A stretch of 64,000 nucleotides of DNA. Origin: Candidatus Coprovivens sp. (lineage in GTDB: Bacteria > Bacillota_I > Bacilli_A > RF39 > UBA660). The notes beneath the pieces are model-generated. The model saw only the letters and a program-made list of their open reading frames with translations. It was not told where the DNA came from and did not search any database. Where the stretch lies: assembly GCA_051892935.1 (NCBI GenBank), contig JBJFGS010000025.1, forward strand, positions 80,813 through 144,812. The letters run 5' to 3'. The first letter of the stretch is position 1. Each line of letters opens with the position of its first letter. The translations under genes and the position numbers were made by a program. This document shows positions 1-64,000 of this stretch, piece after piece.

Positions 1-48
1 CAACTTATAAACGAATTAGAACAAAGAATAGAAGAACTTTCAGAATAA
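1..48 (+). CDS. 3' end (last 15 codons, ...QLINELEQRIEELSE*) of an upstream gene cut by the window edge
   Basis: Open frame from position 1 to TAA at 46-48, followed by a terminator hairpin. Too short to identify. Confidence 0.25.
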   Translation, partial: QLINELEQRIEELSE

Positions 49-57
49 AAAATAAAG

Positions 58-84
58 AATGTAGCTTAATGCTACATTTTTTTG
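58..84 (+). terminator. rho-independent terminator
   Basis: Hairpin AATGTAGC-ttaa-GCTACATT followed by TTTTTTT. A TATAAT (85-90) and an AAAGGTGA RBS precede the ATG at 109. Confidence 0.6.
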
Positions 85-108
85 TATAATAAAAAAGGTG
101 ATTTATAA

Positions 109-2295
109 ATGAAAAAAGCAGAGCTACTAATACCTGTTGGAAATCAAGAATGCTTAATAGCAGCAATTCATAATGGAGCCGATGCAGTATACCTTGGTGG
201 AAAAAAATTTGGAGCAAGAGCATATTCAAACAATTTCAATGAAGAAGAAATGGTAAAAGCAATAAAATTATGTCATCTATACGGAGTAAAAATATATGTA
301 ACAGTAAACACAATGATTTATAATGAAGAAATAAAAGAAGTATTAAACTATCTAAATTTTCTTTACATTAATAATGTTGATGCCGTAATAATGCAAGATA
401 ATGGGTTAATAGAACTAGCAAGAAAATTAATACCTAATTTAGAAATACACGTTTCAACACAGGCTCATAATCATAACTCTCCAGCAATACAGCACTACAA
501 AGAAATAGGATGTACTAGAGTAGTATTTGATCGAGAATCATCACTAGAATCAATAGCTAATATAACTGTAGACATAGAAAAAGAAGTCTTTATATATGGA
601 GCACTATGTATTTGCTACTCAGGAAACTGCTTATTTAGCGCCTTAAACGGCGGTAGAAGTGCTAATAGAGGAATGTGTGTAGGTTCATGTCGTCTACCAT
701 ATACTTTATACAAAAATAACCAAAAACAAAAAGAAGGATACTTACTAAGTACAAAAGACTTAAATACACTTCCTAATCTTAAAGAAATACTAGATAAAAA
801 GATTGATTCTTTAAAAGTAGAAGGTCGTATGAAAAGCAAAGAATACGTAGCAATAGTAACAAAAACATTCCGTAAACTAATTGATGACTACTACAACAAA
901 AAAGAAATAATCTTTACACAAGAAGATAATGAAAAACTATTACAAACATATAATAGAGAATTTACAAAAGGATACCTATTTAATGAAGATAATATAATAA
1001 ATAATAAAACATCAAATCACCAAGGAATAAAAATAGGTACAGTAATTGGCGTAAATAACAAAAAAATAACTATTAAGTTAGATAAAGATTTATATCAAAA
1101 CGATGCAATTAGATTTGATAAACCAAATAAAGGTATGTATGTAAATACCCTATATAATAATAAAGGACTACTAGTATCAAATATAGCCAAAGGAAACATA
1201 TGCCAAGTAGACAATAAAGAAAGAATTATGATTAAAGACCTACTAGGCAGTAACGTTCTAAAAACAATAGATACAAAACTTAATGAAGAACTAAATCAAA
1301 TAACAGAAAAGAAAATACCTATCAATATAACATTTAAAGCCAAAATAGACGCAAATAGCACACTTTCCATAACAGATAATACAAATACCATAGAAATAGA
1401 AGGAACAATAACAGAAGAAGCTAAATCATCCCCTATAACAAAAGAACGTATTATAGAACAAATTACTAAACTAGGATCAACACCATTTACACCAAATCAA
1501 ATATTAGTAGATATAGATAGAAATATATTTATTAATATAAAAGAACTAAACGAACTAAGAAGACAAGCAGTAGAAAAACTAATAAATAAAAAAGAAGGAC
1601 ATTCCAAATCAGAAATACACCTTAGCATTCCATCTCCAATAGAAAAAATAAGTAATAATCCTAAAATAAGTATCTTAGTAAGAAACGAAGAACAATTAAA
1701 TATAGCACTAAGAAATAATATAGACTATATATATGTAACAGAAGAAAAAATATACCAAAAATATAAAACATATAAAAATATTTATTTAAGACTAAACAGA
1801 GTAATAGAAAATCACCCAGACTATGAAAACGAAAGACTTCTATGTACAGAATTTGGTTCTATAATAAAATATAATAAAAATAATAGCATAAGAACAGATT
1901 ATTATCTAAATGTTGCAAACGATTATACCATAAACAAACTTATTAAATTAAACAGTAATTCTATTACTTTGAGTGTAGAATTATCAATAGAACAACTAAA
2001 AAATATAAAAAATAAAGAAAAATCAGAAATATTAATATATGGAACACCAGAATGTATGATTATTAAAAATAATATATTTAATATAAAAGAAGAAAATGCC
2101 TACTTATTAGATAATAAGAACAATAAATATCCTATAATATATGATAATTATACTCATATCTTCAATCATACCAAAATTAATTTAATAGATAAAATTCCTA
2201 TATTAAAAAACTTTGGCACATATAGAATAGAATTATTAAACGAAAATATAATAGAAACACAAACAATTATAAATAAAATAAAAGATATGTTATAA
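109..2295 (+). CDS. peptidase U32 family protein (collagenase-like, long form with C-terminal extension)
   Basis: 728 aa. The N-terminal 300 aa have the typical U32 signature (LLIPVGN..., GADAVY, EGRMKS). Strong RBS. Confidence 0.8.
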   Translation: MKKAELLIPVGNQECLIAAIHNGADAVYLGGKKFGARAYSNNFNEEEMVKAIKLCHLYGVKIYVTVNTMIYNEEIKEVLNYLNFLYINNVDAVIMQDNGLIELARKLIPNLEIHVSTQAHNHNSPAIQHYKEIGCTRVVFDRESSLESIANITVDIEKEVFIYGALCICYSGNCLFSALNGGRSANRGMCVGSCRLPYTLYKNNQKQKEGYLLSTKDLNTLPNLKEILDKKIDSLKVEGRMKSKEYVAIVTKTFRKLIDDYYNKKEIIFTQEDNEKLLQTYNREFTKGYLFNEDNIINNKTSNHQGIKIGTVIGVNNKKITIKLDKDLYQNDAIRFDKPNKGMYVNTLYNNKGLLVSNIAKGNICQVDNKERIMIKDLLGSNVLKTIDTKLNEELNQITEKKIPINITFKAKIDANSTLSITDNTNTIEIEGTITEEAKSSPITKERIIEQITKLGSTPFTPNQILVDIDRNIFINIKELNELRRQAVEKLINKKEGHSKSEIHLSIPSPIEKISNNPKISILVRNEEQLNIALRNNIDYIYVTEEKIYQKYKTYKNIYLRLNRVIENHPDYENERLLCTEFGSIIKYNKNNSIRTDYYLNVANDYTINKLIKLNSNSITLSVELSIEQLKNIKNKEKSEILIYGTPECMIIKNNIFNIKEENAYLLDNKNNKYPIIYDNYTHIFNHTKINLIDKIPILKNFGTYRIELLNENIIETQTIINKIKDML

Positions 2296-2312
2296 TAAAA
2301 ATAGGTGATAGT

Positions 2313-2933
2313 ATGATAGATTTAAAAACTTGTAAAACAAAAGATCTAGACGATATATTCTATGCAACAAAAGAAAGTCAAGGAACTGAAAATGCTATAT
2401 CAGCAATTAAATATGTTTTATTCGATGATGATTCTGTATTAGAAGGAAAAAAACCTGAAGATAATAAATACTTATATATATCATCTACAAATAATGCCCG
2501 AAAAAAAGCTATGTTAATGCAACAAGACGATATAACACATATTTTAATAAAGTATTGCATGTCTACGTTTGGCTTAAGAGGAAAAGATTTTATTGTAAAC
2601 GAAGAAGAATTACTATTAAATCTTCAACGTATAGAAAGACTAGAACTAAGTGCTTATGAAATGATTGAACAAATAGCCTATGCAGCAATAGGAAATATTT
2701 ATAATGCCATAGATCTTCTATATGGCAATCAAAATATTTTTAACGAAATAGTAGATTACATGTTATCAGAAAGATATATCTCAGAGTACAAAGATTCACT
2801 TGACAATTTTTCAGGAATTATTGATAATAATAACATTGATTCAGAAAAACGTTTTGCTTTTTATGATGCATATTGCAATATAGACAAAACATTCGAAGAA
2901 ATAAAAAGAAACAATCCAGATTATATAAAATAG
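2313..2933 (+). CDS. hypothetical cytoplasmic protein
   Basis: 206 aa ORF with an RBS (AGGTGA). No recognisable motif. Confidence 0.4.
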   Translation: MIDLKTCKTKDLDDIFYATKESQGTENAISAIKYVLFDDDSVLEGKKPEDNKYLYISSTNNARKKAMLMQQDDITHILIKYCMSTFGLRGKDFIVNEEELLLNLQRIERLELSAYEMIEQIAYAAIGNIYNAIDLLYGNQNIFNEIVDYMLSERYISEYKDSLDNFSGIIDNNNIDSEKRFAFYDAYCNIDKTFEEIKRNNPDYIK

Positions 2934-2948
2934 AAAAGAGTAGAGTTT

Positions 2949-3413
2949 ATGAAAAAAAATAAAAAAGAACTTGATATAAAAGAAAATTTAAAAGATTTAG
3001 GCAAAAAAAGTAATGGATTTTTATCAGAATTTAAGAAATTTATTGCTCGTGGAAACGTAATGGATCTTGCCGTTGGTGTAATTGTTGGAACAGCATTTAC
3101 AAGTATAGTAACAAGTCTATCGAATAATATTTTACTCCCTTTAATAGGAATTGTTATTGGTGGATTTAATTTTAAAGAACTTTCACTTGAATTTACAGCT
3201 TGGGGAAATCCAGTCACATTAAATTATGGTTTATTTATTCAAAGTACTGTAGACTTCCTAATAACAGCATTTTGTGTTTTCGTAATAGTAAAAGTATTAA
3301 ACAACTTATTTAGTAAAAAAGAAAAAAAAGAAGAACCCAAAGCTCCTGTTAAATCAGATGAAGTTAAGTTATTAGAAGAAATTAGAGATTTATTAAAAGA
3401 ATCAAATAAATAA
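2949..3413 (+). CDS. mscL: large-conductance mechanosensitive channel MscL
   Basis: FIARGNVMDLAVGVIVGTAFTSIV... TM1/TM2 signature. Has about 20 aa of N-terminal extension and a charged C-terminal tail. Confidence 0.85.
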   Translation: MKKNKKELDIKENLKDLGKKSNGFLSEFKKFIARGNVMDLAVGVIVGTAFTSIVTSLSNNILLPLIGIVIGGFNFKELSLEFTAWGNPVTLNYGLFIQSTVDFLITAFCVFVIVKVLNNLFSKKEKKEEPKAPVKSDEVKLLEEIRDLLKESNK

Positions 3414-3471
3414 AAAGTAGATAGAGTAATATGAACTGAACCCCAAAAGTTGGACAGTTTATAAATAGTTT

Positions 3472-4322
3472 CTAATTAGAGGATTGTAACCTGTAATTCA
3501 CGGGAGACAGTCCTTTTAATTTTACTTTAATTCTATCGTAATTATAATAATAAATATAGTCATCAATCGCTTTTATCAAATCATCTAATGTTTTATAATT
3601 ATCCTCTTGGTCATAAAACATTTCTGTTTTAAGTATACCAAAGAAATTTTCCATCATTCCATTATCCATACTATTTCCTTTTCTAGACATACTTTGTTTT
3701 ATACCATTATTTTTTAATCTTTGCTGATAAGATTGATGTTGATATTGCCATCCTTGATCTGAATGAAATATTAATCCTTCTAAATTATTATTTTTATTAA
3801 ATGCTTTATTTAGCATATCATTAATTTGTTCTAAGTTTGGTGATTTAGAAGTATTATAAGAAATTACTTCGCCATTATATCCATCTAATATTGGTGATAA
3901 ATAACATTTTTCACCACGAAGATTAAATTCAGTAACATCTGTATACCATTTTTCATTTGGTTTGTCTGCATAAAAATTTCTATCGATTAAATTATCGGTA
4001 ATTTTACCTATAGTTCCTTTATATGATGAATATTTTCTTTTATTTCTTTTTAACGGTTTTAAACCTAATTTAACCATTATTCTATAGACTTTTTTATGGT
4101 TAACATTATAACCTTAATTTCTTAATTCTAATGTGATTCTACGATAACCATATCTTTCTTTATTATTAATAAATATTTCCTTTATTTTATCATTATTTCC
4201 TTATTTTTATCATCTTTATCTATTTTAGATAAAGTATAATAATATACTGATTTAGCTAAACCAGATATTTTCAGAAGAATCACTAATGGATATATTAGCC
4301 GAAGTTCACTTACAACATTTAC
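3472..4322 (-). pseudogene. IS3-family transposase OrfB (rve/DDE integrase core), inactivated
   Basis: The -1 frame entered from the A AAA AAG slippery site gives VNVVSELRLIYPLV...EIMIK. It then needs a +1 nt correction in an A-run (gataaaataaagg). It also contains an in-frame TAA (ELRN*GYNVNHKKV). The intact C-terminal part is the track ORF 3472-4077 (HSDQGWQY...SMSRKGNSMDNGMMENFFG). Confidence 0.7.
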
Positions 4323-4825
4323 TTTTTCTTCTGTTGTTGATTCTTCCTTGCTTGAACAACGGCTCTCAATTTTTTTGAGTATTCTAGCTCCGCTTTTAAA
4401 TATAAATTTTCTTCTTCCAATCTTTTTATTTTTTCTTTATCTGTTTCATTTTCTTTTTTCTTTGTTACTTTAGGCATAGTTGACCGTCCTCGCTTTCGTT
4501 CAACTATATTATAACCATTTTCTATATAATTTTTAATCCAATTTTGTAACATTCCATAACTTAGTAAACTCATATCCAAAGCAACAGACCATACGGCCTC
4601 ACCATTAATTAAAACTCTATCAATAGCTTCTTGTTTTTCGAATCTTGTATGATTTTTATTTTTACCAGCTCTTAAAATATCTATTCCGTGTTTATCAATT
4701 AGTGCAATTAGATAATTTATTAGACATTTTCTAACTTTATACTTATTTGATAAACTGCATATGGACATTCCATTCTTTTTATCATTATACAAATTTATTT
4801 TATCTTCATAAGTTAATTTTGACAT
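4319..4825 (-). CDS. IS3-family transposase OrfA (HTH plus leucine zipper)
   Basis: 168 aa, IS150 OrfA-like. Ends in ...ARKNQQQKKK* with the canonical A AAA AAG programmed -1 frameshift motif immediately before the stop. Confidence 0.75.
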   Translation of the reverse strand: MSKLTYEDKINLYNDKKNGMSICSLSNKYKVRKCLINYLIALIDKHGIDILRAGKNKNHTRFEKQEAIDRVLINGEAVWSVALDMSLLSYGMLQNWIKNYIENGYNIVERKRGRSTMPKVTKKKENETDKEKIKRLEEENLYLKAELEYSKKLRAVVQARKNQQQKKK

Positions 4826-4900
4826 ATAAAAACCTCGTTTCTATTTTGTCCAAGAAACGGGGTTCATATCAATACTCAAATCTACTTTTTTATTTAATAA

Positions 4901-5812
4901 TTAAACTTTTTCTACTAATTTAATAGATTTATCTACTAAGTAATTAATATTTTCATCTCTACATACTGTATCTTTTTTAGTATGAATTTTATCTATATAT
5001 TCAAAATGCTTTCCTCTAATTACTGAACAAACACCTACACCATTAGTAAAATTAGCTTGATCAGATGGATAAATAGCTCCTTTAGTAATCATATCAGTAA
5101 TAACATTATTATCACTAGTATAAACATCTTTTAACAAATCTACATTTTTAATAGCTTTTTTATTAAAAATAAACATAATTTTATCTCCATCAGAAACACA
5201 ATCAAAATTAATTAGTAGCTTTTCTTTCATAACATCCTTATGCTTAGAAGCAAAAGATGCAGAACCTATAAGTCCAGATTCTTCTAAATCAAACAAGATA
5301 AAAGCAACTTTATCTTTTAAATTATCAGGTATTTTATTAATCATTTCTAGAATAGTTAATACACCAGATGTGTTATCATTAACAGTAGATTTATTTGCTG
5401 GACCAAACATTATTAAACAAACAAATAATATTATAATAAAATCATATATAAGTTCTAATAATAACTCATTAATTGGAAACAAAAATGAAATTCCAATAGT
5501 AATAAAAGCAGAAACAAATACAATTAAGAATAATAATAAAATTTGATATAAAACATAAATAAAAATATTTGTAGGTGTAATAAAATTAGGAACAGGTAAT
5601 ACAGCACAAGTATCATAATGAGCCGTAAATAAAACCTTAGCTTTACTAACATCACCAATAACTATATTTCTACTACCAAAATATCCTTTTTCAATTGATA
5701 TGTCATATTTAGAATCTTTTAATTCCTCTTTAACATAACTAATAAACTCATTTTTTTGTTTTTTATTTTTTCTAACCATATACTTATTTAAAATAGTATC
5801 TTTATACTTCAT
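4901..5812 (-). CDS. M28-family metallopeptidase-like protein with an internal hydrophobic (transmembrane) insert
   Basis: HYDT, DNTSGV and DLEESGLIGS zinc-ligand motifs. Start moved to the ATG (MKYKDTIL) preceded by GGAGGAAG. The track start at 5917 is unsupported. Confidence 0.55.
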   Translation of the reverse strand: MKYKDTILNKYMVRKNKKQKNEFISYVKEELKDSKYDISIEKGYFGSRNIVIGDVSKAKVLFTAHYDTCAVLPVPNFITPTNIFIYVLYQILLLFLIVFVSAFITIGISFLFPINELLLELIYDFIIILFVCLIMFGPANKSTVNDNTSGVLTILEMINKIPDNLKDKVAFILFDLEESGLIGSASFASKHKDVMKEKLLINFDCVSDGDKIMFIFNKKAIKNVDLLKDVYTSDNNVITDMITKGAIYPSDQANFTNGVGVCSVIRGKHFEYIDKIHTKKDTVCRDENINYLVDKSIKLVEKV

Positions 5813-5847
5813 ATAAACTTCCTCCAAAAAAAGAGCAATCATTGCTC

Positions 5848-6018
5848 TTAATAATATATTAACATTCCAAAAATAGATATCAAAGAACCTAAAATCATAA
5901 CAAGAGCCATAATCCAACCAACAATTTTCATTACTAATTTTCTTTTTTGATTGGCAGTCATTTTTTTCTTTTTAGGTTTAATTTTTTCTTCGACTTCATC
6001 TTTAATTTTTTTTGCCAT
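5848..6018 (-). CDS. small membrane protein (56 aa), not in the ORF track
   Basis: MAKKIKDEVEEKIKPKKKKMTANQKRKLVMKIVGWIMALVMILGSLISIFGMLIYY. RBS AGAGGTGA 7 nt before the ATG. Hairpin AAGAGCAAT-c-ATTGCTCTT at the stop. Confidence 0.35.
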   Translation of the reverse strand: MAKKIKDEVEEKIKPKKKKMTANQKRKLVMKIVGWIMALVMILGSLISIFGMLIYY

Positions 6019-6102
6019 TTAAAATCACCTCTAACTATATAAACTAAATATAATTTATCATATTTTTCACCTTAAGTAAATAAATTTAATCAGGTGAAAA
6101 AT

Positions 6103-6669
6103 ATGATAAGAATAATATCGAAGTATAAAAATATCTATATATTTCTAATAACACTAGCTATAATCGGTGCAATAAGTGGTTATCTATATTATCAGATTCA
6201 ACCAACTAAAACTAAAGAAGAAATAAAAACAAACGTCAACATCAAAGAAAGCATAAATTCAAGAGTAAATAACTTATCTAAAAACTTAAAAAATAATATA
6301 AAAATATTCTTTTATTCACTATTAATAATACCTATAATAATAAATATCTTTAATATATTTTATAAGCCTTTCGAAATAGGTTTTATTTTTAATTTATTAT
6401 CAAAATATAATATTAAACTATCATTAATATATACAAACATATACTTAAATATTCCTTTTATAATAAGTATCATCCTAACTAGAATAAGTATAACTTTCAT
6501 ATATAATATAATAAAATACATTATAATAAGAGATAATAAATCAAAAGTATTAATAAAAAATACATTTAAAAAATACATTATAATAATAATTATTTCAATA
6601 CTATACGATATATTAATTATCATCACTAGTCCTTATATAAACAGATATTTAATGACATTTATTAAATAA
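6103..6669 (+). CDS. polytopic membrane protein, Ile/Leu/Asn-rich, function unknown
   Basis: 189 aa from an ATG with an AGGTGA RBS (the track starts at a GTG at 6094). Several predicted TM helices. Confidence 0.5.
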   Translation: MIRIISKYKNIYIFLITLAIIGAISGYLYYQIQPTKTKEEIKTNVNIKESINSRVNNLSKNLKNNIKIFFYSLLIIPIIINIFNIFYKPFEIGFIFNLLSKYNIKLSLIYTNIYLNIPFIISIILTRISITFIYNIIKYIIIRDNKSKVLIKNTFKKYIIIIIISILYDILIIITSPYINRYLMTFIK

Positions 6670-6700
6670 TAATGTTATAATTAATAATAGAGGTGATGAT

Positions 6701-8368
6701 ATGGAAGCACTAGCTATCAGCGCAGCAAATTTAAATACCATAGAAGAAAACTTAGGAGCAGTTGCCAAAGAATTATCTGGAGTCATAAATAATGTTTCAA
6801 CAGTAAATGATCAAGTAAATAAAGTAGAATCAAAAGTAGAAACACTTAATGACGAAGTAAAAAGCCTAGTTAAAGAAATAAGAGAAACTACTATAATAAC
6901 AAACGCTCGTCAATCTATTATGTATAACAACTCAGAAATAGAAAAAAAATATGGATACTACGATAAAGTAAGAAGAACAACTGAATCCCTATTAGATGCT
7001 ATTGAAAACTCATCAATAAGAAAAAATTCTCTTCAAGAACTAAATCAAGAAATTATTTTAAATAATCCAAATTACTGGTTATCTTCTGCTTTAGCTGCAT
7101 TATCATCATGGTTATTAAACGATCGTACAAATACCGAAAAAGAATTAAATAACGCATTAAAAAAAGATAATAAAAAAACAAGTCTTTTCTTCTGTTTGAT
7201 AAATTTAAAATTACAAAGAACTCAAACATCTTTAAATTGGTTAAATAAATATCTATCTCTTCAAAATCCAACTAAATTAGATAAAGATTTTATAACTATC
7301 CTTGATTTAATTGCAACAGGTACTTTTGGTGATGAAGCCAAAAATACAGTATTAAAAAAAATAAATTTCTGGTTTAATAGTCTTAACTCTGAAAAAGAAA
7401 TACAAAACGAACAAAAAAGCATATGGAGCAATTTTTTAAAAACAAAACAAGATACCGATATAAGAATGCCAAATTTAGAAAACTATTCCCCAGATGTATT
7501 CAAACTAAAAAACAACTTAGCAATAACATCAACTTATATAAATGTCCTTAATCATTTAGAAAACATTATAAAAAGCGACACATCAAATAAAGGAATAAAC
7601 GAAATAATAAATAATTTAATATACGAATACGAATCAAATGAACAAATATATCAAAAAGACAATTTAAAAAATAATCTTATTATAGAATGTAATGGTAATA
7701 GAGAAGAAGCCGAAAAACTATTTAAAAAACAAGAAAGTATTTATAACAATGAAACCAATCTTCTAACCCTTTTAAGCAACATTATAATATATAAAAATTC
7801 ATACAGTATTAGTAATGAAACACAAAAAATAGCTTTATCACTAATGAAAGAATACATCCAAAACGCTATTGAAGAAATGAATGAAGAAATAAGTAAAGAT
7901 AACATCAATATATCAATAGACAAATTTAAAACAACAACCAAAGATGGAAGTAATTTAAAAGAAGCAAAACAAGACTTAGAAGCTTATCTAAGTACGATAT
8001 TTAATGAAGAAGATAAAGATTTAATAATTACTCTTTTAATAATAAATATTCTAGGAATAATAGGAATATTCATAACTTTAAACAGCAAAATTCTTTGTAC
8101 ATTATTAATAATAATAATTCTATTAGGAAATTTCATTTTACTATTTAAATTAAATCAAAGAAATAGGCTAAGAACAAGAGAAAAAAATAAATTGAGAATC
8201 AATATAGGAAATATCCTTGAAAGAGTCTTAGCAGAAACAACAGATTACAACAACTTAATGTTAGAAGACAACGAACATTATATAGAATTAAAAACATATC
8301 TAAACAATCTAGAAGCTGAAAACTACACAAAAAGTAACGACGAAAGAAATATTAATATAGGAGAATAA
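6701..8368 (+). CDS. coiled-coil protein with a C-terminal double transmembrane anchor, function unknown
   Basis: 555 aa. RBS AGAGGTGA. N-terminal heptad-like region. Two hydrophobic helices near residues 440-490. Confidence 0.5.
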   Translation: MEALAISAANLNTIEENLGAVAKELSGVINNVSTVNDQVNKVESKVETLNDEVKSLVKEIRETTIITNARQSIMYNNSEIEKKYGYYDKVRRTTESLLDAIENSSIRKNSLQELNQEIILNNPNYWLSSALAALSSWLLNDRTNTEKELNNALKKDNKKTSLFFCLINLKLQRTQTSLNWLNKYLSLQNPTKLDKDFITILDLIATGTFGDEAKNTVLKKINFWFNSLNSEKEIQNEQKSIWSNFLKTKQDTDIRMPNLENYSPDVFKLKNNLAITSTYINVLNHLENIIKSDTSNKGINEIINNLIYEYESNEQIYQKDNLKNNLIIECNGNREEAEKLFKKQESIYNNETNLLTLLSNIIIYKNSYSISNETQKIALSLMKEYIQNAIEEMNEEISKDNINISIDKFKTTTKDGSNLKEAKQDLEAYLSTIFNEEDKDLIITLLIINILGIIGIFITLNSKILCTLLIIIILLGNFILLFKLNQRNRLRTREKNKLRINIGNILERVLAETTDYNNLMLEDNEHYIELKTYLNNLEAENYTKSNDERNINIGE

Positions 8369-8370
8369 CT

Positions 8371-8547
8371 ATGAACGAAGAACAATTTAAAAAACTAGAT
8401 ATAGGCAATGAAATAAAAATAAAACCAGCTATTATTAATCTTCCAGAAAAAAAAGATAAAGATAATAAAAATGATGAAAAAATAATAGTCGAACTTCCAA
8501 CATGGAACATAGAACCACCTATAGAAATAAAAAGAGGCGAACAATGA
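8371..8547 (+). CDS. small protein (58 aa), not in the ORF track
   Basis: MNEEQFKKLDIGNEIKIKPAIINLPEKK...IEIKRGEQ. RBS AGGAGAA. Its stop overlaps the next start (ATGA). Confidence 0.35.
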   Translation: MNEEQFKKLDIGNEIKIKPAIINLPEKKDKDNKNDEKIIVELPTWNIEPPIEIKRGEQ

Positions 8548-8978
8548 CATACGAAGAATGGTTAAATACAATTGAAGAATTAAAACACCCAAACCTAAGC
8601 ATAGATAATCTAAATAAAATAAAAAACACCTCCTTAAATGAAAATATTAATCCTTTATTAATTCCTAAAATAGAAAATTTAGTTAAAGAAAGATTAAACA
8701 ACAGCATAAATAAAATAATTTTAAATCTTAGTGAAATATTTAGCGATATAAACTACTTAGATCTAACACTACTAAATTTTAAAAAAGAAATAAACTATAT
8801 ATTAGAGATAATCTCTATAAAACAATTACCAGAAGAAAAACAAAAAGAATTAAAAGACATGATAAAAGCCGAAAGTAATAATGTAATAGAAATTCTAAAT
8901 AAAGAAGCACAAAAGCTTGATTACACAGGTTCCTTATCATCAATAATAAATAACTATAGAATAAAATGGAGTGAATAA
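8544..8978 (+). CDS. hypothetical protein
   Basis: 144 aa from the ATG that overlaps the upstream stop. The track start at 8502 lies inside the upstream small ORF. Confidence 0.45.
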   Translation: MTYEEWLNTIEELKHPNLSIDNLNKIKNTSLNENINPLLIPKIENLVKERLNNSINKIILNLSEIFSDINYLDLTLLNFKKEINYILEIISIKQLPEEKQKELKDMIKAESNNVIEILNKEAQKLDYTGSLSSIINNYRIKWSE

Positions 8979-8979
8979 A

Positions 8980-10476
8980 ATGAATTACAATGAAGCAAAA
9001 GAATACTTAAAAAGATATTTAAAAGCAAGAATACCAGTTATTATAATTAATACAGCAGAAAAAAATCGTTCATTAAGATTAATTAAAGAAATTGCCAATG
9101 AAGCAAATATGAATTTTAATTTATATCAAATGTCTCAAGGAATATCTGATTTAAAAACAAATACAATAAAAAGCGAAGATAAAACAATAATGAGTGCCAT
9201 TGATTACATTGTAAACGAAATAAGACACCAAGAAAATAGTAATTTTATCATAAGTGATATATCAGATATATACGAATCAACCACCATTTCAAGGTACCTT
9301 GTAGATGTAATAGAAAAAGCAGAAACCATGTCTGGAGTAATAGTTTTAGTTACAAACGAACCAATTTGGTCAAATATTCAAAGATTAGGAATAACAATCA
9401 AACTAAACTACCCTACAGAATCAGAATTAAAAGAAACAATAATGAACACTATTTCTCCTTATAAAAACCAAATTGAAATAGAATGGGATGAAATAGACTA
9501 TGTAAATGCTGCAACATATCTTCAAGGATTAAGTGAAATGGAAGTAAAAAATATTATCTCATCATTAATTGTAAAAGGTTCAATAAAAAAAGAAGATTTA
9601 AAAGAACTAAAATATGCAAAACAAACTTTATTTAATGAAATAGCAGGGTTAGAAGCTATTGAAGTAGATGATGACTTTCAAATAGCTGGACTAGATAATT
9701 TAAAAGAATGGTTATATGAAAAGAAAACTTTAATGGATCCAGCAAAAAAAGAAGAGCTATCAAAAAGAGGAATTGCTGCTCCTCGAGGAATTCTACTAAC
9801 TGGAGTACCAGGTTGCGGAAAAAGTCTTTGTTCAAAAGCAACAGCAAGTATCTTTAATATTCCCTTATATAGACTTGATTTAGCAACTGTTCAAGGTCAA
9901 TACGTTGGTCAATCAGAAAAACAACTCAAAGAAGCTCTAGATACAGCAGAATACGTTTCCCCTTGTGTTCTTTGGATTGATGAAATAGAAAAAGGATTAA
10001 ACGATTCAAATTCTAGTGTTACATCAAAAATGATTGGCCAATTCCTATTTTGGTTACAAGAATGTGAAAAGCCCGTATTCGTAATAGCATCAGCTAATAG
10101 CGTTGAATCACTACCACCAGAACTAATAAGAAAAGGACGTTTTGATGAAATATTCTTCGTTGATTTACCAAACGCATCCGAAAGAAAACAACTACTAAAA
10201 TTATATTCAAATAAATATTTAAAAGTAGAAATAAGTGAAGAACTAAAAAACAAACTAGTCTCAATAACCGAAGGATTCGCAAGCGCTGATATTGAGGCAA
10301 CAATTCGTAATATAGCATATAAATTAATTGCCAATAAAGATATCGAATTAACAGAAAGACTTATAATAGAAGAATTATCAAAAGTAGTATCACTATCCAA
10401 AACAAATCCAGAAAAAATAGAAAAAATACGAAAATGGGGACAAGAAAGAGCAACCAAAGCATCAAAAGATATATAG
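8980..10476 (+). CDS. classical-clade AAA ATPase with a roughly 250 aa N-terminal domain of unknown function (YjoB-like?)
   Basis: Walker A GVPGCGKS, Walker B VLWIDEIE, second region of homology with RKGRFDEIFFVDLP. ATG with a GGAGTGA RBS. Confidence 0.75.
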   Translation: MNYNEAKEYLKRYLKARIPVIIINTAEKNRSLRLIKEIANEANMNFNLYQMSQGISDLKTNTIKSEDKTIMSAIDYIVNEIRHQENSNFIISDISDIYESTTISRYLVDVIEKAETMSGVIVLVTNEPIWSNIQRLGITIKLNYPTESELKETIMNTISPYKNQIEIEWDEIDYVNAATYLQGLSEMEVKNIISSLIVKGSIKKEDLKELKYAKQTLFNEIAGLEAIEVDDDFQIAGLDNLKEWLYEKKTLMDPAKKEELSKRGIAAPRGILLTGVPGCGKSLCSKATASIFNIPLYRLDLATVQGQYVGQSEKQLKEALDTAEYVSPCVLWIDEIEKGLNDSNSSVTSKMIGQFLFWLQECEKPVFVIASANSVESLPPELIRKGRFDEIFFVDLPNASERKQLLKLYSNKYLKVEISEELKNKLVSITEGFASADIEATIRNIAYKLIANKDIELTERLIIEELSKVVSLSKTNPEKIEKIRKWGQERATKASKDI

Positions 10477-10484
10477 GTGATAAA

Positions 10485-11312
10485 ATGAAAGAAAAAAAAG
10501 ACATCAAATATCTTGTCAAAAGTAACAATTACATAGGACTATTATTCTTCGCGCTAGTACTAGCATCACTATTATATATATTAAAAAAAGAAGAAACAAC
10601 ATTTCAAAACATCGAACCAACTATGAATGAAATAACAAACTTACAAGAACAACCTAAAGAAATAACAGAGCCAACAAAAGAAATATCAGATCTCCAAAAC
10701 TATCTAAATACCGGAGATCCAAACACATTTAATATATATCAATCACATTATATATTAAATGAAAAAATAACAAAAGATAACCTTAATAACGAAACTCTTC
10801 TATATATGGCATATAAATATATAGAAAAAACAACCGACTTCACAAACTATATAAACTACCTGGGTTGTGATGAAGCTCAAATCATAGGACTAGATAATCA
10901 AATAACACAATGTGGTGGAACCAAAATAAATGCTACTACTTATACGATGAACAGATATATTACAAAAGAATTATTAAATAAAACAATCAAAAAAATATTT
11001 AACATAAATCTAACTCAATATACAAACTTTTATACAAGTGAAGATAATCTATGTTACTATTTAAAAGACGAATTTTTATGTGTTTCCCATCAAACAAATA
11101 AAATAACAAATTATGGCGAAAAAGAATTTCAAAAAGCATACAAATATAATAATAAAATAGAAATTATAGAAAAATATCATTTCATAAATAATGGAATATA
11201 TTACAAAGGTTTTAATAGCCAAGAAATAGGTGAAGGATATTATAAAAGTACCTTCAATAAAATAAATGGTTCATATTACTGGGAAAGCACAGAGTATTAC
11301 GAAATAAACTAG
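10485..11312 (+). CDS. membrane-anchored extracytoplasmic protein, function unknown
   Basis: N-terminal signal-anchor (LLFFALVLASLLYIL) from an ATG with a TAGGTGA RBS. The track start at 10434 overlaps the AAA gene. Confidence 0.5.
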   Translation: MKEKKDIKYLVKSNNYIGLLFFALVLASLLYILKKEETTFQNIEPTMNEITNLQEQPKEITEPTKEISDLQNYLNTGDPNTFNIYQSHYILNEKITKDNLNNETLLYMAYKYIEKTTDFTNYINYLGCDEAQIIGLDNQITQCGGTKINATTYTMNRYITKELLNKTIKKIFNINLTQYTNFYTSEDNLCYYLKDEFLCVSHQTNKITNYGEKEFQKAYKYNNKIEIIEKYHFINNGIYYKGFNSQEIGEGYYKSTFNKINGSYYWESTEYYEIN

Positions 11313-11332
11313 TTATTTTAACTAGTTTTTTC
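11307..11332 (+). terminator. rho-independent terminator
   Basis: AACTAGTT-atttt-AACTAGTT followed by TTTTT. Confidence 0.6.
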
Positions 11333-11372
11333 TTGATATTTCCTTGACATATCAAGTGTCTAGCAATATAAT
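11332..11372 (+). promoter_or_regulatory. sigma-A type promoter (TTGACA-17-TATAAT) overlapped by an inverted repeat, a likely operator
   Basis: TTGACA at 11344-11349, a 17 nt spacer, TATAAT at 11367-11372. The inverted repeat CTTGATAT (11332-11339) / ATATCAAG (11349-11356) brackets the -35. Confidence 0.6.
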
Positions 11373-11408
11373 TAAGATGTAAAATATAAAAGAAAGGAAT
11401 TGGTAAAA

Positions 11409-12176
11409 ATGCGTAAATTAAATGAATTATTTCAAGAATTAGGAATATCTAAAGTAAGATTAGCAAAATATTTAGGAGTTTCAAGACAAATGGTCTATAA
11501 CTATCTAGAACTAAATGATATAAATAAATGGCCAAAAGAAAAAAAATTATTACTATTTAAATTATTAGATATAAATGATAGTAACGCAATAGAAGATATT
11601 CAAGTAACAACAGACTACTTAATGAATGTTGAAAGTAGATTAAATCAAGGAGTAAAAAGTACGGCTGAAATGGATAATGGTTTAAACTTCAAAGGTTTAA
11701 ATAAAGAATCACAAGTACTCCTAAGCGATATAACTTATCTTCTAAAAGAAAAATTAAGTGATGAGACAAAAGAAGAAAACTACTATGCTATTTTATATCT
11801 ATATCATCTACTACAATCTTTAGATAATGTTCCAGAAATTAAATATATATTTGGTTATATGAGTAAAACAACAGGATTTACCAATCCAGAAGAATATAAA
11901 TTTCAAGAAGATAAACAATTTATTTTTGAAGGTATCCTATACTCAGCTTTAACATTATACAACAACGGAGGAGCATCTCGTTCTAAGTTAGCCGAATCAC
12001 ATAAACGTTTTGTACAAGAAATAGAACAAAAAAATGAAGAAAAACTTTCTCGTACACAACAACTAAATACAATAAAAATTCAAGCACTTAAAGAACTAGG
12101 ATTCACAGAAATAAACGAAAGCAATGCTGCCGAAGTATTTGAAAAAATAGCAGAAATTCAATCAAGAAAGGTTTAG
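11409..12176 (+). CDS. XRE-like helix-turn-helix transcriptional regulator with a C-terminal domain of unknown function
   Basis: N-terminal LGISKVRLAKYLGVSRQMVYNY HTH. ATG at 11409 (the track starts at a TTG at 11400). Confidence 0.55.
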   Translation: MRKLNELFQELGISKVRLAKYLGVSRQMVYNYLELNDINKWPKEKKLLLFKLLDINDSNAIEDIQVTTDYLMNVESRLNQGVKSTAEMDNGLNFKGLNKESQVLLSDITYLLKEKLSDETKEENYYAILYLYHLLQSLDNVPEIKYIFGYMSKTTGFTNPEEYKFQEDKQFIFEGILYSALTLYNNGGASRSKLAESHKRFVQEIEQKNEEKLSRTQQLNTIKIQALKELGFTEINESNAAEVFEKIAEIQSRKV

Positions 12177-12209
12177 CAATAAACCTTTTTTATAATAAAA
12201 GGAGTATAT

Positions 12210-12791
12210 ATGAAAAAGAAAATAATAATATTATCTAGCTTACTATTATTAATTAGTGGATGTAAAGAAAAAGAAATAGAATGTGAAGAGCAAAAAGAAG
12301 AAACACTAATAAAATATAATAATACAAAAATAACCGAAAAAGATGCTCTAGAAGAAACAAAAGAATATATCTTTCCAGTTATATTTGAAAAAGTAATAGG
12401 AGATATTTTAACAGAAGAAATGAAGGATAAACTCGAAGATGGAAATAACTACGCAGAAGAAACAATAGAAGAACTAAAAACTTACTATGAAGATGAACTT
12501 GAAAAAGCAATAATATCCTATACATCATATAAAACAATAGAAGAATATAAAAGATCAATTTTAATAAGTTATTTACAAGAAGAATATTTTAAAGAATATA
12601 TTAGCAATAAAGAAAAAATAGATTACAACGAAATTACCGATGATAATTTAACTAATTATTATAAAAAATATTATGTTGAGAGTATAAACGACTTATTAAA
12701 AAAATATAATGTAACATTCGAAAATAAAGATTATAAAAAGATGTATGAAAAATATATAGAAGAAAAAGAAACTTACTATAATAATAACTAA
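12210..12791 (+). CDS. lipoprotein, Glu/Lys/Tyr-rich
   Basis: Signal peptide with a lipobox LLLISGC. RBS AAAGGAG. Confidence 0.6.
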   Translation: MKKKIIILSSLLLLISGCKEKEIECEEQKEETLIKYNNTKITEKDALEETKEYIFPVIFEKVIGDILTEEMKDKLEDGNNYAEETIEELKTYYEDELEKAIISYTSYKTIEEYKRSILISYLQEEYFKEYISNKEKIDYNEITDDNLTNYYKKYYVESINDLLKKYNVTFENKDYKKMYEKYIEEKETYYNNN

Positions 12792-12813
12792 AGCACATTT
12801 TGTGCTTTTTTAA
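12791..12813 (+). terminator. rho-independent terminator
   Basis: AAGCAC-atttt-GTGCTT followed by TTTTTT. Confidence 0.6.
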
Positions 12814-13005
12814 TAATTTAAAGTGTCCTATTAGCATAATAAGAATAGAGAAGGGGAAGATAAAGAAATTAAAGAAAACATTCTTAAAAATAGCTAAAAA
12901 CGCCCAAAAATATATAACATAAATAAAATTAATAAGTATGAAAAAATAATAATTAAAAAATAAAAAGATCAAACTCATAAACATAACATTTGTTCGCTAG
13001 CAAAA

Positions 13006-13050
13006 ATTAAAAAACTCCCCCTATTCAAAAATGCAAAAATTAATAGGGGA
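13006..13050 (-). terminator. rho-independent terminator read on the minus strand
   Basis: Stem CCCCTATT / AATAGGGG (13017-13025 / 13042-13049) with a U-run on the minus strand (plus-strand A-run 13006-13014). It lies about 660 nt downstream of the zupT stop. Confidence 0.5.
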
Positions 13051-13099
13051 CTCGAATTAAAAAAATACAAATAAAACATTCAAAAAAAAGATACAATTA

Positions 13100-13415
13100 T
13101 TCAATGAGATAATGAAACTAATCATATAATTAAATCTCGAATCCTAATTTGAAATAACCACAGTCCATAGATTGATAATTTATCAATTATTTAAATGTCG
13201 ATTCCAATTTCATAATACAGATTACGAAATATTAATTCCACGAGATGATAAATTGTTCATCTTTTAAAATCTCGATGCCGATTTAAAACAATAAATAAGA
13301 AACGAGACGATGAAGTATTCATCAAAAGAAATCTCGATTCCTAATTTAAAAGTTTAAATAGAAATCAAGCTAAAGAACTAATAAGCTAACAGAAATTCGT
13401 TTCCAATAAATGCCA
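13100..13415. repeat. four tandem degenerate ~70 bp units, each carrying nested palindromes (CGAGAT...ATCTCG and an inner GATGAA...TTCATC-type hairpin)
   Basis: Units begin near 13106, 13164, 13233 and 13301. The conserved core is AAATCTCGATTCC-AATTT. The inner hairpin arms co-vary between units (ATGA/TCAT, TGATAA/TTATCA, GATGA/TCATC, GATGAA/TTCATC). Confidence 0.6.
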
Positions 13416-13718
13416 AACCAAAAACGAACAAATGTATAACATATAAGAAAATAATAATTTTAAATTTTTTCTTAAATTAAAGATTAATTAAATAATAATT
13501 ATATAATATATATTAATAAAATAAAACTAAAGAAAAATAACATAATAAAGAAATAAATTAACAAAATAATTTTCTATATATAAATGAATTTTTAAATTAA
13601 ATATTTAACTTCGTATAATATATATTATGTTAACCAATTAAATATTTTATAAAAAATAAATACTATTATTCATAATAATTATATTTATAAAGTTTAAAAA
13701 AGCTCATATTAAAAACTT

Positions 13719-14447
13719 CTATAAAGATATGATAATTATTATAATTCCAAATATAATCCCCATAATAAGCCATTTATAACATTTATAAGAGATTCCTTCT
13801 TTTAAAATTTTTAAAACACTAAGACTAATCATAATACCACCAGTAATTATTAGAATAATACTCATAATAAAATCATTAATAAAATTATTTAAAAAAATAA
13901 TACTAAATAAAGCACCAAAAACTTCCCCCATAGAACTAATAATAGTCATAAAAAAAGCTTTCCCCCTACTTCCAGTACTATAATAAATAGGTAAACTAAT
14001 ACATATTCCTTCCGGAATATTATGAATCATAATAATAAAACTCATCTTCAAACCTAAAGAAAGATTATTACTACTAGTTAAAGCACAAATAACTCCTTCA
14101 GGAACATTATGAACAAATAAACTAAGCATACTAAGAATACCTATCTTATATAAGCTACTCTCCCCTACAATATTTCTATCAATAACAAAAACAATTATAT
14201 AACCAATCAATAATAAAATTAAACCATACACAAAAATACCAAATATACTAAAATCATTATTAACCAATAATAAACCATCAGGAATTAATTCTATAATAGA
14301 GATTAAAAACATAACTATAAAAGATAACCCCATTGAAAAAGAGATTAACTTATTTTTATATTTTACATCAATAAATAATAGTATATTTCCTAATATAGTA
14401 GCAAATCCAGCTATAAAAGTTATAATTAAAGGATAAATATTTTTCAT
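13719..14447 (-). CDS. zupT: ZIP-family zinc transporter ZupT
   Basis: Two HN(V/I)PEG motifs (FVHNVPEGV, MIHNIPEGI). 242 aa polytopic membrane protein. Confidence 0.85.
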   Translation of the reverse strand: MKNIYPLIITFIAGFATILGNILLFIDVKYKNKLISFSMGLSFIVMFLISIIELIPDGLLLVNNDFSIFGIFVYGLILLLIGYIIVFVIDRNIVGESSLYKIGILSMLSLFVHNVPEGVICALTSSNNLSLGLKMSFIIMIHNIPEGICISLPIYYSTGSRGKAFFMTIISSMGEVFGALFSIIFLNNFINDFIMSIILIITGGIMISLSVLKILKEGISYKCYKWLIMGIIFGIIIIIISL

Positions 14448-14530
14448 AGTAAATTATATTCAATAAATTACCAACTATTACCATAATATATTATTAAATA
14501 TAGCTAATAATAGTATTAGGAGGTTAGATT

Positions 14531-14656
14531 ATGAGCAGAAAAGAAAATAATCAAAAATCTTCTAGTAGATGTAATAATAATGCTAGAAGCAAAGAAAGAT
14601 CTAATGCTAGATCAAATGAACAAAAACAATCTGGATCAAAAAGCCAAAATAAGTAA
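14531..14656 (+). CDS. small highly basic, polar protein (41 aa), not in the ORF track
   Basis: MSRKENNQKSSSRCNNNARSKERSNARSNEQKQSGSKSQNK. Perfect AGGAGG RBS 7 nt upstream. Followed by a terminator. Confidence 0.4.
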   Translation: MSRKENNQKSSSRCNNNARSKERSNARSNEQKQSGSKSQNK

Positions 14657-14663
14657 TCAAAAT

Positions 14664-14696
14664 AAAAAGAACTATTTTTTAGTTCTTTTATTTTTT
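14664..14696. terminator. bidirectional rho-independent terminator
   Basis: AGAACTA-tttttt-TAGTTCT flanked by an A-run and a T-run. Serves both the small plus-strand ORF and the minus-strand gene ending at 14688. Confidence 0.55.
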
Positions 14697-15311
14697 TACC
14701 AAACAAGTAACTGCTTCTCTATCTTTTGTCTCACTATTAACATAATAGCAAGTACATAAATTTTCCCTGCAGCTACCACAATCAACAGCAGTAGCACATT
14801 TCGTTAATCTAATTTTCTCGCTATTTTGAGGGCTAACTGAACCAGGGTTATTAACAACTTTTTCTAAACCTGCAACTTTAGTTGCTCCTTGCTTATTTAA
14901 ATTAGTATATGAACTAGGAATAATTATAGTAAAGCCATCATCGCACTTAGTTTCATACAAATTAGTAAGTTTTTCGTTAAGTACTTTAAATTCAGCCAAT
15001 TGAGCGATACATGAATTTAAATTTATATTATCACAATAATATTTATTATCTAAGTAAGTAAACCAACTACCAACTATATCCAAACTATAATTCTGTATTT
15101 CTTTTCTTTTAGCATCTTCTTTTTTATATTCCTCAAGTAATTCTATTACAGGTTCTAGTTCACTTACACTTCCACTAACATAATACTTAGTCAAACTATT
15201 CGTAACAATCTCCGTATAATCTGAAGTTTTAAAATCAATAATTTTTTTACCTCCAAAAATAATTCCTACAATCAATAATATTATTAGTATAATAGGTAAA
15301 GCCTTTTTCAT
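14688..15311 (-). CDS. secreted or membrane-anchored cysteine-rich protein (10 Cys in the C-terminal half)
   Basis: Signal-anchor (ALPIILIILLIVGIIFGG). Its start overlaps the recombinase stop (ATGA). Confidence 0.5.
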   Translation of the reverse strand: MKKALPIILIILLIVGIIFGGKKIIDFKTSDYTEIVTNSLTKYYVSGSVSELEPVIELLEEYKKEDAKRKEIQNYSLDIVGSWFTYLDNKYYCDNINLNSCIAQLAEFKVLNEKLTNLYETKCDDGFTIIIPSSYTNLNKQGATKVAGLEKVVNNPGSVSPQNSEKIRLTKCATAVDCGSCRENLCTCYYVNSETKDREAVTCLVKK

Positions 15312-16210
15312 AAATCCTCCTTATAAATTTTATTTCTTGGATGACATTGATAATCACTCTTTATTTTCTCATTTACTAAATGAGCATATATTTGTGTAGT
15401 AGATATATCTTCGTGTCCAAGTAATTCTTGTATAATTCTCAAATCTGCCCCATTTTTTAATAAATGAGTAGCAAAAGAATGTCTAAGTACATGAGGAGAT
15501 ACATTTTTCTCTATTCCAGCTCTTTTACATTCTTTCTTTAATATTTTAAAAAATCCTTGCCTACTTATATTAGTCAAACTATTAGAAATAAACAAATAAT
15601 CGGATACTTTATCTTTTAAAATAATATTTCTATATTCCGTAACATAAATAGTCAAATATTTTAAAGCTAAATCAGTAACAGGAACTATTCTTTCCTTTTT
15701 GCCTTTCCCCATAACTCTTATAAAACAATTTTGAACATCAACATCAATTAATTTTAAATTACACAATTCAGTTATTCTAAGCCCTGTTGCATAAAGTAAT
15801 TCTAACATTGCTTTATTTCGATAGTCATAAGGGGTTAATAAGTTTATATTAAGTAACTTATTTACTTCATCTTCAGTTAAATAAGTTGGTAATTTCCTAG
15901 CATTCTTAGGACTAGAAATATTACTACAAGGATTTTCCTTTATAATATTATCATTAACTAAAAAAGTATAAAAAGAATTAATAACTGTTGTATAATGAGA
16001 AATAGTTCTAGAATTCTTATCTTGTATTGTAGCAATATATTTTTTTAAATCATCATAAGTATTATTAACGACATTTCCTTTAAAGAAAATATCAAAGTCT
16101 TTAAGATCATTTAAATAACTCTTTAAAGTATTATTAGATAACTTTCTTTCGAATTCTAAATACTTTAAATACTTATTAATATATTCACTAGGAACATATT
16201 CATCTTTCAT
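15308..16210 (-). CDS. tyrosine recombinase, XerC/XerD family
   Basis: 300 aa. R...K...HxxRHxxAT...GHxx...Y catalytic residues (ATGLRITE, HVLRHSFATHLL, LLGHEDISTTQIYAH). Confidence 0.85.
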   Translation of the reverse strand: MKDEYVPSEYINKYLKYLEFERKLSNNTLKSYLNDLKDFDIFFKGNVVNNTYDDLKKYIATIQDKNSRTISHYTTVINSFYTFLVNDNIIKENPCSNISSPKNARKLPTYLTEDEVNKLLNINLLTPYDYRNKAMLELLYATGLRITELCNLKLIDVDVQNCFIRVMGKGKKERIVPVTDLALKYLTIYVTEYRNIILKDKVSDYLFISNSLTNISRQGFFKILKKECKRAGIEKNVSPHVLRHSFATHLLKNGADLRIIQELLGHEDISTTQIYAHLVNEKIKSDYQCHPRNKIYKEDL

Positions 16211-16289
16211 ATTACCACCCTACTATTAAAATTATATAAAATTTCTCATAAAAAGTAAATTACTAAAAAAGATAATCTTTCGATTACCT

Positions 16290-17336
16290 TTAACAACCCC
16301 CAGCACCTACCCACATATCTTCAGAATAAGTATTTATTATCTCTTCTTTTAATTTACCATTATTAATAGAAAGTTTAAATTCAGTAAAAATATCACAACT
16401 TCCAACAACATAATAAATATAATTATCTCCAATATCAAGATAAGAATCAGTATAAATCATATATGAAGTTTTAGTTTCACCAGTAACATCATCATCAATT
16501 GTAGTTTCAACCGCTTTAGTATAATTCATTTTTAAAGTATATTCTTTATCTACATATATACCTTGTAAACTAAAGTAAGAAAGTTGATTTATAATCTCCT
16601 TTAAAACAACTCCATCACTATTCAAAATATATGCAATATTTTCATAAGTGTTTCTATGATTAAAAATATTATTATCCGATATAATATCATTGTTATTTCC
16701 TAAAAATAACACTAAGTACTCATCTTTTTCATCTTCCGACTTAAATGTTTTAGAAACATATAAATTATCGTTAAAATAATTATCTATAACACTAGAATCA
16801 GTAAAAACAGAAACAATAGATATATCAATAGATTTATTTCCAGCTAAAAATACTTCTCGTCTTAAAACATAATAATCTTTTGAATCATTATCATCAAAAT
16901 CAGCTTCTACATATGATTCTTTATCCAAATAATAATAAAATATTAATGGAACTTTATGTCCATTTAAAACAGCCTCTTTATTAACTTCTTTATAGAATGT
17001 ATATTTATCATTTTTTACTGGAGGCAATAATTCTTTGTTTTCATCCAAATTATCTTTTAAATCAAGATTTTCTTTACTTTGATTATCTTTTTCTAAAGTG
17101 TTATCATTTTTTGCATGCATTAAATACAAATTCCATCCACCAAAACCAATAATACCTATCAATATCAGGAATAACAATACAATCAAAAAAACATTACTTT
17201 TCCTTTTTTTAGGCATGACATCTTTAGGGATAGTTACACCATTGTTTCCATTTTCTTCTAAAACTTCATTAGATCTACTAGGTCTAATAACATTATTATT
17301 CACTTCCAACACCTCACTACTATTAAATAATAACAC
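16290..17336 (-). CDS. single-pass membrane protein with a large extracytoplasmic domain, function unknown
   Basis: TM helix VFLIVLLFLILIGIIGFGGW after a roughly 45 aa N-terminal tail. The start is uncertain (the track start is a TTG). Confidence 0.45.
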   Translation of the reverse strand: MLLFNSSEVLEVNNNVIRPSRSNEVLEENGNNGVTIPKDVMPKKRKSNVFLIVLLFLILIGIIGFGGWNLYLMHAKNDNTLEKDNQSKENLDLKDNLDENKELLPPVKNDKYTFYKEVNKEAVLNGHKVPLIFYYYLDKESYVEADFDDNDSKDYYVLRREVFLAGNKSIDISIVSVFTDSSVIDNYFNDNLYVSKTFKSEDEKDEYLVLFLGNNNDIISDNNIFNHRNTYENIAYILNSDGVVLKEIINQLSYFSLQGIYVDKEYTLKMNYTKAVETTIDDDVTGETKTSYMIYTDSYLDIGDNYIYYVVGSCDIFTEFKLSINNGKLKEEIINTYSEDMWVGAGGC

Positions 17337-17408
17337 AAAATACCTAAAAAAAATAAAAAAATATCAAATTTTCTTATATTTTGTTATAATTAATTATAGG
17401 TGATCAAT

Positions 17409-18608
17409 ATGGAAGTACTTGCAGACAAACTAAGACCACAATGTATCAACGACATAATTGGTCAAAAACATCTTGTTGGTGAAAATAAAATAATCAGAAA
17501 TTTAGTAGAAAATAATCACATTGTAAGTATGATATTATATGGAAAACCAGGTATAGGAAAAACTTCAATAGCTTGTGCCATTGCTCAAGAAATAAAAAAA
17601 CCATACCGTATGTTAAATGCAACCATAAATAACAAGCAAGACTTTGATATAGTAATTGAAGAAGCTAAAATGAACGGTGAAATGATTGTTATAATGGATG
17701 AAATACATCGTCTAAATAAAGACAAACAAGACTTATTACTTCCATATATTGAAAATGGTTTAATAATTCTTATAGGAATGACAACATCGAATCCATATCA
17801 TAAAATAAATCCAGCAATTAGAAGTCGTTGTCAAATATTCGAATTAAAAGAACTTACAATAGAAGATATAAAAGAAGGACTAGACAGAGCATCAAAGCAT
17901 TTAAAAGGTCTTATAATAGACGAAGATGCCAAAAATACAATTGCTCGTTTATCATCAGGTGATTTAAGGAACGCCATAAATTTACTGGAAGTATCATATT
18001 ATGCTACTAAAGATAAACATATAACATTAGAAGTCGTTGAAAAAATAAATGCCAAAGCTGTCTTTTTTTCAGATGCTAATGAAGATGCCCACTACGATGT
18101 ATTATCAGGACTTCAAAAATCAATAAGAGGATCAGATGTTGATGCATCACTACACTACTTAGCTAGATTAATTACCGAAGGAGATTTAGATAGTATATAT
18201 AGAAGATTAAGCGTTATCGCTTATGAAGATATAGGGCTTGCAAATCCAGGAATAGGACCTAAAGTAATTGCAGCTATCGAAGCGGCAGAACTTGTTGGAC
18301 TACCAGAAGCTAGAATACCATTAGGAACTATTGTTACAGAAATGGCCTTAAGCCCTAAAAGTAATAGCGCCCACATTGCCCTAGATGCTGCACTATCAGA
18401 TATAGAATCAGGAACAACGGGAAACTTACCAGAACACATAAAAACAAATTCGCCACTATATAAGTACCCTCACGACTATCCAAATGCTTGGGTAAATCAA
18501 CAATATCTTCCAGATAACATAAAAAATAAAAAATACTATAAACCTAAAAACAATAAATACGAATTAAATTTAAATAAAATACATTCAGAAATGAAAGGTG
18601 GAAAATAA
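17409..18608 (+). CDS. rarA: recombination factor RarA (MgsA), AAA ATPase
   Basis: GKPGIGKTS Walker A and the full RarA layout. ATG with an AGGTGA RBS. Confidence 0.9.
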   Translation: MEVLADKLRPQCINDIIGQKHLVGENKIIRNLVENNHIVSMILYGKPGIGKTSIACAIAQEIKKPYRMLNATINNKQDFDIVIEEAKMNGEMIVIMDEIHRLNKDKQDLLLPYIENGLIILIGMTTSNPYHKINPAIRSRCQIFELKELTIEDIKEGLDRASKHLKGLIIDEDAKNTIARLSSGDLRNAINLLEVSYYATKDKHITLEVVEKINAKAVFFSDANEDAHYDVLSGLQKSIRGSDVDASLHYLARLITEGDLDSIYRRLSVIAYEDIGLANPGIGPKVIAAIEAAELVGLPEARIPLGTIVTEMALSPKSNSAHIALDAALSDIESGTTGNLPEHIKTNSPLYKYPHDYPNAWVNQQYLPDNIKNKKYYKPKNNKYELNLNKIHSEMKGGK

Positions 18609-18609
18609 A

Positions 18610-19590
18610 ATGAAAATAGCCCTAATAGGAACTGGAGTTTATGGACTTGCAATTGCCATGGCCATAAGTAAAAACCATAAAGATATAACAATGTGGACAG
18701 AATCAGATGAAAGATACGAAAAATACATAAAAGATGGTAAAGTACTAAAAGACATAATACCTAACATAGAAGCACCCAAAAACATAAAACTTACCATATC
18801 ATACGAAAAAGCCGTAAAAGATGCTGATATAGTATTTATAACATCAACTGCAGCATTCGTAGGAAGCATATGCAAAAATATCAATCCATTTATTACTAAA
18901 AAAACTGTTGTATGTATCGCTTCAAAAGGAATAGAAAACACATCGTGTGCCTTCTTAAGTGATATCGCCTACGAAAACTTAAAAACAAAACATATAGCGA
19001 TAATTTCAGGCCCCTCATTTGCAATTGATATGGCCTCAAACAACCCAGTTGGATTATCACTAGCATCTCATAGTAGAAAAGCAACAAAACTAATAAAAAA
19101 TGCTTTAGAAAACGATACATTAAAACTAAGACCAACTAATGATCTTATAGGTGTCCAAATATGTGGCTCAGTAAAAAATATTATAGCAGTAGCAGCTGGA
19201 ATGTTAGATGGAATGAATTATCCAGAATCTACTCAAAGTTTTTTAATAACTGAAGCTTTAAATGATATAAAAAATCTAATAGGAGCCTTAGGAGGAAATC
19301 CCAGAACCATTACATCATTTGCTGGTGTTGGAGACTTACTACTAACATGTACATCAACCAAAAGTAGAAACTTCTCCTTCGGAAGAATAATTGGTCAAGG
19401 TGCAACCAAAGAAGAAAAAGAAGAACATCTAAAAAATAACACAGTCGAAGGATACTACACATTAAAAAGCATTTACAAACTAATTAAAAATAAAAAAATA
19501 AAAATGCCTATAATAGATTTAATTTACAAAATAGTAATGAATGATGAAGATCCACAATTACTTATTTCATTCTTAGTAAACAAAAAATAA
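18610..19590 (+). CDS. gpsA: NAD(P)H-dependent glycerol-3-phosphate dehydrogenase
   Basis: MKIALIGTGVYG Rossmann N-terminus and conserved GpsA core. The ATG lies 1 nt after the rarA stop. Confidence 0.9.
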   Translation: MKIALIGTGVYGLAIAMAISKNHKDITMWTESDERYEKYIKDGKVLKDIIPNIEAPKNIKLTISYEKAVKDADIVFITSTAAFVGSICKNINPFITKKTVVCIASKGIENTSCAFLSDIAYENLKTKHIAIISGPSFAIDMASNNPVGLSLASHSRKATKLIKNALENDTLKLRPTNDLIGVQICGSVKNIIAVAAGMLDGMNYPESTQSFLITEALNDIKNLIGALGGNPRTITSFAGVGDLLLTCTSTKSRNFSFGRIIGQGATKEEKEEHLKNNTVEGYYTLKSIYKLIKNKKIKMPIIDLIYKIVMNDEDPQLLISFLVNKK

Positions 19591-19617
19591 AGTATAAATT
19601 CATACTTTATTTTTTTA
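19590..19617 (+). terminator. rho-independent terminator
   Basis: AAGTATA-aattc-ATACTT followed by a T-run. The adjacent hairpin AAGACTACT-attc-AGTAGTCTT (19623-19644) acts for the convergent minus-strand genes. Confidence 0.55.
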
Positions 19618-19629
19618 TAAAAAAGACTA

Positions 19630-19845
19630 CTATTCAGTAGTCTTATCCTCATCATGTTCATCTTCATATAAATCTAAATAATCATTTATAGTTTCTTTAA
19701 TCTTATTAGCTTCCTCTTCATCCTTAGCATTAGATAGTAAAAAATCTAAATAAGTCGTTTTTTCACAAAAAGTTAAATCAGGATTAGTAAGAGTACTATC
19801 TTTCATAACTTCAGAAACATTTTCTAATTCTTCATTTTCATTCAT
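19630..19845 (-). CDS. small acidic protein (72 aa)
   Basis: MNENEELENVSEV...EDEHDEDKTTE. Overlaps the 3' end of tcdA by 8 nt. RBS GGAAGTGG. Confidence 0.4.
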   Translation of the reverse strand: MNENEELENVSEVMKDSTLTNPDLTFCEKTTYLDFLLSNAKDEEEANKIKETINDYLDLYEDEHDEDKTTE

Positions 19846-20533
19846 GATAACCACTTCCATTATTAATTATATCATTAAAAACATAACTTGCGATACAAAA
19901 ACCAGCAGCATTAGGCACAAAACTTACAGAACCAGGAGTTCTAGACTGAATCTTCCTAGGTAATTCTTGAGAACACAAAACAGGTAATTTATACTTAATG
20001 CCATTATCTCTCATCATCTTACGAATAACTTTAGCAACAGGATCATTCTGCGTTTTCCATATATTAGTAATCTCTAATTTAGTAGGATCAACTCTATTAC
20101 CAGTACCCATACTACTAATAATTCTTATATTATATTGTAAAGCTTTCTTTATTAATAATAACTTTGTTGACATAGTATCACAACAATCAATAATATAATC
20201 AAACTTAGAATAATCTAAAACGTCAATATTAGCTTCATTTAAAAACATTTCATAAGAATCAACACTTATATCATGATTAATCAATTTAGCTCTTAAAGAA
20301 GCTTCATTTACTTTAGAACAACCTATATTATTAATATTACACAATAATTGTCTATTTAAATTAGATTTACTAAATACATCACCATCTACTATAGTTAATC
20401 TCTTAATCCCCATTCTAACTAAAGCTTCAAAACAAGCCCCACCTACTCCACCAACACCAACAATTAAAATATTACTATTACAAAAAGCATTCAGCTCATC
20501 ATCACTAAAAAGTAATTTACAACGTTCCAACAT
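19838..20533 (-). CDS. tcdA: ThiF/MoeB-family E1-like enzyme, probably TcdA (tRNA cyclic-t6A dehydratase, YrvM homolog)
   Basis: VGVGGVGG nucleotide-binding motif. Size (about 231 aa) and the position next to aspS / 6S match B. subtilis yrvM. ATG at 20533 (the track starts at a TTG at 20545). Confidence 0.7.
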   Translation of the reverse strand: MLERCKLLFSDDELNAFCNSNILIVGVGGVGGACFEALVRMGIKRLTIVDGDVFSKSNLNRQLLCNINNIGCSKVNEASLRAKLINHDISVDSYEMFLNEANIDVLDYSKFDYIIDCCDTMSTKLLLIKKALQYNIRIISSMGTGNRVDPTKLEITNIWKTQNDPVAKVIRKMMRDNGIKYKLPVLCSQELPRKIQSRTPGSVSFVPNAAGFCIASYVFNDIINNGSGYHE

Positions 20534-20570
20534 AAAATCACCCAATAAAGTATATCATATTTTAAAACAC

Positions 20571-20746
20571 AAAAAAACTCAAGGGATACCTACCTGTGAT
20601 AAAAAACCTGCACTAAACAGGTGGGCATCACATGAACTGCTTTAGGATCCCTACACTTAAAAAGCAAGGTCTTCAACACCACAGTCAATTAGATTCCCAA
20701 TAAATCACTTACTCGGTTTTTATGAAAAGTAAGCACTTACCTTGAG
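20571..20746 (-). ncRNA. structured small RNA, best guess 6S RNA (SsrS)
   Basis: A GC-enriched island of about 176 nt in an AT-rich intergenic region. On the minus strand the 5' CUCAAGG pairs with the 3' CCUUGAG, and a U7 run follows. An extended -10 (TGtTATACT, plus 20754-20762) sits 7 nt upstream of the first nucleotide. The position upstream of tcdA(yrvM) and downstream of aspS matches the B. subtilis bsrA (6S-1) locus. Confidence 0.45.
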
Positions 20747-20806
20747 TAATTAAAGTATAACATAAAAAAAGGAATAATACTAGTACTATTCACTTCCTTT
20801 ACACAT

Positions 20807-22813
20807 TTACCCAACAGGTGGAATAAAATTAGGTTTAATTGTTCCATTATTACTAACTTGACCATTTGAAGAAACATTCGGCATCATCATATCTGGTTTA
20901 GAATTATCATAAAAATTAGTAATAACTTGAGATTGAACTTCGTTAGTAGGCTGAGAAACAACATTACCTGTATCATTAGCAGATTTTGCATTTACCTGAG
21001 AAACAGCTACACCTCCACCACTCTGTTGATTACCAGAATTATTAGAATTAGCAGCCGTTCCATGAACTTTCCAACAATTATTAACATCACATGAATTAGA
21101 ATTAGGTGCAGGGTTAGGCATTTCCATTTTTATAACCATTGGTAGCTTAAATGCTCCACCAAATCCAACACAATTACCTGGCTGTAAAATTTTCTGCTTT
21201 TCAATAACATCAGCAGAAATATTAGGTAACATCGTTCTAATATATTCAATATCCTTAGGATGTGTCATTTTAAATATTAAGAAATTACTACATTGAGCAA
21301 TAACTGTTTCTGATATTTCTACAGGTCTTTGCGAAATTATATTAAGTAAAACTCCATACTTACGACCTTCTTTAGCAATTCTATCAAATATATTATATCC
21401 AATTAAGAAAACATCTGCATCCTTTTGAACATATCTATGAGCTTCTTCCAAAAACAAATGAAACGGAATTTGTGCTCTTTGTTTTCTAGTCTTACAAAAA
21501 TCAAAGAATATTCTAGCAATAATTTTAACAATAATCTTCGCTTGAGTATCATCAATATCTTCCAAATTAATATTAATAACTTGTGCTTTCTTATTACCAA
21601 CAGCAACTAACGAAGCAATATATGTTTCATAAGAAATATAAGTATCACATTTATATATATTAGCAATTTTACTATTTATCAAAGAATTTAATCTAACTTT
21701 TAATAACATAGAATCATCATATAATTGTTCATTACTTTGGAAACCTTCACTTATTAAAGTAAACTCTAAAGCCGCAGCAAAATCTCTCATTGAATAAAAA
21801 GCATTAACTGGTTCTTCAGTCATTTCCAAATCTTCATCAATATGTTTTAAAATATAATCAGTAATTAAAACAGATTCTCCAAAATTACCATTACTATCTA
21901 TTTCAAAACACTCAGATAACGTTCTAGTATAACCCAATCCTTGAATAACACTATCAAAATTAAAATCGTTAGTATGGCATACTTCTAATACCTTAAATAT
22001 TTCATTTTTCTTATTAGCAGTAATTTGATTACTATATAAAATAGCAATTAATGCTTTCGCTATTAAATGATCTTTATATCTATTAGCTACTTCATCATCT
22101 TTACTAAATATTCTAGTTAACTTTAAAGACCTTTCTATGATAGGAATTTGACTATGTTTATCTGCTTGTAACATAATAGTTAAATCATCCATGTTTAATA
22201 AATGAAAAGGAATCTTTAATTCGTAATCAGATTCTTCTTGAATATTAGTTGTAATAAATTTATAACTATAATTAGGATTAATCTTACCTAAATCTCTAAA
22301 AGCAGTCTTATATTCACCATAAGCATCAAAAATGAAAATATTAGCATTATAAGAAACTAAATTAGGATTAGAAAAGATATTTTGAACTAATCTTGCAACC
22401 CCACATGACTTACCTGAACCAGTATTTCCAAATACTGCCATATGATTAGCAAATAGATTATTAATATCAGCAAAAACATCATAATCAGTATAAATAGAGC
22501 TTCTTCCTAATTTAAATGTTGTCTCATCATAAACCCCAACAATAGCACTAAGTTCTTGATCATTAATAGTTCTTATTTTACTAGATAAAACAGGCTTTCT
22601 AATAACACCTGATACATATCTCCCATTCATAAATTCCCCAAGAAATCTTATTTTAATTATTTCATCAGTAACTTCTTCTACTTCACCCAAAATAGCTTGA
22701 TTTGGAGCTTCAAAAACTACATGGACATTCATTAAATCTCCCATTTCTTCAGCTTTAGCTATAGTAGTAACGTGAGCTACGTTTCCAGAAATAAATTTAA
22801 TATTACCAAACAT
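20807..22813 (-). CDS. HerA-like (DUF87) FtsK/HerA-superfamily ATPase with an Asn/Ser/Gln-rich low-complexity C-terminal tail
   Basis: Walker A GNTGSGKS, the FDAYGEY motif, Walker B LFLEEAHRY, C-terminal ISQRP box, N-terminal HAS-barrel-like region. ATG with an AAAGAGGTG RBS (the track starts at a TTG at 22840). Own TATAAT promoter. Confidence 0.8.
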   Translation of the reverse strand: MFGNIKFISGNVAHVTTIAKAEEMGDLMNVHVVFEAPNQAILGEVEEVTDEIIKIRFLGEFMNGRYVSGVIRKPVLSSKIRTINDQELSAIVGVYDETTFKLGRSSIYTDYDVFADINNLFANHMAVFGNTGSGKSCGVARLVQNIFSNPNLVSYNANIFIFDAYGEYKTAFRDLGKINPNYSYKFITTNIQEESDYELKIPFHLLNMDDLTIMLQADKHSQIPIIERSLKLTRIFSKDDEVANRYKDHLIAKALIAILYSNQITANKKNEIFKVLEVCHTNDFNFDSVIQGLGYTRTLSECFEIDSNGNFGESVLITDYILKHIDEDLEMTEEPVNAFYSMRDFAAALEFTLISEGFQSNEQLYDDSMLLKVRLNSLINSKIANIYKCDTYISYETYIASLVAVGNKKAQVININLEDIDDTQAKIIVKIIARIFFDFCKTRKQRAQIPFHLFLEEAHRYVQKDADVFLIGYNIFDRIAKEGRKYGVLLNIISQRPVEISETVIAQCSNFLIFKMTHPKDIEYIRTMLPNISADVIEKQKILQPGNCVGFGGAFKLPMVIKMEMPNPAPNSNSCDVNNCWKVHGTAANSNNSGNQQSGGGVAVSQVNAKSANDTGNVVSQPTNEVQSQVITNFYDNSKPDMMMPNVSSNGQVSNNGTIKPNFIPPVG

Positions 22814-22870
22814 AACCAACACCTCTTTTATTATATACAACTATATCTTAACACAAAACAAAAATAAATT

Positions 22871-22900
22871 AAATAAAAAAGAACTATTTTTCCTAGTTCT
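22871..22900 (-). terminator. rho-independent terminator
   Basis: AGAACTA-tttttcc-TAGTTCT overlapping the TAG stop of the 609 aa gene, with a U-run on the minus strand. The stem is identical to the terminator at 14664-14696. Confidence 0.5.
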
Positions 22901-24722
22901 TTAATTTAACTTTATCATTCTGTATAATAGAATTTCTAAATATAGAATTCCTTATTTTATTAATATATTGACCATATAAATCAGGATTGAATTCCTTAAT
23001 AACATTTACAGCTCTATCAAACCTCAAACTATTAATGCCACTAACATTTAAATAATGAGTTTTACTTATGTAATCACCATTTATAAACTCTCTTATTATA
23101 AAAGAATGATGTTTTAACATTAATTCATCAACATACTGACGTCTAATTAATATACTACACGCTAACTCATCATATAATTTCTTTTGAACTAATAACACAT
23201 CACTTTTCAAAGAAGGATACAAAATATTTAAAGAAGCACACATATATTTAAAATCATCTAAACTAAAATTCTCTTCCTGATACATTAGTAAAGAACCATT
23301 ATCAGAAATAACATTAATCATTTCCTTTATATGTATTAACCCATAAGAAGCAAAATATTGATTAAATACACCATCTAAATAGTTTTTCCATTCTTTTATA
23401 GAAATGTATTTATAACCAACCATTTTTCTAATAAATTCCAAATATGCTTTATGAATAATATCTCTATTATGAATATCTGCATATATATCTTTTTTCCATT
23501 CAAGTAAAATTAAATCAAAAGTATTCTTCTTTACTTCATCACTATCAAAGAATATATTTCTACCAAAATACTTTTTATCCCTAGAATAAAACCACTTAAC
23601 AACATCATAAAAAGTATCTTGATATTCTTCACTAACATTTAAATAAATAAAATAATTTATAGTTACAGAAATAGGTCTTTTCAACTCTTCAAGTAAATAA
23701 TCATAATTACTTAATACATACTCTTTCTTTCGATTATAATTATCAAAAGAAAGAGCAAATTCATTTACTTCTCCTTTCCATTCTTCTCCCTTTATACTTA
23801 AACTTTTAGATTTACCTAAATATTCACGAAAACAATCAAAATTACAAAAAGAATCTCTATCATTATTTAAAATAATATATAATAATTCCCTGTTCAATAA
23901 AGAATATTTAGAATAATAAAAAGAACTAAAATTACTGCCAACAGTACTATTATAAAACTCTATAAACTCATCTAAAGTAAAATATAAATGACTACTAGTA
24001 TATTCTTTATAAGTAAGTAAAACACTCTTTCTTAAAACATCTCTATCAAAACTATTATCAATAATTAACATTATATTTTTAAATAATAAAGATAAATTTG
24101 ATACATCAAATAATCTAATATTTTCATAATCCTTAATAAAGAAAGAAATATCATCGAAAGTAATACCAAGTAATCTAAAATTATTAAGTAAAAACTTAAT
24201 ATCATAACAGCACATAAAAGAAACAGCTTTTTTCTTTCTTAAAACATTCTCCTTCTCATTATAAATATCTAAAAAACAATTATATAAATCATATATAGTT
24301 AAACATTTATTTAAAGCACTATAAGAAATAATATCATCATTAATAACATTTTCTATTAAAGAAGAAGAAAAAAGCTTTAAAACGCCTTTAAATACATCAA
24401 TATTACTAGATTGTAATAAATAATAAATAATAATATTTCTAACATCAAAATCTAAACAAACTTCATCCATTTCATAAAGTATCAATTCTCTACTACAAGT
24501 AAAATCAAGTAATTCAAAATCATCCATAAAATGATCAGAATAACAAAGTAATAAATCATTAATATCATCACTAGAAAAACTATCTTTACTCAATATATTC
24601 CTAAGTAATACTACTTCATCACTCTCTCCATATAAAAAATAAAGATTACTAAAAGCTCTTTTCTTCAACAATATAATCTTTTTAAAAACATATTCACTTA
24701 AAAAAGACTTTATATCATTCAT
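22893..24722 (-). CDS. large alpha-helical protein of unknown function (paralog A, 609 aa)
   Basis: AGGAGGAG RBS. Shares collinear blocks with the upstream 749 aa protein (DDINDLLLCYSDH, GITFDDI, YLLEELKRPI, KYFGRNIF, KYISIKEWKNY). No catalytic motif recognised. Confidence 0.6.
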   Translation of the reverse strand: MNDIKSFLSEYVFKKIILLKKRAFSNLYFLYGESDEVVLLRNILSKDSFSSDDINDLLLCYSDHFMDDFELLDFTCSRELILYEMDEVCLDFDVRNIIIYYLLQSSNIDVFKGVLKLFSSSLIENVINDDIISYSALNKCLTIYDLYNCFLDIYNEKENVLRKKKAVSFMCCYDIKFLLNNFRLLGITFDDISFFIKDYENIRLFDVSNLSLLFKNIMLIIDNSFDRDVLRKSVLLTYKEYTSSHLYFTLDEFIEFYNSTVGSNFSSFYYSKYSLLNRELLYIILNNDRDSFCNFDCFREYLGKSKSLSIKGEEWKGEVNEFALSFDNYNRKKEYVLSNYDYLLEELKRPISVTINYFIYLNVSEEYQDTFYDVVKWFYSRDKKYFGRNIFFDSDEVKKNTFDLILLEWKKDIYADIHNRDIIHKAYLEFIRKMVGYKYISIKEWKNYLDGVFNQYFASYGLIHIKEMINVISDNGSLLMYQEENFSLDDFKYMCASLNILYPSLKSDVLLVQKKLYDELACSILIRRQYVDELMLKHHSFIIREFINGDYISKTHYLNVSGINSLRFDRAVNVIKEFNPDLYGQYINKIRNSIFRNSIIQNDKVKLKN

Positions 24723-24771
24723 ATATCTCCTCCTAAAGTCAAATTAATATAACAAAAAAGTATATTAAAGT

Positions 24772-24800
24772 AAATAAAAAGAATTAGAAAAATCTAATTC
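24772..24800 (-). terminator. rho-independent terminator
   Basis: GAATTAGA-aaaa-TCTAATTC next to the stop of the 749 aa gene, with a U-run on the minus strand. Confidence 0.5.
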
Positions 24801-24802
24801 TT

Positions 24803-27052
24803 TTACTTTTTACCAACATGTTTAACACCATCTAATTCATCTAAATATTCTTTAGTAATCTCTCCCTTTAAAACTTTATTCAAAGCTCCTTTATACAAAG
24901 AATAATAATTAGATAATCCTTTAATCCTTAAAAACCTTAAAGCAAGCTCTTTTTCTTCAAGACTAACTTCATGCATAATATCATCAATTTTAATAATAAG
25001 TCTTTCATTAAATATCTCTTGATTAGTAACTAGTCTACTAGATTTAACCATTTTTTCAAAACTTCTAAATTGTCTAATATTAATACTATTCAACTTTTTA
25101 GAATTAACTACTAAAACAGTAAATTTATCAAAAGGCAAATTAGTTAACAAACAATAATCTAAAAAAGTAAAAGGTCTAACTATACCATTATCATTTACAC
25201 CTTCAACTAAAGCTTTTAAAACATAATCAACCATTTTCATAAGTACAGCATATCTTTGAGATTTTAACATATCAAACTTATTAATAAACTGAATGTATAA
25301 ATTATAATCATTCTCCATAACATTATTCAAAATCTTATCAAATTGAGTTTCACTAAGTCCTTCTTCTTCCAAAAAAGCTTCTTTACTTTTGTAATCCTTA
25401 TTTAAAAATCTTTCTAAAAGGATAGAACACTTTCTTGCTTCTTCCATTTTTTTATCAAGGTTTCTCAAATCTAAAACTCTATTCTTATCATTTGTATATA
25501 CATCATATAAAATAACTAATTTATTTTCCAATTCAGGATGTTTACTCTTAAACGCATCAAAACAAAGATCGAAATCATCAACTAAACCAATTTCTTCAGC
25601 TTTTAAATATATATTATCCACTTGATTGACTAATGACAAAAGTATCATCATTCTATCATAACCAATTCTATAATAGTAATCCTTTTCCAATAGTTTCATT
25701 TGATTATTCCAAGAACTTTTAGAAATATATCTTTTACCTAAAAATTTACATACAATATCATAGTATTCTTTATATATAGCATTACGATTAACAAAATCTA
25801 AAGTAATCTTTTCTCTACAATTATCCAAAATATCTTTATAAGTATTTTGTTGTTCTTCGACACTAGATTTTAAAACATTTCTTCCGAAGTATTCATAATC
25901 ATTCTCACAAATCCAAGAAACTATTTCTTTAAAAAAAACAATATCTTCAACATTAACATTTAATAAAACAAAATAATCAAAAGTAAATCTAATAGGTTTC
26001 TTTAATTCTTCTAATAAATATGAATATTCTTTTAGAACTCTTTCTTTATTATGATAGTTTTTAACATCTAATTTACACCAATAATCGATAAATGATTTAT
26101 ACCTATTAGTATCGCTTAAAAAAGAACTATGTTTACTAAAAATATCGTATATACCAGAAGAGCCTTGAACCATAAATCTAAAACTAATGCTTTTCATTAT
26201 TGTATAAAACAAATCTACTGACAATAAAACAGGACCATCACTATTTATATAAAAAGAACTAAAATCATCTTTAAAAGTATCATTATAATAAGAAATAAAA
26301 TCTTCATCTAAGAAATTAATATGTAATTTAGAATACTTATCGTATTCACTAATTACTTTATTATATAATTTTTCATCACCCAAAGTTCTATGTTTAATAC
26401 TAAATTGATTATTAAGTATTCTCCGACATTCTTTTTCATTTAATGATATATTCTTTTGATCAGCCAAAGAAAAAAAGTCATCAATATCATCAAAAGTAAT
26501 ACCTATTTTTTTAAATTTATCTGAAAAGAAAGAGTAATCAATTAATCCCATTAAAGCAATAACTTTCATCTTTTTTTCTTCTATATTAGAAATATTACAT
26601 ATATCATTAACTAAAATATATAAGTCATATAAAGACTCACCAATATGCAAATCAACAACACTCTCAATAGAATCACTTCTTTTAAAGAAACAATCATAAG
26701 GAATACATTGTAAAACCCTTAAATTAAAGTCAAAATCCTTTATACTTAATAAATAATATAAAATTAAATTAGTAATATTAAAAGTAGTCCCAAATTGTTC
26801 AAAATCATAGTATAATTCCTTATTATTTAATACTAATTCCAATATTTCTTCATTACTTAATAAATGATCAGAATAACAAAGTAATAAATCATTAATATCA
26901 TCTAATGAATAAACACTCTTACCTATTATATCTTTATAAGTATTATAATCCTCATTACTATCAAAATAATAATATTTTTTCAAATCTTTCTGAGTAGCAA
27001 TTTTAGCACAAAAAGAAATACGCAAACGTTGTATGATTTCTTCAAAATCCAT
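24803..27052 (-). CDS. large alpha-helical protein of unknown function (paralog B, 749 aa, extra ~200 aa C-terminal region)
   Basis: Start moved to the ATG (MDFEEIIQ) 7 nt after AGGTGA (the track starts at a TTG at 27106). Paralogous to the 609 aa protein over about 450 aa. Confidence 0.6.
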   Translation of the reverse strand: MDFEEIIQRLRISFCAKIATQKDLKKYYYFDSNEDYNTYKDIIGKSVYSLDDINDLLLCYSDHLLSNEEILELVLNNKELYYDFEQFGTTFNITNLILYYLLSIKDFDFNLRVLQCIPYDCFFKRSDSIESVVDLHIGESLYDLYILVNDICNISNIEEKKMKVIALMGLIDYSFFSDKFKKIGITFDDIDDFFSLADQKNISLNEKECRRILNNQFSIKHRTLGDEKLYNKVISEYDKYSKLHINFLDEDFISYYNDTFKDDFSSFYINSDGPVLLSVDLFYTIMKSISFRFMVQGSSGIYDIFSKHSSFLSDTNRYKSFIDYWCKLDVKNYHNKERVLKEYSYLLEELKKPIRFTFDYFVLLNVNVEDIVFFKEIVSWICENDYEYFGRNVLKSSVEEQQNTYKDILDNCREKITLDFVNRNAIYKEYYDIVCKFLGKRYISKSSWNNQMKLLEKDYYYRIGYDRMMILLSLVNQVDNIYLKAEEIGLVDDFDLCFDAFKSKHPELENKLVILYDVYTNDKNRVLDLRNLDKKMEEARKCSILLERFLNKDYKSKEAFLEEEGLSETQFDKILNNVMENDYNLYIQFINKFDMLKSQRYAVLMKMVDYVLKALVEGVNDNGIVRPFTFLDYCLLTNLPFDKFTVLVVNSKKLNSINIRQFRSFEKMVKSSRLVTNQEIFNERLIIKIDDIMHEVSLEEKELALRFLRIKGLSNYYSLYKGALNKVLKGEITKEYLDELDGVKHVGKK

Positions 27053-27125
27053 AAAATCATCACCTATCATTGTATAAATGATAACATAACAAAACATTCC
27101 GTGCAAATTAAAAAAGATTTATATT

Positions 27126-27929
27126 TTAAATCTTTTTTAAATTTTTACTATTAATAAAATTTAAATGTTTCAAATAATGAAATTTACTTCTATAGATAAT
27201 GCCAGTATCAGAATCCTTAATAGCACCAAAATCATCAATATATTCATCATCACTCTTAGTTACTAAAGTAGGATCAAAAACTTTTATTTTTTCTTCTTGA
27301 ATATCTAATCCCCAATTTTCAAAAGTTATATTAGCAAGTTGTTGTTCCAAAGGAACATAATTAGGATTATCAACTATTTTATAGCACCCATTACTCATAT
27401 AAATAGATTCCATATCAACAATAGCATATTTACTTGGAACATCTTGCATAACAAATCTATCTGCTATACTAATAAGTTCACTTTGTGCAGAGAGCCCCTT
27501 ACCTTTTACAGATATATTAATACATCCTTCATGATAATGATAACAAGAATACTCTCTTTTAATTTGTTCAAGTATTTCTTTATTTTCATCAGATAAGCAA
27601 TCAATCTCTAATTCAATCCAAGCATCCTTATCTATACTATCACTACACATAAAAGTATAAATATTCTTACTCCATAATATTTGGCAAGCTGGAACACATT
27701 CTTCAATTATCCATCTACGAGGTTCTACCTCTACCATTTCTTGTGAAACTCGTGGAGCACCTTCATATTGTTTATTATTAGCAAGCTTTTTCCCACTAAT
27801 AACAGCTGCTGTATCATTTAATTTAGAAGATAACCTTCTATACAATATAGAAACCTTTAACTTAGCTTTATCAAGTATAGTTGCTTTTCTCCCTAATCTT
27901 TCATCTAATAACATTTCATCTAAATTCAT
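27126..27929 (-). CDS. hypothetical protein (267 aa) with a clustered Cys/His segment (CVPAC...CYHYHEGC)
   Basis: RBS AAGGGGA. Its composition is less Asn/Tyr-biased than its neighbours. First gene of the HerA module. Confidence 0.5.
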   Translation of the reverse strand: MNLDEMLLDERLGRKATILDKAKLKVSILYRRLSSKLNDTAAVISGKKLANNKQYEGAPRVSQEMVEVEPRRWIIEECVPACQILWSKNIYTFMCSDSIDKDAWIELEIDCLSDENKEILEQIKREYSCYHYHEGCINISVKGKGLSAQSELISIADRFVMQDVPSKYAIVDMESIYMSNGCYKIVDNPNYVPLEQQLANITFENWGLDIQEEKIKVFDPTLVTKSDDEYIDDFGAIKDSDTGIIYRSKFHYLKHLNFINSKNLKKI

Positions 27930-27965
27930 TTCAAAATCCCCTTACATCTATAATTATAACCCCAA

Positions 27966-27996
27966 AATAAAAAAACAGGCAAATTTACATCCTGTT
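27966..27996 (-). terminator. rho-independent terminator after gatB, overlapping the promoter of the HerA module
   Basis: AACAGG-caaatttacat-CCTGTT with a U-run. TTGCCT-18-TATAAT (-10 at 27953-27958) lies directly downstream on the minus strand. Confidence 0.55.
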
Positions 27997-27997
27997 T

Positions 27998-29449
27998 TCA
28001 TCTTTTATTTAATTCATCAGTTATTATTTCTTTCGTCATAACTGGATTAGCTTTACCTCTCGTATTTTTCATAACTTGACCAACAAAGTAATCAAATAAA
28101 TTTGTCTTACCAGCTTTATACTGTTCGATTTGCGTACTACTATTATCCATTATTTCACAAATAATACGAGTAAGTTCATCTTTATCACTAATTTGCGCAT
28201 TCTCTTTACTAATAAAGTTTTTAGGTTCTTTATTATTTTCAATAGCTTTAAAGAAAACTTCTTTAGCTTGCTTACTAGATAAAATACCAGTTGCTAAAGC
28301 ATCTGTAATTTGTTTTAACATTGAAGGAGTAATATAAAACTCCGAAATACTTTTATCTTCTTTATTTAATTCACCAACTATATTAACAGTAACCCAGTTA
28401 GAAGCGACTTTAGCATCAATTCCTAATTCAACACATTCTTCATAATAATCAGAAATTGCTTTTTCTTTAACCAATACACCTGCATCATAAGAAGATAATC
28501 CAAATTTATCAATATATTTTTTCTTTCTATCCATAGCAAGTTCAGGTATAGAATTTCTAATTTCTTCTAACCATTCTTTACTAATCTTGTATTTAGGAAT
28601 ATTAGGTTCAACAAAATATTTATAATCAATTGCATCTGCTTTACTTCTCATATGAATAGTAGACTGACTCTCCTCATCCCAACGTCTAGTTTCTTGTTCA
28701 ATAACACCGCCATTTTCTAGTAATTCAGTTTGTCTTTCTATTTCATAATTAATTGAATCTCTAACACCACCAAAAGAGTTTACGTTCTTAATTTCAACTT
28801 TAGTTCCCCAATTATTAGGATCAGACTCATCTAAAGATGCATCCATTAACGAAACGTTAACATCACACCTAATTTGACCTTTCTTAGTATCAGCCTCAGA
28901 TACACCAGCATATTGATAAACACTTCTCATATGCTCTAAAAACGCAACAGCTTCACTTGCACTATGAAAATCAGGTTCAGTAACTAATTCCATCAAAGGA
29001 ACACCTGCTCTATTATAATCAATATTACTAGTTGAATAAAAATGATCTAAAGAAGCAGCATCTTCTTCTAAATGGAAATTATTAACTCTTACCTTTTTTA
29101 TTTCATCACCACATTCAAATTCAACCTCACCATAAATACCAGCAGGAATTGGTTTAGTTTCTTGAGTAATTTGAAAACCCTTTGGTAAATCAGGATAATA
29201 ATAATTTTTTCTTTCAAAATAGAAAAACTCAGGTTGACTACATTTCAAAATCATACTAATCATTAAAGCTTTTTTTACAGCTTCTTTATTTACAACAGGT
29301 AATATACCAGGAAAAGCCATATCTACAGCAGATATATTACAGTTAGGAGTAGACTCATACGAGTTACGAGAACTACTAAATACTTTAGAATTAGTTTCAC
29401 TCATCTCACAATGCATTTCTAATCCTATTTTAGCTAAATACTTAGTCAT
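27998..29449 (-). CDS. gatB: Asp-tRNA(Asn)/Glu-tRNA(Gln) amidotransferase subunit B
   Basis: Conserved GatB N-terminus (LEMHCEMSE, PNCNIS...PGILPVVNKEAV) and a YqeY-like C-terminal domain. Confidence 0.9.
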   Translation of the reverse strand: MTKYLAKIGLEMHCEMSETNSKVFSSSRNSYESTPNCNISAVDMAFPGILPVVNKEAVKKALMISMILKCSQPEFFYFERKNYYYPDLPKGFQITQETKPIPAGIYGEVEFECGDEIKKVRVNNFHLEEDAASLDHFYSTSNIDYNRAGVPLMELVTEPDFHSASEAVAFLEHMRSVYQYAGVSEADTKKGQIRCDVNVSLMDASLDESDPNNWGTKVEIKNVNSFGGVRDSINYEIERQTELLENGGVIEQETRRWDEESQSTIHMRSKADAIDYKYFVEPNIPKYKISKEWLEEIRNSIPELAMDRKKKYIDKFGLSSYDAGVLVKEKAISDYYEECVELGIDAKVASNWVTVNIVGELNKEDKSISEFYITPSMLKQITDALATGILSSKQAKEVFFKAIENNKEPKNFISKENAQISDKDELTRIICEIMDNSSTQIEQYKAGKTNLFDYFVGQVMKNTRGKANPVMTKEIITDELNKR

Positions 29450-30915
29450 TATTTTACCTCCTTAACTACTTGGCCTTTATAATCCATTGCACTTTCAAGT
29501 GCATAAGCAATATTCAAAACTTTTTCATCTTCATAACAATTACCAGTTATATTAATACCTACAGGTAAGTTAGAAACAAAACCATTAGGTATAGTTATAG
29601 AAGGAAAACCGCCAAAATTACCTACCTGTAAATGTTCATCTAAAGACATTGTATTTATATCTTGTTTTAAATCTAATTCAGTAAACTTCTTAGCAGGTCC
29701 TACACCAACAGGACATAAAACTGCATCATATTTCTTATATAAATTTTTCCAAGTATCAACAATCATTCTTCGAGCTCTTTGAGCATTTTTAAAGTATCTT
29801 TCTTGGTTTTCTTTTTGTAATACATAAGAACCAATTACAAATCTTCTTTTTATTAATGGCGAAAAACCTTTAGTTCTATGATCTTTAATCATATCAATGT
29901 AATTATCTCCTTCACCTCTAGGTCCAAAGATAATACCTGTTAAGTTACTCATATTACTAGTAGCTTCAGCACTATGAATAACTCTATATACACTAAAAAC
30001 TGCGTTAAGTAGTTTTCTATCTACCGAAACTTCATCTACTTCCATACCAATATTTCTCGCAAGTTCAATAGTTTTCTTAAAATTTTCTAAATGTTCTTTA
30101 AGTTCATGTGAAGCATTAGGATAGTTTTCTATATCACATATTTCTTTTACATAACATAACTTCATACCTTTAACATCACCAGTACAAGATCCAAGTAAAT
30201 CCATCTTACTAGAATCCCAAGAAGTCATATCATTAGGATCAATTCCTTTCATAGTATTAACTACTATTGCAGCATCTCTAACAGAACGAGTTAAAACACC
30301 ACAATGATCTAAACTAGAAGCAAAAGGAAATAACCCATATCTTGAAATCATTCCGTATGTAGGTTTATATCCAACAATACCACAATAAGCAGCTGGTTTA
30401 CGAATAGAATCTCCAGTATCAGAACCTAATGCATAAGGATATACTCCAGCTGCAACAGCAGCAGCTGATCCAGAAGAAGATCCAGCACAAATACGAGTTC
30501 TATCCCAAGGATTTAATTGAACACCAGTATGACCAGTAGTACCAGTTCCACCCATACCAAATTCATCCATTGCTGTTTTATTTACTTTAATAGCTCCCGC
30601 TTTATTTAAATTAACAATAGCAGTAGCATCAAAAAAAGGTACATAATCTTTTAAAGTATTAGAACTTCCTGTTGAAAGAATACCCTTAGTAGAATAATTA
30701 TCTTTAACACCATAAGGAATTCCAGATAGTAAATTATCAGTTACTTCACATCCTTTAGCATCATCCAAAATAGTAACGAAAGCATTACATTTATCTTGAA
30801 TTTCATGACTACGTTCTAAAGATTCTTTAACTAACTCATCACTAGTTACATCACCTTTAACTAACATTTCATGTAATTCTTCAATTGATTTATCCATATA
30901 TTTCATCATCTTCAC
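29449..30915 (-). CDS. gatA: amidotransferase subunit A (amidase signature family)
   Basis: GGSSGGSAAAVAAG amidase signature. Overlaps gatB by 1 nt. Confidence 0.9.
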   Translation of the reverse strand: MKMMKYMDKSIEELHEMLVKGDVTSDELVKESLERSHEIQDKCNAFVTILDDAKGCEVTDNLLSGIPYGVKDNYSTKGILSTGSSNTLKDYVPFFDATAIVNLNKAGAIKVNKTAMDEFGMGGTGTTGHTGVQLNPWDRTRICAGSSSGSAAAVAAGVYPYALGSDTGDSIRKPAAYCGIVGYKPTYGMISRYGLFPFASSLDHCGVLTRSVRDAAIVVNTMKGIDPNDMTSWDSSKMDLLGSCTGDVKGMKLCYVKEICDIENYPNASHELKEHLENFKKTIELARNIGMEVDEVSVDRKLLNAVFSVYRVIHSAEATSNMSNLTGIIFGPRGEGDNYIDMIKDHRTKGFSPLIKRRFVIGSYVLQKENQERYFKNAQRARRMIVDTWKNLYKKYDAVLCPVGVGPAKKFTELDLKQDINTMSLDEHLQVGNFGGFPSITIPNGFVSNLPVGINITGNCYEDEKVLNIAYALESAMDYKGQVVKEVK

Positions 30916-30917
30916 CT

Positions 30918-31217
30918 CTATCCTACTACCTTAGGTACAACTATTTCTCTATCTTCAGTATCATCACTATTAGCAAGCAAATCTTCAATTGGTACAGAAT
31001 CAACTGCAACATCTTCTCTTAATTCATAAACGAAATCATCTAAACAATGTGTCATAGGTTCGGCATCCTTAATACCATCTATTTCATTAATTAAATCAAT
31101 ATTAGCATCAATAGCTTCAAATTCATCTAATACCATAGCATTTTCTTCTGAACTAAGACCAATCAAAAGTTTATCTGCTAAGTCATCAACTAATTCTTTT
31201 GTAAATACTTTACTCAT
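30918..31217 (-). CDS. gatC: amidotransferase subunit C
   Basis: 99 aa GatC-like protein directly upstream of gatA. Overlaps the aspS stop. Confidence 0.8.
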   Translation of the reverse strand: MSKVFTKELVDDLADKLLIGLSSEENAMVLDEFEAIDANIDLINEIDGIKDAEPMTHCLDDFVYELREDVAVDSVPIEDLLANSDDTEDREIVVPKVVG

Positions 31218-32973
31218 CTTTTTTCACCTCTATTTTAATTCCTAACTCTTTAAGTTGTTCCCTAGTTAATTCGCTTGGACTTCCCATCATTTGATCAGCT
31301 CCAGAAGCACTAGGTGGAAACGCTTGAACTTCTCTTAAATTAGGTTCATCTTTAATTAACATAAGTATTCTATCAATTCCAGGAGCCATTCCTCCATGTG
31401 GAGGGCATCCATACTTAAACGCTGTAAATATAGATTTAAATCTTGTTTCAATTTCATCCCTAGTATAGCCAACTACTTCAAAACCTTTAGCTAAACTTTC
31501 TAAATCATGATTTCTAATAGCTCCAGAAGCCATCTCATTACCATTACAAACAAAATCATATTGATAAGCTAAAATGTCACCAACATCTTCATATTTATCA
31601 TAATCAGATATTCCACCATGAGGTAAACTAAATGGATTATGACAGAATTCATATTTTTTCTTTTCATCATCCCATTCAAACATTGGGAAATCATTTACAA
31701 TACATAATTCTAATTTATTAGTATCAATTAATTCTAATTTTCTACCTAATTCAGTTCTAATTAAACCAGCAAATTTTTGTGCTTGTTTAACTCTCTTATT
31801 AGCAATAAAAAACATTACAGAATTAGTTTTCATATTAAACTTTTTAATTAAATTATCTCTTTCTTCATTACTTAAGAATTTATCAATAGGTCCTTTAAAT
31901 GTTCCATCTTCCATTAAAGTAAGATATCCAATACCAGGCATACCAATAGATGATGCAAAATCAACAACTTCATTAAACCAAGAATTTGGTTTATCTCCAA
32001 TATCATCTACTACAATAACTTTTATAGTACTTTTCTTAAAAGGGCCAAAAGTAATATCTTTAAGTACTTCAGTAGCATCTTTTATAATAAGTGGATTTCT
32101 TAAATCAGGTTTATCTGTTCCATACATATCCATCGCATCTTTATAAGCAATCCTCCTAAAAGGTTTAGGACTTACCTTTTTATTAGTAAAAGTAGTAAAT
32201 ACATCATAAAAAATATCTTCTCCAACTTCTAAAACTTCATCTTCAGTAACAAAAGACATTTCTAAATCTAATTGATAAAATTCTAAAGTTCTATCAGCTC
32301 TTGCATCTTCATCTCTAAAACAAGGAGCAATTTGAAAATACTTTTCAACACCACCAACCATTAATAACTCTTTATATATTTGAGGAGCTTGTGGCAAAGC
32401 ATAAAACTTTCCTTTAAAGTTTCTTGAAGGAACAACAAAATCTCTTGCTCCTTCAGGACTAGAAGCTGTAAGAATAGGTGTTTGAACTTCCATAAAACCA
32501 TTATCATACATTTTATTTCTTAAAAAATGTAAAACATCACTTCTTAGCTTAAAATTATCTTTAACTTTATTATTTCTCATATCAAGATATCTATATTTTA
32601 ACCTTATATCTTCGCTAGCTTCTTTAGAAGAAACAATTTGAAAAGGAAGTTCATGTAATGAAGATCCCAACACTTCCAAAGTATCTACTAACAACTCAAC
32701 TTCACCAGTTTTTAGATTATTATTTATAGTATCCTCGCTTCTCTTTCTAATAATCCCAGACAATTTAACTACTGATTCTTTAGCAAGACCAACAAATAAT
32801 GAATCATCATTTGATACCGCTTGTAGTTTTTCAGTATTATCTCTTAAATCTAAAAACAATACTCCACCATGATCTCTTATATTTTCAATCCATCCACTAA
32901 CTACTACAGTTTTTCCTACTAATGTAGAATCTATATCACAACAATGATGTGTTCTAAAAATATTTTGCTTCAT
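31210..32973 (-). CDS. aspS: aspartyl-tRNA synthetase
   Basis: Class II motifs (FRDEDARADR, GGMAPGIDRI) and a GAD insertion domain. 587 aa. Confidence 0.9.
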   Translation of the reverse strand: MKQNIFRTHHCCDIDSTLVGKTVVVSGWIENIRDHGGVLFLDLRDNTEKLQAVSNDDSLFVGLAKESVVKLSGIIRKRSEDTINNNLKTGEVELLVDTLEVLGSSLHELPFQIVSSKEASEDIRLKYRYLDMRNNKVKDNFKLRSDVLHFLRNKMYDNGFMEVQTPILTASSPEGARDFVVPSRNFKGKFYALPQAPQIYKELLMVGGVEKYFQIAPCFRDEDARADRTLEFYQLDLEMSFVTEDEVLEVGEDIFYDVFTTFTNKKVSPKPFRRIAYKDAMDMYGTDKPDLRNPLIIKDATEVLKDITFGPFKKSTIKVIVVDDIGDKPNSWFNEVVDFASSIGMPGIGYLTLMEDGTFKGPIDKFLSNEERDNLIKKFNMKTNSVMFFIANKRVKQAQKFAGLIRTELGRKLELIDTNKLELCIVNDFPMFEWDDEKKKYEFCHNPFSLPHGGISDYDKYEDVGDILAYQYDFVCNGNEMASGAIRNHDLESLAKGFEVVGYTRDEIETRFKSIFTAFKYGCPPHGGMAPGIDRILMLIKDEPNLREVQAFPPSASGADQMMGSPSELTREQLKELGIKIEVKKDE

Positions 32974-33010
32974 ATCAATCTACTTCCTTTCTTTCTTATT
33001 TTTATTTATA

Positions 33011-34378
33011 TTAATATTCGCAATTTCCTGGAGTTCTTGGATAAGGAATAACATCTCTTATATTTTCAACACCAGTTAGATATATAAGTAATCTTTCAAA
33101 TCCCATTCCAAACCCAGAATGAATACATCCTCCAAATTTTCTTAAATTTAGGTACCAATCCATACCATCAGTTGCCATACCTAATTCATTCATTCTATTA
33201 ACTAATTTATCATAATTTTCTTCTCTTTGTGAACCGCCCATTAATTCACCAGCACCAGGTACTTCTAAATCAACAGCAGCTACTGTTTTACCATCATCAT
33301 TTTGTTTCATATAGAATGCCTTAATATCTTTAGGCCAATTTTTTATAAATACCGGTCCATTAAAATACTCAGTAATATATTTTTCGTGTTCCTTAGCAAT
33401 ATCTTCCCCATATTCAGGTTCAAATTCCCATTTAACATCAGCTTCTTTAAGAATCTTAATTACTTCATCATGATCAATTCTTACAAATGAACTATTTACT
33501 AAATTAGTTAATTTTTCTTTCAATCCCTTTTCAACAAATTGATCAAAGAAATCTATTTCCAAGGAAGCATTATCAAGTACATATTGAACAACATACTTAA
33601 GCATATCCTCCATAACATCCATATCACCATTTAAATCAGTAAATGCCATTTCAGGCTCAATCATCCAAAATTCATTTGCATGCGTTTTAGTATTAGAATT
33701 TTCAGCTCTAAAAGTCGGACCAAATGTATAAGTCTTTTTATAAGCTAAAGCAAATGTTTCAGCTTCAAGTTGACCACTAACAGTTAAATTAGCCATCTTA
33801 CCAAAGAAATCCTTTGAATAATCAGGTTTACCATTAACTCTTTCTAAATCCAAAGTAGTAACTTGAAACATTTCTCCTGCTCCTTCACAATCACTAGCAG
33901 TAATAAGAGGTGCATGAAAATACACATAATTTCTTTCTTGAAAATATTTATGTATAGCATAAGCAGCAATACTTCTAACTCTAAATACTGCTTGAAAAAG
34001 ATTAGTTCTAGGTCTTAAATAAGCTTGTTCTCTTAAAAATTCTCTAGTATGTCTCTTAGGTTGAATAGGATAATCAGCAGGACAATCTCCTAACAAAGTT
34101 ACAACACTAGCTTTTAATTCAACATCTTGATTACCAGAACTTTCAACTAATATCCCTTTAACTTCAATAGCACAACCTACTAACATTTTTTGTATATCTA
34201 AAAAATTATCAAGTCCATTATCATAAACAACTTGTAAATGTTGTTGTGTAGTACCATCACTAAAATCAATAAAACCAAATTCCTTTTGCTTACGATGATT
34301 TCTTATCCATCCCTGAATAATAACTTCATCTCCAATATGAGCATTATTAAATAAATCTTTTAAATCCATAATATTCAT
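33011..34378 (-). CDS. asnS: asparaginyl-tRNA synthetase
   Basis: 455 aa class IIb synthetase without a GAD domain (FRAENSNT, GFGMGFERL). Confidence 0.85.
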   Translation of the reverse strand: MNIMDLKDLFNNAHIGDEVIIQGWIRNHRKQKEFGFIDFSDGTTQQHLQVVYDNGLDNFLDIQKMLVGCAIEVKGILVESSGNQDVELKASVVTLLGDCPADYPIQPKRHTREFLREQAYLRPRTNLFQAVFRVRSIAAYAIHKYFQERNYVYFHAPLITASDCEGAGEMFQVTTLDLERVNGKPDYSKDFFGKMANLTVSGQLEAETFALAYKKTYTFGPTFRAENSNTKTHANEFWMIEPEMAFTDLNGDMDVMEDMLKYVVQYVLDNASLEIDFFDQFVEKGLKEKLTNLVNSSFVRIDHDEVIKILKEADVKWEFEPEYGEDIAKEHEKYITEYFNGPVFIKNWPKDIKAFYMKQNDDGKTVAAVDLEVPGAGELMGGSQREENYDKLVNRMNELGMATDGMDWYLNLRKFGGCIHSGFGMGFERLLIYLTGVENIRDVIPYPRTPGNCEY

Positions 34379-34380
34379 CC

Positions 34381-35649
34381 CTATCTACAATTTATATCTA
34401 AATAATCATCAATCTCTGCTTCTTTAACCATTGTTACTTCCTTAGTATGATTATCTTTAACTTGAATTTCTCCACCTACTAAATCTTCACTATTAAGTAT
34501 TACTAAAAATTTTGCATTTAATCTATCTGCCTGTTTAAATTGACCTTTTAAAGCTCTTCCCATATATTCAGTTTCAACACGTAATCCTTGTAATCTTAAA
34601 TCTTGCGTTAAAGCCATCGCATACTCTTTTTCAGTATCATTTACATATAAAATAAATGCATCTAACTCATTATTAATAGGTACTTCAATATTTTCTTTAT
34701 CCAAAGCCATAACAAGCCTACCCAGTCCACAAGCAAATCCAATACCAGGTGTAGATGGACCTCCTAAATTACTAACCAAAGTATCATATCTACCACCACC
34801 AGCTAAGACATTATTAGAACCAAAATCCTTAACTGTAGCTTCAATTTCAAATACAGTATGACAATAATAATCTAATCCTCTAACTATTTTAGGATCAACT
34901 TCATAATCAATATCTAAAACATCTAAATAATTTTGAACATCCATAAATCTATTTTTAGATTCTTCATTTAAGTAATCTAACATTACTGGAGCATTCTTAA
35001 TTATGTCATTTTCAGCATCAAATTTACAATCTAAGATACGTAATGGATTCTTTTTTAATCTCTCATTACAATCAGGACACAATTCACTTATATGAGGCTC
35101 AAAATAATCAATTAAAGCGTTTCTATAATTATCTCTAGATAGAGTATCACCTAAACTATTAATTTTAACTTTTATACCTTTTAACCCCAATAATTTAAAA
35201 ATATTAACAGCAACAGAAATAACTTCTGCATCAATAGCGGGATCATCACTACCAAGAACCTCAACCCCAAACTGCGTAAGTTCTCTATCTCTTCCAGATT
35301 GTGGTCTCTCATATCGATACATTGTTCCATTATAGTATAGTTTTACAGGTTGTATAGTATCTCCATACATTTTATTTTCAATAAAACTTCTAACAACACC
35401 AGCTGTTCCTTCTGGTCTTAAAGTCATATTTCTATCCCCACGATCAACAAAATCATAAGTTTCTTTAGACACTATATCTGTTGTATCTCCAACACCTCTA
35501 TGAAACAATTCCGTACTTTCAAAAATAGGTGTTCTAATCATTCCATAATTATATCTTTCCATTACTTCATCAACAACACGACTAACATATTGCCATTTTT
35601 TCATTTGTTCACCATACAAATCATAAGTTCCCTTAGGTTTAGTTATCAT
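34381..35649 (-). CDS. hisS: histidyl-tRNA synthetase
   Basis: Class IIa HisRS motifs. The true start is the ATG (MITKPKGTYD) 7 nt after GGAGG. The track ORF runs a further 22 codons into the leader. Confidence 0.9.
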   Translation of the reverse strand: MITKPKGTYDLYGEQMKKWQYVSRVVDEVMERYNYGMIRTPIFESTELFHRGVGDTTDIVSKETYDFVDRGDRNMTLRPEGTAGVVRSFIENKMYGDTIQPVKLYYNGTMYRYERPQSGRDRELTQFGVEVLGSDDPAIDAEVISVAVNIFKLLGLKGIKVKINSLGDTLSRDNYRNALIDYFEPHISELCPDCNERLKKNPLRILDCKFDAENDIIKNAPVMLDYLNEESKNRFMDVQNYLDVLDIDYEVDPKIVRGLDYYCHTVFEIEATVKDFGSNNVLAGGGRYDTLVSNLGGPSTPGIGFACGLGRLVMALDKENIEVPINNELDAFILYVNDTEKEYAMALTQDLRLQGLRVETEYMGRALKGQFKQADRLNAKFLVILNSEDLVGGEIQVKDNHTKEVTMVKEAEIDDYLDINCR

Positions 35650-35663
35650 TATATCTCCTCCAT

Positions 35664-35875
35664 AAATAAAAAAGGTACCTAAATAACGTAAGGACGAAAA
35701 ATTCCGCGGTGCCACCTTACTTTACTTAGGTACTCTCATATTTTTATTTTATCGCTCTTAATGCGTTCTTAATATCAGAAAGTTGTTTTTCATATATAAT
35801 CCAATAAGGCATTTCCACCATATAGCCCTCTCTTTTATTTTCAATATATACTACTCGTCTTTCAATAAGAAAAGT
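35664..35875 (-). promoter_or_regulatory. T-box riboswitch leader upstream of hisS-asnS-aspS-gatCAB
   Basis: Conserved T-box AAGGUGGCACCGCGG (plus 35704-35717). A terminator GGTACCTAAGTAA / TTATTTAGGTACC with a U-run. Stem I carries AGUA and AGAGAG elements. A promoter TTGACT-17-TAAAAT at 35882-35910. Confidence 0.75.
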
Positions 35876-35973
35876 CTAAAAGTATTTTACTATCAAAATA
35901 ATAATTAGTCAATAAATAGATTTAATTTATTCATATGACTAGCTATAATATTAACACTTTTTAGTAATATTAA

Positions 35974-35998
35974 CAAAAAAAGCAAGAAAACTTGCTTT
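35974..35998 (-). terminator. rho-independent terminator
   Basis: AAGCAAG-aaaa-CTTGCTT with a U-run, directly after the stop of the 438 aa gene. Confidence 0.55.
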
Positions 35999-37314
35999 TA
36001 ATCATTAGCATCCCATATATTAGTATTTACAGCTTTAGTATCATAATCATACTTCAATTCTCTTCCCTTATATATTCTTAATAATAAAACTCCTTTATTC
36101 TCAGCATATAATTGAAAAGCAGGATGAGAAAAATCATCATAATGCATTTCTGAAAAATATAGTTTAATTTTATATCTCTCTGTTTTACCATAATCCATAA
36201 AGTGTAAAACACTATCTTCACTAGTTAAATACATCACAAAAGTATCTCTAGCCAAAACTTCTGTTACTTTTTCAATATTTAAAAACTCATTACCATCAAT
36301 TCTAAATATTCTATAATCTACAAAAGTATCATCACCAATTGTCCTATCTCGTCCAGTCTTAAAATAATAAGTATGATTATTGTTTTTCCATACATCGTAA
36401 ATAGGATCTACACTTTCAGCCGAAACAGTAGACTTTTTATATAAATCATATATAAACCATATACCATCTTTACACAAAATATAGTAATCAGTATCTTCAT
36501 CATAACTAATAGAATCATAAACATAATCTAATTCTTTAATTATTTCACCATCTTTATCTATCTTAATTAATCCCCACTTACCAGTATCCATACTTTTTAC
36601 TATATATCGATTATTTTCACCATAACCAATATCATAATCTTCATCCAAAGTACTCATTTTAACATCAGCAAATTTAGCAATAATTTCTGGCTTATGTTCA
36701 TCATCTTCTAAAAATCTATACAAATAAATAATTCTAGAATAATTTAAATCACCATATTCAGATTCTTGTTTTAATGAATCATCCACAAAGGCAAAAGTCT
36801 CATAAATCATCCCCAAAGTATAAGGATCATGTTTCGTCAAAGCATCTTTATTAGTTGTATTATACTGATCATATCCACCAAAAGCTTTATTACATCCTAA
36901 AACAGTATTTATACATTTATAAGTTCCTAATAGTTCACCTTTTCTACTATAATAATAAAGTAATCCTTTATATTTATCATATCTCTTTATATTTTCAGGA
37001 ACTTCATAATCAGTATCTACAACAGGCAAATCAGGTAAAGCCTCAGGATTTTTAAGTCCAATCCAAAAAGGAACCATTTCTTTCTTTGTTATAGAAACTC
37101 TGTTATAAGCCCTATAAACATATCCAAAAGAAATATATTCATTAACAACACCATCATCATACTTTCTTTCAATATGTAAAGCCAATATAGGTGTCTTACC
37201 TTCAGTATATCTAACATAATTTATAATAAACAATATTCCCCATAAAATCAAAACGATTAACACAATTAATTCTATTTTTTTCTCTTTAGACATCTTCTTT
37301 GGCGTTTGATACAT
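35998..37314 (-). CDS. membrane-anchored protein with Tyr/Asp/Trp-rich repeats, function unknown
   Basis: N-terminal TM helix IELIVLIVLILWGILFII. 438 aa. Confidence 0.45.
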   Translation of the reverse strand: MYQTPKKMSKEKKIELIVLIVLILWGILFIINYVRYTEGKTPILALHIERKYDDGVVNEYISFGYVYRAYNRVSITKKEMVPFWIGLKNPEALPDLPVVDTDYEVPENIKRYDKYKGLLYYYSRKGELLGTYKCINTVLGCNKAFGGYDQYNTTNKDALTKHDPYTLGMIYETFAFVDDSLKQESEYGDLNYSRIIYLYRFLEDDEHKPEIIAKFADVKMSTLDEDYDIGYGENNRYIVKSMDTGKWGLIKIDKDGEIIKELDYVYDSISYDEDTDYYILCKDGIWFIYDLYKKSTVSAESVDPIYDVWKNNNHTYYFKTGRDRTIGDDTFVDYRIFRIDGNEFLNIEKVTEVLARDTFVMYLTSEDSVLHFMDYGKTERYKIKLYFSEMHYDDFSHPAFQLYAENKGVLLLRIYKGRELKYDYDTKAVNTNIWDAND

Positions 37315-37393
37315 TTTATACCACCTCTATTATATATAATATCACATTTTATAATATTAAAAAATAACAAATAATTAAAAAGGATAAACGCAT

Positions 37394-38170
37394 CTATCCT
37401 TCATTAACTATTGAACTACTAATTAAATAAAAAGATTCATCTTCTTTTAAGAAAATATGTTCATATAAAACACCATCCTGTTTAATAGTTTTATCAGATA
37501 AAGAAGGTTTTTCTTTTCCTTTATAATTACTACAAAATTCTTCTCCAAAATAATTAATACATCTATTAATATCACGCAAATCAATTTGTAAATAATACTC
37601 TCGAATAGCTATTTGATTATTAGATTTATAAGCACTATCATAACTAGAATATCCAAATACAGTATTAGTATAATCATCAATTAAACAGTAGTATCTTTTA
37701 CCATCATTTTTACAATCATATCCATGATAATTAAAATCATCAAAATTTATTTCATTGTCAGAAATAAAATATTTCTTTTGATAATTACTAAAAACACTAT
37801 TATCAATAATTCTAATTTTACAATCAGTACTACTAGTGAATTTAATTGTTTTAGTAACTTGACAAACTATCTTTTCATGTTCATAAATTTTTTCATTATA
37901 ATCATTTTTAGTAAGATTATCTATAACAAAATGAACAATCTCCTCACTAGTCAAATCTTCACTAAGAAATTCTGCTTTTCTTAAATCAGTTTTATCTTTT
38001 ATTCTGTCATAAAGAACTACTGCCGTAGGATCTTTTTCATCTAACTTAGTGGTAGTTAACAATTCATATCCATATTTAGCATTTCCAACAACCAAAAAAG
38101 TAATTGTTAATACAACAAGAACTACTAAAACAACGACAAAAGTTTTAACTACATCTTTCATAAGTACCAC
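37394..38170 (-). CDS. membrane-anchored Cys-containing extracytoplasmic protein, function unknown
   Basis: N-terminal hydrophobic anchor VVVLVVLVVLTITFLVV. 258 aa. Confidence 0.45.
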   Translation of the reverse strand: MVLMKDVVKTFVVVLVVLVVLTITFLVVGNAKYGYELLTTTKLDEKDPTAVVLYDRIKDKTDLRKAEFLSEDLTSEEIVHFVIDNLTKNDYNEKIYEHEKIVCQVTKTIKFTSSTDCKIRIIDNSVFSNYQKKYFISDNEINFDDFNYHGYDCKNDGKRYYCLIDDYTNTVFGYSSYDSAYKSNNQIAIREYYLQIDLRDINRCINYFGEEFCSNYKGKEKPSLSDKTIKQDGVLYEHIFLKEDESFYLISSSIVNEG

Positions 38171-38171
38171 C

Positions 38172-38615
38172 TTATTTAATATCAGTATCTATAATTATTG
38201 TTGTAGGGCCATCATTAATAATTTCTACCTTCATATCAGCTCCAAAAATACCGCCCTTAGTAGGAACAATCTCATTAAGCAATTCATTAAACTTTTCATA
38301 CATAGGTTTAGCCTTTTCTCCTCCTAAAGCTCTAATATAAGAAGGACGATTACCCTTTCTCGTATCACCATATAAAGTAAATTGTGAAATAGATAAAATT
38401 TCTCCTTTTTCATCGATAACACTTCTATTCATAACATCATTCTCATCTTCAAAGACTCTTAGATTTGTTATCTTCCTAACACAATACTTTATATCTTCCA
38501 AAGTATCAGTATCAGTAAACCCAACTAAAACATTTAATCCTCTTCCAATCTCATTTACTAAAGCTCCATTAACCACTACTTTTGATCTATTTACTTTTTG
38601 AACAACACATCTCAT
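38172..38615 (-). CDS. dtd: D-aminoacyl-tRNA deacylase
   Basis: 147 aa with the SQFTLYGD motif. Overlaps the relA stop (ATGA). Confidence 0.9.
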   Translation of the reverse strand: MRCVVQKVNRSKVVVNGALVNEIGRGLNVLVGFTDTDTLEDIKYCVRKITNLRVFEDENDVMNRSVIDEKGEILSISQFTLYGDTRKGNRPSYIRALGGEKAKPMYEKFNELLNEIVPTKGGIFGADMKVEIINDGPTTIIIDTDIK

Positions 38616-40777
38616 AATTTACTTTTCCTTTCAACTTCAATTAAGAAAGGCAATGACTTCAAATCACTAATAAAGTTTTCCAATTGTGTAGAACTAGTCG
38701 TTTTAATTGTAAGTGCAAAAGTAGTACTATCTAATTCTTCTATAGTTTTAACAGATTCAATATAAACATCTTTTTGAGAAGCTTTTGTAATAATATCAAG
38801 TAACTGATTTTTACCTCTAACAACCTTAATAGTTATATCTGTAAGATAAGAAGAATCACTATTCATATTCCATTCAACATCAATTAATCTCGTACTATTC
38901 TTTATATTTGGACAATCCTTTTTGTGGACAGCTATACCTTCTCCTTTAGTAATATAACCAATAATAGGATCACCCTTAACAGGTTTACAACAAGTTGCTA
39001 TTGTAACTAAAATATCATCAGTACCAGCAACAATTATATCACCTTTTGAAGCCTTATTACTTATACTACCTCTATTATTAACTTTACTTAGATAGATATC
39101 CATAACATCTTTTTTATCTTCAAATAATAAATCAATAATATAACCAGCTGTATATCTTAAAGATCCAATAGATAAATATAAATCATCTAAATCATTTGTA
39201 TGAGTGTCCCTAAACACTTTATTTAGATTATCATCAGTCAATACATCAGAAAAAGATAATTTTCTTCTTCTAATTTCTTTTTCCAACATTTCCTTACCAC
39301 TATTAATATAATTAGTTCTATCTTGTTTACTAAAATATGATTTGATTTTACTTTTAGCCTGGCTCGTTTTAACAAAATTCAACCAATCTTTATTTGGATT
39401 AGCTTCTTTTCCAGTGTTAATTTTTACAATATCTCCATCTTGCAATTCATAATCTAAAGGAACAATTTGATCATTGACAATAGCTCCTATAGTTCTATCG
39501 CCAACACCACTATGAATACGATATGCAAAATCTATAGGAGTTGCACCTTTAGGTAATTCTAAAACATCTCCTTTTGGAGTATAACAATAAATTAAATCAG
39601 TAAGTAATTCATTATTTAAATTATTAGCAAACTCAACATCACTTTCTACACCATTATTAGCTTCAATAATATTTCTAAACATTTCAAGTTTATGTTCCAT
39701 CATACTCTGTACTTTAACAGAACCTTTTTCTTTATAAGACCAATGCGAAGCAATACCTTTTTCTGCAATTTCATCCATTTCATAGGTTCTTACTTGTACT
39801 TCAAAAAGTTGCCCTTCTACACCAAAAACAGTCGTATGCAAACTCTGATACATGTTTTCTTTGGGATTAGCAACATAATCCTTAAATCTTCTAGGCATAG
39901 GTCTAAATTTACTATGTATCAACCCTATAGTTAAATAACACTCTTGTACAGTGTCAACAAATACTCTTAAAGCTAAAATATCATAAATATCACTAAACCT
40001 CTTACCATTATCCATTTTATTATAAAGACTGTGAACAGATTTAACTCTGCCCTTTATTTTAAAAGGAATACCATTTTCTGTAAGAATATCAGAAATACTT
40101 TGTTTCATCTCTAGTAAATACTCATTTAATTGTTCTCTAGAAGCATCAAGTTTTTCCAAAATATCGTTATATACATCCGGTTTAGTATATCGTAGGCATA
40201 AATCCTCTAATTCACTCTTAATACTATTAATACCTAATCTATGAGCAATCGGAATTAAAACAGCAGTCGTTTCATTAGCTTTTTGCTTCTGCTCATCAAC
40301 AGTTAAAGCATCAAGAGTTCTCATATTATGTAATCTATCAGCTAATTTTATAAATAAAACTCTAACATCTTCAGAAAGTCCAATTAATACTTTTCTTAAA
40401 TAAGCAGCAGAAGAATCTTTATCATCAGATAATTCTAGTCTATTAATTTTACTCAAACTATTTACAATAGTAGCAATTTCTTCACCAAAATCCTCTCTTA
40501 TTTCATCTAAAGTCGCATCTGTATGATTTATCGTTTCATGTAAAAGAGCCGAAGCAAGAGTAATATAATCAACATTTAAATCACATAAAATATTAGCAAC
40601 TTCTAAAGGATGTGTTATATAATCATCACCATTACGTCTTTTTTTACCCGCATGTTTAGCTAAAGCAAAACTATAAGCATTATTAATTACATCCAACTCA
40701 TCTTGTTTTTTTACTATTTTTTTAATTTTTTCATATAATTCATCATAAGTAACAGGTTTTTCATTATTTTGTGTCAT
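38612..40777 (-). CDS. relA: bifunctional (p)ppGpp synthetase/hydrolase Rel
   Basis: HD hydrolase domain (HPLEVANIL), synthetase domain, TGS and ACT regions. The start is ambiguous (ATG 40777, GTG 40780, or the track ATG at 40789 that abuts an AGGAG). Confidence 0.9.
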   Translation of the reverse strand: MTQNNEKPVTYDELYEKIKKIVKKQDELDVINNAYSFALAKHAGKKRRNGDDYITHPLEVANILCDLNVDYITLASALLHETINHTDATLDEIREDFGEEIATIVNSLSKINRLELSDDKDSSAAYLRKVLIGLSEDVRVLFIKLADRLHNMRTLDALTVDEQKQKANETTAVLIPIAHRLGINSIKSELEDLCLRYTKPDVYNDILEKLDASREQLNEYLLEMKQSISDILTENGIPFKIKGRVKSVHSLYNKMDNGKRFSDIYDILALRVFVDTVQECYLTIGLIHSKFRPMPRRFKDYVANPKENMYQSLHTTVFGVEGQLFEVQVRTYEMDEIAEKGIASHWSYKEKGSVKVQSMMEHKLEMFRNIIEANNGVESDVEFANNLNNELLTDLIYCYTPKGDVLELPKGATPIDFAYRIHSGVGDRTIGAIVNDQIVPLDYELQDGDIVKINTGKEANPNKDWLNFVKTSQAKSKIKSYFSKQDRTNYINSGKEMLEKEIRRRKLSFSDVLTDDNLNKVFRDTHTNDLDDLYLSIGSLRYTAGYIIDLLFEDKKDVMDIYLSKVNNRGSISNKASKGDIIVAGTDDILVTIATCCKPVKGDPIIGYITKGEGIAVHKKDCPNIKNSTRLIDVEWNMNSDSSYLTDITIKVVRGKNQLLDIITKASQKDVYIESVKTIEELDSTTFALTIKTTSSTQLENFISDLKSLPFLIEVERKSKL

Positions 40778-40803
40778 CACCAAAGTCATCTCCTATCATC
40801 ACA

Positions 40804-41115
40804 TTATGATTTCAACTTAGGTAAGATAATATCACCATCACCAAGTTGTCCATCATTTTTTGCATCTATATTCATATATTTATTATGATAATAACTAACT
40901 ATTAAATTATTATCAGTATGTAAAATATCATCAACCATATCACATAATTCTAAACCAATAGATAAAGACCACTTATTAAATCGTAAATAATCCCAAATAT
41001 CTTTTTCTGAAATATTTTTAAACCCAGCTTGTCTTAACAATCTTTTCTTACTTCTTAAAGCCGGTTTAATTCTATCGTAAAGTTCTTCTTGTGAATTCAT
41101 AATAATTTCTTCCAT
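40804..41115 (-). CDS. ComN (YrzD)-like small post-transcriptional regulator, tentative
   Basis: 103 aa from the ATG with an AAGGTGA RBS. An EKDIWDYLRFNKW segment resembles ComN. The position next to relA matches Bacillus synteny. Confidence 0.4.
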   Translation of the reverse strand: MEEIIMNSQEELYDRIKPALRSKKRLLRQAGFKNISEKDIWDYLRFNKWSLSIGLELCDMVDDILHTDNNLIVSYYHNKYMNIDAKNDGQLGDGDIILPKLKS

Positions 41116-41190
41116 ATTAATCACCTTAACATAATACTTCAACACTTACATTATATAACAAAAAGAAAAACTTATAAAGGAGAAAAGCCT

Positions 41191-42474
41191 ACGAAAAATA
41201 AATTTATAAAATCAACTATTATTCTCCTTATAGGAGGATGTCTTACTAAAATACTTGGTTTAATAATAAAAATAATATATACAAGAAATATCGGATTAGA
41301 AGGCGTTACAATCAATTCATTAATAGCACCAACATACTCTCTTCTAATAACATTAGCAAACTTTAATATGATAGTATCAATAAGTAAAAGAATAAGTTCA
41401 AATATATCTTCTAAAAAAGTACTAATAAATTCATGTTATATAATGTTTATTTTAGACTTAATACTTATAATAATAATGTTTCTATCTTCAAAATATATTA
41501 GTATTAATCTTCTAAAAAACCCTAGTACTTATTATCCACTTCTAGCTTGTTCTCTAACACTACCCTTTATATCTATAGGATACATTATTAAAGGATATTT
41601 CTATGGTAAACAAAATATGACACCACATATGATAAGTAACGTTTTAGAACAATTATTTCGTCTTATAATAATATCTACCTTTATTCCAAAAATAACTAAA
41701 TATGGAAGTATATTAACAATTACTATATATATATTATTTAATATAATAAGTGAATCAGTATCTATCATAATATTTTTATTCTTTCTTCCTAAAAACATAA
41801 AAATTAAAAAAGAAGATTTGCAATTCAATTATAATGAAATAAAAGAAATATTAGGAATATCTATTCCCTCAATAGCAGGTCGTCTACTAGGTAATTTAGG
41901 CTTCTTTCTAGAACCAATAGTACTAACAAATATATTATCATATAAAGGTTTATCTATTAACTACATAACAACAGAATATGCAATATATAATACATATACC
42001 ATATCAACACTTTTATTCCCATCATTTTTTATAACAGCAATATCAAATTCTCTTCTACCAGAAGTATCAAATTATTATAGCAAAAACAAAATAAGCATAG
42101 TAAAAAAAAGAATTAAACAATCATTAATAATATCACTTATAATAGGTTTACTTTGTACTATAACAATAACCATTTTAAAAGAACCTCTACTAAAAATATT
42201 ATATAATACCAAAGAAGGAATAGAATACATAAATATCCTAGCCCCATTCTTCATTCTCTTTTACCTAGAATCACCATTAGTTAGCGCTTTAACAGGTATA
42301 AACAAAATAAAACATTGCACTATAATAAGTACAACTGGTATCATAATAAAACTCTTAGCAATAATAATTCTAGGATTACTAAACTTTAAAATATATTCAC
42401 TTATAATAGCAGAAATAATAAATATAATATATGTTACTACATTAAACTATATAACCTTAAAAAAAGCACTATAA
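41191..42474 (+). CDS. MOP-superfamily flippase (SpoVB/MurJ/Wzx-like) whose expected start codon reads ACG
   Basis: The conserved N-terminal TM region (KFIKSTIILLIGGCLTKILGLIIKIIY...) is in frame upstream of the track ORF (41368). A perfect AAAGGAG RBS lies 8 nt before ACG at 41191. An in-frame TAA at 41176. No ATG/GTG/TTG occurs until 41368. Confidence 0.5.
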   Translation, partial: TKNKFIKSTIILLIGGCLTKILGLIIKIIYTRNIGLEGVTINSLIAPTYSLLITLANFNMIVSISKRISSNISSKKVLINSCYIMFILDLILIIIMFLSSKYISINLLKNPSTYYPLLACSLTLPFISIGYIIKGYFYGKQNMTPHMISNVLEQLFRLIIISTFIPKITKYGSILTITIYILFNIISESVSIIIFLFFLPKNIKIKKEDLQFNYNEIKEILGISIPSIAGRLLGNLGFFLEPIVLTNILSYKGLSINYITTEYAIYNTYTISTLLFPSFFITAISNSLLPEVSNYYSKNKISIVKKRIKQSLIISLIIGLLCTITITILKEPLLKILYNTKEGIEYINILAPFFILFYLESPLVSALTGINKIKHCTIISTTGIIIKLLAIIILGLLNFKIYSLIIAEIINIIYVTTLNYITLKKAL

Positions 42475-42483
42475 GTGCTTTTT
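42461..42483. terminator. bidirectional terminator
   Basis: AAAAAGCACT-ata-AGTGCTTTTT overlapping both convergent stop codons. Confidence 0.55.
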
Positions 42484-43114
42484 AAGACTTCCTAATAATA
42501 TAAATATGATTATTTTTAAAAAGAGCATAAAATATATTATCCAAAGAAATATTATTCCTTATAAGCACATCCTCTAACCACTTATAAGATTTATTAATAT
42601 ATTTTAATGTATCTTTTTGTACTACACCTTCAACAATAATAGGTAAAGGTAAATTACTTTTAAGTTTAAATGGTTTATATTTAAAAATAGATAATTCCCC
42701 ATTAGTTTCTAGTAAAGCATATTCAACTTCTTCAATAGAAGAAATACCCTTTTTTCTTAATTCCAATAACAAATCATCAATAGAATATCTTTGACTCACT
42801 AAATTCTTATATACAATCTTACCATCATTAATTATAACAGTCGGCTTCCCACCAAAAACTTTATTAACTATTCTTAATTTAACGCTTAAATATCCTAAAA
42901 CAATCTCTAATACAACTAAAACTGCAATCGGTGCAATAGCAAGCCAAATACTTTGATTAGTTTTTTCAATACTTAAAGCAACCAATTCAGCTATCAAAAT
43001 AGACACAATAAGATCTATTATTCCCAATTGGCCAACTTCTCTCTTACCCATAATTCTATAAGCAAATACAATAAAAAAATAAAAAAACACAGTTCTAAAA
43101 ATAGTATCAAACAT
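42482..43114 (-). CDS. DUF421/YetF-family membrane protein
   Basis: N-terminal YRIMGKREVGQL motif, two TM helices, C-terminal YetF-type domain. Confidence 0.7.
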   Translation of the reverse strand: MFDTIFRTVFFYFFIVFAYRIMGKREVGQLGIIDLIVSILIAELVALSIEKTNQSIWLAIAPIAVLVVLEIVLGYLSVKLRIVNKVFGGKPTVIINDGKIVYKNLVSQRYSIDDLLLELRKKGISSIEEVEYALLETNGELSIFKYKPFKLKSNLPLPIIVEGVVQKDTLKYINKSYKWLEDVLIRNNISLDNIFYALFKNNHIYIIRKS

Positions 43115-43181
43115 AAAATCACCTAATAATATTATGGTACTAAATAATTATTTTTAAACATAATATTAATTAGGTGATTAA

Positions 43182-43547
43182 ATGAATATAATAAAACAAT
43201 ATTCTTATATACTAAAATTTATTATTTTTATACTATTAGCAACAACAACTCTAACTATAATAAATTTAATTTATCCTTTAAATAAAACTACTAATCAAAT
43301 AGTAAGTCTAATTATAATAACAATCTACTCATTAATAATAGGAATAAAAAAAGGAATAAAATGTGAAGAAAAAGCATATATAGAAGGTCTTAAACTAGGA
43401 ACAATTAATATAATAGTATTATATATATTAAGTATAATTACCTTAGACTTTAGAATTACTATAAAAAGAACAATATATTACTTAATAATTATCGGAATAA
43501 CAACATTAGGAAGTATTATTGGAATAAATAAAAAAAATACTAGATAA
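43182..43547 (+). CDS. small three-helix membrane protein
   Basis: 121 aa hydrophobic ORF, AGGTGA RBS. Followed by a bidirectional terminator AAAGACAC-aaaa-GTGTCTTT (43546-43569). Confidence 0.4.
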   Translation: MNIIKQYSYILKFIIFILLATTTLTIINLIYPLNKTTNQIVSLIIITIYSLIIGIKKGIKCEEKAYIEGLKLGTINIIVLYILSIITLDFRITIKRTIYYLIIIGITTLGSIIGINKKNTR

Positions 43548-43572
43548 AAAGACACAAAAGTGTCTTTTTAAA

Positions 43573-44685
43573 TCAAACTTTATTCCCATTTTCATCAAAA
43601 GCATAAATATAATTAACGTTATTATAAATAAACATATTATTGCCTGTAATTTCTAATACCTGGTCGTTATTAAAAACGATCTTATCATATCCTACATCGA
43701 ATTTATACAAAACATCATTATAAATGATAGTACCATCTCTTTTAATAATCAACTCATTAACTAAGATATCATCATTCTCACCTTTATACGAACCAGTATA
43801 AGTACCAAAAGATATCCTGCGCCCTTTTACAGCAATAGCATCAACATTTTGATATTTATCTTCATCCCCAGATGAAACATACTCTTTAGAAGAATTTTCG
43901 CTCTTTAGTTTATCAATCGCAGTATTAATATCTTTTTCATAAGTGGTATATCTTCCTATAATAGTCTTCATATCAACTTCAAAATTACTAGTATTAACTT
44001 GATAGAAAACTAATTTATATTTACCATCTACATAAGCTTTATTATATTCCTCTAATAATCTATCAGTAGTAACTTTAATATCAGAATCAAAAGCTTTACC
44101 ATTAATAACCTTATCTAAACTAGTATAAGCTCCATAATCACCATTAGAAGAAATAAAAATATACCAACCAACACTTTTATCAACTACAGAATATAACATA
44201 TGTAAAGAATATAAATGATAATACTTAGTACTAAAGACTTCTTTATCAGAAATATAAAAAATTTTCAAAGTATCATTATTACTCTTATCTTGGTATTTAA
44301 CCAACATTTCAGGTGTTCCATTAAAATCTAAATCAACTAAAGAAATATCATATTGTATATAATCAGACATCTCTTTTTGAATAAAAAGAGCATAAGAATC
44401 TCCCCAAGTAGTACCAGTTTCAAAAGATAAAGTACCATCTTCATTAATTAAAGAACCCCCATTATTATATTTCTTTTGCATAGAAACAAATAAAACAATA
44501 ATTATACATAGAACTAATACTCCAAAAAACATAATAATAGTCTTTTTACTCTTATTAGGATTTTTTAAATTATTAACAAATACTTTTGCTTTATTAGCAA
44601 TACTTTTATCATTTAGAATAGGTTCCAAAAGTTCTACACTATTACTACTTTGAGTATCTTTTTGATTATTAACATCACCATTCAT
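43573..44685 (-). CDS. membrane-anchored extracytoplasmic protein, function unknown
   Basis: 370 aa. TM helix IIMFFGVLVLCIIIVLFV after a polar N-terminal tail. Confidence 0.45.
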   Translation of the reverse strand: MNGDVNNQKDTQSSNSVELLEPILNDKSIANKAKVFVNNLKNPNKSKKTIIMFFGVLVLCIIIVLFVSMQKKYNNGGSLINEDGTLSFETGTTWGDSYALFIQKEMSDYIQYDISLVDLDFNGTPEMLVKYQDKSNNDTLKIFYISDKEVFSTKYYHLYSLHMLYSVVDKSVGWYIFISSNGDYGAYTSLDKVINGKAFDSDIKVTTDRLLEEYNKAYVDGKYKLVFYQVNTSNFEVDMKTIIGRYTTYEKDINTAIDKLKSENSSKEYVSSGDEDKYQNVDAIAVKGRRISFGTYTGSYKGENDDILVNELIIKRDGTIIYNDVLYKFDVGYDKIVFNNDQVLEITGNNMFIYNNVNYIYAFDENGNKV

Positions 44686-44746
44686 ACTATCACTATCCTC
44701 CTATTATATAATATCACATAATAATAAAATTTAAACAAAAAAGATA

Positions 44747-45934
<1,188 letters not shown>

Positions 45935-46017
45935 TTATAACATAAATAATATTATATTAAAACTTGCTTTTTTATAAAAAAGAATTATAATAATCCTCGC
46001 AAAAAGGGGAAATTAAA

Positions 46018-46944
46018 ATGATATCAAATGAAATAAGTGCCGACGGAATAAAACAAAAACTATATCAAAAAGCAAGAAGTTTCAAAAATTTCGAAAATTT
46101 AAATGAAGATGATTTAGTTAGAATATCTAAAAAAGTATATTATAAACAAGAAAGCAATCAAGAACCAACACTATTAAATCTCGTTTCAAATAAATTATCA
46201 AAATATTTAAATACATTAAGATATTTAACAAATCCACAAATTCACATAGAATTACCAAATTACGATGAAAGAATAATATATTTAATAATGAGTTCTGACC
46301 CAGACTTAGTAATATATAAAGAATTTTTAAAAAGAAATATAACAACTATTAAAGAAATAAATAGCGAGCAAGATATCCGTAAAAAAGAAGAATTAATTGA
46401 AAAACGCAGTATTGAAATAATGGAATATCAAGCAAAAGTAAGAAGTTTAATAGGTTTTTATGATAGTCAACTATTAAAATTTGAAGAAATATATTTTAAG
46501 AAATTTACAAGTAAATATGAATTAATTACTGATGTAAGACAAGACTACACAACAAAACTACTAGCTATCGTACCTTTATTCAAAAATCTATCTCCATTAA
46601 GTCAAAAAAGATATAAAGAATTACAAGAAAAAGCAACAATATGGCTTAATGAAACACACGCAATAAATAATTTACACACAGTTGCATATAGTTGCAATAT
46701 CCAAAAAGAAACTATAGGTTTAAATAGTATATTAGAACAATTAGTATTTTTCATACTAGTTGCCGATCCTAATTTAAAATGTCTTCAAATATACGAAGAA
46801 GAATCAAAAATGAGCGAAGTACAAAGAAGAATAGAAGAAGAATTTGGTTATTATAACATTAACTTAATATTATTAGAAAAAATATACCATCAAGCTTTTT
46901 GTCCTGATAAAGAATTAAGTCCATGGACATTAAAAAAACAATAG
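46018..46944 (+). CDS. hypothetical cytoplasmic protein
   Basis: 308 aa. No motif recognised. Terminator AATAGAAA-caaa-TTTCTATT at 46940-46966. Confidence 0.45.
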   Translation: MISNEISADGIKQKLYQKARSFKNFENLNEDDLVRISKKVYYKQESNQEPTLLNLVSNKLSKYLNTLRYLTNPQIHIELPNYDERIIYLIMSSDPDLVIYKEFLKRNITTIKEINSEQDIRKKEELIEKRSIEIMEYQAKVRSLIGFYDSQLLKFEEIYFKKFTSKYELITDVRQDYTTKLLAIVPLFKNLSPLSQKRYKELQEKATIWLNETHAINNLHTVAYSCNIQKETIGLNSILEQLVFFILVADPNLKCLQIYEEESKMSEVQRRIEEEFGYYNINLILLEKIYHQAFCPDKELSPWTLKKQ

Positions 46945-46963
46945 AAACAAATTTCTATTGTTT

Positions 46964-48571
46964 TTATTTAGCTAATTTTTTAACACTATTTTTATTCTTT
47001 AATCCTAAAAACAATTTTTTACCAACAAATTTAACAGCTACAATAATATATGCACATGATAATAATAAATCAACACAGTTTAAGACTTTAGCAACCGGTA
47101 AATCAGGATAATTACTTAAATCAATTTCAATAGTACCAGCAACATACTCAGAATCCACCTTATCAATAAAATCATCACCAAATACAGAATAATCATATAA
47201 AAAACTTACATCGCAATGTTTCATATCATTACTAGCTCCCGTATCAGTACATACATTAGTAACTTGTTTCATTACAGGAGTATATCCATCTTCTAAAGAA
47301 GATTCAACTTCCACAATTTCATCTAAAGTAACATCATCATAACTCAATTTTTCATTAGTAGAATATTGTGGACCACCAGACTTCCATACATACCAATTAG
47401 TATCATTTAAATCAATATGTTCTCCATTCTTATTCAAAGAATCATTAATCAAACTTAAAGTATGACCATTTCCATAAATTCCTATTTTAGAAAAACCATT
47501 TCCCAAACATTTTTGTTCGAATACTTCCATTAATCTATAATAATCATTACCACTAAAATACTCTTCAAAATCTAAAAATACAGAAATATTCTCCCTATTA
47601 AGTTCAATTCCATTATTTTCCATTTCCTTATTTAAAACAGAAAAATATTCATCTAATCTTTCTTCATAGACAGATACTTTCATATCTGAAGAAACACAAA
47701 AATATAAACCTAAACTTATATCATTATTCACAACATTAATTATCTGATTAGTACATTCTTCTATATATGAACCACTATTATCAATATAATTACGAGGATC
47801 TCTAGCTACTTCAACTATAACATAATCAGAAGTTTCCTTAACTCTATTCCAATCTATATTAACTTGATAATTACTTATGTCAATTCCTCTTGCAACAGCA
47901 TAGCTATAAGTAACATTATTACTTACTGTATCAACTGTCTTATACAAATTAGGAATTAATATTACATCCCCAACATTTAACTCACTTTTGTCATTATTAT
48001 AAAAAATCAAATCATTTTCACTAAGACCAAATTGTAAAGCTAAAGAATGATAAGTATCTCCAAGTTGAACTCTATAAGAAGAACTATATACTAATTTGTG
48101 AGATGAATTTAAACCCTTTTTTAATATTATATTTGATAAATCTTCCTTAGCTGTAATACTACCTTGTAAATCTTTATGAATAGTATAAGTACCATCAAAT
48201 TTAATTTGACTACTATCTTGAACTAAAAAACAATCATAATTACTTAAGTCATATATGAAACGATTACAATCCACTAAATTTGAATCTTTACCATACATTC
48301 CTAAATACATATCACTTCTCTCAGCTTTACTAACAAAAGCTTCTATAATTTCTTTCCTTTGAGCATTATTAAGATTTTTATTTTCCATAACACCATCAAT
48401 ATTACAATAAACAGGTAAATCAATCTTATAATCTTTAACAATTGCTTGTAAATAATCAACATCTTTATATATTTGAGCTAAATCGTAAGCTTTAGTATCT
48501 AATATTAAACCGACACTAATATCTAATTCATCACACTTTTCTAGTTTAGCTTTTACAGCACTAATATTCAT
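46964..48571 (-). CDS. LysM-domain GH25 (Lyc-type) muramidase-like protein with a C-terminal hydrophobic anchor
   Basis: LysM (YRVQLGDTYHSLALQFGLSENDL...GDVILIP). GH25 signature (RGIDISNYQVNIDWNRV). The start is uncertain (ATG 48571 or 48592, or the track TTG at 48604). Confidence 0.6.
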   Translation of the reverse strand: MNISAVKAKLEKCDELDISVGLILDTKAYDLAQIYKDVDYLQAIVKDYKIDLPVYCNIDGVMENKNLNNAQRKEIIEAFVSKAERSDMYLGMYGKDSNLVDCNRFIYDLSNYDCFLVQDSSQIKFDGTYTIHKDLQGSITAKEDLSNIILKKGLNSSHKLVYSSSYRVQLGDTYHSLALQFGLSENDLIFYNNDKSELNVGDVILIPNLYKTVDTVSNNVTYSYAVARGIDISNYQVNIDWNRVKETSDYVIVEVARDPRNYIDNSGSYIEECTNQIINVVNNDISLGLYFCVSSDMKVSVYEERLDEYFSVLNKEMENNGIELNRENISVFLDFEEYFSGNDYYRLMEVFEQKCLGNGFSKIGIYGNGHTLSLINDSLNKNGEHIDLNDTNWYVWKSGGPQYSTNEKLSYDDVTLDEIVEVESSLEDGYTPVMKQVTNVCTDTGASNDMKHCDVSFLYDYSVFGDDFIDKVDSEYVAGTIEIDLSNYPDLPVAKVLNCVDLLLSCAYIIVAVKFVGKKLFLGLKNKNSVKKLAK

Positions 48572-48689
48572 TAAAATCACTTGTACTAACATGTAACACA
48601 ACAAAATTATTAGTATGAACTACAGTATTATATTTTATCCCAATATTTTCATATCCAACAGTATTCTCATTCGATTTATCACTAGATTC

Positions 48690-48800
48690 TTATACTATAT
48701 TAGTTTTTATTAAAGCCCCAGTTTTTAAAAAAGCTGCTGGTGTCCCTAACAAAAATAGTATTTTTTCCAAAATGCTAAAAAACTTTTTACTCTTTTTCAT
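48690..48800 (-). CDS. small hydrophobic protein (36 aa), not in the ORF track
   Basis: MKKSKKFFSILEKILFLLGTPAAFLKTGALIKTNIV. RBS GGGGAG 7 nt upstream. Confidence 0.25.
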   Translation of the reverse strand: MKKSKKFFSILEKILFLLGTPAAFLKTGALIKTNIV

Positions 48801-48880
48801 AAATACTCCCCTTTTTATATCTTTTATAATAAAAAATGAAAAAATTATGCAACAAAAAATGCCATATAAAAAACGACACT

Positions 48881-49936
48881 TTACATTTTTTTGTCGTTTT
48901 TTAAATCATTAGTAATAAACATTGCATCTCCAAAACTAAAAAATCTATATTTTTCTAAAACAGCAATTCTATAAGCGTTTAATATATTTTCTCTACTAGA
49001 TAATGCAGAAACTAACATAACCAAAGTACTTTTAGGTAAATGAAAATTAGTTATTAAACAATCGATAGCTTTAAATTCATAACCAGGATATATAAATATA
49101 TCAGTATTACCAGAACAAGCTTTAAAAACACCATTATTATTAGTAGCAATTGTTTCTAAAGTTCTAGTACTTGTAGTACCAACAGCAATTATACGCCTTC
49201 CATCTTTTTTTGCATCATTTAAAATACTAGCAGTTGTATCATTCATAACATAATACTCACTATGCATATGATGATCTAATATATTAGAAACTTCAACAGG
49301 CCTAAAAGTCCCCAATCCAACATGCAAAGTTACATATGTAATAATAACACCTTTATCTTCTATTTTCTTTAATAATTGAGGAGTAAAATGTAGACCAGCA
49401 GTTGGAGCAGCAGCACTACCAATATTTTTTGCATATACAGTTTGATATCTACTATTCTCTTCAAGTTTTTCATGTATATAAGGTGGCAAAGGCATACTTC
49501 CAAGTCTATCCAATATTTCCATTAAAATCCCCTCATATAATAACTGAACATGAACCAAACCTTCTGTAAACTTTTCTACTACTTTAGCTTTTAATTCCCC
49601 ATTACCAAAAGAAATAATAGTCCCTATCTTCAATCTTTTAGCAGGCTTAGATAAACATTCCCATTTATTAGAACCCAAATCCTTAAGTAACAAAAGTTCT
49701 ATAACAGCACCAGTTTCTTCCTTAATGCCAATCAATCTTGCAGGAATAACCTTAGTATCATTAAGAACTAAAACATCACCTTTATGTAAATAATCAATAA
49801 TGTTAGTAAAATGCTCGTGTTTTAATTCTCCAGTAACTTTGTCCATAACCAATAATCTTGAAGAATCTCTCACTTTTAAAGGAGTTTGTGCAATTAATTC
49901 ATTAGGCAATTCATAATCAAAATCATTTACATTCAT
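48881..49936 (-). CDS. queA: S-adenosylmethionine:tRNA ribosyltransferase-isomerase
   Basis: Full-length QueA. ATG ([11 protein letters not shown]) with a GGGGTG RBS (the track starts at a TTG at 49951). Confidence 0.9.
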
Positions 49937-49995
49937 CTTAATACACCCCAATCAATACCATTAAATTATAAATACTTTTTTAAAAAAAGTCTACA

Positions 49996-50023
49996 CAAAA
50001 AAAGAATGACTAAAAATCATTCT
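49996..50023 (-). terminator. rho-independent terminator
   Basis: AGAATGA-ctaaaaa-TCATTCT overlapping the stop of the RnfD-like gene, with a U-run on the minus strand. Confidence 0.5.
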
Positions 50024-50928
50024 ATTGATAGTTTAAATTTATTAAGTAAAGGTGTTAAAAAACTAATAACAAGTATTCCAAAATAAACACCAATATTAAA
50101 TCTAACTAAATTAATCATTACTGCAGCAACGATTCCTACTAAAATAGCATAAATAATCCTACCACTTCTAACAACCGGAGTTGCAGTCGATAAAGAAGCA
50201 ACAAAAACTGCAATAAACACAAATCCGCTATTAAAAGTATTAACTAGTAATTCATTAAATGTTACAACCTTACCAAAATATAAAAGTACACTCACTAAAG
50301 CATAGCTTACTAAACAAATAATAGGAATATCCTTCTTATAATAAGAATTAAATAATAATATGATATAACCAACTATGGCAAGCAAAGTTGATGTAACCCC
50401 TATCTCACCAACACCCATACCTAAGAATAATTTAGCTGGGTCACTTTCAACAACTTTCAAAGTAACTTCATGATAATTCATATTACTATATAAACTCATT
50501 AAACTTAAAACTAAAAACAATATACATTTATATAAAGCAACCCTATTAACACATACTTTTTGATCAAGAAACTTCATAACAACATCTAAAACTACTATTA
50601 AAGGAATAGTAATATATAGTTTATTAGCAGGTCCTGTAACCAAATAACACAATGTATTAATATAAGGAATAATTGAATTAATAATATTATTATTATCTTC
50701 ATCTTTTTTTATACATAAATAATAATATGTCTCAAATACATAACTAAGTATTACAATTATAATAGGAATAATTAAATATTGTAGTGATAAAAACAAACTT
50801 AACTCCCCAGACTTATAAACCATTAGCCCATTTTTATAAAAAGAAAATATTATAATAGGAAGTATACTAACTAAGTATAACATATTAATACCAAATATCT
50901 TATTTTTCTTTACAAACCCTTTTTTCAT
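50017..50928 (-). CDS. RnfD/NqrB-like polytopic membrane protein
   Basis: 303 aa. An SLSTATPVVRSGR segment resembles the RnfD FMN-attachment region (TTSP...GR). Its start overlaps the upstream stop (ATGA). Confidence 0.5.
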   Translation of the reverse strand: MKKGFVKKNKIFGINMLYLVSILPIIIFSFYKNGLMVYKSGELSLFLSLQYLIIPIIIVILSYVFETYYYLCIKKDEDNNNIINSIIPYINTLCYLVTGPANKLYITIPLIVVLDVVMKFLDQKVCVNRVALYKCILFLVLSLMSLYSNMNYHEVTLKVVESDPAKLFLGMGVGEIGVTSTLLAIVGYIILLFNSYYKKDIPIICLVSYALVSVLLYFGKVVTFNELLVNTFNSGFVFIAVFVASLSTATPVVRSGRIIYAILVGIVAAVMINLVRFNIGVYFGILVISFLTPLLNKFKLSIE

Positions 50929-52070
50929 ACTTCTTCTTTCTCCCTACTAATTAAATTTCTATTTGCCGGACAAACAAAATTACATAATCCACACCTAATA
51001 CAAGTAGAATCTAATTTCTTATTTAGAGGATTAAGTCCCATAGGACAAACATCAACACACTTACCACATTTAATACACTTAGATGGAACAGAATCATCTT
51101 TTTCAAATATAAATACTGTTTTAACATTATCAGTAACAGTAAGAGCCTCTATATTAGAACACTTAACTTTTCTCATAAAATTATTTAAATAAATATCTTT
51201 ATTATCAATAATCGGATTGATTGTATCTAATATAACTTCTTTTAAATTAGCACCATACTTTGTATTAATAACATAAGCTTTTGTAGGATCATCTAACATA
51301 ACAGTAATATATCTTTGACTAACAGGTAACCTATCCTTTAAAGCGACAAATATTTTATATAAAGACAAAGTATCCAAAAATAATATTTCTTCTAATTTAT
51401 ATTCATTAAAATACTTTTTAGCAATAACACCATTAGTATTATAAGGAAAAACTTCATTAATTACTATAAAATTAATATTAGGGTAACTACTAATCAAAGT
51501 TTTAACAGCATAAACATTATTATCATCATATTTATTTAATAAAAGATAAGCATCTAAGTTAAATCTTCTAGATAATAAATTAATTGTTTCTAATAAGTTT
51601 TTAACATTATCTTGAAATAAGTAATTATTATTAAATTGATAAGGCTCAATATCCATTCCATTAACAACTAAAACCTTACTATTAGCTTTTAACTTATTTA
51701 CTATTAATCTATTTTCAAAAGAAATTCCTAATTCCTGACATACACTAATTATTTCATCTTTCTTAATATCTTCAATTATCGATACTGAAGCTTCGCTATT
51801 TAATGTTGAATCATTTTTATCATTAGTAATAACTAATGAATCTTGTTTTCTTTCAATAGTACCAGAAACAGTTGCATAAGTTTTAATACCAGTAGGAGAT
51901 TCAACTAACAATTGATTAATATAAACATAATCATTAGTATCAACATATATAGAATCTCCTTCTCTAAAAAAGACTTCAACAGTATTTGGAATAAAATATT
52001 CTTTCTTTTCAATATCTATTTTCTTTTCATCATTATTAAACTTATAAGTCAGTTTCAAATAAAACACCAC
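50925..52070 (-). CDS. RnfC-like protein with two C-terminal 4Fe-4S ferredoxin motifs and a degenerate nucleotide-binding motif
   Basis: VVNGMDIEPY (compare RnfC INGAECEPY), CIKCGKCVDVCP and CIRCGLCNFVCP. The GTG start is 4 nt after the uvrC stop with no clear SD. Confidence 0.55.
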   Translation of the reverse strand: MVFYLKLTYKFNNDEKKIDIEKKEYFIPNTVEVFFREGDSIYVDTNDYVYINQLLVESPTGIKTYATVSGTIERKQDSLVITNDKNDSTLNSEASVSIIEDIKKDEIISVCQELGISFENRLIVNKLKANSKVLVVNGMDIEPYQFNNNYLFQDNVKNLLETINLLSRRFNLDAYLLLNKYDDNNVYAVKTLISSYPNINFIVINEVFPYNTNGVIAKKYFNEYKLEEILFLDTLSLYKIFVALKDRLPVSQRYITVMLDDPTKAYVINTKYGANLKEVILDTINPIIDNKDIYLNNFMRKVKCSNIEALTVTDNVKTVFIFEKDDSVPSKCIKCGKCVDVCPMGLNPLNKKLDSTCIRCGLCNFVCPANRNLISREKEEV

Positions 52071-52074
52071 ATTT

Positions 52075-53850
52075 CTATTCTTTATTATATTTACTATCCA
52101 AGTATTCTTTTAATTCGATAGCTACATTAGTTGGTAATATTTCCTCTACTTCTTGAAGTGTTGCTTCTCTCATTTTCGCTATACTACCAAATTTTTTTAT
52201 TAATTGTTTCTTTCTAACAGGCCCAATCCCTTCAATATCATCTAAAACACTACTTATACTGCCTTTACTTCTAAGTGTTCTATGATAATTTATAGTGAAT
52301 CTATGTACTTCATCTTGCATTCTTGTCAAATAATGAAATACGTTACTCATTCTATCTATATTAATAACACTTAAATCAGAAGAAATCAAGTCATTAGTTC
52401 TATGTTTATCATTCTTTTTTAAACCAACAACCATTATATTAAGATGTAAAAGTTCTAATATTTCTTTTGCAGCTCTAATTTGATTCTCTCCTCCATCTAC
52501 AATAATCAACTCTGGAAGACTTGTTTTATCAACTAAAGCTCTCTGATACCTTCTATATAATATTTCCTTCATCGTATTATAATCATCATTTACATCAACT
52601 GAAACTTTATATTTACGATATTCATTTTTAGCAGGCTTACCATCAATAAATACTACCATACCAGAAACAGCAAAACTACCAAAAAGATTTGAATTATCAA
52701 AAACATCAATTCTATAAATAGAATCCAAACCTAATATCTTAGCTAATTCATCATTAGCTTTACTAGTCATAACTTCATCTTTTTTTATTTCTTCAAATCT
52801 ATTATTCAAATTAAGCTTAGCATTATCAAAAGCCATCTCTAATAAATCTTTTTTAACACCTTTCTGCGGAATAATAAAGTTAGTATTAACTACAGATTTT
52901 AAATTTTCTATATTTAATGAATCAGGAATTAAAATTTCTTTTGGGATCTCATTTCTACTATAAAATTTAGCAATATAATACTCAATATCATCATTAATAT
53001 CTAAATTAATTGGAAATATTTCATTCTTATGATTTAATAACTTACCATTTCTAATAAATAATATTTCAATAGATAAATAACCATTATCAACAAAATAAGA
53101 AATAACATCTCTATTAACAAAATCATGCAATTCGACTTTTTGTTTATCTAAAACAATATCAATATACTCTAATTCTTTCTTTAAATCCAAAGCCATTTCA
53201 AAGTTTAAATTTTCACTATACTTAGTAATTTTATCCATAATCTTATTTCTAAGTATTTCATCATTACCTCTTAAAAAAGATAGTATTTCATTTTCCATAT
53301 CAACTATTTTATCTTTATCTATTTTATTACTACAATAACCTAAACATTCACCAATATGATAATATAAACATACTTCTTTAGGATTACCTTCGCACTTTTT
53401 TAGAGGATATAATCTATTAAGCAAGTTTACTATTCTTCTAGCAGCATAAGCATTAGGATATGGACCAAATAGTTTTTTTCCATCTTTCTTCCTAATATTT
53501 AGATATCTTGATACTTTAAGTTTAGGATATGGATCACTAATATACTCAATATAAGGATAACTCTTATCATCAGTAAGCATAATATTATACTTAGGATTAA
53601 ATTCCTTAATTAAATTAATTTCTATTATAAATGCTTCAAGTTCAGAAGAAGCTACAATATATTGAAAGTCCTCAATTAAACTAACCATTTTCGCCGTTTT
53701 ACCAGTATGAACCCTATTAAAATAAGAAGAAAGTCTTTTATTCAAATCTTTAGCTTTTCCAACATAAATAATATTCCCATTCTTATCTTTCATTTGATAA
53801 GAACCAGGTTTATGAGGTACTAAAGCTAATTTATCTTTAAATTTCATCAT
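52075..53850 (-). CDS. uvrC: excinuclease ABC subunit C
   Basis: GIY-YIG N-terminus (GSYQMKDKNGNIIYVGKAKDLNKRLSSYF), UvrBC and HhH regions. 591 aa. Confidence 0.9.
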   Translation of the reverse strand: MMKFKDKLALVPHKPGSYQMKDKNGNIIYVGKAKDLNKRLSSYFNRVHTGKTAKMVSLIEDFQYIVASSELEAFIIEINLIKEFNPKYNIMLTDDKSYPYIEYISDPYPKLKVSRYLNIRKKDGKKLFGPYPNAYAARRIVNLLNRLYPLKKCEGNPKEVCLYYHIGECLGYCSNKIDKDKIVDMENEILSFLRGNDEILRNKIMDKITKYSENLNFEMALDLKKELEYIDIVLDKQKVELHDFVNRDVISYFVDNGYLSIEILFIRNGKLLNHKNEIFPINLDINDDIEYYIAKFYSRNEIPKEILIPDSLNIENLKSVVNTNFIIPQKGVKKDLLEMAFDNAKLNLNNRFEEIKKDEVMTSKANDELAKILGLDSIYRIDVFDNSNLFGSFAVSGMVVFIDGKPAKNEYRKYKVSVDVNDDYNTMKEILYRRYQRALVDKTSLPELIIVDGGENQIRAAKEILELLHLNIMVVGLKKNDKHRTNDLISSDLSVINIDRMSNVFHYLTRMQDEVHRFTINYHRTLRSKGSISSVLDDIEGIGPVRKKQLIKKFGSIAKMREATLQEVEEILPTNVAIELKEYLDSKYNKE

Positions 53851-54310
53851 CTACCTCCTTATTTAACAAATAATTATAAAGAGCTAAACACCCTTCATTA
53901 ATTTCATTATAAGCAGTATCAAAATCTCCACTATACCACGGATCATCTATATCTTTATTACTACCAGTAAATTCCAATAATAAATGAATTTTATTATCAA
54001 CATCAGGTCCAACTATTTGTATAACATCTCTTTTATTTCTCTGTTCCATTACAATAATATAATTATATAAATTATAATCTTCTCTTTTTATTTGAGTAGC
54101 CTTATGACTTTCACAAGTAACTCCCTCACTAACAAGTTTTTGTCTTGCTTGAGGATACATTTCATGACCAAGTTCTTCTATACTAGTAGCTCTTGATGCA
54201 CAAGTAAACATATAACGTTTACTATTCTTATATATAAGATCTTTAAAAATCATTTCAGCCATAGGACTTCTACAAATATTTCCATAGCATACAAACAGAA
54301 TGTTATACAT
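53837..54310 (-). CDS. low-molecular-weight protein-tyrosine phosphatase
   Basis: CX5R P-loop (VCYGNICRS) and a DPWY Asp loop. 157 aa. Confidence 0.85.
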   Translation of the reverse strand: MYNILFVCYGNICRSPMAEMIFKDLIYKNSKRYMFTCASRATSIEELGHEMYPQARQKLVSEGVTCESHKATQIKREDYNLYNYIIVMEQRNKRDVIQIVGPDVDNKIHLLLEFTGSNKDIDDPWYSGDFDTAYNEINEGCLALYNYLLNKEVDDEI

Positions 54311-54361
54311 ACTATCACCTTACAATATTATAACATAAAGAATAATTATTATTTCATATAT

Positions 54362-54577
54362 CTATCTTTTTTTGGCTTTTTTCTTTTCATCAGAAGTGGT
54401 ATAAGAAGTTACGTTACTATGAACCATTTCTGCAAAAAGAGAGTTTGATATTACTTCATTCATATCTTCACCATCCAAAAGCGAATCAACAAATTGTAAT
54501 TCATCATTTTCATCATACCTTTTAACAATTTTCAATCCTTCTTTTAAAGAAATCAACTTTTCTTTTTCATTACTCAT
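54362..54577 (-). CDS. small acidic protein (71 aa), translationally coupled to the giant ORF
   Basis: Its start overlaps the stop of the 2331 aa gene (ATGA). Acidic core with a Lys-rich tail. Confidence 0.4.
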   Translation of the reverse strand: MSNEKEKLISLKEGLKIVKRYDENDELQFVDSLLDGEDMNEVISNSLFAEMVHSNVTSYTTSDEKKKAKKR

Positions 54578-57500
54578 AATGTAACTCCTCCACTCTTTTT
54601 AAGATTCTCTAATTCTAAAACATACTCTTCCATCTTAATAATAGCATCATTTCTTCTTTTCAAAATCAACTCTAATACTTGATCAGCTTTATCTTTACCT
54701 AAAGAAACGGCATATTTTCTAAATAAATCCTTATAATCATCATCACTTAAAAGTTTAACTTTATTTATTGTATCAGTAATAACAGATAAATCAAGATCTA
54801 TTTCTCCGTTCCTATACCTAGTAAATAATATTTGATAAATAGGAATACGATGATTACCATTAGGAGTAAAAGAATAATCTGCATTCAATGTTCTATCATC
54901 ACTTATAAACCTAAACGATTGTTCTTTGTCAATTCCTCTCAAATTATTTGAACTATCTATAATAAAATTTCCAACATAACAATCAAAATTACATAGTAAA
55001 AAGTCAATAACATATTCTCTTAGCAAAGCAGAAGAATAACAATAATCTAACTCTCCACCTTTATTAACCCAATCCTTAAGTACATCAGAATTATCCTCAC
55101 TTATCTCCACTAATTCTTGTTTAGAAAATCTCAATTTACCCCCAATACTCTCAACTCTTACTGAAGTACCAGGAGATAAAAATTCTTGTAATTTAGAAGC
55201 CGCTTCTTGAATATCAGCTCTAAAAGGTTGTAAAGCATAGTTATTTTTATCTACTGCTGGTTTTAGTAAGAAACTATCATCATCAATATCATATCTATAC
55301 ATAATTCCAGACTCTCCCAAATTAGCAGTTTCAAGAGCTACAATTTCTTCTTTAGACATTCCTCTTAAAACAGTTAAAGTTTTTCTAAAAAGACCAATAC
55401 GAGTCAATTCTTTTTTACAGTCAGGTAAATCAACTATTATTTGACAAACAATGCTTTCCATCTCGTATAAAGATTTACACAAATAATCAAAAGATATTTC
55501 ACTATTACGATACTTATCATTCAAAATAGTTAAACAATAATCTACTTTTTCTTTTATACTAACATTTGGATTATTCTCTTGTATCCCATCAAAGAATATA
55601 GAATACATCAACGAATAATTAGGACTAATTTTAAAATCAGCTTTAGCTTTCTTTAAATCTTCCACTTTCTTAGTATCATAAGCATAAACATCAAATTTAA
55701 TAATTGGAACATCAACTCCAAGAAAATCACTAAAATACTTAGCAGCCCTAATTGTAGCCTCATTTGGTACATCACCAACACAAGCCAAAGCACAAGGAAG
55801 CATACCTTCTCTAAAACCAGCTACTTCATTATAAGAACAATGCTTATAACAACTACACTGATTAAGAGCATTCAAATTTGTAAAAGCATTAATATTAGCA
55901 GTTGGTTCAATCTTATAACCACCATGCTCAACAAATAAATCTCTACCATTCATAAAAAGCATAAAACTCTTAGGTAAACTATTAAACAAATAAACAACAC
56001 CATTATTATCTCTATTATTTATAAACCAAAATCCTTTATCGGAAATACTAGATGTAGATAATGTCGAAGCTCCTTCTAACTTAGTCCATAAAGAAGGATC
56101 ATTAATTAACATCTCCTTAAAACCAGACATATTAGTATCATAAGAATAAATCCTATGGACTAAAAAATTAAACTTTTCAGAATTCATTTCAATAATAGTA
56201 ACACCATAAGGATTATTAGGATCACCCTTATCAATACGTTTACTTTTCAAATCCTCAATATTAGTAAGTCTTCCATTAAATTGATAATTATGTAACAATC
56301 TAATCTTAGCAATAATATTTCTCACTTCATCACAATAATCTAAAACTCCTGCATTGTCATTTATAAGTTTAGTCATTAAATCTTTTAATTCATTGATATT
56401 TTGAGATTCTATAATTCTACTCATTAATGTAATAATAGCTACATCTTTCTTATTGTAAAAACATTCTTTAAATATTTGATTAGCTCTTTCCAAACCATAA
56501 CATTCTATAATATCTTCTCGTAAAGTTTTTAGATTTAAATAATTATTTAATTGGAAATTATTAAAATCTTTTGCTAAAGAAGCGATATCAGCATATCCAA
56601 ATAAAGTAGCTAAAACATTCTTAATTTCAGCAATATTATTCGAATTTAATTTAATCATCCAAAAATCTTGTGTTTTCTTTTCATATTGTTTAAGTTCATC
56701 ATATGTTTTAATATCATACAAATTATTGCCTATAATAACTTTTCTAAGATTAGAAATATCAATTTCACTTAATTCATAATTTGAATTACAAATATCAATT
56801 ATTAACTCTTTATACTTATCAAAATTCCTAAAAGCATAATGAACTCTTTTATCATCATTATCAAACAAATTATAACGACAAACAATATCATAATAACTAC
56901 TAAGTAAATTAGCATTATTAGCTTTTATTTCTTTAGATATCACTGAAACAGCAGGTGTATTATATTTAATAACATCAAGTACAAATTCAAGACCAAATAA
57001 CGGATAAATATATTTAACAACATCATAATTAAAAACAGGATTCTTTTCTAAAGTATTTAATTTACCATTAGATTTTAAAATAAATAAAGCATTCTTAAAA
57101 ACAATTTGTAAATCACTATCAAATATTTCAAGATCAATAAATGGTAAAACTGTTACAATCTTTCTGAAAGTAAAACCATTTTCATTAGTCAAATCACTAT
57201 CGTAAGAATTAATAGCATTTGCAAAAACACTTCTAATAACATTATCATTTTTATCTATTAATCTAAAATCCTTCAAATTACTAAGTAAAAAATCAGCAAC
57301 GAAAAAACAATTATTCTTATTATTAATATCAAAATTTGAAAAATGAATAATCTTCAAAACTTTAGAAACCGATAATAAATGTCTATCAATAGTCGAAAAA
57401 TCATCTATATAAGCAAAAGTACGTTCATTCAAAAATTCCAGAGGAAGTTGAAATAAAATTGAAGGAGCAGTTTTTAAAGCAGCCACAACCATTTCCTCAT

Positions 57501-60500
57501 CTATTTCAATTAAAGAAGAAATTCTAGTTAAATAATAACCATTAATAGACAAAGCCTTTAAAACTAATTCCCTATATCTTTCCATAGTATTAGGAAATAG
57601 AAATATTAAATCAGAATTATAATCAAGAACAGTAAAACATAAATCAAAATCTTTCTTTAAAAAATCAGGTAAATAATTATAAACACAACCATTTTTATAT
57701 TCAACCAGCTTTAAAGCAGTCTCTTTATCATTTATCAAATTAGGTATAAAAGTAAATACAATAGGATATTCTAACAAATGATCTTTTGCATACCTAACAA
57801 TAATATCTAAAGAATGATTCGCATATGCAAAAGTACTTTCATCAAGTTTCATAGCATAATCAAGAATATCAATATCATCTTTAAAAGTATCACTTAAGTA
57901 AAAATAAACGCTTGAAGCGGAATCCTTTTTCATTAGTTTAAATATAATTTCTTTATTATTTAAAATAGAAGGAACATACTTATATAAAGAAGGATAATCA
58001 TCTATAATATTTGTAACACTATTAATAATATCTTGATCATTACAATCAACATATTTAATATAAAACAAAGGATCATCTAAAAAATACTTCTTAGCCATAT
58101 CATATTTTTTTTGAATAAATATTTCCAAATCAGTAAAATTATTAGCAAACCACTCTACTACATATTTTTTATCAGAACAAGAATTAAGTATATCATCTAT
58201 AATCGTTAAAGATTCTTTTTCTTTAGGTAATTCATTCAACCTCAATAAAACAGTAAAGTTTTCTTTACTTGAATAGTCAAAATTATAATACAACGAAGCA
58301 TCAATTCCAAAAGAATTAAGAAATTCCTTAAAAGGTCCATCAATATACCAATTATTTCTAAAAAAAATTGTAAAATCATAAATAAAATCATATTTATTCT
58401 CACTATAAATTTCAGAAAGTATATCCTTAAGTAATAAATATAAAGAATCATCAACTTCATTAATTAAATCTTTTCCTATCTGTAATAAAGATTGTATTCC
58501 TAGATTTTTAAGTATTTCCCTATCAACCTCAACGCCATTTTTTAAAGCAACTGAAACAGTATGTGAAGAAGATTTAAAAGAAAAATTATACCCACTCTTA
58601 AAAGCTAATAAAACATAATCATCATCTACATAGCCATGATAATAATCTAAAACACTAGGATAAAAAGAAACAATTTCCTTTACCACTTCAGAATTTAAAT
58701 ATCGAGCATCAATATAACTAAGTATTAAAGGATTTTCCTTTATAAGTTCAACAACTGAATTAGAACTCATATCATAATAAAATAACTTACTACATAATTC
58801 AGGTTGTTCTCTAGCAATAATCTTTAATAAATTAATATCTCTTCTCTGTTCAACATTTAACAATTTTATAATATCAGGATTTTTTCTAACAAACGAAGCC
58901 AAAGAATGATAATTATTTACAATATCAGAAAAAAAGATAATATATCTAGAGTCAGAATCAATTCTACTTCGTAAATACATTAACTCATCATCTGAAAAAC
59001 TGATTTTCTTAATAAAAGAATTAAAATATTTATTAGTAAGAATCTGTTCTTCAGGAAAATAGCCACCTAATAAAGCTTTTTTCAAAACATCTTCTTCAAT
59101 TCTGTCATAATAATATGATATAAAATCATAAAATCCCATTATAACCATTTTTCTTATAAGAAAAATTTTAGTATCAGTATTTATAGAATAAGAATTAATA
59201 ATTTCACGTATCTTATCAACACTTAAATATTTTAACAATTTAGTAAGTAAAACTTTATTATTTATAGTACTAGAAGACAAATCAACATAATTAAAAAGAA
59301 CATATTCATTTTCATCAATTTCATCAAGAAGTACTTTATCACTAACACCAATAATCTTTTGCATTTTTACAATACTATTCTTATTAAAACCAGTTCTATA
59401 CATTTTTAAAATAATACTAGAACTATCATAAATATAAAGACTAGAATTACTCTCAGATAATTTTACAAATAGATTAACAAGTTCTTGTTCATATTCAATT
59501 TTAATAAATCTACTAATAACTAAAGCATTCATAACAGGATGCTTTTTAAACATTTCAAAATTATATCCTGATTCAAATAAAAAATCGATATCTTCATCAG
59601 AAAAATTATTAATTACATCAAGTATTTCAAATCTATTATTTAAAATGTATTTTCTCATCAATAATGAATTAAAAATCGCCGAAGAACATAAATCCTTTGA
59701 ATCAGGTAAATAACCATTCAATAAACTATAATATAAATCAACTGCTTCCTTACAATCATTCCCATAAAAATGCAAATACTTAATTCCTCTATCATCACCT
59801 TTTTTTAAAAGAAATACAACTGAATCAAGAGATAAATCTGTAAAATCATTAATATATGGAAGAATATCATCAAAAGAAATACCGCTTAAAATAGCTTTTT
59901 CAATAACAGAACGAGTAGGATTATTCTTTAATAAATCCATCAAATAACTAGAATCATACTCAATAAATTTTTCTTTTAATATTGGAATATTCTGAACAAC
60001 TAATGGCAAAGAAATATATTTTTCATATGAAATATCTTTTAAACCTATTTTTTCTAAATCAAAATCACTTAAATACAAATTTTCAGTAGCTAATACATCG
60101 TAATGGCCTTCATTAACAAACTTATATATAATATCTTTAGACAAATCACATTTACCATATTTAGAAATAGCTTCTTCATACATACTATATGTAATATAAT
60201 CCAAATAACTATTAACTAAATTTTTATCGTTTGAATAAAGTAAAGGCAAATACATTCCCTTTTGTACAAACGCCTCAATGAAAACATTTTTATTAGTATT
60301 ACGAGAAAGATTAATAGCAAAATCATCCACTGTAAGACCATTATCAATAAGTTCTAAAGCAACAGGTAAAGAAATAGAAAAGCTACTATAAGAACGATAT
60401 TTATCCCAATCACGAGAAACAACACAATATAAAAAATTAATTTCCTCAGAATTCCTATAATCATCTTTTAACTGATATATACCACTTTTAACAAGTTCTA

Positions 60501-61569
60501 AAACATAATTAAAACAATTAATATCAGTCAATACCGAAGTCAAACCACCTATTAATGAATAATCATTATTTACTACAAAATATCTAGCAAGAGGAAAAGA
60601 ATCTAAAATATTAGTAAAAGAGTTAATTCTTTCTAAAGAAATATTATTATTTTGAATAAAGTTTATAACATCCTCATTAACAGCTTCTTTAGAAGCATAC
60701 ATTAAAGCATCAATTTTACCATCCTGTAAAAGATTTAATAATAAAGGAGAACTTTTTTTATAAGACCCATCATATAAAGAATAATCATAAAAAGAAAAGT
60801 CAGAATAATTAACTAAATCAGCAGAAGGATTAGAAGCTAAAACTAAAGCTTTACTACCTCCTATATCAATAAATCTTTTTACAATATTTTCATCATTCAA
60901 AATTGAAATATCATGATCATTCATATACATAGTAATTATATATTCAAAAAAAGCCTTAAAATCAAAATCACATTTAGATAATTCAATTAATAAATTAGAA
61001 AAATCAGCTTTAAAATTATTAGAATATCTAAAATATTTTCCCAAATATTTATAATTGTTATTGGAAATCATTAAAGCTGCAAGCTTAGGACTAATACTAT
61101 AAGAATGTTCAACTAACAAATCGACTTTATCAGGATAAAGAATATATATATCATATTGAAAACTACCTAAAATCTCAAATTTTTTCAAAATATCATCTAT
61201 AGAAACACCATTATTCAAATAATAATTTAAGTCATTTAAATCAAAAATAGCTCCATGAACATCAGTATATTCCTTATCACGATAAAAGTAATCTAATAAA
61301 GAATAATAAAACTCATCCGAAATGAAAAGTTTAGAATAAAATAAGTTATCAAGCCCATTATCAAAATCTAATTCACTAATAAATTCTTCATCACCAATAT
61401 ATTTATCAACAAATAAGAAATAATCATTATGAATTTTATCTCTAAGAGTATTCAATATATAATCAATATCTCTTTCTAAATAATCAGTATCAATATTATA
61501 TTTTTTAAATATTTCAAGCAAGGAATCTTCCTCTAACAATTTCAAAAATTTAATAACATCTTCGTGCAT
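54574..61569 (-). CDS. giant cytoplasmic protein (2331 aa), Asn/Tyr/Asp/Leu-rich, with a C-terminal region carrying a kinase-like catalytic-loop signature
   Basis: Uninterrupted 6996 nt ORF. RBS AAAATAGGTG and a TATAAT upstream. No signal peptide and no P-loop. The motif FDCYVGNFIID-x7-GIDKE lies about 136 residues from the C-terminus. Confidence 0.7.
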   Translation of the reverse strand: MHEDVIKFLKLLEEDSLLEIFKKYNIDTDYLERDIDYILNTLRDKIHNDYFLFVDKYIGDEEFISELDFDNGLDNLFYSKLFISDEFYYSLLDYFYRDKEYTDVHGAIFDLNDLNYYLNNGVSIDDILKKFEILGSFQYDIYILYPDKVDLLVEHSYSISPKLAALMISNNNYKYLGKYFRYSNNFKADFSNLLIELSKCDFDFKAFFEYIITMYMNDHDISILNDENIVKRFIDIGGSKALVLASNPSADLVNYSDFSFYDYSLYDGSYKKSSPLLLNLLQDGKIDALMYASKEAVNEDVINFIQNNNISLERINSFTNILDSFPLARYFVVNNDYSLIGGLTSVLTDINCFNYVLELVKSGIYQLKDDYRNSEEINFLYCVVSRDWDKYRSYSSFSISLPVALELIDNGLTVDDFAINLSRNTNKNVFIEAFVQKGMYLPLLYSNDKNLVNSYLDYITYSMYEEAISKYGKCDLSKDIIYKFVNEGHYDVLATENLYLSDFDLEKIGLKDISYEKYISLPLVVQNIPILKEKFIEYDSSYLMDLLKNNPTRSVIEKAILSGISFDDILPYINDFTDLSLDSVVFLLKKGDDRGIKYLHFYGNDCKEAVDLYYSLLNGYLPDSKDLCSSAIFNSLLMRKYILNNRFEILDVINNFSDEDIDFLFESGYNFEMFKKHPVMNALVISRFIKIEYEQELVNLFVKLSESNSSLYIYDSSSIILKMYRTGFNKNSIVKMQKIIGVSDKVLLDEIDENEYVLFNYVDLSSSTINNKVLLTKLLKYLSVDKIREIINSYSINTDTKIFLIRKMVIMGFYDFISYYYDRIEEDVLKKALLGGYFPEEQILTNKYFNSFIKKISFSDDELMYLRSRIDSDSRYIIFFSDIVNNYHSLASFVRKNPDIIKLLNVEQRRDINLLKIIAREQPELCSKLFYYDMSSNSVVELIKENPLILSYIDARYLNSEVVKEIVSFYPSVLDYYHGYVDDDYVLLAFKSGYNFSFKSSSHTVSVALKNGVEVDREILKNLGIQSLLQIGKDLINEVDDSLYLLLKDILSEIYSENKYDFIYDFTIFFRNNWYIDGPFKEFLNSFGIDASLYYNFDYSSKENFTVLLRLNELPKEKESLTIIDDILNSCSDKKYVVEWFANNFTDLEIFIQKKYDMAKKYFLDDPLFYIKYVDCNDQDIINSVTNIIDDYPSLYKYVPSILNNKEIIFKLMKKDSASSVYFYLSDTFKDDIDILDYAMKLDESTFAYANHSLDIIVRYAKDHLLEYPIVFTFIPNLINDKETALKLVEYKNGCVYNYLPDFLKKDFDLCFTVLDYNSDLIFLFPNTMERYRELVLKALSINGYYLTRISSLIEIDEEMVVAALKTAPSILFQLPLEFLNERTFAYIDDFSTIDRHLLSVSKVLKIIHFSNFDINNKNNCFFVADFLLSNLKDFRLIDKNDNVIRSVFANAINSYDSDLTNENGFTFRKIVTVLPFIDLEIFDSDLQIVFKNALFILKSNGKLNTLEKNPVFNYDVVKYIYPLFGLEFVLDVIKYNTPAVSVISKEIKANNANLLSSYYDIVCRYNLFDNDDKRVHYAFRNFDKYKELIIDICNSNYELSEIDISNLRKVIIGNNLYDIKTYDELKQYEKKTQDFWMIKLNSNNIAEIKNVLATLFGYADIASLAKDFNNFQLNNYLNLKTLREDIIECYGLERANQIFKECFYNKKDVAIITLMSRIIESQNINELKDLMTKLINDNAGVLDYCDEVRNIIAKIRLLHNYQFNGRLTNIEDLKSKRIDKGDPNNPYGVTIIEMNSEKFNFLVHRIYSYDTNMSGFKEMLINDPSLWTKLEGASTLSTSSISDKGFWFINNRDNNGVVYLFNSLPKSFMLFMNGRDLFVEHGGYKIEPTANINAFTNLNALNQCSCYKHCSYNEVAGFREGMLPCALACVGDVPNEATIRAAKYFSDFLGVDVPIIKFDVYAYDTKKVEDLKKAKADFKISPNYSLMYSIFFDGIQENNPNVSIKEKVDYCLTILNDKYRNSEISFDYLCKSLYEMESIVCQIIVDLPDCKKELTRIGLFRKTLTVLRGMSKEEIVALETANLGESGIMYRYDIDDDSFLLKPAVDKNNYALQPFRADIQEAASKLQEFLSPGTSVRVESIGGKLRFSKQELVEISEDNSDVLKDWVNKGGELDYCYSSALLREYVIDFLLCNFDCYVGNFIIDSSNNLRGIDKEQSFRFISDDRTLNADYSFTPNGNHRIPIYQILFTRYRNGEIDLDLSVITDTINKVKLLSDDDYKDLFRKYAVSLGKDKADQVLELILKRRNDAIIKMEEYVLELENLKKSGGVTL

Positions 61570-61657
61570 AATTAAACACCTATTTTCTTATATAATTATA
61601 GCACAAGTAAAATGATAAAAAAAACAATATATGTTATAATTAAAACGAGGTGACAAC

Positions 61658-62011
61658 ATGAAACTTTTAAAAGAATCAACAATCGAAATAAAAAAATCCA
61701 AATTCATTGGATTATGTTACGAAATAACATCAGTTGAAGAAGCAAAAGAAATAATAGAAAATTTAAAAAGAGAACATAAAAAAGCACGTCATATCCCATA
61801 CGCCTATAAAATCAATAATACTGCTAAAAAGACAGATGATAAAGAACCAACAAATACTGCAGGTTTACCAATATATAATATTTTAGAAAGAAAGAATCTT
61901 AATAATCATTTAATAGCTGTAATAAGATATTTCGGTGGAATAAAACTAGGTGCCGGAGGATTATTAAGAGCATATAGTGAAGCTGCAAACGAAGCAACTA
62001 AAAATTTATAA
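61658..62011 (+). CDS. YigZ/IMPACT-family (UPF0029) N-terminal-domain protein
   Basis: Matches the IMPACT N-domain pattern (KSKFIG, HIPYAYK, TNTAGLPIYNIL, RYFGGIKLGAGGLLRAY). Only 117 aa, with no C-terminal DUF1949 part. Confidence 0.65.
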   Translation: MKLLKESTIEIKKSKFIGLCYEITSVEEAKEIIENLKREHKKARHIPYAYKINNTAKKTDDKEPTNTAGLPIYNILERKNLNNHLIAVIRYFGGIKLGAGGLLRAYSEAANEATKNL

Positions 62012-62058
62012 AATAAAACAAAAGAAAAATACTATATCAATAATCGATATAGTATTTT

Positions 62059-62583
62059 TCATACCATTACGTCCCTTATGTCCTTTCTCGGTCTAGCCTT
62101 TGGGAACTGATCTGGTAGACCCACACCTACGCATGAAACAGTTTCATAAGGGACATTAAGAACCTCTTTAATTTCATTATTGATAAGGTTAGTATTACCT
62201 ATCCAGATAGTACCAAATCCCATATCCGTATACGCAAGAATCATATTTTCAATACAAGCACCAATAGAAATAATATCCATATCACGATTCTCAACCACTT
62301 CGTTATCGATAAAAACCATAATTAAATGGGGAACGTTCCGAATAATACCCGCGGTATGAGGACCGGTATGCCCGGGAATATTTCTAGTCTTGTTTTCTAA
62401 TAAATCGGCAATAGAACTTTTCTCCGATGCACTCAGTATTTTAAACTTCCAAGGTTGTCTATTGTGGGCACTTGGAGCTTTTATACCAGCAAGAATACCT
62501 TTCATCAAGGCTTCTTCATCTAATATGATACTCTTATATTTGCGTATACTCCTGCGAGATTCAATCACATCACTGAGTAACAT
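62059..62583 (-). CDS. nitroreductase-family protein
   Basis: Begins RRSIRKYKS...APSAHNRQPWKF. The local GC content is visibly higher than in flanking genes. Confidence 0.75.
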   Translation of the reverse strand: MLLSDVIESRRSIRKYKSIILDEEALMKGILAGIKAPSAHNRQPWKFKILSASEKSSIADLLENKTRNIPGHTGPHTAGIIRNVPHLIMVFIDNEVVENRDMDIISIGACIENMILAYTDMGFGTIWIGNTNLINNEIKEVLNVPYETVSCVGVGLPDQFPKARPRKDIRDVMV

Positions 62584-62686
62584 ATCCTATCACCTACATT
62601 TATTATAACATAACAAAATAATATTGCAATACTTTTTTTGAAAAAATAAAATATTAATAAAAAAACTCATATAAGAGTACTAAAAT

Positions 62687-62715
62687 TTGACATACCTACT
62701 CTATAATATTAAAAT
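62687..62715 (+). promoter_or_regulatory. sigma-A type promoter for the Fic gene
   Basis: TTGACA (62687-62692), a 17 nt spacer, TAAAAT (62710-62715). RBS AAGGGGG before the ATG at 62749. Confidence 0.5.
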
Positions 62716-62748
62716 ATGTAATATTAGAAAAAGGGGGTAATTTTTATT

Positions 62749-63966
62749 ATGGCAAAAACTATAAGAATCGCTGGAAAAAATTTTAACGCAAATTTCTTTT
62801 ATACTTACATGAGAAAAAACTTTGGTGAATCATTTGCACACAGTAGTCTTTCATTTGAAAAAGAATTCGAAGAAAGTAAAAAACTAGCTCAAAGGCTAAG
62901 TGAATTCATGTCTCAAAGTAATTGTGCTTATGCTACTAAATTAGAAAATGGTTCTAAAGAAGATTTAGAATTATTAAAAACAAGATACAGTGAAATAGCT
63001 ACAGTATTAGAAAAAATATATTCTGTACCAAAAGAAAGATATATCCTAGACGAAGATGAAGAAGATTATTCACTATGTATCGATGATTTCATACCATATT
63101 TTAAAGGAGCTGTAAGACCTTATCGTAATAAATACGAAATAGAACAAGCTCGCCTAGCAGGCAAATTAACTGATGCTCCATACGAAAATGAATCTCTAAT
63201 CGATAAAGTAAAAGAATTAGCAGACCTAGTAAGTTTAAAAGTTGCTGCTGATAAAAAAGCATATAATTTAAAAAAAGGAAATAACGAAGCATATGCTTAC
63301 GCTTTAGGTTTAAAATCAATAGGTATTCCGGAAATAATTGAAATAAATGCAAAAGTAAATAAAAATTCAGGAATTCATACTGGATTCAAAACAACAGACA
63401 ACGACATAATAAACGCTCCATTCAAGACATGTCCTAAAGAATTAGTTCCAATAAAAATGCAAGAGCTACTTCATAATTATAATTATGTTTGGGCGCAAGG
63501 CATCCCTCCATTTACTGAAGGTGTCGATGACGAAAAACAAAAAATTGCTCATTTAAGAGCTGTTTGTGATAGAGAAGCAAAATTCCATATTGCATTCGAA
63601 AGAATACATCCATTTGAAGATGGTAATGGTCGTACAGGAAGAATAATTCTAAACGCTCATTTAGTCGCAAACGAACTAGCTCCTGTTTTAATTACTCCAG
63701 AAATGCGTGAATTCTATATAGAATGTATAGATACAGACAACTATCAAGCTTTAAGTCAGCATATAATGTCAATATCAAGTGTATGCTTAACAGAAATGGT
63801 TTCACAATATCGTAGAACAAAAGGTATAGATCCAGATGAATTAAGAATTTCCGATGTTCAACAAAAAGGTCATCATACAGCAGTCAAAGTATACATACCT
63901 GAAACACAACAAGAAAAAACTGCTCAAGGCGACGAGGATGTTAAAATATATCGAATAAAAAGATAA
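62749..63966 (+). CDS. Fic-domain protein with a roughly 290 aa N-terminal extension
   Basis: Canonical Fic motif HPFEDGNGRTGR near residue 300 of 405. Terminator AAAGTGTTAG-aaaat-CTAACACTTT followed by a T-run at 63966-63997. Confidence 0.8.
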   Translation: MAKTIRIAGKNFNANFFYTYMRKNFGESFAHSSLSFEKEFEESKKLAQRLSEFMSQSNCAYATKLENGSKEDLELLKTRYSEIATVLEKIYSVPKERYILDEDEEDYSLCIDDFIPYFKGAVRPYRNKYEIEQARLAGKLTDAPYENESLIDKVKELADLVSLKVAADKKAYNLKKGNNEAYAYALGLKSIGIPEIIEINAKVNKNSGIHTGFKTTDNDIINAPFKTCPKELVPIKMQELLHNYNYVWAQGIPPFTEGVDDEKQKIAHLRAVCDREAKFHIAFERIHPFEDGNGRTGRIILNAHLVANELAPVLITPEMREFYIECIDTDNYQALSQHIMSISSVCLTEMVSQYRRTKGIDPDELRISDVQQKGHHTAVKVYIPETQQEKTAQGDEDVKIYRIKR

Positions 63967-64000
63967 AAGTGTTAGAAAATCTAACACTTTTTTATTTAAC

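Follow-up and report, generated by a model that had tools for sequence, protein, structure and literature searches.

Results

A degenerate tandem array adjoins dif

We describe an array of degenerate tandem repeats that adjoins a chromosomal dif site and is best explained as part of the host dif locus of Candidatus Coprovivens and its close relatives. The array lies in the window, by which we mean the whole 64-kb stretch of DNA analysed; the GC content of the window is about 25%, and the proteins encoded there have matches in metagenome-assembled genomes that bear the name Candidatus Coprovivens sp. (Bacilli incertae sedis). Because relatives keep the sequence of the units but not their hairpins, the array is more likely to bind protein than to give rise to a structured RNA, and our favoured reading, which we hold tentatively, is that it comprises lineage-specific, dif-linked modules that a protein would recognise by sequence on double-stranded DNA. 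The significance of the array comes from its linkage to dif, and hairpin covariation, which had been proposed for it earlier, contributes none.

The array occupies a 927-bp gap between two convergent ORFs, one encoding a 193-aa lipoprotein-like product (12210–12791, + strand) and the other, zupT, encoding a ZIP-family zinc transporter (13719–14447, − strand, with its 3′ end at 13719). The initial annotation had reported tandem degenerate units in a gene-free region at this place, and profile searches bore this out with four matched units and a marginal fifth, all in the same orientation (+ strand; nhmmer). We give two E-values for each unit, the first from an all-species profile that includes the units of the window and the second from a window-free profile built solely from units of other genomes. 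Unit 1 spans 13101–13151 (starting at about 13100), with the core TCGAATCC at 13137–13144 (E = 6.7e-7 and 2.9e-7). Unit 2 spans 13170–13212, or 13176–13212 with the window-free profile, with the core TCGATTCC at 13198–13205 (6.5e-6 and 4.2e-6). Unit 3, at 13236–13286 with the core TCGATGCC at 13272–13279 (1.8e-12 and 1.8e-13), is orthologous to columns 625–680 of alignment A1 and is the unit type best kept between species; unit 4, at 13298–13348, carries the core TCGATTCC at 13334–13341 (5.9e-11 and 1e-11) and occupies A1 columns 690–745. The degenerate fifth unit, at 13364–13407 with the core TCGTTTCC at 13397–13404, is marginal (5e-4 and 0.2), and it is the orthologue of the last unit of related arrays, with which it aligned in A1.

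The repeated core noted earlier also stood up to counting. The 19-nt core AAATCTCGATTCCTAATTT has two matches at ≤3 mismatches against 0.07 expected, a number reached in 0 of 100 shuffles. The 10-nt core TCTCGATTCC has five matches in the window at ≤1 mismatch against 1.37 expected, four of them within the 207 bp of 13135–13341. Core-to-core distances in the window are 61, 74, 62 and 63 bp, in place of the irregular 58–72 bp claimed before. Across all arrays these distances cluster, with 28 of 46 at 61–64 bp and 6 of 46 at 73–74 bp. Such values are close to 6 and 7 helical turns and may hint at DNA–protein recognition, a point that is suggestive only because the spacings share descent.

A period of 58–74 bp is like that of a CRISPR repeat plus its spacer, and direct repeats beside a very AT-rich stretch recall an iteron-type replication origin. 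We nonetheless regard a CRISPR array or an origin iteron set as extremely improbable. The window units are only 45–68% identical to one another (53 aligned columns), short of the approximately 70% first estimated, and Tandem Repeats Finder does not report the array in its output. The parts that would be CRISPR spacers have homologues in the other units and orthologues in other species, the 53-nt unit can be aligned over its full length with no gap, and no Cas family was found in the large ORFs scanned between 6 kb upstream and ~14 kb downstream of the array, all in keeping with the earlier statement that this is not CRISPR. As to iterons, no Rep family was found among the neighbours scanned, and the third-codon (GC3) skew has one sign throughout the locus, which means that no origin fires here.

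The dif site, xerD and prophages

The dif site, a perfect one of the Firmicute type, is at 13608–13635 (+ strand) and consists of the XerC arm ACTTCGTATAA, the centre TATATA and the XerD arm TTATGTTAACC (whole site, ACTTCGTATAATATATATTATGTTAACC). It is a 28-bp site with a 6-bp centre, it is single in the window (0 expected by chance), and a Xer recombinase is encoded nearby. This xerD-type tyrosine recombinase gene (15308–16210, − strand) is 1.7 kb from dif, and its product scores 327.8 bits against TIGR02225 XerD (cutoff 329.6) and 314.9 bits against PRK00283 (cutoff 279). The window site agrees at 24 of 28 positions with the B. subtilis dif sequence ACTTCCTAGAATATATATTATGTAAACT, which occurs in PMC3025954. 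Orthologous loci were fetched via XerD and the adjacent helix-turn-helix (HTH) protein, the XerD proteins of these relatives being 77–92% identical. In L007, L009–L012, L142 and L147, all 28 of 28 positions of dif agree with the window, and the remaining relatives show one to three differences. In all 10 array-bearing species in which both were found, the array lies on the XerC-arm side of dif.

The site is also in use by mobile DNA. In strains of several relatives, small filamentous prophages that carry Zot and rolling-circle Rep genes have inserted precisely at dif. At the junctions, the XerD arm is joined to phage DNA on the zupT side and a complete dif stands on the array side; in lysogens, then, the intact dif adjoins the array and the prophage lies on the XerD/zupT side. 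This type of junction is a signature of mobile elements exploiting Xer (IMEX elements; for background, PMC4246890), and it shows that the site is used by XerCD. The initial annotation overlooked this context, in which the array adjoins a chromosomal dif that is an integration hot spot of filamentous prophages.

Prophages integrated exactly at dif raise the alternative that the array is itself an IMEX remnant or tool, serving as a phage origin, packaging signal or attachment region. Rolling-circle replicons have origins in which direct repeats lie close to a hairpin, which would agree with such a source. We consider this alternative very unlikely. Since the prophage sits on the XerD/zupT side, its remnants should gather on the side away from the array, and it is the intact dif that is found next to the array. 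No unit or core was present in ~25 kb of sampled prophage DNA, BLAST against phage and plasmid records (including GenBank phages) found no similarity to the array, and the strict unit pattern introduced below has no match in the viral contigs of IMG/VR. A looser three-core pattern had proved unspecific in viral contigs (>120 chance matches) and was replaced by the strict one. The 'viral' IMG/VR contig L155, which has weak unit matches, is a prophage together with host flank; besides dif, it contains the HTH gene, the hairpin and two inverted unit-like copies that lack the core.

Further left, the box GAGAAGGG at 12848–12855 (+ strand) points toward dif and has no second copy in the 64 kb. The same octamer is recognised by B. 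subtilis SpoIIIE (PMC3384302). Judged by its sequence, the box may have an SRS/KOPS-like role here, which would suggest ordinary FtsK-type control. Occurrences of G(A/G)GAAGGG in the window and nine related loci point toward dif 12 times out of 12 (eight on the left and four on the right), a count that reduces to about three independent sites. The GC3 skew (+ strand) is negative in all 46 large ORFs on both sides of dif, and its sign stays unchanged for 13.6 kb leftward and 50 kb rightward. The skew switch must therefore be at least 13.6 kb away, and a role as the main replication fork trap is unsupported; a replication terminus or origin at the array locus was rejected on the same absence of a switch. 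For comparison, published offsets between dif and the skew switch reach up to ~1.4% of genome length (PMC3025954).

Constraint acts on sequence, not on hairpins

Alignment A2, which is gapless, contains 53 units from 9 genomes. The unit is ~62 bp long with the consensus ..CGAGnTGATnAAnTnATCA..AAATCTCGATKCCnAwTT, and two blocks within it are conserved, TGATnAAnTnATCA and the near-invariant AAATCTCGATKCCnAwTT. Twelve columns are at least 90% conserved across these 53 paralogous and orthologous units, including C24, C39, C44 and C45; G40 is ~90% conserved, and the neighbours of conserved columns are close to random. Conservation is thus asymmetric and position-specific, and it is strongest at G/C positions in an A+T-biased genome. 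This pattern argues for what is probably selection on sequence-specific recognition, and against neutral decay. Along the unit, conservation has no 10.5-bp periodicity (p ~0.7; absent at 10–11.5 bp) and a marginal 5-nt periodicity (p ~0.05).

The initial annotation had described every unit as a nested hairpin with co-varying inner-stem arms and had taken this compensatory variation as a sign of selection on structure. The palindromes that it listed are present: GAGAT (13106–13110) with ATCTC (13134–13138), TTGATAA (13172–13178) with TTATCAA (13180–13186), AGATGA (13243–13248) with TCATCT (13257–13262), and GATGAA (13309–13314) with TTCATC (13318–13323). Units 1 and 4 have the nested hairpin as their minimum-energy fold, and the other units do not. 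The proposed covariation, in contrast, disappeared on testing. Paired cells in the nested hairpins amount to 63.7%, compared with 63.2 ± 0.8% after shuffling of the 3′ letters (a value at least as high as that observed arose in 149 of 500 shuffles), and the covariation score over the 53 units is 0.108 observed versus 0.102 shuffled. Slid-partner controls gave 29–42% pairing. An extended outer stem did no better in the pairing test than the nested hairpins. Chimeras whose 5′ and 3′ halves come from different units, a test chosen to tolerate shifting stem registers, gave −1.86 versus −1.85 kcal/mol in the native/chimeric comparison (p = 0.44).

Other measures point the same way. The column pairs with the highest mutual information are adjacent columns that mark unit subtypes, never stem partners, and single window units compared with dinucleotide shuffles have folding z-scores from +1.1 to −1.6, whichever strand is folded. 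The 3′ arm hardly varies, irrespective of the 5′ arm; C39, for example, is invariant in the 53 units, and its stem partner is G in 34 of them. Because pairing stays at the shuffled level and chimeras fold as well as native units, the palindromy belongs to the shared consensus (CGAG..CTCG and TGAT..ATCA), and departures from that consensus are uncompensated. The shuffle, chimera, mutual-information and folding tests therefore all fail to support compensatory variation as evidence of selection on structure.

Several other readings of the units were tried and rejected. The core TCGATTCC resembles a tRNA T-arm, and it has no complementary T-stem and no ARAGORN call; the resemblance of TGATnAAnTnATCA to an ARG box (ArgR/AhrC) is at chance level. 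Fur/Zur/PerR 7-1-7 sites, FNR/CRP sites, cre, DnaA boxes and IHF sites misfit in spacing or key bases when their consensuses are compared by eye. Small peptides were also rejected: units 3 and 4 contain short ATG-initiated frames, units 1 and 2 contain in-frame stops, and there is no conserved ORF. Zur had been named earlier as a possible partner; the position of the array, at the 3′ end of zupT and away from its promoter, makes this unlikely.

Conserved anatomy of the locus

Across species, the locus has the same order from left to right: a G-rich box TAGAGAAGGGGA, the arm ACATTTGTTCG, a GC-rich hairpin, 2–8 co-oriented units, the arm CGAACAAATGT, a spacer, and dif with its XerC arm first. 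The left arm ACATTTGTTCG (12986–12996, + strand) and the right arm CGAACAAATGT (13425–13435, + strand) together make a perfect inverted repeat of 11 bp, which delimits the block of hairpin and array. Exactly two copies of the arm occur in the window, in opposite orientation, and the right arm has a mean pairwise identity of 0.88, second to dif. The block between the arms measures 450–550 bp. The repeat is perfect in the window, L007, L011, L012 and L140, and the left arm has two to three mismatches in L010, L015 and L014 that are uncompensated in the right arm. Each arm also contains one good half-site of a LexA (Cheo) box (CGAAC/GTTCG), the second half being poor.

Between the right arm and dif lies an AT-rich spacer, which in the window occupies 13436–13607 (unstranded), has 6–7% GC and is poorly conserved in sequence. 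It is 164–179 bp long in eight species and 140–141 bp in one lineage, with 4–12% GC, so that its sequence drifts while its length stays fairly constant. Mean pairwise identity is 0.59 for the array, 0.70 for units 3–4 and 0.96 for dif, against 0.39–0.52 for flanking non-coding DNA of lower complexity. Judging by this excess over the flanks, the array appears to be under purifying selection. The unit is kept in every close relative examined, which runs counter to the absence of conservation that the initial annotation had named as a reason to doubt its reading. Six public contigs are 99.9–100% identical to the window and were of no added comparative value. Between species whose XerD is 81–92% identical, units can be aligned one-to-one as orthologues, those corresponding to window units 3 and 4 being best kept. 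Orthologous units resemble each other more than paralogous ones do, from which it follows that the array is old and has been retained.

The GC-rich hairpin (13015–13050, unstranded) was read from the sequence as CTCCCCCTATT-(16 nt)-AATAGGGGA. Its arms are invariant in A1, and the form shared between species is CTCCCCCTAT...ATAGGGGA. Read on the − strand, the hairpin has TTTTTTAATTTTT after it and so looks like a terminator; in most relatives the + strand bears GGGGACTTCCCCTTTT as well. A simple terminator scan with a loop limit of 8 nt did not call the hairpin at 13015–13050.

This hairpin bears on the alternative that the units are transcribed as a repeat-module RNA, most plausibly from the − strand, that would act as a multi-site decoy for an RNA-binding protein or as a 3′UTR-derived small RNA. 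Such a transcript would run from the region of the right inverted-repeat arm, or by read-through from zupT, across the array to the GC hairpin and U tract. The co-orientation of the units fits this course, as does a terminator-like hairpin with TTTTTTAATTTTT downstream of the array on the − strand. GGA-containing motifs (TTGGAATCGAG) are present on the − strand of every unit, and in several species the − strand has AT-rich −10-like hexamers immediately upstream of ACATTTGTTCG. The whole block 12980–13440 also folds better than shuffles, with z-scores of −4.9 (+) and −3.6 (−). These z-scores, however, stem from DNA-level inverted repeats, namely the GC hairpin and the 11-bp repeat, which fold as well on one strand as on the other, whereas covariation is absent from every stem tested, single units fold like shuffles, and the left-arm changes in L010, L014 and L015 go uncompensated. 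No conserved −35/−10 pair was found. A promoter scan, which is uninformative in DNA this AT-rich, gave fewer promoter-like sites than shuffles and none to drive the array. Rfam gave no gathering-score match in the 64 kb, with chance-level scores only (E 1.9–3.5) in 12700–13800 and no family even at E up to 10, and tRNA and tmRNA scans found nothing. Taken together, we judge an RNA of this kind unlikely.

A single-locus, lineage-specific array

To follow the array beyond the related loci, we used a strict unit pattern of 23 positions (~41–44 bits), which matched at least one unit in each of seven genomes tested. Searched against one genome per species for 185,579 species, it matched in three places. 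One match is true and is the same locus in the related genome L140; the other two fall by chance within genes of organisms that are unrelated. In JGI metagenomes the strict pattern was found on one contig, again at the same locus with a perfect dif beside it. The profile, for its part, found no other unit copy in the 64-kb window, beyond the four units and the marginal fifth, or in ~200 kb of related loci. In the sequences searched, the array is thus confined to one locus, in place of the many copies per genome that the initial annotation had said would undo its reading. Among the classes suggested there, a lineage-specific intergenic repeat family is upheld, and an operator- or iteron-like protein-binding array stays the best class.

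Within the lineage, arrays contain 2–8 units depending on the species, some of them visibly decayed, and one lineage has two. More distant lineages, whose HTH protein is 64% or 56% identical, have dif beside the HTH gene without the array and without the 11-nt repeat. The array is therefore a single-locus, lineage-specific addition to an older arrangement of HTH gene and dif, and any function that it has must be dispensable or lineage-specific, as its copy number falls to two and then to none in distant relatives.

The HTH gene (11400–12176, + strand) encodes a 255–258-aa protein with an N-terminal helix-turn-helix and borders the dif region in all relatives. The protein is 89–100% identical between species whose XerD is 72–92% identical. 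It has only faint Pfam HTH matches, including ParB-HTH at E 0.005, and neither a relative in the PDB nor one with a name; its AlphaFold model (pLDDT 55) is too poor for a fold search. We regard the protein as only a candidate for the partner that binds the array, and the fact that its gene adjoins dif also in lineages without the array counts against that role.

A history of decay would account for some of this distribution. The array could be the relic of one ancient insertion, a decaying non-autonomous modular element of pneumococcal BOX or MITE type that came to lie beside dif and is functionless today. The perfect 11-bp terminal inverted repeats around a 450–550-bp block look like the ends of such an element. 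Unit number varies and some units are decaying, the block is missing from distant lineages that keep the HTH gene–dif arrangement, and the locus is a hot spot for mobile DNA. An element of this type is hard to reconcile with a single copy in the window, the related loci, the 185,579 species genomes and the phage and plasmid collections, nor is there any recognisable target-site duplication at the block ends. The G/C-strong, position-specific conservation in an A+T-biased genome is unlike neutral decay, and the greater likeness of orthologous than of paralogous units indicates an array that is old and retained. On balance, we judge a relic of this kind improbable.

Discussion

Our results tentatively favour a model in which the array consists of recognition modules for a DNA-binding protein at the host dif locus. 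Four features lead us to favour protein-binding modules: the fixed side and distance of the array relative to dif, its adjacency to intact dif in lysogens, constraint on sequence only, and the clustered core spacings. Tandem arrays of recognition sites are known as a class; it is the placement beside dif that is unusual, in an array that is real, conserved and single-locus.

In the mechanism that we envisage, a putative DNA-binding protein would occupy the modules, and the bound modules would build a nucleoprotein platform beside dif. The action of this platform might resemble that of the accessory sequences at plasmid Xer sites, or that of an array that organises the terminus or pauses forks, and the platform could thereby influence XerCD recombination, prophage integration at dif or the handling of the terminus region. 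A more specific version seems quite doubtful to us at present. In that version, the array is a host-encoded dif accessory platform, bound by a lineage-specific protein, that sets the geometry or efficiency of XerCD recombination, and it would affect dimer resolution or the integration and excision of dif-targeting filamentous prophages. Chromosomal dif is thought to need just XerC, XerD and FtsK guided by polar motifs. To our knowledge, accessory DNA is known for plasmid Xer sites only, and we know of no bacterial chromosome with a control layer like that of plasmid cer. An oriented array at a fixed distance from dif is unusual for these reasons.

The dif of this locus is a proven site where filamentous prophages land, in a gut lineage that is common but uncultured. 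Should the array bind a protein, it would offer a new handle on terminus organisation, or on the policing of Xer-exploiting elements, in Bacilli with reduced genomes. If it binds none, it is a documented lineage-specific non-coding repeat whose 'compensatory hairpins' are a property of the consensus. In that case it would serve as a useful caution for sequence-only scans.

Several known systems share part of this anatomy. The Ter sites of B. subtilis (Ter/RTP) and E. coli (Ter/Tus) are likewise oriented protein-binding sites in the terminus region near dif, but they are dispersed, are not 62-bp tandem units and have no sequence resemblance to the array, and the array locus lacks a codon-third-position skew switch. 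Sponge RNAs such as CsrB and RsmZ have repeated short motifs in or between weak hairpins, and their sequence is conserved without strong covariation, much as here. In contrast, neither the promoter scan nor Rfam gives a match at the array, and we know of no sponge RNAs of the CsrB/RsmZ type in Bacillota. BOX and MITE families resemble the block in having terminal inverted repeats around variable tandem sub-units and in being AT-rich, non-coding and hairpin-capable. Their families have tens to hundreds of copies per genome, however, whereas the Coprovivens array is single-copy and positionally conserved.

Centromere-like and iteron arrays are also similar in form. The sopC locus of the F plasmid has 12 units of 43 bp, each with a short inverted repeat. 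Like sopC and iterons, the array has co-oriented tandem units with internal imperfect palindromes, conserved in sequence, at a single locus and in variable copy number. Its units are longer and far more degenerate (45–68% identical), no ParA/ParB-type or Rep gene was identified as a partner, and no centromere-like or iteron array beside dif is known to us.

A parallel in placement exists with the plasmid Xer sites ColE1 cer and pSC101 psi. On the side of the XerC arm, these plasmid sites have accessory DNA to which architectural proteins bind (PepA with ArgR or ArcA); it determines how Xer recombination turns out, being required for the reaction and giving it its direction. The cer and psi sites differ from the array in being plasmid-borne, in having accessory DNA that abuts the core directly and has no tandem repeats, and in being FtsK-independent; the Coprovivens array accompanies a chromosomal dif and starts 140–179 bp away from it. 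In ColE1 cer, PepA and ArgR bind ~180 bp of accessory sequence that accompanies a 30-bp core (PMC5357621). A PepA/ArgR signal is absent from our data: ARG-box-like matches (≤3 mismatches) number 216 genome-wide against 316 expected by chance, with the units matching at three mismatches only, and PepA sites lack a usable consensus. What the array and cer/psi have in common is their position and scale, each being a few hundred base pairs of non-coding DNA beside an XerC/XerD core site, on the side of its XerC arm.

dif and its use by prophages

The window carries a perfect Firmicute-type dif site at 13608-13635 (ACTTCGTATAA-TATATA-TTATGTTAACC), which is flanked by convergent genes and has xerD at a distance of 1.7 kb. 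In most relatives, dif is the same as the window site at 28 of 28 positions. In related strains, small prophages that bring genes for Zot and rolling-circle Rep are inserted exactly at this site (at 6313 in locus L008, at 8576 in L016-L018 and at about 6490-6520 in L143 and L145), and the phages that use it are of at least four different types. At the junction on the array side the whole dif is present, and at the junction on the side of the zinc transporter gene zupT only the XerD arm is kept, adjoining a degenerate XerC-like arm. A 6-kb 'viral' contig from IMG/VR (L155; IMGVR_UViG_3300012082_000046) consists of a prophage plus host flank (4779-6004), and its end holds the host HTH gene and the GC-rich hairpin, together with dif and two inverted copies that resemble the unit. 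When the array units were aligned in the 66-column frame, conservation across columns 10-64 varied with a period of 5 nt at marginal significance (p about 0.05 by global permutation), being low at every fifth column; a 10.5-nt periodicity was absent over the same columns.

Genes around dif

The HTH gene (11400-12176) encodes a protein of 255-258 aa with an N-terminal HTH and adjoins dif even in distant lineages. By sequence comparison this protein is unusually constrained; it is 89-100% identical between species, whereas XerD of the same species is only 72-92% identical. Searches of Pfam, NCBIfam and PDB gave no relative, and the family is narrow, with 318 clusters at 50% identity.

Third-codon-position GC skew on the + strand is negative in all 46 large ORFs of the window (1-64000), on both sides of dif, so the skew switch must be 13.6 kb or more away from dif. 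Gene orientation, unlike GC skew, reverses at about 13 kb. Because the skew is constant but orientation is reversed, the genes clustered at 6.1-12.8 kb are transcribed against the direction of replication (head-on). Upstream of the HTH gene, four members form a conserved head-on cluster (6094-11312): a 555-aa coiled-coil protein, a 158-aa ORF at whose place related contigs call two small products (58 and 144 aa), a 501-aa CDC48/FtsH-like AAA+ ATPase with weak similarity to the anti-phage protein IteA, and a 292-aa membrane protein. All species with the array have this cluster ahead of the HTH gene, and it is missing from L150, which represents the lineage without the array.

Immediately upstream of the dif/array region is a 193-aa lipoprotein-like gene (12210-12791), whole in the window lineage. 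It appears to be cut by an early stop in L007 (intergenic 38-150), and no gene is called at its place in other relatives. Elsewhere in the window, a 201-aa ORF (3472-4077) matches IS3-family transposases over their C-terminal half (E 2e-70) and is probably an IS fragment, and a 2331-aa ORF occupies 54574-61569 on the - strand.

A candidate translocase guide motif

The scanned ORFs of the window included no bona fide FtsK. A 677-aa HerA/DUF87 ATPase (20807-22840), whose gene is kept about 7 kb from dif, has a weak FtsK/SpoIIIE P-loop match and lacks the FtsK gamma domain. The sole copy in the 64 kb of GAGAAGGG, the octamer recognized by B. subtilis SpoIIIE, lies at 12848-12855, and the 3' hairpin of the HTH gene may include this box as well. 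Two related loci, L010 and L014, have the variant GGGAAGGG, and in L010, L011 and L012 inverted copies lie on the right side of dif at a distance of 208-271 bp. The window and nine related loci together have 12 occurrences, all of them directed at dif, and this orientation suggests that the octamer is a converging guide motif of the FtsK/SpoIIIE kind.

Follow-up and report, generated by a model that had tools for sequence, protein, structure and literature searches.

Gene organization of the locus

The stretch of DNA analysed (the window, 64,000 nucleotides) contains a giant open reading frame on the minus strand, followed by a short reading frame and two recognisable genes. The features of this locus and the regions distinguished within the giant protein are listed below.

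54574..61569, minus strand: giant open reading frame of 2331 aa with an ATG start, stop codon included
57190..61569, minus strand: fast-diverging N-terminal region of the giant (aa 1-1460), containing DUF4116 repeats
57433-57573, minus strand: best DUF4116 stretch (aa 1333-1379), detected by Pfam
55450..56337, minus strand: C1, a conserved alpha/beta domain (aa 1745-2040, with the domain itself at aa ~1790-1960), supported by conservation and an AF2 model (pLDDT 84)
54577..55350, minus strand: protein-kinase-like domain (aa 2074-2331), supported by an AF2 model, fold matches, family comparison and Pfam matches of individual members
54362..54577, minus strand: open reading frame of 71 aa with a net charge of about -2, whose ATG overlaps the stop codon of the giant (ATGA)
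53837..54310, minus strand: LMW protein-tyrosine phosphatase (LMW-PTP; Pfam LMWPc, 3.7e-28)
52075..53850: UvrC, overlapped over 14 bp by the LMW-PTP gene

The phosphatase gene had been placed two genes downstream of the giant on the same strand, which is accurate when the 71-aa reading frame is counted. Full-length orthologs of the giant (2208-2342 aa) were identified at loci L003, L005-L008 and L046. The N-terminal region shares 26-52% identity with orthologs, compared with 81-92% for UvrC. The approximately 1900 N-terminal residues had been described as repeat-poor; this description holds only in part, because four stretches of DUF4116 repeats are detected by Pfam (E 7.9e-20). DUF4116 was also the only match when the giant and its C-terminal fragments were compared with Pfam and NCBIfam, and its literature yielded no functional information. 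PHROGs and PADLOC returned nothing for the giant. The Pfam scan contained no recognisable secretion, trafficking or membrane-targeting domain, no transmembrane segment was detected (highest 19-residue Kyte-Doolittle mean 1.36), and visual inspection showed no signal peptide. Searching the surroundings of the giant gene for promoters and terminators gave results at chance level.

Fold of the C-terminal domain

The original prediction had proposed a kinase-like domain at the C-terminus of the giant, and fold, residue conservation and family comparison all agree with this assignment. The AF2 model of residues 2041-2331 (pLDDT 84.9, pTM 0.83) was compared with the PDB using Foldseek, which yielded 135 matches at E<=1e-3; all top-ranked matches were kinases, with probabilities of 0.95-1.00. 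The best fold match was CtkA (3akl; TMq 0.49, E 5e-5), and other top matches comprised PI3K-gamma, PI3K-alpha, EphA2, Myt1 and PRPK. In BFVD, gp16 of Mycobacterium phage Onyinye ranked first (21% identity, TMq 0.64, E 8.5e-10), with a phage protein annotated as "PI 3-/4-kinase catalytic domain" next. The TM-scores are modest, reaching at most 0.50 for PDB entries and 0.64 for BFVD entries. The matches place the model in the bilobal kinase fold, which has a beta-rich N-lobe containing a helix C and a helical C-lobe. Single-sequence and profile searches against PDB chains (A1, A3, A2 and the full-length A4) produced chance-level matches alone. The kinship with kinases is visible by fold and by weak, recurrent Pfam matches of individual family members, and by nothing else. 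Residues ~2074-2331 of the giant thus constitute a genuine protein-kinase-like catalytic domain.

Catalytic motifs and their conservation

The predicted kinase-like motif LLREYVIDFLLCNFDCYVGNFIIDSSNNLRGIDKEQSF is present at aa 2182-2219 (window positions 54913-55026), and 136 residues separate its catalytic-type Asp, D2196, from the C-terminus, as proposed. The predicted spacing was correct for the D-x4-N-h3-D segment and incorrect for the following gap of 6-8 residues: only four residues (SSNN) precede L-R-G-I-D, so that the pattern fails if taken literally. When relaxed to a gap of 3-8 residues, it has a single match across all six reading frames of the window. Shuffling the giant protein, which is rich in D (9.2%), N (8.3%) and I (9.3%), reproduces the relaxed pattern in 0.5% of cases and a looser version in 19%. 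Taken alone, a match to the relaxed pattern would be suggestive of a kinase, whereas homology and fold make the assignment decisive. The following elements were located within the domain.

55306..55317, minus strand: Gly-rich nucleotide loop G2085-E-S-G2088, located before beta2 in the AF2 model
55261..55263, minus strand: K2103, the VAIK-type Lys of beta3 in F-L-L-K-P, assigned by conservation
54967..55005, minus strand: catalytic loop D2189-FLLC-N2194-F-D2196-C-Y2198-VG-N2201, assigned by conservation and hhalign against HipA
54919..54930, minus strand: metal-binding DFG-equivalent D2214-K-E-Q, assigned by conservation and hhalign against HipA

A search upstream of the motif for a glycine-rich loop and a VAIK-type Lys, as suggested together with the prediction, identified both elements, and both are conserved. 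Among 208 copies of the domain, G2085 is retained in 179 and G2088 in 141, whereas K2103 is a Lys in 201 copies and invariant in A1. Conservation of the motif in homologs had likewise been put forward as a check, and it is pronounced: D2189 is found in all 208 copies, D2196 in 204 and N2201 in 197, followed by D2214 (206/208), K2215 (207/208) and E2216 (197/208). The set formed by K2103, D2196, N2201 and D2214 is thus conserved at 95-99% over all copies and in 21-23 of the 23 giants.

Replacement of the His/Arg residues next to the catalytic Asp, also noted in the original prediction, is borne out at position 2198, which is F or Y in 21/23 giants. The family-majority catalytic loop reads D-x-H-x-x-N, and the 185 copies from outside the giants carry H (115) or K (52) at this position. 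The change to F or Y is specific to the giant clade. It would be compatible with a kinase fold that has become a pseudokinase, catalyses a different chemistry (AMPylation or glutamylation, as in SelO and SidJ) or serves solely as a nucleotide-binding scaffold, and repurposing of PKL folds is well established. Such a reading could also draw on the alphaC position 2122, which is variable instead of a conserved Glu (K in 12/23 giants), and on the relative P0003, in which the G-loop, D2196 and N2201 have degenerated. However, conservation of the Lys/Asp/Asn/Asp set is the pattern of an active phosphotransferase and favours activity over a pseudokinase, and ePK-type kinases use an Asp as base and work without a catalytic-loop His. 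We therefore regard an inactive or repurposed domain as unlikely.

Relationship to HipA and PI3/PI4-kinases

The kinase-like family comprises at least 1405 clusters at 50% identity and is represented by no model in the searched copies of Pfam, NCBIfam, PHROGs and PADLOC. When 30 members were compared individually with Pfam, HipA_C and PI3_PI4_kinase were the sole families matched by more than one of them. Weak HipA_C matches were obtained for 11 members (best E 2.9e-4) and weak PI3_PI4_kinase matches for 7 (best E 3.3e-3). The gathering thresholds were not reached in either case: the HipA_C match of Onyinye gp16 scored 18.2 bits (threshold 30.5 bits), and the PF00454 match of P0022 scored 17.2 bits (E 0.005; threshold 27.1 bits). 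The giant itself gave no Pfam kinase match, even at E<=1. Pkinase (PF00069) was matched neither by the giant nor by its 30 relatives, and the giant lacks HRD and APE motifs. A canonical DRHxxN plus DFG arrangement is likewise absent, with the giant reading D-C-Y-V-G-N and I-D-K-E-Q and the family consensus reading D-[AS]-H-x-x-N and D-K-E-Q. In an hhalign comparison with E. coli HipA (21% probability), D2196, Y2198, N2201 and D2214 were placed opposite D309, H311, N314 and D332, respectively; the controls SrkA and DsbA reached probabilities of 1.9% and 0.4%. The domain is thus nearer to the branch of HipA and PI3/4-kinases than to HRD-type eukaryotic-like kinases. To judge from its text, a 2026 survey of PKL families has no bearing on this family.

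The family resembles HipA (PF07804) in several respects. CtkA from H. pylori is the best fold match in the PDB, HipA_C is the commonest weak Pfam match, and the family-majority sequence N-x-D-x-H-x-x-N mirrors T-D309-G-H-A-K-N314 of HipA, with the downstream Asp tentatively placed opposite D332. In addition, conflict- or toxin-related contexts are common to both HipA and the kinase-like family. By contrast, the giant clade carries F/Y instead of the His, and Pfam detects neither a HipA N-terminal domain nor an upstream gene for a HipB-type HTH antitoxin in the giant and its neighbours, with the 71-aa reading frame also giving no HTH match. Moreover, the domain closes a protein of 2331 aa or is part of phage MuF fusions, whereas the HipA toxin comprises ~440 aa.

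PI3/PI4-kinases (PF00454) share the D-x-H-x-x-N spacing and the downstream [IV]-D metal ligand with the family, but DFG is replaced by the near-invariant D-K-E-Q in the family, which also lacks the helical and C2 accessory domains. The presence of PI3K-gamma (and PI3K-alpha) among the top structural matches, the seven weak PI3_PI4_kinase matches and the structural neighbours among phage proteins named PI3K/PI4K catalytic domain could point to a small-molecule or lipid kinase, resembling PI3/4-kinases or APH, that acts on metabolites, precursors of the cell envelope or antibiotics and not on a protein. We consider this distinctly unlikely, given that the HipA_C matches are both commoner and stronger, that the best PDB match, CtkA, is a protein kinase, that the giant has no transmembrane segment or Pfam membrane-targeting domain, and that the APH-type kinase SrkA aligns poorly. 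We know of no phosphoinositide substrate in the bacterial host.

Downstream genes and chromosomal context

Counterparts of the 71-aa reading frame (64-73 aa) with the same overlap were found at 7/7 extracted ortholog loci (L001-L004, L006, L007 and L046), and L005 contains a comparable reading frame. The 71-aa reading frame is thus a conserved partner gene of the giant. It has no Pfam or PADLOC match and belongs to no recognised immunity family. The order giant, 71-aa reading frame, LMW-PTP and UvrC is kept at L001, L003, L005, L006 and L046. At L045, the backbone reads Impact_N, X, LMW-PTP-UvrC-Fer4-QueA-TGT, with X, an SH3-like protein of 558 aa unrelated to the giant, taking its place. Upstream of the conserved LMW-PTP-UvrC pair there is thus a variable slot, which is filled here by the giant and the 71-aa reading frame. 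The giant gene is chromosomal and inherited together with housekeeping neighbours, unlike typical mobile toxins.

The original prediction had offered the phosphatase as functional context, which raises the question of whether the kinase domain and the LMW-PTP form a dedicated signalling pair. Their genes lie on one strand and the stretch separating them has no terminator-like site, the gene order is conserved through UvrC, and the catalytic motifs of the phosphatase, CYGNICRS (CX5R) and DDP, are intact. However, the LMW-PTP gene overlaps that of UvrC and not the giant, the pair is retained without the giant at L045, and at the other 29 genome loci carrying the domain, the surrounding 8 kb encode no LMW-PTP. 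Furthermore, HipA-type kinases would target Ser/Thr, whereas the CYGNICRS loop appears to be of the phosphotyrosine type. Because the LMW-PTP-UvrC pair also exists without the giant, the phosphatase is probably no partner; it was dropped as the leading idea, and a dedicated kinase/phosphatase pair is considered very improbable.

A chance match of the motif in an AT-rich, Asp/Asn/Ile-rich protein without a kinase domain, conceivable from the composition and shuffle frequencies given above, is contradicted by the fold, by the conserved residues and by the existence of the family, to the point of being already refuted, and we assign it practically no weight.

Phage and mobile contexts of the family

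Members of the family are found in Bacilli and Clostridia MAGs, in mycobacteriophages and in many IMG/VR phages. The domain was detected on 109 IMG/VR contigs, 80 of which were kept, and 69 of these 80 showed a MuF-like N-terminus; P0062, for instance, has a Phage_Mu_F match together with head-morphogenesis PHROG matches. Among sequenced phages, the sole matching group consists of eight mycobacteriophage records, including Onyinye gp16, in which ADPrib_exo_Tox accompanies the kinase-like domain and whose gene adjoins the terminase and portal genes. A further context is a mobile cassette of the type PHP/NTase-kinase-Ank-Imm33, one copy of which adjoins a Mob_Pre relaxase; the association with Imm33 and Ank is restricted to relatives of ~660 aa. 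The giant itself has no MuF or PHROG match, and its neighbours are housekeeping genes and not a prophage.

The pairing of a kinase-like domain with an ART in Onyinye gp16 (annotated as "ADP-ribosyltransferase") echoes the tandem of C1 and kinase-like domain in the giant. Unlike the MuF fusions, the giant lacks MuF, lies outside any prophage and has been vertically retained in its chromosomal slot, and its C1 domain, even if possibly ART-like, shares no sequence similarity with ADPrib_exo_Tox. C1 contains the invariant residues H1805-R1806, S1835-T-L-S-T-S1840 and Y1913-N-E1915. It has no Pfam match, and its profile search returned fragments of giants and nothing else. The best PDB match obtained with Foldseek was the mART CteC, with a non-significant E of 0.22 and a probability of 0.66-0.72. 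Assignment of C1 as an ADP-ribosyltransferase, based on CteC and on the motif order H/R...STS...E, was not adopted as a claim for want of Pfam support and is kept as a lead; C1 is possibly ADP-ribosyltransferase-like.

According to a study of polyvalent proteins (Iyer, Burroughs, Anand, de Souza, Aravind 2017, PMC5512222), a divergent kinase domain occurs in large multidomain proteins of phages and conjugative elements, including MuF fusions, together with ARTs; by the authors' description, its C-terminal subdomain is missing entirely, and most of its carriers belong to Verrucomicrobia-Chlamydia and Bacteroidetes. As far as that description goes, both groups are divergent kinases in large multidomain phage proteins, with MuF fusions and co-occurring ARTs. 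The present family departs from the description in that it keeps ~130 helical residues past the metal-binding Asp and occurs in Bacilli and Clostridia MAGs, mycobacteriophages and IMG/VR phages.

Proposed function and significance

By analogy with its relatives, the domain most likely acts as an active phosphotransferase effector. It would bind ATP-Mg and, with D2196 serving as the base, transfer the gamma-phosphate, most likely to a Ser/Thr residue in some cytoplasmic protein of a bacterium, as HipA and the T7 kinase do. The MuF fusions and the Ank/Imm33 cassette suggest that it functions as an effector-type warhead, which in the giant would be paired with C1 after a fast-evolving, DUF4116-containing region of ~1460 aa. 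The translationally coupled 71-aa protein may, speculatively, be an inhibitor, an immunity factor or a chaperone. The effector or toxin role of the giant and the role of the 71-aa reading frame rest on analogy, since no signal peptide, transmembrane segment, secretion domain, PADLOC match or immunity family was identified. Taken as a whole, a kinase domain with phosphotransferase action that serves as an effector-type warhead and has a (speculative) 71-aa partner is the reading that we favour, with moderate confidence.

Polymorphic toxins carry an N-terminal secretion or trafficking domain and a C-terminal toxin domain, with an immunity gene directly downstream. In the giant, the enzyme-like domains are C-terminal and the overlapping 71-aa reading frame comes next, but no secretion domain or known immunity family was found. 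A bolder version of this reading, which we think improbable, is that the giant is a domesticated, phage-derived dual-enzyme weapon, combining an ART-like domain and a HipA/PI3K-like kinase with a rapidly evolving 1460-aa helical targeting scaffold and restrained by a 71-aa immunity protein or inhibitor. If true, it would represent an undescribed type of giant toxin acting inside the cell, or of module for anti-phage defence, in a variable chromosomal slot of low-GC gut Bacilli. The low-GC gut Bacilli carrying giants are known mostly from metagenome-assembled genomes.

A kinase-like family unmodelled in the searched libraries is now defined with testable catalytic residues, which enables the domain annotation of thousands of proteins of 600 to 3500 residues that are now labelled hypothetical. 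The family is mainly found in phage MuF head proteins that are plausibly packaged and injected, which would make it a candidate for a widespread phage-to-host phosphorylation effector. In the chromosomal giants of uncultured gut Bacilli, the same putative warhead would have become a permanent part of a bacterial genome, accompanied by a small partner gene of its own. Provided that the domain is active, its substrate would reveal HipA-like phosphorylation by phages and bacteria outside classical toxin-antitoxin modules.

Kinase fold and catalytic residues of the giant protein

The giant protein, its parts and the small ORF directly downstream of it lie in an AT-rich region (G+C of the window ~25%), in which the genes at 14-62 kb are mostly encoded on the minus strand:

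54574..61569, minus strand: ORF of the giant protein, encoding 2331 aa
57190-61569, minus strand: N-terminal 1460 aa of the giant
55450-56337, minus strand: C1 domain (aa 1745-2040), strongly conserved, alpha/beta
54913-55026: kinase-like motif string (aa 2182-2219)
54362-54577, minus strand: 71-aa ORF (MSNEKEKLISLKEGLKIVKRYD...), net charge of the product about -2

The GC skew was strongly negative (-0.22 to -0.49) across ~48 kb (14000-62000), a stretch whose genes lie almost entirely on the minus strand; the 64-kb window yielded no tRNA gene.

The motif string on which the original prediction of a divergent kinase or pseudokinase was based is present near the C-terminus, with D2196 located 136 residues before the end. 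Its claimed x6-8 spacing did not hold, as four residues separate D2205 from L-R-G-I-D and the literal pattern finds no match. Relaxed to x3-8, the pattern had a single occurrence across all six reading frames of the window and turned up in 0.5% of shuffled giant-protein sequences, so that the motif taken alone is only suggestive of a kinase.

Searches with aa 1724-2331 returned 31 unnamed metagenomic proteins. Mapping of these matches showed that aa ~2075-2331 constitute a mobile domain, which recurs at aa ~290-550 of ~650-aa proteins. The domain alignment contains a G-x-[ST]-G loop, an invariant K-P, D-x4-N-x-D-x4-N and I-D-K-E-Q. Residues 2041-2331 were modelled with AlphaFold2, using the alignment of domain relatives as input (pLDDT 84.9, pTM 0.83). 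The model begins with a strand, the G-loop, a strand, the Lys-bearing strand, a long helix and two further strands; helices then lead to the catalytic loop, after which come two short strands, the Asp and more helices, an order that fits a kinase core. Foldseek yielded 135 PDB matches at E<=1e-3, the top-ranked all being kinases, among them H. pylori CtkA (3akl; TMq 0.49, E 5e-5), PI3K-gamma, EphA2, Myt1, PRPK and the RNase L pseudokinase domain. The top BFVD match was Mycobacterium phage Onyinye gp16 (TMq 0.64, E 8.5e-10), followed by phage proteins named PI3/4-kinase catalytic domains. The modelled C-terminal domain thus shows a kinase fold.

Copies with the residue conserved (giant numbering) among 208 domain copies
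K2103: 201
Q2151: 203
D2189: 208
D2196: 204
N2201: 197
D2214: 206
K2215: 207

The Lys/Asp/Asn/Asp catalytic set is complete and conserved. With structure searches returning kinases and the motif kept in homologs, the kinase call was correct overall, resting on fold, catalytic set and family membership. Outside the giant clade (185 copies), position 2198 carries His 115 times and Lys 52 times; within it, 21 of the 23 copies have Phe or Tyr, which indicates a clade-specific loss of the His of D-x-H-x-x-N, a motif that typical members carry. In P0003, a 984-aa fragment of a giant ortholog, the G-loop glycines are lost and N-F-N-C-S-Y-K-K stands in place of N-F-D-x-x-x-G-N; this member of the clade has probably become an inactive pseudokinase.

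Placement among kinases and probable activity

No kinase match was obtained for the giant in Pfam and NCBIfam, and the domain profiles gave no match to PDB sequences. Searched exhaustively with HMMER, the domain profile recovered 1405 cluster representatives (clustering at 50% identity) at E<=1e-3, 944 of them at or below 1e-10. When 30 diverse members were scanned individually against Pfam, HipA_C (11 members, best 2.9e-4) and PI3_PI4_kinase (7 members, best 3.3e-3) were the only families matched by more than one; all scores were under the gathering thresholds, and by these families' own thresholds the domain is outside both. The family profile was aligned by hhalign to E. coli HipA at 21% probability (controls: SrkA, an APH-type kinase, 1.9%; DsbA, 0.4%), pairing D2196, Y2198, N2201 and D2214 with HipA D309, H311, N314 and D332. 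Typical members share the D-x-H-x-x-N loop with HipA and PI3K, whereas the giant clade lacks the His. We conclude that the domain is missing from the curated libraries searched (Pfam, NCBIfam, PHROGs, PADLOC) and that it forms a distinct family of the kinase superfamily, on its HipA/PI3-4K-like side, the giant carrying a divergent branch in an unusual architecture.

By analogy to HipA, CtkA and T7 kinase, the domain would catalyse ATP-dependent phosphotransfer, probably onto protein Ser/Thr. A pseudokinase or an enzyme with alternative chemistry is unlikely; a small-molecule kinase is given a still slimmer chance.

C1 domain and divergence of the giant

Invariant residues of seven full-length giants fall in two blocks (aa 1791-1968 and 2076-2305). 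Residues ~1745-2040 have a confident predicted fold (pLDDT 84), with the C1 invariants H1805-R1806, S-T-L-S-T-S (1835-1840) and Y-N-E (1913-1915) each on a predicted strand. C1 has no match in Pfam; its profile recovered fragments of giants only, and it seems confined to these proteins. The best PDB fold match was CteC, a ubiquitin-directed mono-ART, at a non-significant E of 0.22 (prob 0.66-0.72), and the motif order resembles that of R/H-STS-E ADP-ribosyltransferases. A putative ART-like activity is a lead, not established; it gains interest from Onyinye gp16, in which the kinase-like domain is joined by a true ART.

Identity to orthologs was 81-92% for the neighbouring UvrC, 26-52% for the N-terminal 1460 aa of the giant, 39-68% for aa 1460-2040 and 49-72% for the kinase domain; in the same genome pairs, aa 1-1460 diverge far faster than flanking housekeeping genes. 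In the relatives P0045, P0049 and P0051, similarity is confined to the C-terminal ~870-1070 aa. Together, this suggests replacement or very rapid evolution of the N-terminal region. Searches of the giant found neither TM segments nor a secretion domain recognisable by Pfam, and it matched no defence system; a signal peptide was not apparent by eye.

Genomic locus

Related MAGs (labelled Candidatus Coprovivens, 'uncultured Tenericutes/Bacilli' or Erysipelotrichaceae) keep the same gene order: UPF0029/Impact_N, followed in divergent orientation by the giant, the 71-aa ORF, LMW-PTP and UvrC. The ATG of the 71-aa ORF overlaps the stop codon of the giant, and at 7/7 extracted ortholog loci the giant is followed by an ORF of 64-73 aa that overlaps it in the same way; L005 has a comparable reading frame. 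These small ORFs share a conserved N-terminus, EKxKLxSLxxGLxxVKKY, and the 71-aa ORF has no match in Pfam and PADLOC.

In a related genome, the backbone of locus L045 matches (nitroreductase, Impact_N, slot, LMW-PTP, UvrC, Fer4, QueA, TGT; LMW-PTP 67% identical), and the giant is replaced by:

L045:8257-9933: unrelated 558-aa SH3-like protein (by eye, N-terminal hydrophobic segment and C-terminal TM-like stretch)

The giant thus sits in a variable insertion slot, beside which LMW-PTP, overlapping UvrC by 14 bp, is a backbone gene. A pairing of giant and phosphatase, hinted at originally, agrees with the conserved gene order and the intact CX5R and DP motifs of LMW-PTP, but is highly improbable: L045 keeps LMW-PTP-UvrC without the giant and none of the other 29 domain-carrying genome loci has an LMW-PTP nearby, so that the phosphatase is probably not a dedicated partner.

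Phage and cassette contexts

The domain belongs to a large phage-rich family. A single peptide pattern identified 109 IMG/VR viral contigs with the domain; the 80 kept had a median ORF length of 1140 aa, a MuF-like N-terminus in 69 and a common ~500-aa C-terminal module in 79. The related protein P0062 matched Phage_Mu_F and a head-morphogenesis PHROG. An uncharacterised ~500-aa module behind the kinase domain is common to 50 retrieved members and contains a Rho_N-like motif in P0062. Among sequenced phages, matches were limited to 8 mycobacteriophage records: six records from five phages (Onyinye deposited twice) are annotated as ADP-ribosyltransferase or capsid-ART fusion, and the remaining two mycobacteriophages (three records) as hypothetical protein. 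Onyinye gp16 combines the kinase-like domain (aa ~193-400) with ADPrib_exo_Tox (1158-1332), and terminase and portal genes lie directly downstream. The ~660-aa proteins with the kinase-like domain occur in cassettes ordered PHP/nucleotidyltransferase, kinase, Ank repeats, Imm33:

L038:7605-12990 and L042:2-5180: four-gene cassette (796 aa, ~660 aa, Ank 217 aa, Imm33 106 aa)

A Mob_Pre relaxase adjoins the first two cassette genes in L041, suggesting a mobile system of the toxin/immunity type. Two tandem domain copies were found in 40/176 retrieved proteins (e.g. P0081, P0084, P0085, P0089). Such settings suggest that the family acts in inter-genomic conflicts and agree with the polyvalent-protein concept (Iyer et al. 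2017, PMC5512222), whose own kinase clade could be this family or a different one. Speculatively, the giant could be an effector or a toxin-like protein that has become fixed in the chromosome, with the 71-aa product as its inhibitor or chaperone.

Follow-up and report, generated by a model that had tools for sequence, protein, structure and literature searches.

Introduction

Kinases of the PI3K/PI4K, HipA and CtkA fold group have been described in several bacterial and phage settings. HipA and CtkA are bacterial Ser/Thr kinases of 300-440 aa, the one a toxin and the other an effector; in E. coli K-12 hipBA, which we used for comparison, the gene for the toxin of about 440 aa is preceded by that of an HTH antitoxin, and the gene for CtkA, too, lies on a mobile element (PMC5536186). 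Phages carry a kinase module in MuF or minor-capsid 'polyvalent' effectors (PMC5512222; PMC5576092), and the polyvalent-protein kinase has a Glu ahead of strand 2 and, in the final N-lobe strand, a Gln (Iyer et al. 2017, PMC5512222). Small open reading frames downstream of phage MuF toxins have been proposed to be immunity genes (PMC5576092). Effectors of this type, borne by phages or conjugative elements, are fused to MuF or other virion or transfer domains. In polymorphic toxins, a conserved N-terminal trafficking region is joined to a variable C-terminus and an immunity gene lies downstream.

Here, we analyse a 64-kb stretch of DNA (the window) from 'Candidatus Coprovivens', whose lineage is common but uncultured in the human and animal gut. 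It contains a giant gene for a protein with an identical NCBI entry, 'DUF4116 domain-containing protein [Candidatus Coprovivens sp.]', and our analysis offers a predicted function at the level of fold, that of a kinase, for a conserved 272-kDa protein previously known just as 'DUF4116'.

A giant gene with a translationally coupled partner

The giant gene occupies positions 54574..61569 of the window on the reverse strand and encodes, from an ATG start, a protein of 2331 aa with a pI of 4.8. An earlier note on this DNA had described the frame as too long to have arisen by chance and as overlapping, through an ATGA, a small acidic ORF of 71 aa, and the coordinates and translations of both frames bear this out. 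At the stop-codon frequency of 0.091 per codon on the same strand, the probability that 2331 codons in a row stay open is about 1e-96, which excludes a chance origin. The note had also allowed that the frame might be an assembly artefact or belong to a known housekeeping family. It is not an artefact, because intact orthologues of 2228-2342 aa are present in independent assemblies, and more than 15 such assemblies, from 'Candidatus Coprovivens' and related gut Bacilli, contain the gene whole. No known housekeeping family matches the protein.

The -10 element and ribosome-binding site reported upstream are both present: an extended -10 element, TGcTATAAT (61595..61603, reverse strand), which is a match to consensus in AT-rich DNA where a promoter scan is uninformative (62 sites found versus 69 expected), and AGGTG (61577..61581, reverse strand), read from the sequence 7 nt 5' of the ATG. 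The protein has no transmembrane segment and no signal peptide, as had been stated (best 19-residue Kyte-Doolittle mean, 1.36), and in this respect it looks cytoplasmic. The remark that it has no P-loop is literally true, in that it contains no Walker A motif, but a kinase glycine-rich loop is present. Scans of the whole protein and of its quarters against Pfam, NCBIfam, PADLOC and PHROGs gave DUF4116 as the sole match, and searches of PDB sequences with the protein alone and with profiles returned nothing significant, their only hints being a helix motif like that of phycobilisome linkers and an alignment to the catalytic loop of a protein kinase (BRSK2, E 1.6). The window contains no tRNA and no Rfam feature. 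In the layout that emerges, degenerate helical repeats take up some 1470 residues and are followed by a C-terminal cassette in which two modules, Z and A, precede a helical linker and a kinase domain.

The partner gene (54362..54577, reverse strand; 71 aa) starts within the stop of the giant gene, the overlap being read as tta TGA for the giant's stop and as ATG agt for the partner's start. The partner, of about 70 aa throughout, is obligate and translationally coupled to the giant, as the note had supposed from the single overlap. Its Shine-Dalgarno sequence, GGAGGAG (54585..54591, reverse strand), is embedded in the last codons of the giant gene (those for S-G-G-V-T-L and the stop), and a purine-rich element of this kind lies 8-12 nt 5' of the partner ATG in all 12 loci inspected. 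A partner follows the giant gene with an overlap of 1 or 4 nt in loci L001-L003, L005-L014, L016, L018-L020 and L022-L024, and is kept even in loci where all other neighbours differ; the sole complete giant gene without one (L021) is on a short contig, with no downstream ORF found. None of the kinase-only genes examined has a partner downstream. The protein itself is acidic, as described (pI 5.1), with a basic tail, and shares a conserved N-terminal motif, M..EKEKL.SLK.GL.I.KKY; it has no HTH match. One weak partner match, P0204, is located away from any giant gene and is probably spurious.

The C-terminus is predicted to be a kinase

We modelled the last 591 residues (1741-2331) with AlphaFold2, using an alignment of 87 sequences from an exhaustive HMMER search, and obtained a model with a pLDDT of 94.2 and a pTM of 0.88; this superseded a poor earlier run with nine close homologues (pLDDT 62). 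By this model and by Foldseek, residues 2076-2331 (module B; 54577..55344, reverse strand) adopt a kinase fold of the PI3K/PI4K-HipA-CtkA type, so that the enzymatic C-terminal region suggested by the note acquires a predicted identity. Against the PDB, Foldseek matched class I, II and III PI3Ks and Vps34 (the structures being PI3K-gamma, PI3K-alpha, PI3K-C2alpha and Vps34), mostly with probabilities of 0.9-1.0 and E values of 4e-5 to 5e-4, as well as the H. pylori Ser/Thr kinase CtkA (3akl_A; probability 1.0, target-normalised TM 0.50). Matches in BFVD were Mycobacterium phage Onyinye gp16 (E 3.7e-9) and proteins of tailed phages labelled 'PI3K/PI4K catalytic domain'. The Pfam models PF00454 (PI3_PI4_kinase) and PF07804 (HipA_C) do not match the giant protein even at E<=10. 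Because the alignments to the PI3Ks and Vps34 span 430-760 columns and the kinase module has about 250 residues, they must reach into the part of the query that precedes the kinase. A five-helix linker with a weak phycobilisome-linker-like motif (residues 1961-2075; 55345..55689, reverse strand; helices 221-331 of the model) is packed there between module A and the kinase.

The residues needed for ATP and Mg2+ binding and for phosphotransfer, K2103, D2196, N2201 and D2214, are retained, as judged from the alignments. A Gly-rich loop, G2085-E-S-G2088, stands before strand 1 of the domain and is invariant in orthologues, as is the ATP-binding K2103 in the strand at 358-364 of the model. The catalytic loop reads N2194-F-D2196-C-Y-V-G-N2201, the metal-binding D2214 lies in GIDKEQSF at the start of the activation segment (the DFG equivalent), and the domain ends in a long C-terminal helix that terminates in GGVTL. 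The motifs GESG, LLKPA, LLCNFDCYVGNF and GIDKEQSF are all invariant among orthologues. Beyond the giants, over 90% of kinase-only relatives retain the K, D, N and D, with the Lys in 25 of 26 and the equivalent of D2214 in 26 of 26, the latter being found in 27 of 36 sequences that combine modules A and B. The catalytic-loop His of the family-wide DxHxxN, present in 16 of the 26 kinase-only relatives, is replaced by Tyr in the window protein and by either Tyr or Phe throughout the clade of giants, and the alpha-C Glu (E2122) varies between E, K and Q in the same clade. Because of these two departures, the catalytic mechanism may be altered or weakened. Two relatives, P0030 and P0037, have clearly degenerate kinase motifs. 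As the closest structural neighbours of the model by E value are lipid kinases, a non-protein substrate is also conceivable.

Modules Z and A form a second conserved region

Immediately before the kinase and its linker lie two further conserved segments. Module Z (residues 1471-1740; 56350..57159, reverse strand) has no Pfam or PHROG match and occurs together with module A in relatives whose N-termini differ, phmmer matches to residues 1470-1740 falling in A-containing proteins of 836-1700 aa; its conservation peaks at 0.81 over residues 1501-1550. The core of module A (residues 1741-1960; 55690..56349, reverse strand) is modelled as an alpha/beta domain with a pLDDT of about 95. Across 45 divergent sequences it conserves H1805, T1836/S1838/S1840, D1877, H1882-G, N1914-E1915 and R1920. 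Searches for module A in Pfam, PHROGs, NCBIfam, PADLOC and PDB sequences gave no match, no weak match recurred when 18 of its members were scanned singly against Pfam (E<=10), and a word-index profile search with it returned two proteins.

Several candidate identities for module A were considered and set aside. Its order of elements (strand with H1805, helices, strand with S1838xS1840, two strands, loop, strand with E1915) and its YNE bear what we take to be a mere resemblance to the topology of ADP-ribosyltransferases (ARTs) such as PARP and diphtheria toxin, in which the catalytic triad is H-Y-E or R-S-E: hhalign against the exotoxin-type ART domains of relatives gave a probability of 0.7%, the 18 members have no ART Pfam match, an ExE motif is missing and conservation does not extend to R1806. 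A cysteine protease or caspase-like domain (HG...ACxG) does not agree with the lack of conservation of C1926 and C1930 in divergent members, and for deaminase, PP2C, GHMP, LAS peptidase and other families proposed from motifs, either the motif order or the conservation is unfit. Z-A is thereby delimited as a second conserved domain with a catalytic-looking set of residues, for which we found no relatives of a known kind.

A fast-evolving N-terminal repeat region

The first 1470 residues (57160..61569, reverse strand) consist of degenerate helical repeats that evolve quickly, with a column identity of about 0.4-0.6. They are specific to the giants, the phmmer matches to this region being confined to giants of full length and to a small number of shorter proteins that may be partial. 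Repeats of the DUF4116 type (Pfam PF13475) fall at residues ~870-1400 (57370..58962, reverse strand), where they score 70.6 bits in 4-5 stretches, against a gathering threshold of 24.9. A self-BLAST of the protein revealed no internal repeats and profile-profile self-comparison was needed to bring them out, pairing residues 883-946 with 1202-1264 and 1170-1200 with 1246-1276. An alpha-solenoid model of DUF4116 exists (PMC8078820), and from the DUF4116 matches and the repeat signals we infer that the N-terminus may be an alpha-solenoid scaffold.

A large kinase family with phage members

The kinase belongs to a large unannotated family, represented by 867 clusters at E<=1e-3, that phages attach to MuF head proteins. 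Among relatives, the kinase and module A are also found apart from each other, and some kinase-only relatives are fusions to MuF or minor-capsid domains, four of them with ART toxin domains as well. Examples are P0046 and P0060 (MuF and kinase), P0084 (minor capsid, kinase and ART) and Onyinye gp16 (kinase and ART), the last of which gives weak, sub-threshold matches to HipA_C and PI3_PI4_kinase. Because phages fuse these kinases to head proteins, in some cases together with an ART, the family is probably a widespread class of enzymes that are injected to take over the host. It is missed by Pfam, NCBIfam, PHROGs and PADLOC, and its exposure adds a kinase family of hundreds of clusters beyond current annotation.

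Genome context and evolutionary rate

The giant gene is single-copy and occupies a fixed chromosomal position between housekeeping genes, with a divergent Impact_N/YigZ gene on its 5' side; among the related contigs recovered, all those that span this region have it at the same locus. Downstream of the partner are a gene for a low-molecular-weight protein tyrosine phosphatase (LMW-PTP; 53837..54310, reverse strand) and uvrC (52075..53850, reverse strand), and the order Impact_N / giant / partner / LMW-PTP / uvrC recurs. The earlier note was right that the two downstream genes share the giant's strand here, but the linkage is absent in L013, L014, L016, L020 and L022, and we rejected a functional link with them, the arrangement being mere synteny of closer relatives that is gone in distant loci. 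No mobile-element genes adjoin the giant gene, PADLOC gave no match for it, and IMG/VR and PLSDB hold no relatives of it. In some genomes, a Fic gene occupies a variable slot two genes upstream.

The giant evolves fast relative to flanking genes: its identity is 34-57%, compared with 81-92% for uvrC at the same locus, a contrast by which it stands out as a candidate for a role in conflict or for one that is unusually plastic for other reasons. The divergence is uneven, with a column identity of 0.6-0.84 over the C-terminal 830 residues versus about 0.5 for the N-terminus, and distant relatives show 38-42% identity in the C-terminus versus 26-27% in the N-terminus.

Discussion

We favour, with confidence that stands about midway between doubt and assent, a reading in which the giant and its partner are a vertically inherited two-gene chromosomal unit of Coprovivens-like gut Bacilli (RF39/'Tenericutes'-type), comprising a cytoplasmic scaffold kinase and an obligate small subunit. 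Some 1500 residues of rapidly diverging alpha-helical repeats would lead into the compact, conserved C-terminal cassette, where the kinase, to go by its conserved residues, would be active and would phosphorylate one or more protein substrates recruited by the repeat scaffold. Because of its invariant H/S/D/H/E/R set, module A may be a second catalytic or substrate-handling domain that works together with the kinase. The gene arrangement suggests that the partner is made 1:1 with the giant and could bind it, whether as an adaptor or as a subunit that regulates or inhibits it; its strict coupling makes this 70-aa protein a simple experimental handle.

Other readings draw on parts of the same evidence. 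The giant could be a phage-derived conflict system, a host-captured injected kinase now serving in anti-phage defence or superinfection exclusion, with the repeats sensing an invader, the kinase and module A acting as effectors and the partner as a brake. The use of this kinase family by phages on MuF head proteins, some beside ART toxins, speaks for such an origin, as do the divergence of the giant relative to uvrC and the Fic gene that appears nearby in some genomes. We nevertheless consider it unlikely, since the giant is a single-copy gene at a constant housekeeping position, rather than in a defence island, in every contig that covers the region, PADLOC does not match it and mobile-element genes are not adjacent. 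A toxin-antidote pair of the HipA type, in which the kinase would phosphorylate an essential target and arrest growth until neutralised by the partner, would account for the fold group, the HipA-like catalytic loop and the coupled small acidic protein directly downstream, for which the immunity ORFs proposed behind phage MuF toxins (PMC5576092) offer a precedent. A protein of 272 kDa with 1700 scaffold residues is, however, unlike any known toxin of a toxin-antitoxin pair; an HTH antitoxin and an autoregulatory operator are not evident, the locus is inherited vertically and is not mobile, the giant gives no HipA_C match, and the partner is downstream whereas HipB is upstream. We judge this account quite unlikely.

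The substitution of the catalytic-loop His, the variable alpha-C Glu and the degenerate versions in P0030 and P0037 raise the further question of whether the giant is a non-enzymatic structural or scaffold protein with a pseudokinase domain. The invariance of K2103, D2196, N2201, D2214 and the Gly-rich loop across orthologues at 34-57% identity runs counter to this, and we hold it to be improbable. The likeness to a toxin-immunity pair, with the giant as polymorphic toxin or secreted effector, drawn in the earlier note from the large protein with a C-terminal enzymatic region and a small ORF next to it, is already contradicted by the distribution of conservation. The note had looked to homologues for a C-terminus that alone varies, and the opposite is seen, the C-terminus being the most conserved region. 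There is moreover no signal peptide, transmembrane segment, LXG/WXG, Rhs, MuF or other trafficking, secretion or delivery domain, orphan toxin/immunity cassettes are absent downstream, and the locus is a fixed chromosomal one, not phage or plasmid. This explanation we regard as extremely improbable.

Several described systems bear comparison with the scaffold kinase that we favour. The PI3K core (class I-III and Vps34) gives the best structural matches, with a common bilobal form, Gly-rich loop, beta-3 Lys, D-x-x-x-x-N and metal-binding Asp, and in both a helical domain is packed ahead of the kinase; the DRHxxN of PI3Ks finds the exact DxHxxN spacing in the wider kinase family. Unlike PI3Ks, to which its identity is 9-14%, the window protein has no PF00454 match and no C2, RBD or ABD, and the giants carry Tyr or Phe for His. 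Phosphoinositide substrates would not be expected in the bacterium. CtkA (JHP940; PDB 3akl) has the highest target-normalised TM-score, 0.50, and the catalytic loop of E. coli HipA, ...ATDGHAKNFS..., aligns with ...CNFDCYVGNFI... of the giant, although neither protein has a significant sequence match to it (hhalign probability 2.4%). Both are also far shorter, and the giant's partner is not HipB-like; where hipBA has its antitoxin gene upstream, the giant has the divergent Impact_N/YigZ gene there and its partner downstream. Polymorphic toxins show the reverse distribution of conservation, with a conserved small ORF standing in the giant's locus at the position of their immunity gene. The phage MuF and minor-capsid effectors have the same kinase module, the Glu and Gln described for the polyvalent-protein kinase corresponding to GxGE and KQE in the giant, although Pfam scans of the giant returned no polyvalent-kinase model. 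The giant differs from them in lacking a MuF domain, in being non-phage, syntenic and vertically inherited, and in adding Z, A and 1500 residues of repeats.

In overall layout, the giant resembles eukaryotic PIKKs (TOR, ATM, DNA-PKcs) and PI4KA, which likewise exceed 2000 residues, begin with a long stretch of helical repeats, in PIKKs a HEAT-type alpha-solenoid, carry their PI3K-fold kinase at the very C-terminal end and have small obligate partners. Against this stand the absence in the giant of a match to FAT or FATC (PF02259, PF02260), which in PIKKs lie before and after the kinase, the extra alpha/beta module before its kinase, the lack of any PIKK among the top 50 Foldseek structural matches and the fact that the nearest relatives of its kinase are in phages, and the PIKK-like layout is most likely convergence. 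A bolder proposal, to which we attach a low probability, is that the giant is a bacterial counterpart of PIKK/PI4KA-type kinases in layout and perhaps in working principle, with a scaffold that would present substrates to a helical-plus-kinase core, a small subunit, and a new Z-A enzymatic domain built around the invariant H/S/D/H/E/R site. If true, the 867-cluster family to which it belongs would link the head-protein effectors that phages inject with proteins for signalling or defence encoded on the chromosomes of gut bacteria.

Results

The 2331-codon frame of the giant protein (54574..61569, minus strand) and the overlapping 71-codon ORF of its partner (54362..54577, minus strand), both described in an earlier note made from the sequence alone, were borne out by ORF calls and by the junction sequence, where ATGA is shared by the giant's TGA and the partner's ATG, and the Shine-Dalgarno element GGAGGAG stands 7 nt before the partner start, within the giant's final codons. 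GC content is 21-31% per 2-kb window, mostly ~25%. With an expected stop-codon share of 9.1% of codons on the giant's strand, the chance probability of a 2331-codon open run is ~1e-96, which rules out a chance origin. The frame is not an assembly artefact either, because full-length relatives (2228-2342 aa, 34-57% identity) have been recovered in numerous independent gut assemblies, labeled as uncultured Bacilli, Tenericutes, Erysipelotrichaceae or Firmicutes and sampled from human, rabbit, chicken and rumen. An identical protein is recorded from a 'Candidatus Coprovivens sp.' MAG of class Bacilli; the family has no members in IMG/VR or PLSDB. The promoter and ribosome-binding site proposed earlier are present as read (TGcTATAAT and AGGTG, 5' of the giant's ATG), a generic promoter scan being uninformative in this AT-rich DNA. 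Neither a hydrophobic segment nor a Walker A motif was found in the giant, matching the claim of no TM segment and no P-loop. LMW-PTP (53837-54310, minus strand, with its own TATAAT/AAGGTGA signals) and then uvrC (52075-53850, minus strand, its start overlapped 14 nt by the LMW-PTP gene) do follow on the same strand. The earlier description of the sequence is thus correct. The LMW-PTP P-loop reads C-Y-G-N-I-C-R-S, with the Ile of the tyrosine-phosphatase type in place of the Thr that marks the arginine-phosphatase (YwlE) type.

In closer genomes, the gene order is Impact_N (YigZ, divergent), giant, small ORF, LMW-PTP, uvrC and rnf genes. Identity is 81-92% for uvrC and 75-91% for Impact_N versus 34-57% for the giant and 25-59% for the partner; judged from these values, the giant and partner are a unit evolving several times faster than the flanking genes. 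At one such locus, L024, identity to the window is 34% for the giant, 65% for LMW-PTP, 81% for uvrC and 82% for Impact_N. In more distant genomes (loci L013, L014/L016, L020 and L022), the small ORF is the sole neighbor kept; therefore, the giant and its partner together form the functional unit, LMW-PTP and uvrC being a matter of local synteny.

The partner, with a conserved N-terminal motif and a basic tail, belongs to its own family of 64-76 aa proteins and matches no family in Pfam, NCBIfam, PADLOC or PHROGs. Every complete-giant locus, the most divergent included, has it directly after the giant with an overlap of 1 or 4 nt, except the short contig L021, and an SD-like element lies within the giant's last codons at all 12 loci whose junction was read. 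It was never found after the kinase-only genes examined. Such translational coupling implies co-production, and the partner may be a regulator, inhibitor or adaptor.

Pfam detects in the giant DUF4116 repeats alone, around residues 870-1400, a domain modeled as an alpha-solenoid (PMC8078820); profile self-comparison adds other degenerate repeats within residues 1-1470. An exhaustive HMMER search queried with the C-terminal 591 residues returned 867 cluster representatives at E<=1e-3 and divided this region into two independently occurring modules: A (about 1741-2075), found with and without the kinase, and B (about 2076-2325), which stands by itself, in tandem or as part of many other architectures. 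The conserved stretch 1471-1740 travels with module A in proteins having unrelated N-termini. A helical linker motif, K-Y-x-N-x-E-I-S-F-x-x-L (residues ~1985-2040; window ~55450-55620, minus strand), weakly but repeatedly matches the N-G-E-I-S-V-K-E-F-I motif of the phycobilisome core-membrane linker ApcE (profile versus PDB, E 0.0013 for the whole chain, each single stretch being weak).

AlphaFold2 gave a compact, confident model of residues 1741-2331 (pLDDT 94.2, pTM 0.88; 87-sequence alignment). Module A is modeled as an alpha/beta domain whose conserved polar residues across 45 divergent sequences are H1805, T1836/S1838/S1840 on one strand, D1877, H1882-G, N1914-E1915 and R1920; R1806, C1926 and C1930 are not conserved. 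The sequence methods tried, including Pfam, PHROGs and PDB profile searches, place it in no family. Its strand order and H / SxS / YNE spacing recall those of ADP-ribosyltransferases (PARP, diphtheria toxin), an assignment we do not make because comparing its profile with those of exotoxin-type ART domains turned up no similarity.

For module B, Foldseek against PDB returned PI3K-gamma, -alpha, -C2alpha and -delta and Vps34 (probability mostly 0.9-1.0), as well as the H. pylori Ser/Thr kinase CtkA (TM 0.50 on target). Mapped on the model are a Gly-rich loop (G2085-E-S-G2088), K2103 on the following strand, a K-Q-E hinge (2150-2152), a catalytic loop (N2194-F-D2196-C-Y2198-V-G-N2201) and D2214 within G-I-D-K-E-Q-S-F. 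These are invariant in orthologues, and K2103, D2196, N2201 and D2214 are retained in >90% of kinase-only relatives. No curated model in Pfam, NCBIfam, PHROGs or PADLOC recognizes the domain. In a viral structure library, the matches were tailed-phage 'PI3K/PI4K catalytic domain' proteins and Mycobacterium phage Onyinye gp16, in which the kinase spans about residues 150-400 and an ART domain residues 1158-1332. Other relatives join the kinase to a Phage_Mu_F head-morphogenesis protein (P0046, P0060) or to minor-capsid and ADP-ribosyltransferase exotoxin domains (P0084); ART domains are also present in P0086, P0129 and P0142. These architectures agree with phage 'polyvalent' or MuF effector proteins, whose kinase carries Glu ahead of strand 2 and Gln in the final strand of the N-lobe (PMC5512222, PMC5576092), both shared by the giant's kinase.

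Human gut metagenomes frequently contain a 567-aa kinase-only protein, encoded in an unremarkable chromosomal setting (L048 7450-10402 and about 20 near-identical loci, L039-L072). A histidine-phosphatase-superfamily gene (His_Phos_1) lies 15 nt 5' of it, a second kinase-phosphatase adjacency in the family besides LMW-PTP and the giant, and a 187-aa ORF without Pfam match lies 13 nt 3'.

Divergent from the giant by 88 bp is Impact_N (YigZ/UPF0029; 61658-62011, plus strand), a position kept in all closer relatives. Eukaryotic IMPACT regulates the pair of GCN1, a giant HEAT-repeat protein, and GCN2 kinase; since L016 lacks this juxtaposition, synteny is probably all that it reflects. A 405-aa Fic/DOC-domain gene (62749-63966, plus strand), located two genes upstream of the giant, occupies a variable slot between thioredoxin and nitroreductase genes, a site that may be a minor hotspot of accessory or defence genes: the Fic/DOC gene recurs in L001/L002 (59% identity; L001 5552-6766), is replaced by a 935-aa protein without Pfam match in L003 (4055-6862), and no gene is called there in L006 (3953-4559). 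The region's only terminator-like hairpin (62024-62060, minus strand; 17-bp AT-rich stem, then a T run) lies just after the nitroreductase gene, upstream of Impact_N. Between about 14 kb and 62 kb, a stretch whose genes nearly all lie on the minus strand, GC skew is strongly negative; before 14 kb, where the plus strand carries the genes, it is near zero. Neither a tRNA gene nor an Rfam family reaches threshold anywhere in the 64 kb.

Discussion

The feature is real and out of the ordinary. In the best-supported reading, the giant would be a cytoplasmic scaffold enzyme whose conserved C-terminal cassette holds a predicted atypical kinase of PI3K/HipA/CtkA fold beside a second, probably catalytic domain of no assigned family, and which would work with an obligate small subunit. 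The earlier likeness to a polymorphic toxin fails the defining tests of that class: the C-terminal part is the more conserved rather than the variable one (0.6-0.84 for residues 1500-2331 vs ~0.5 for 1-1500 among orthologues), reversing the expected polarity, and neither a delivery domain nor cassettes are present.

Alternatively, the phage-type kinase and the fast evolution of the unit would favor a defence or conflict role. A HipA-like toxin-antidote role is another alternative; the D-x-H-x-x-N of the wider kinase family has the same spacing as PI3K DRHxxN and HipA D-G-H-A-K-N, and hhalign matches this very loop to that of E. coli HipA in an alignment that is not significant. The protein may instead be a pseudokinase scaffold. 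In the giant clade, Tyr or Phe stands in place of the catalytic-loop His, and the alpha-C Glu varies. The cassette does occur in pseudokinase form, since P0030 and P0037, which carry both modules, have plainly degenerate kinase motifs (e.g., NFNCSYKKL; in another example, ADLAVDPDVF where the giant has CNFDCYVGNF). Activity of the giant's own kinase is likely, though not assured.

A scaffold enzyme of this kind also has a layout that parallels that of the eukaryotic PIKK/PI4KA giants. However, the giant lacks the PIKK features FAT and FATC, and its nearest relatives come from phages; we therefore treat the likeness as apparent convergence. The kinase fold was known already; the family, the giant's architecture and the partner are new.
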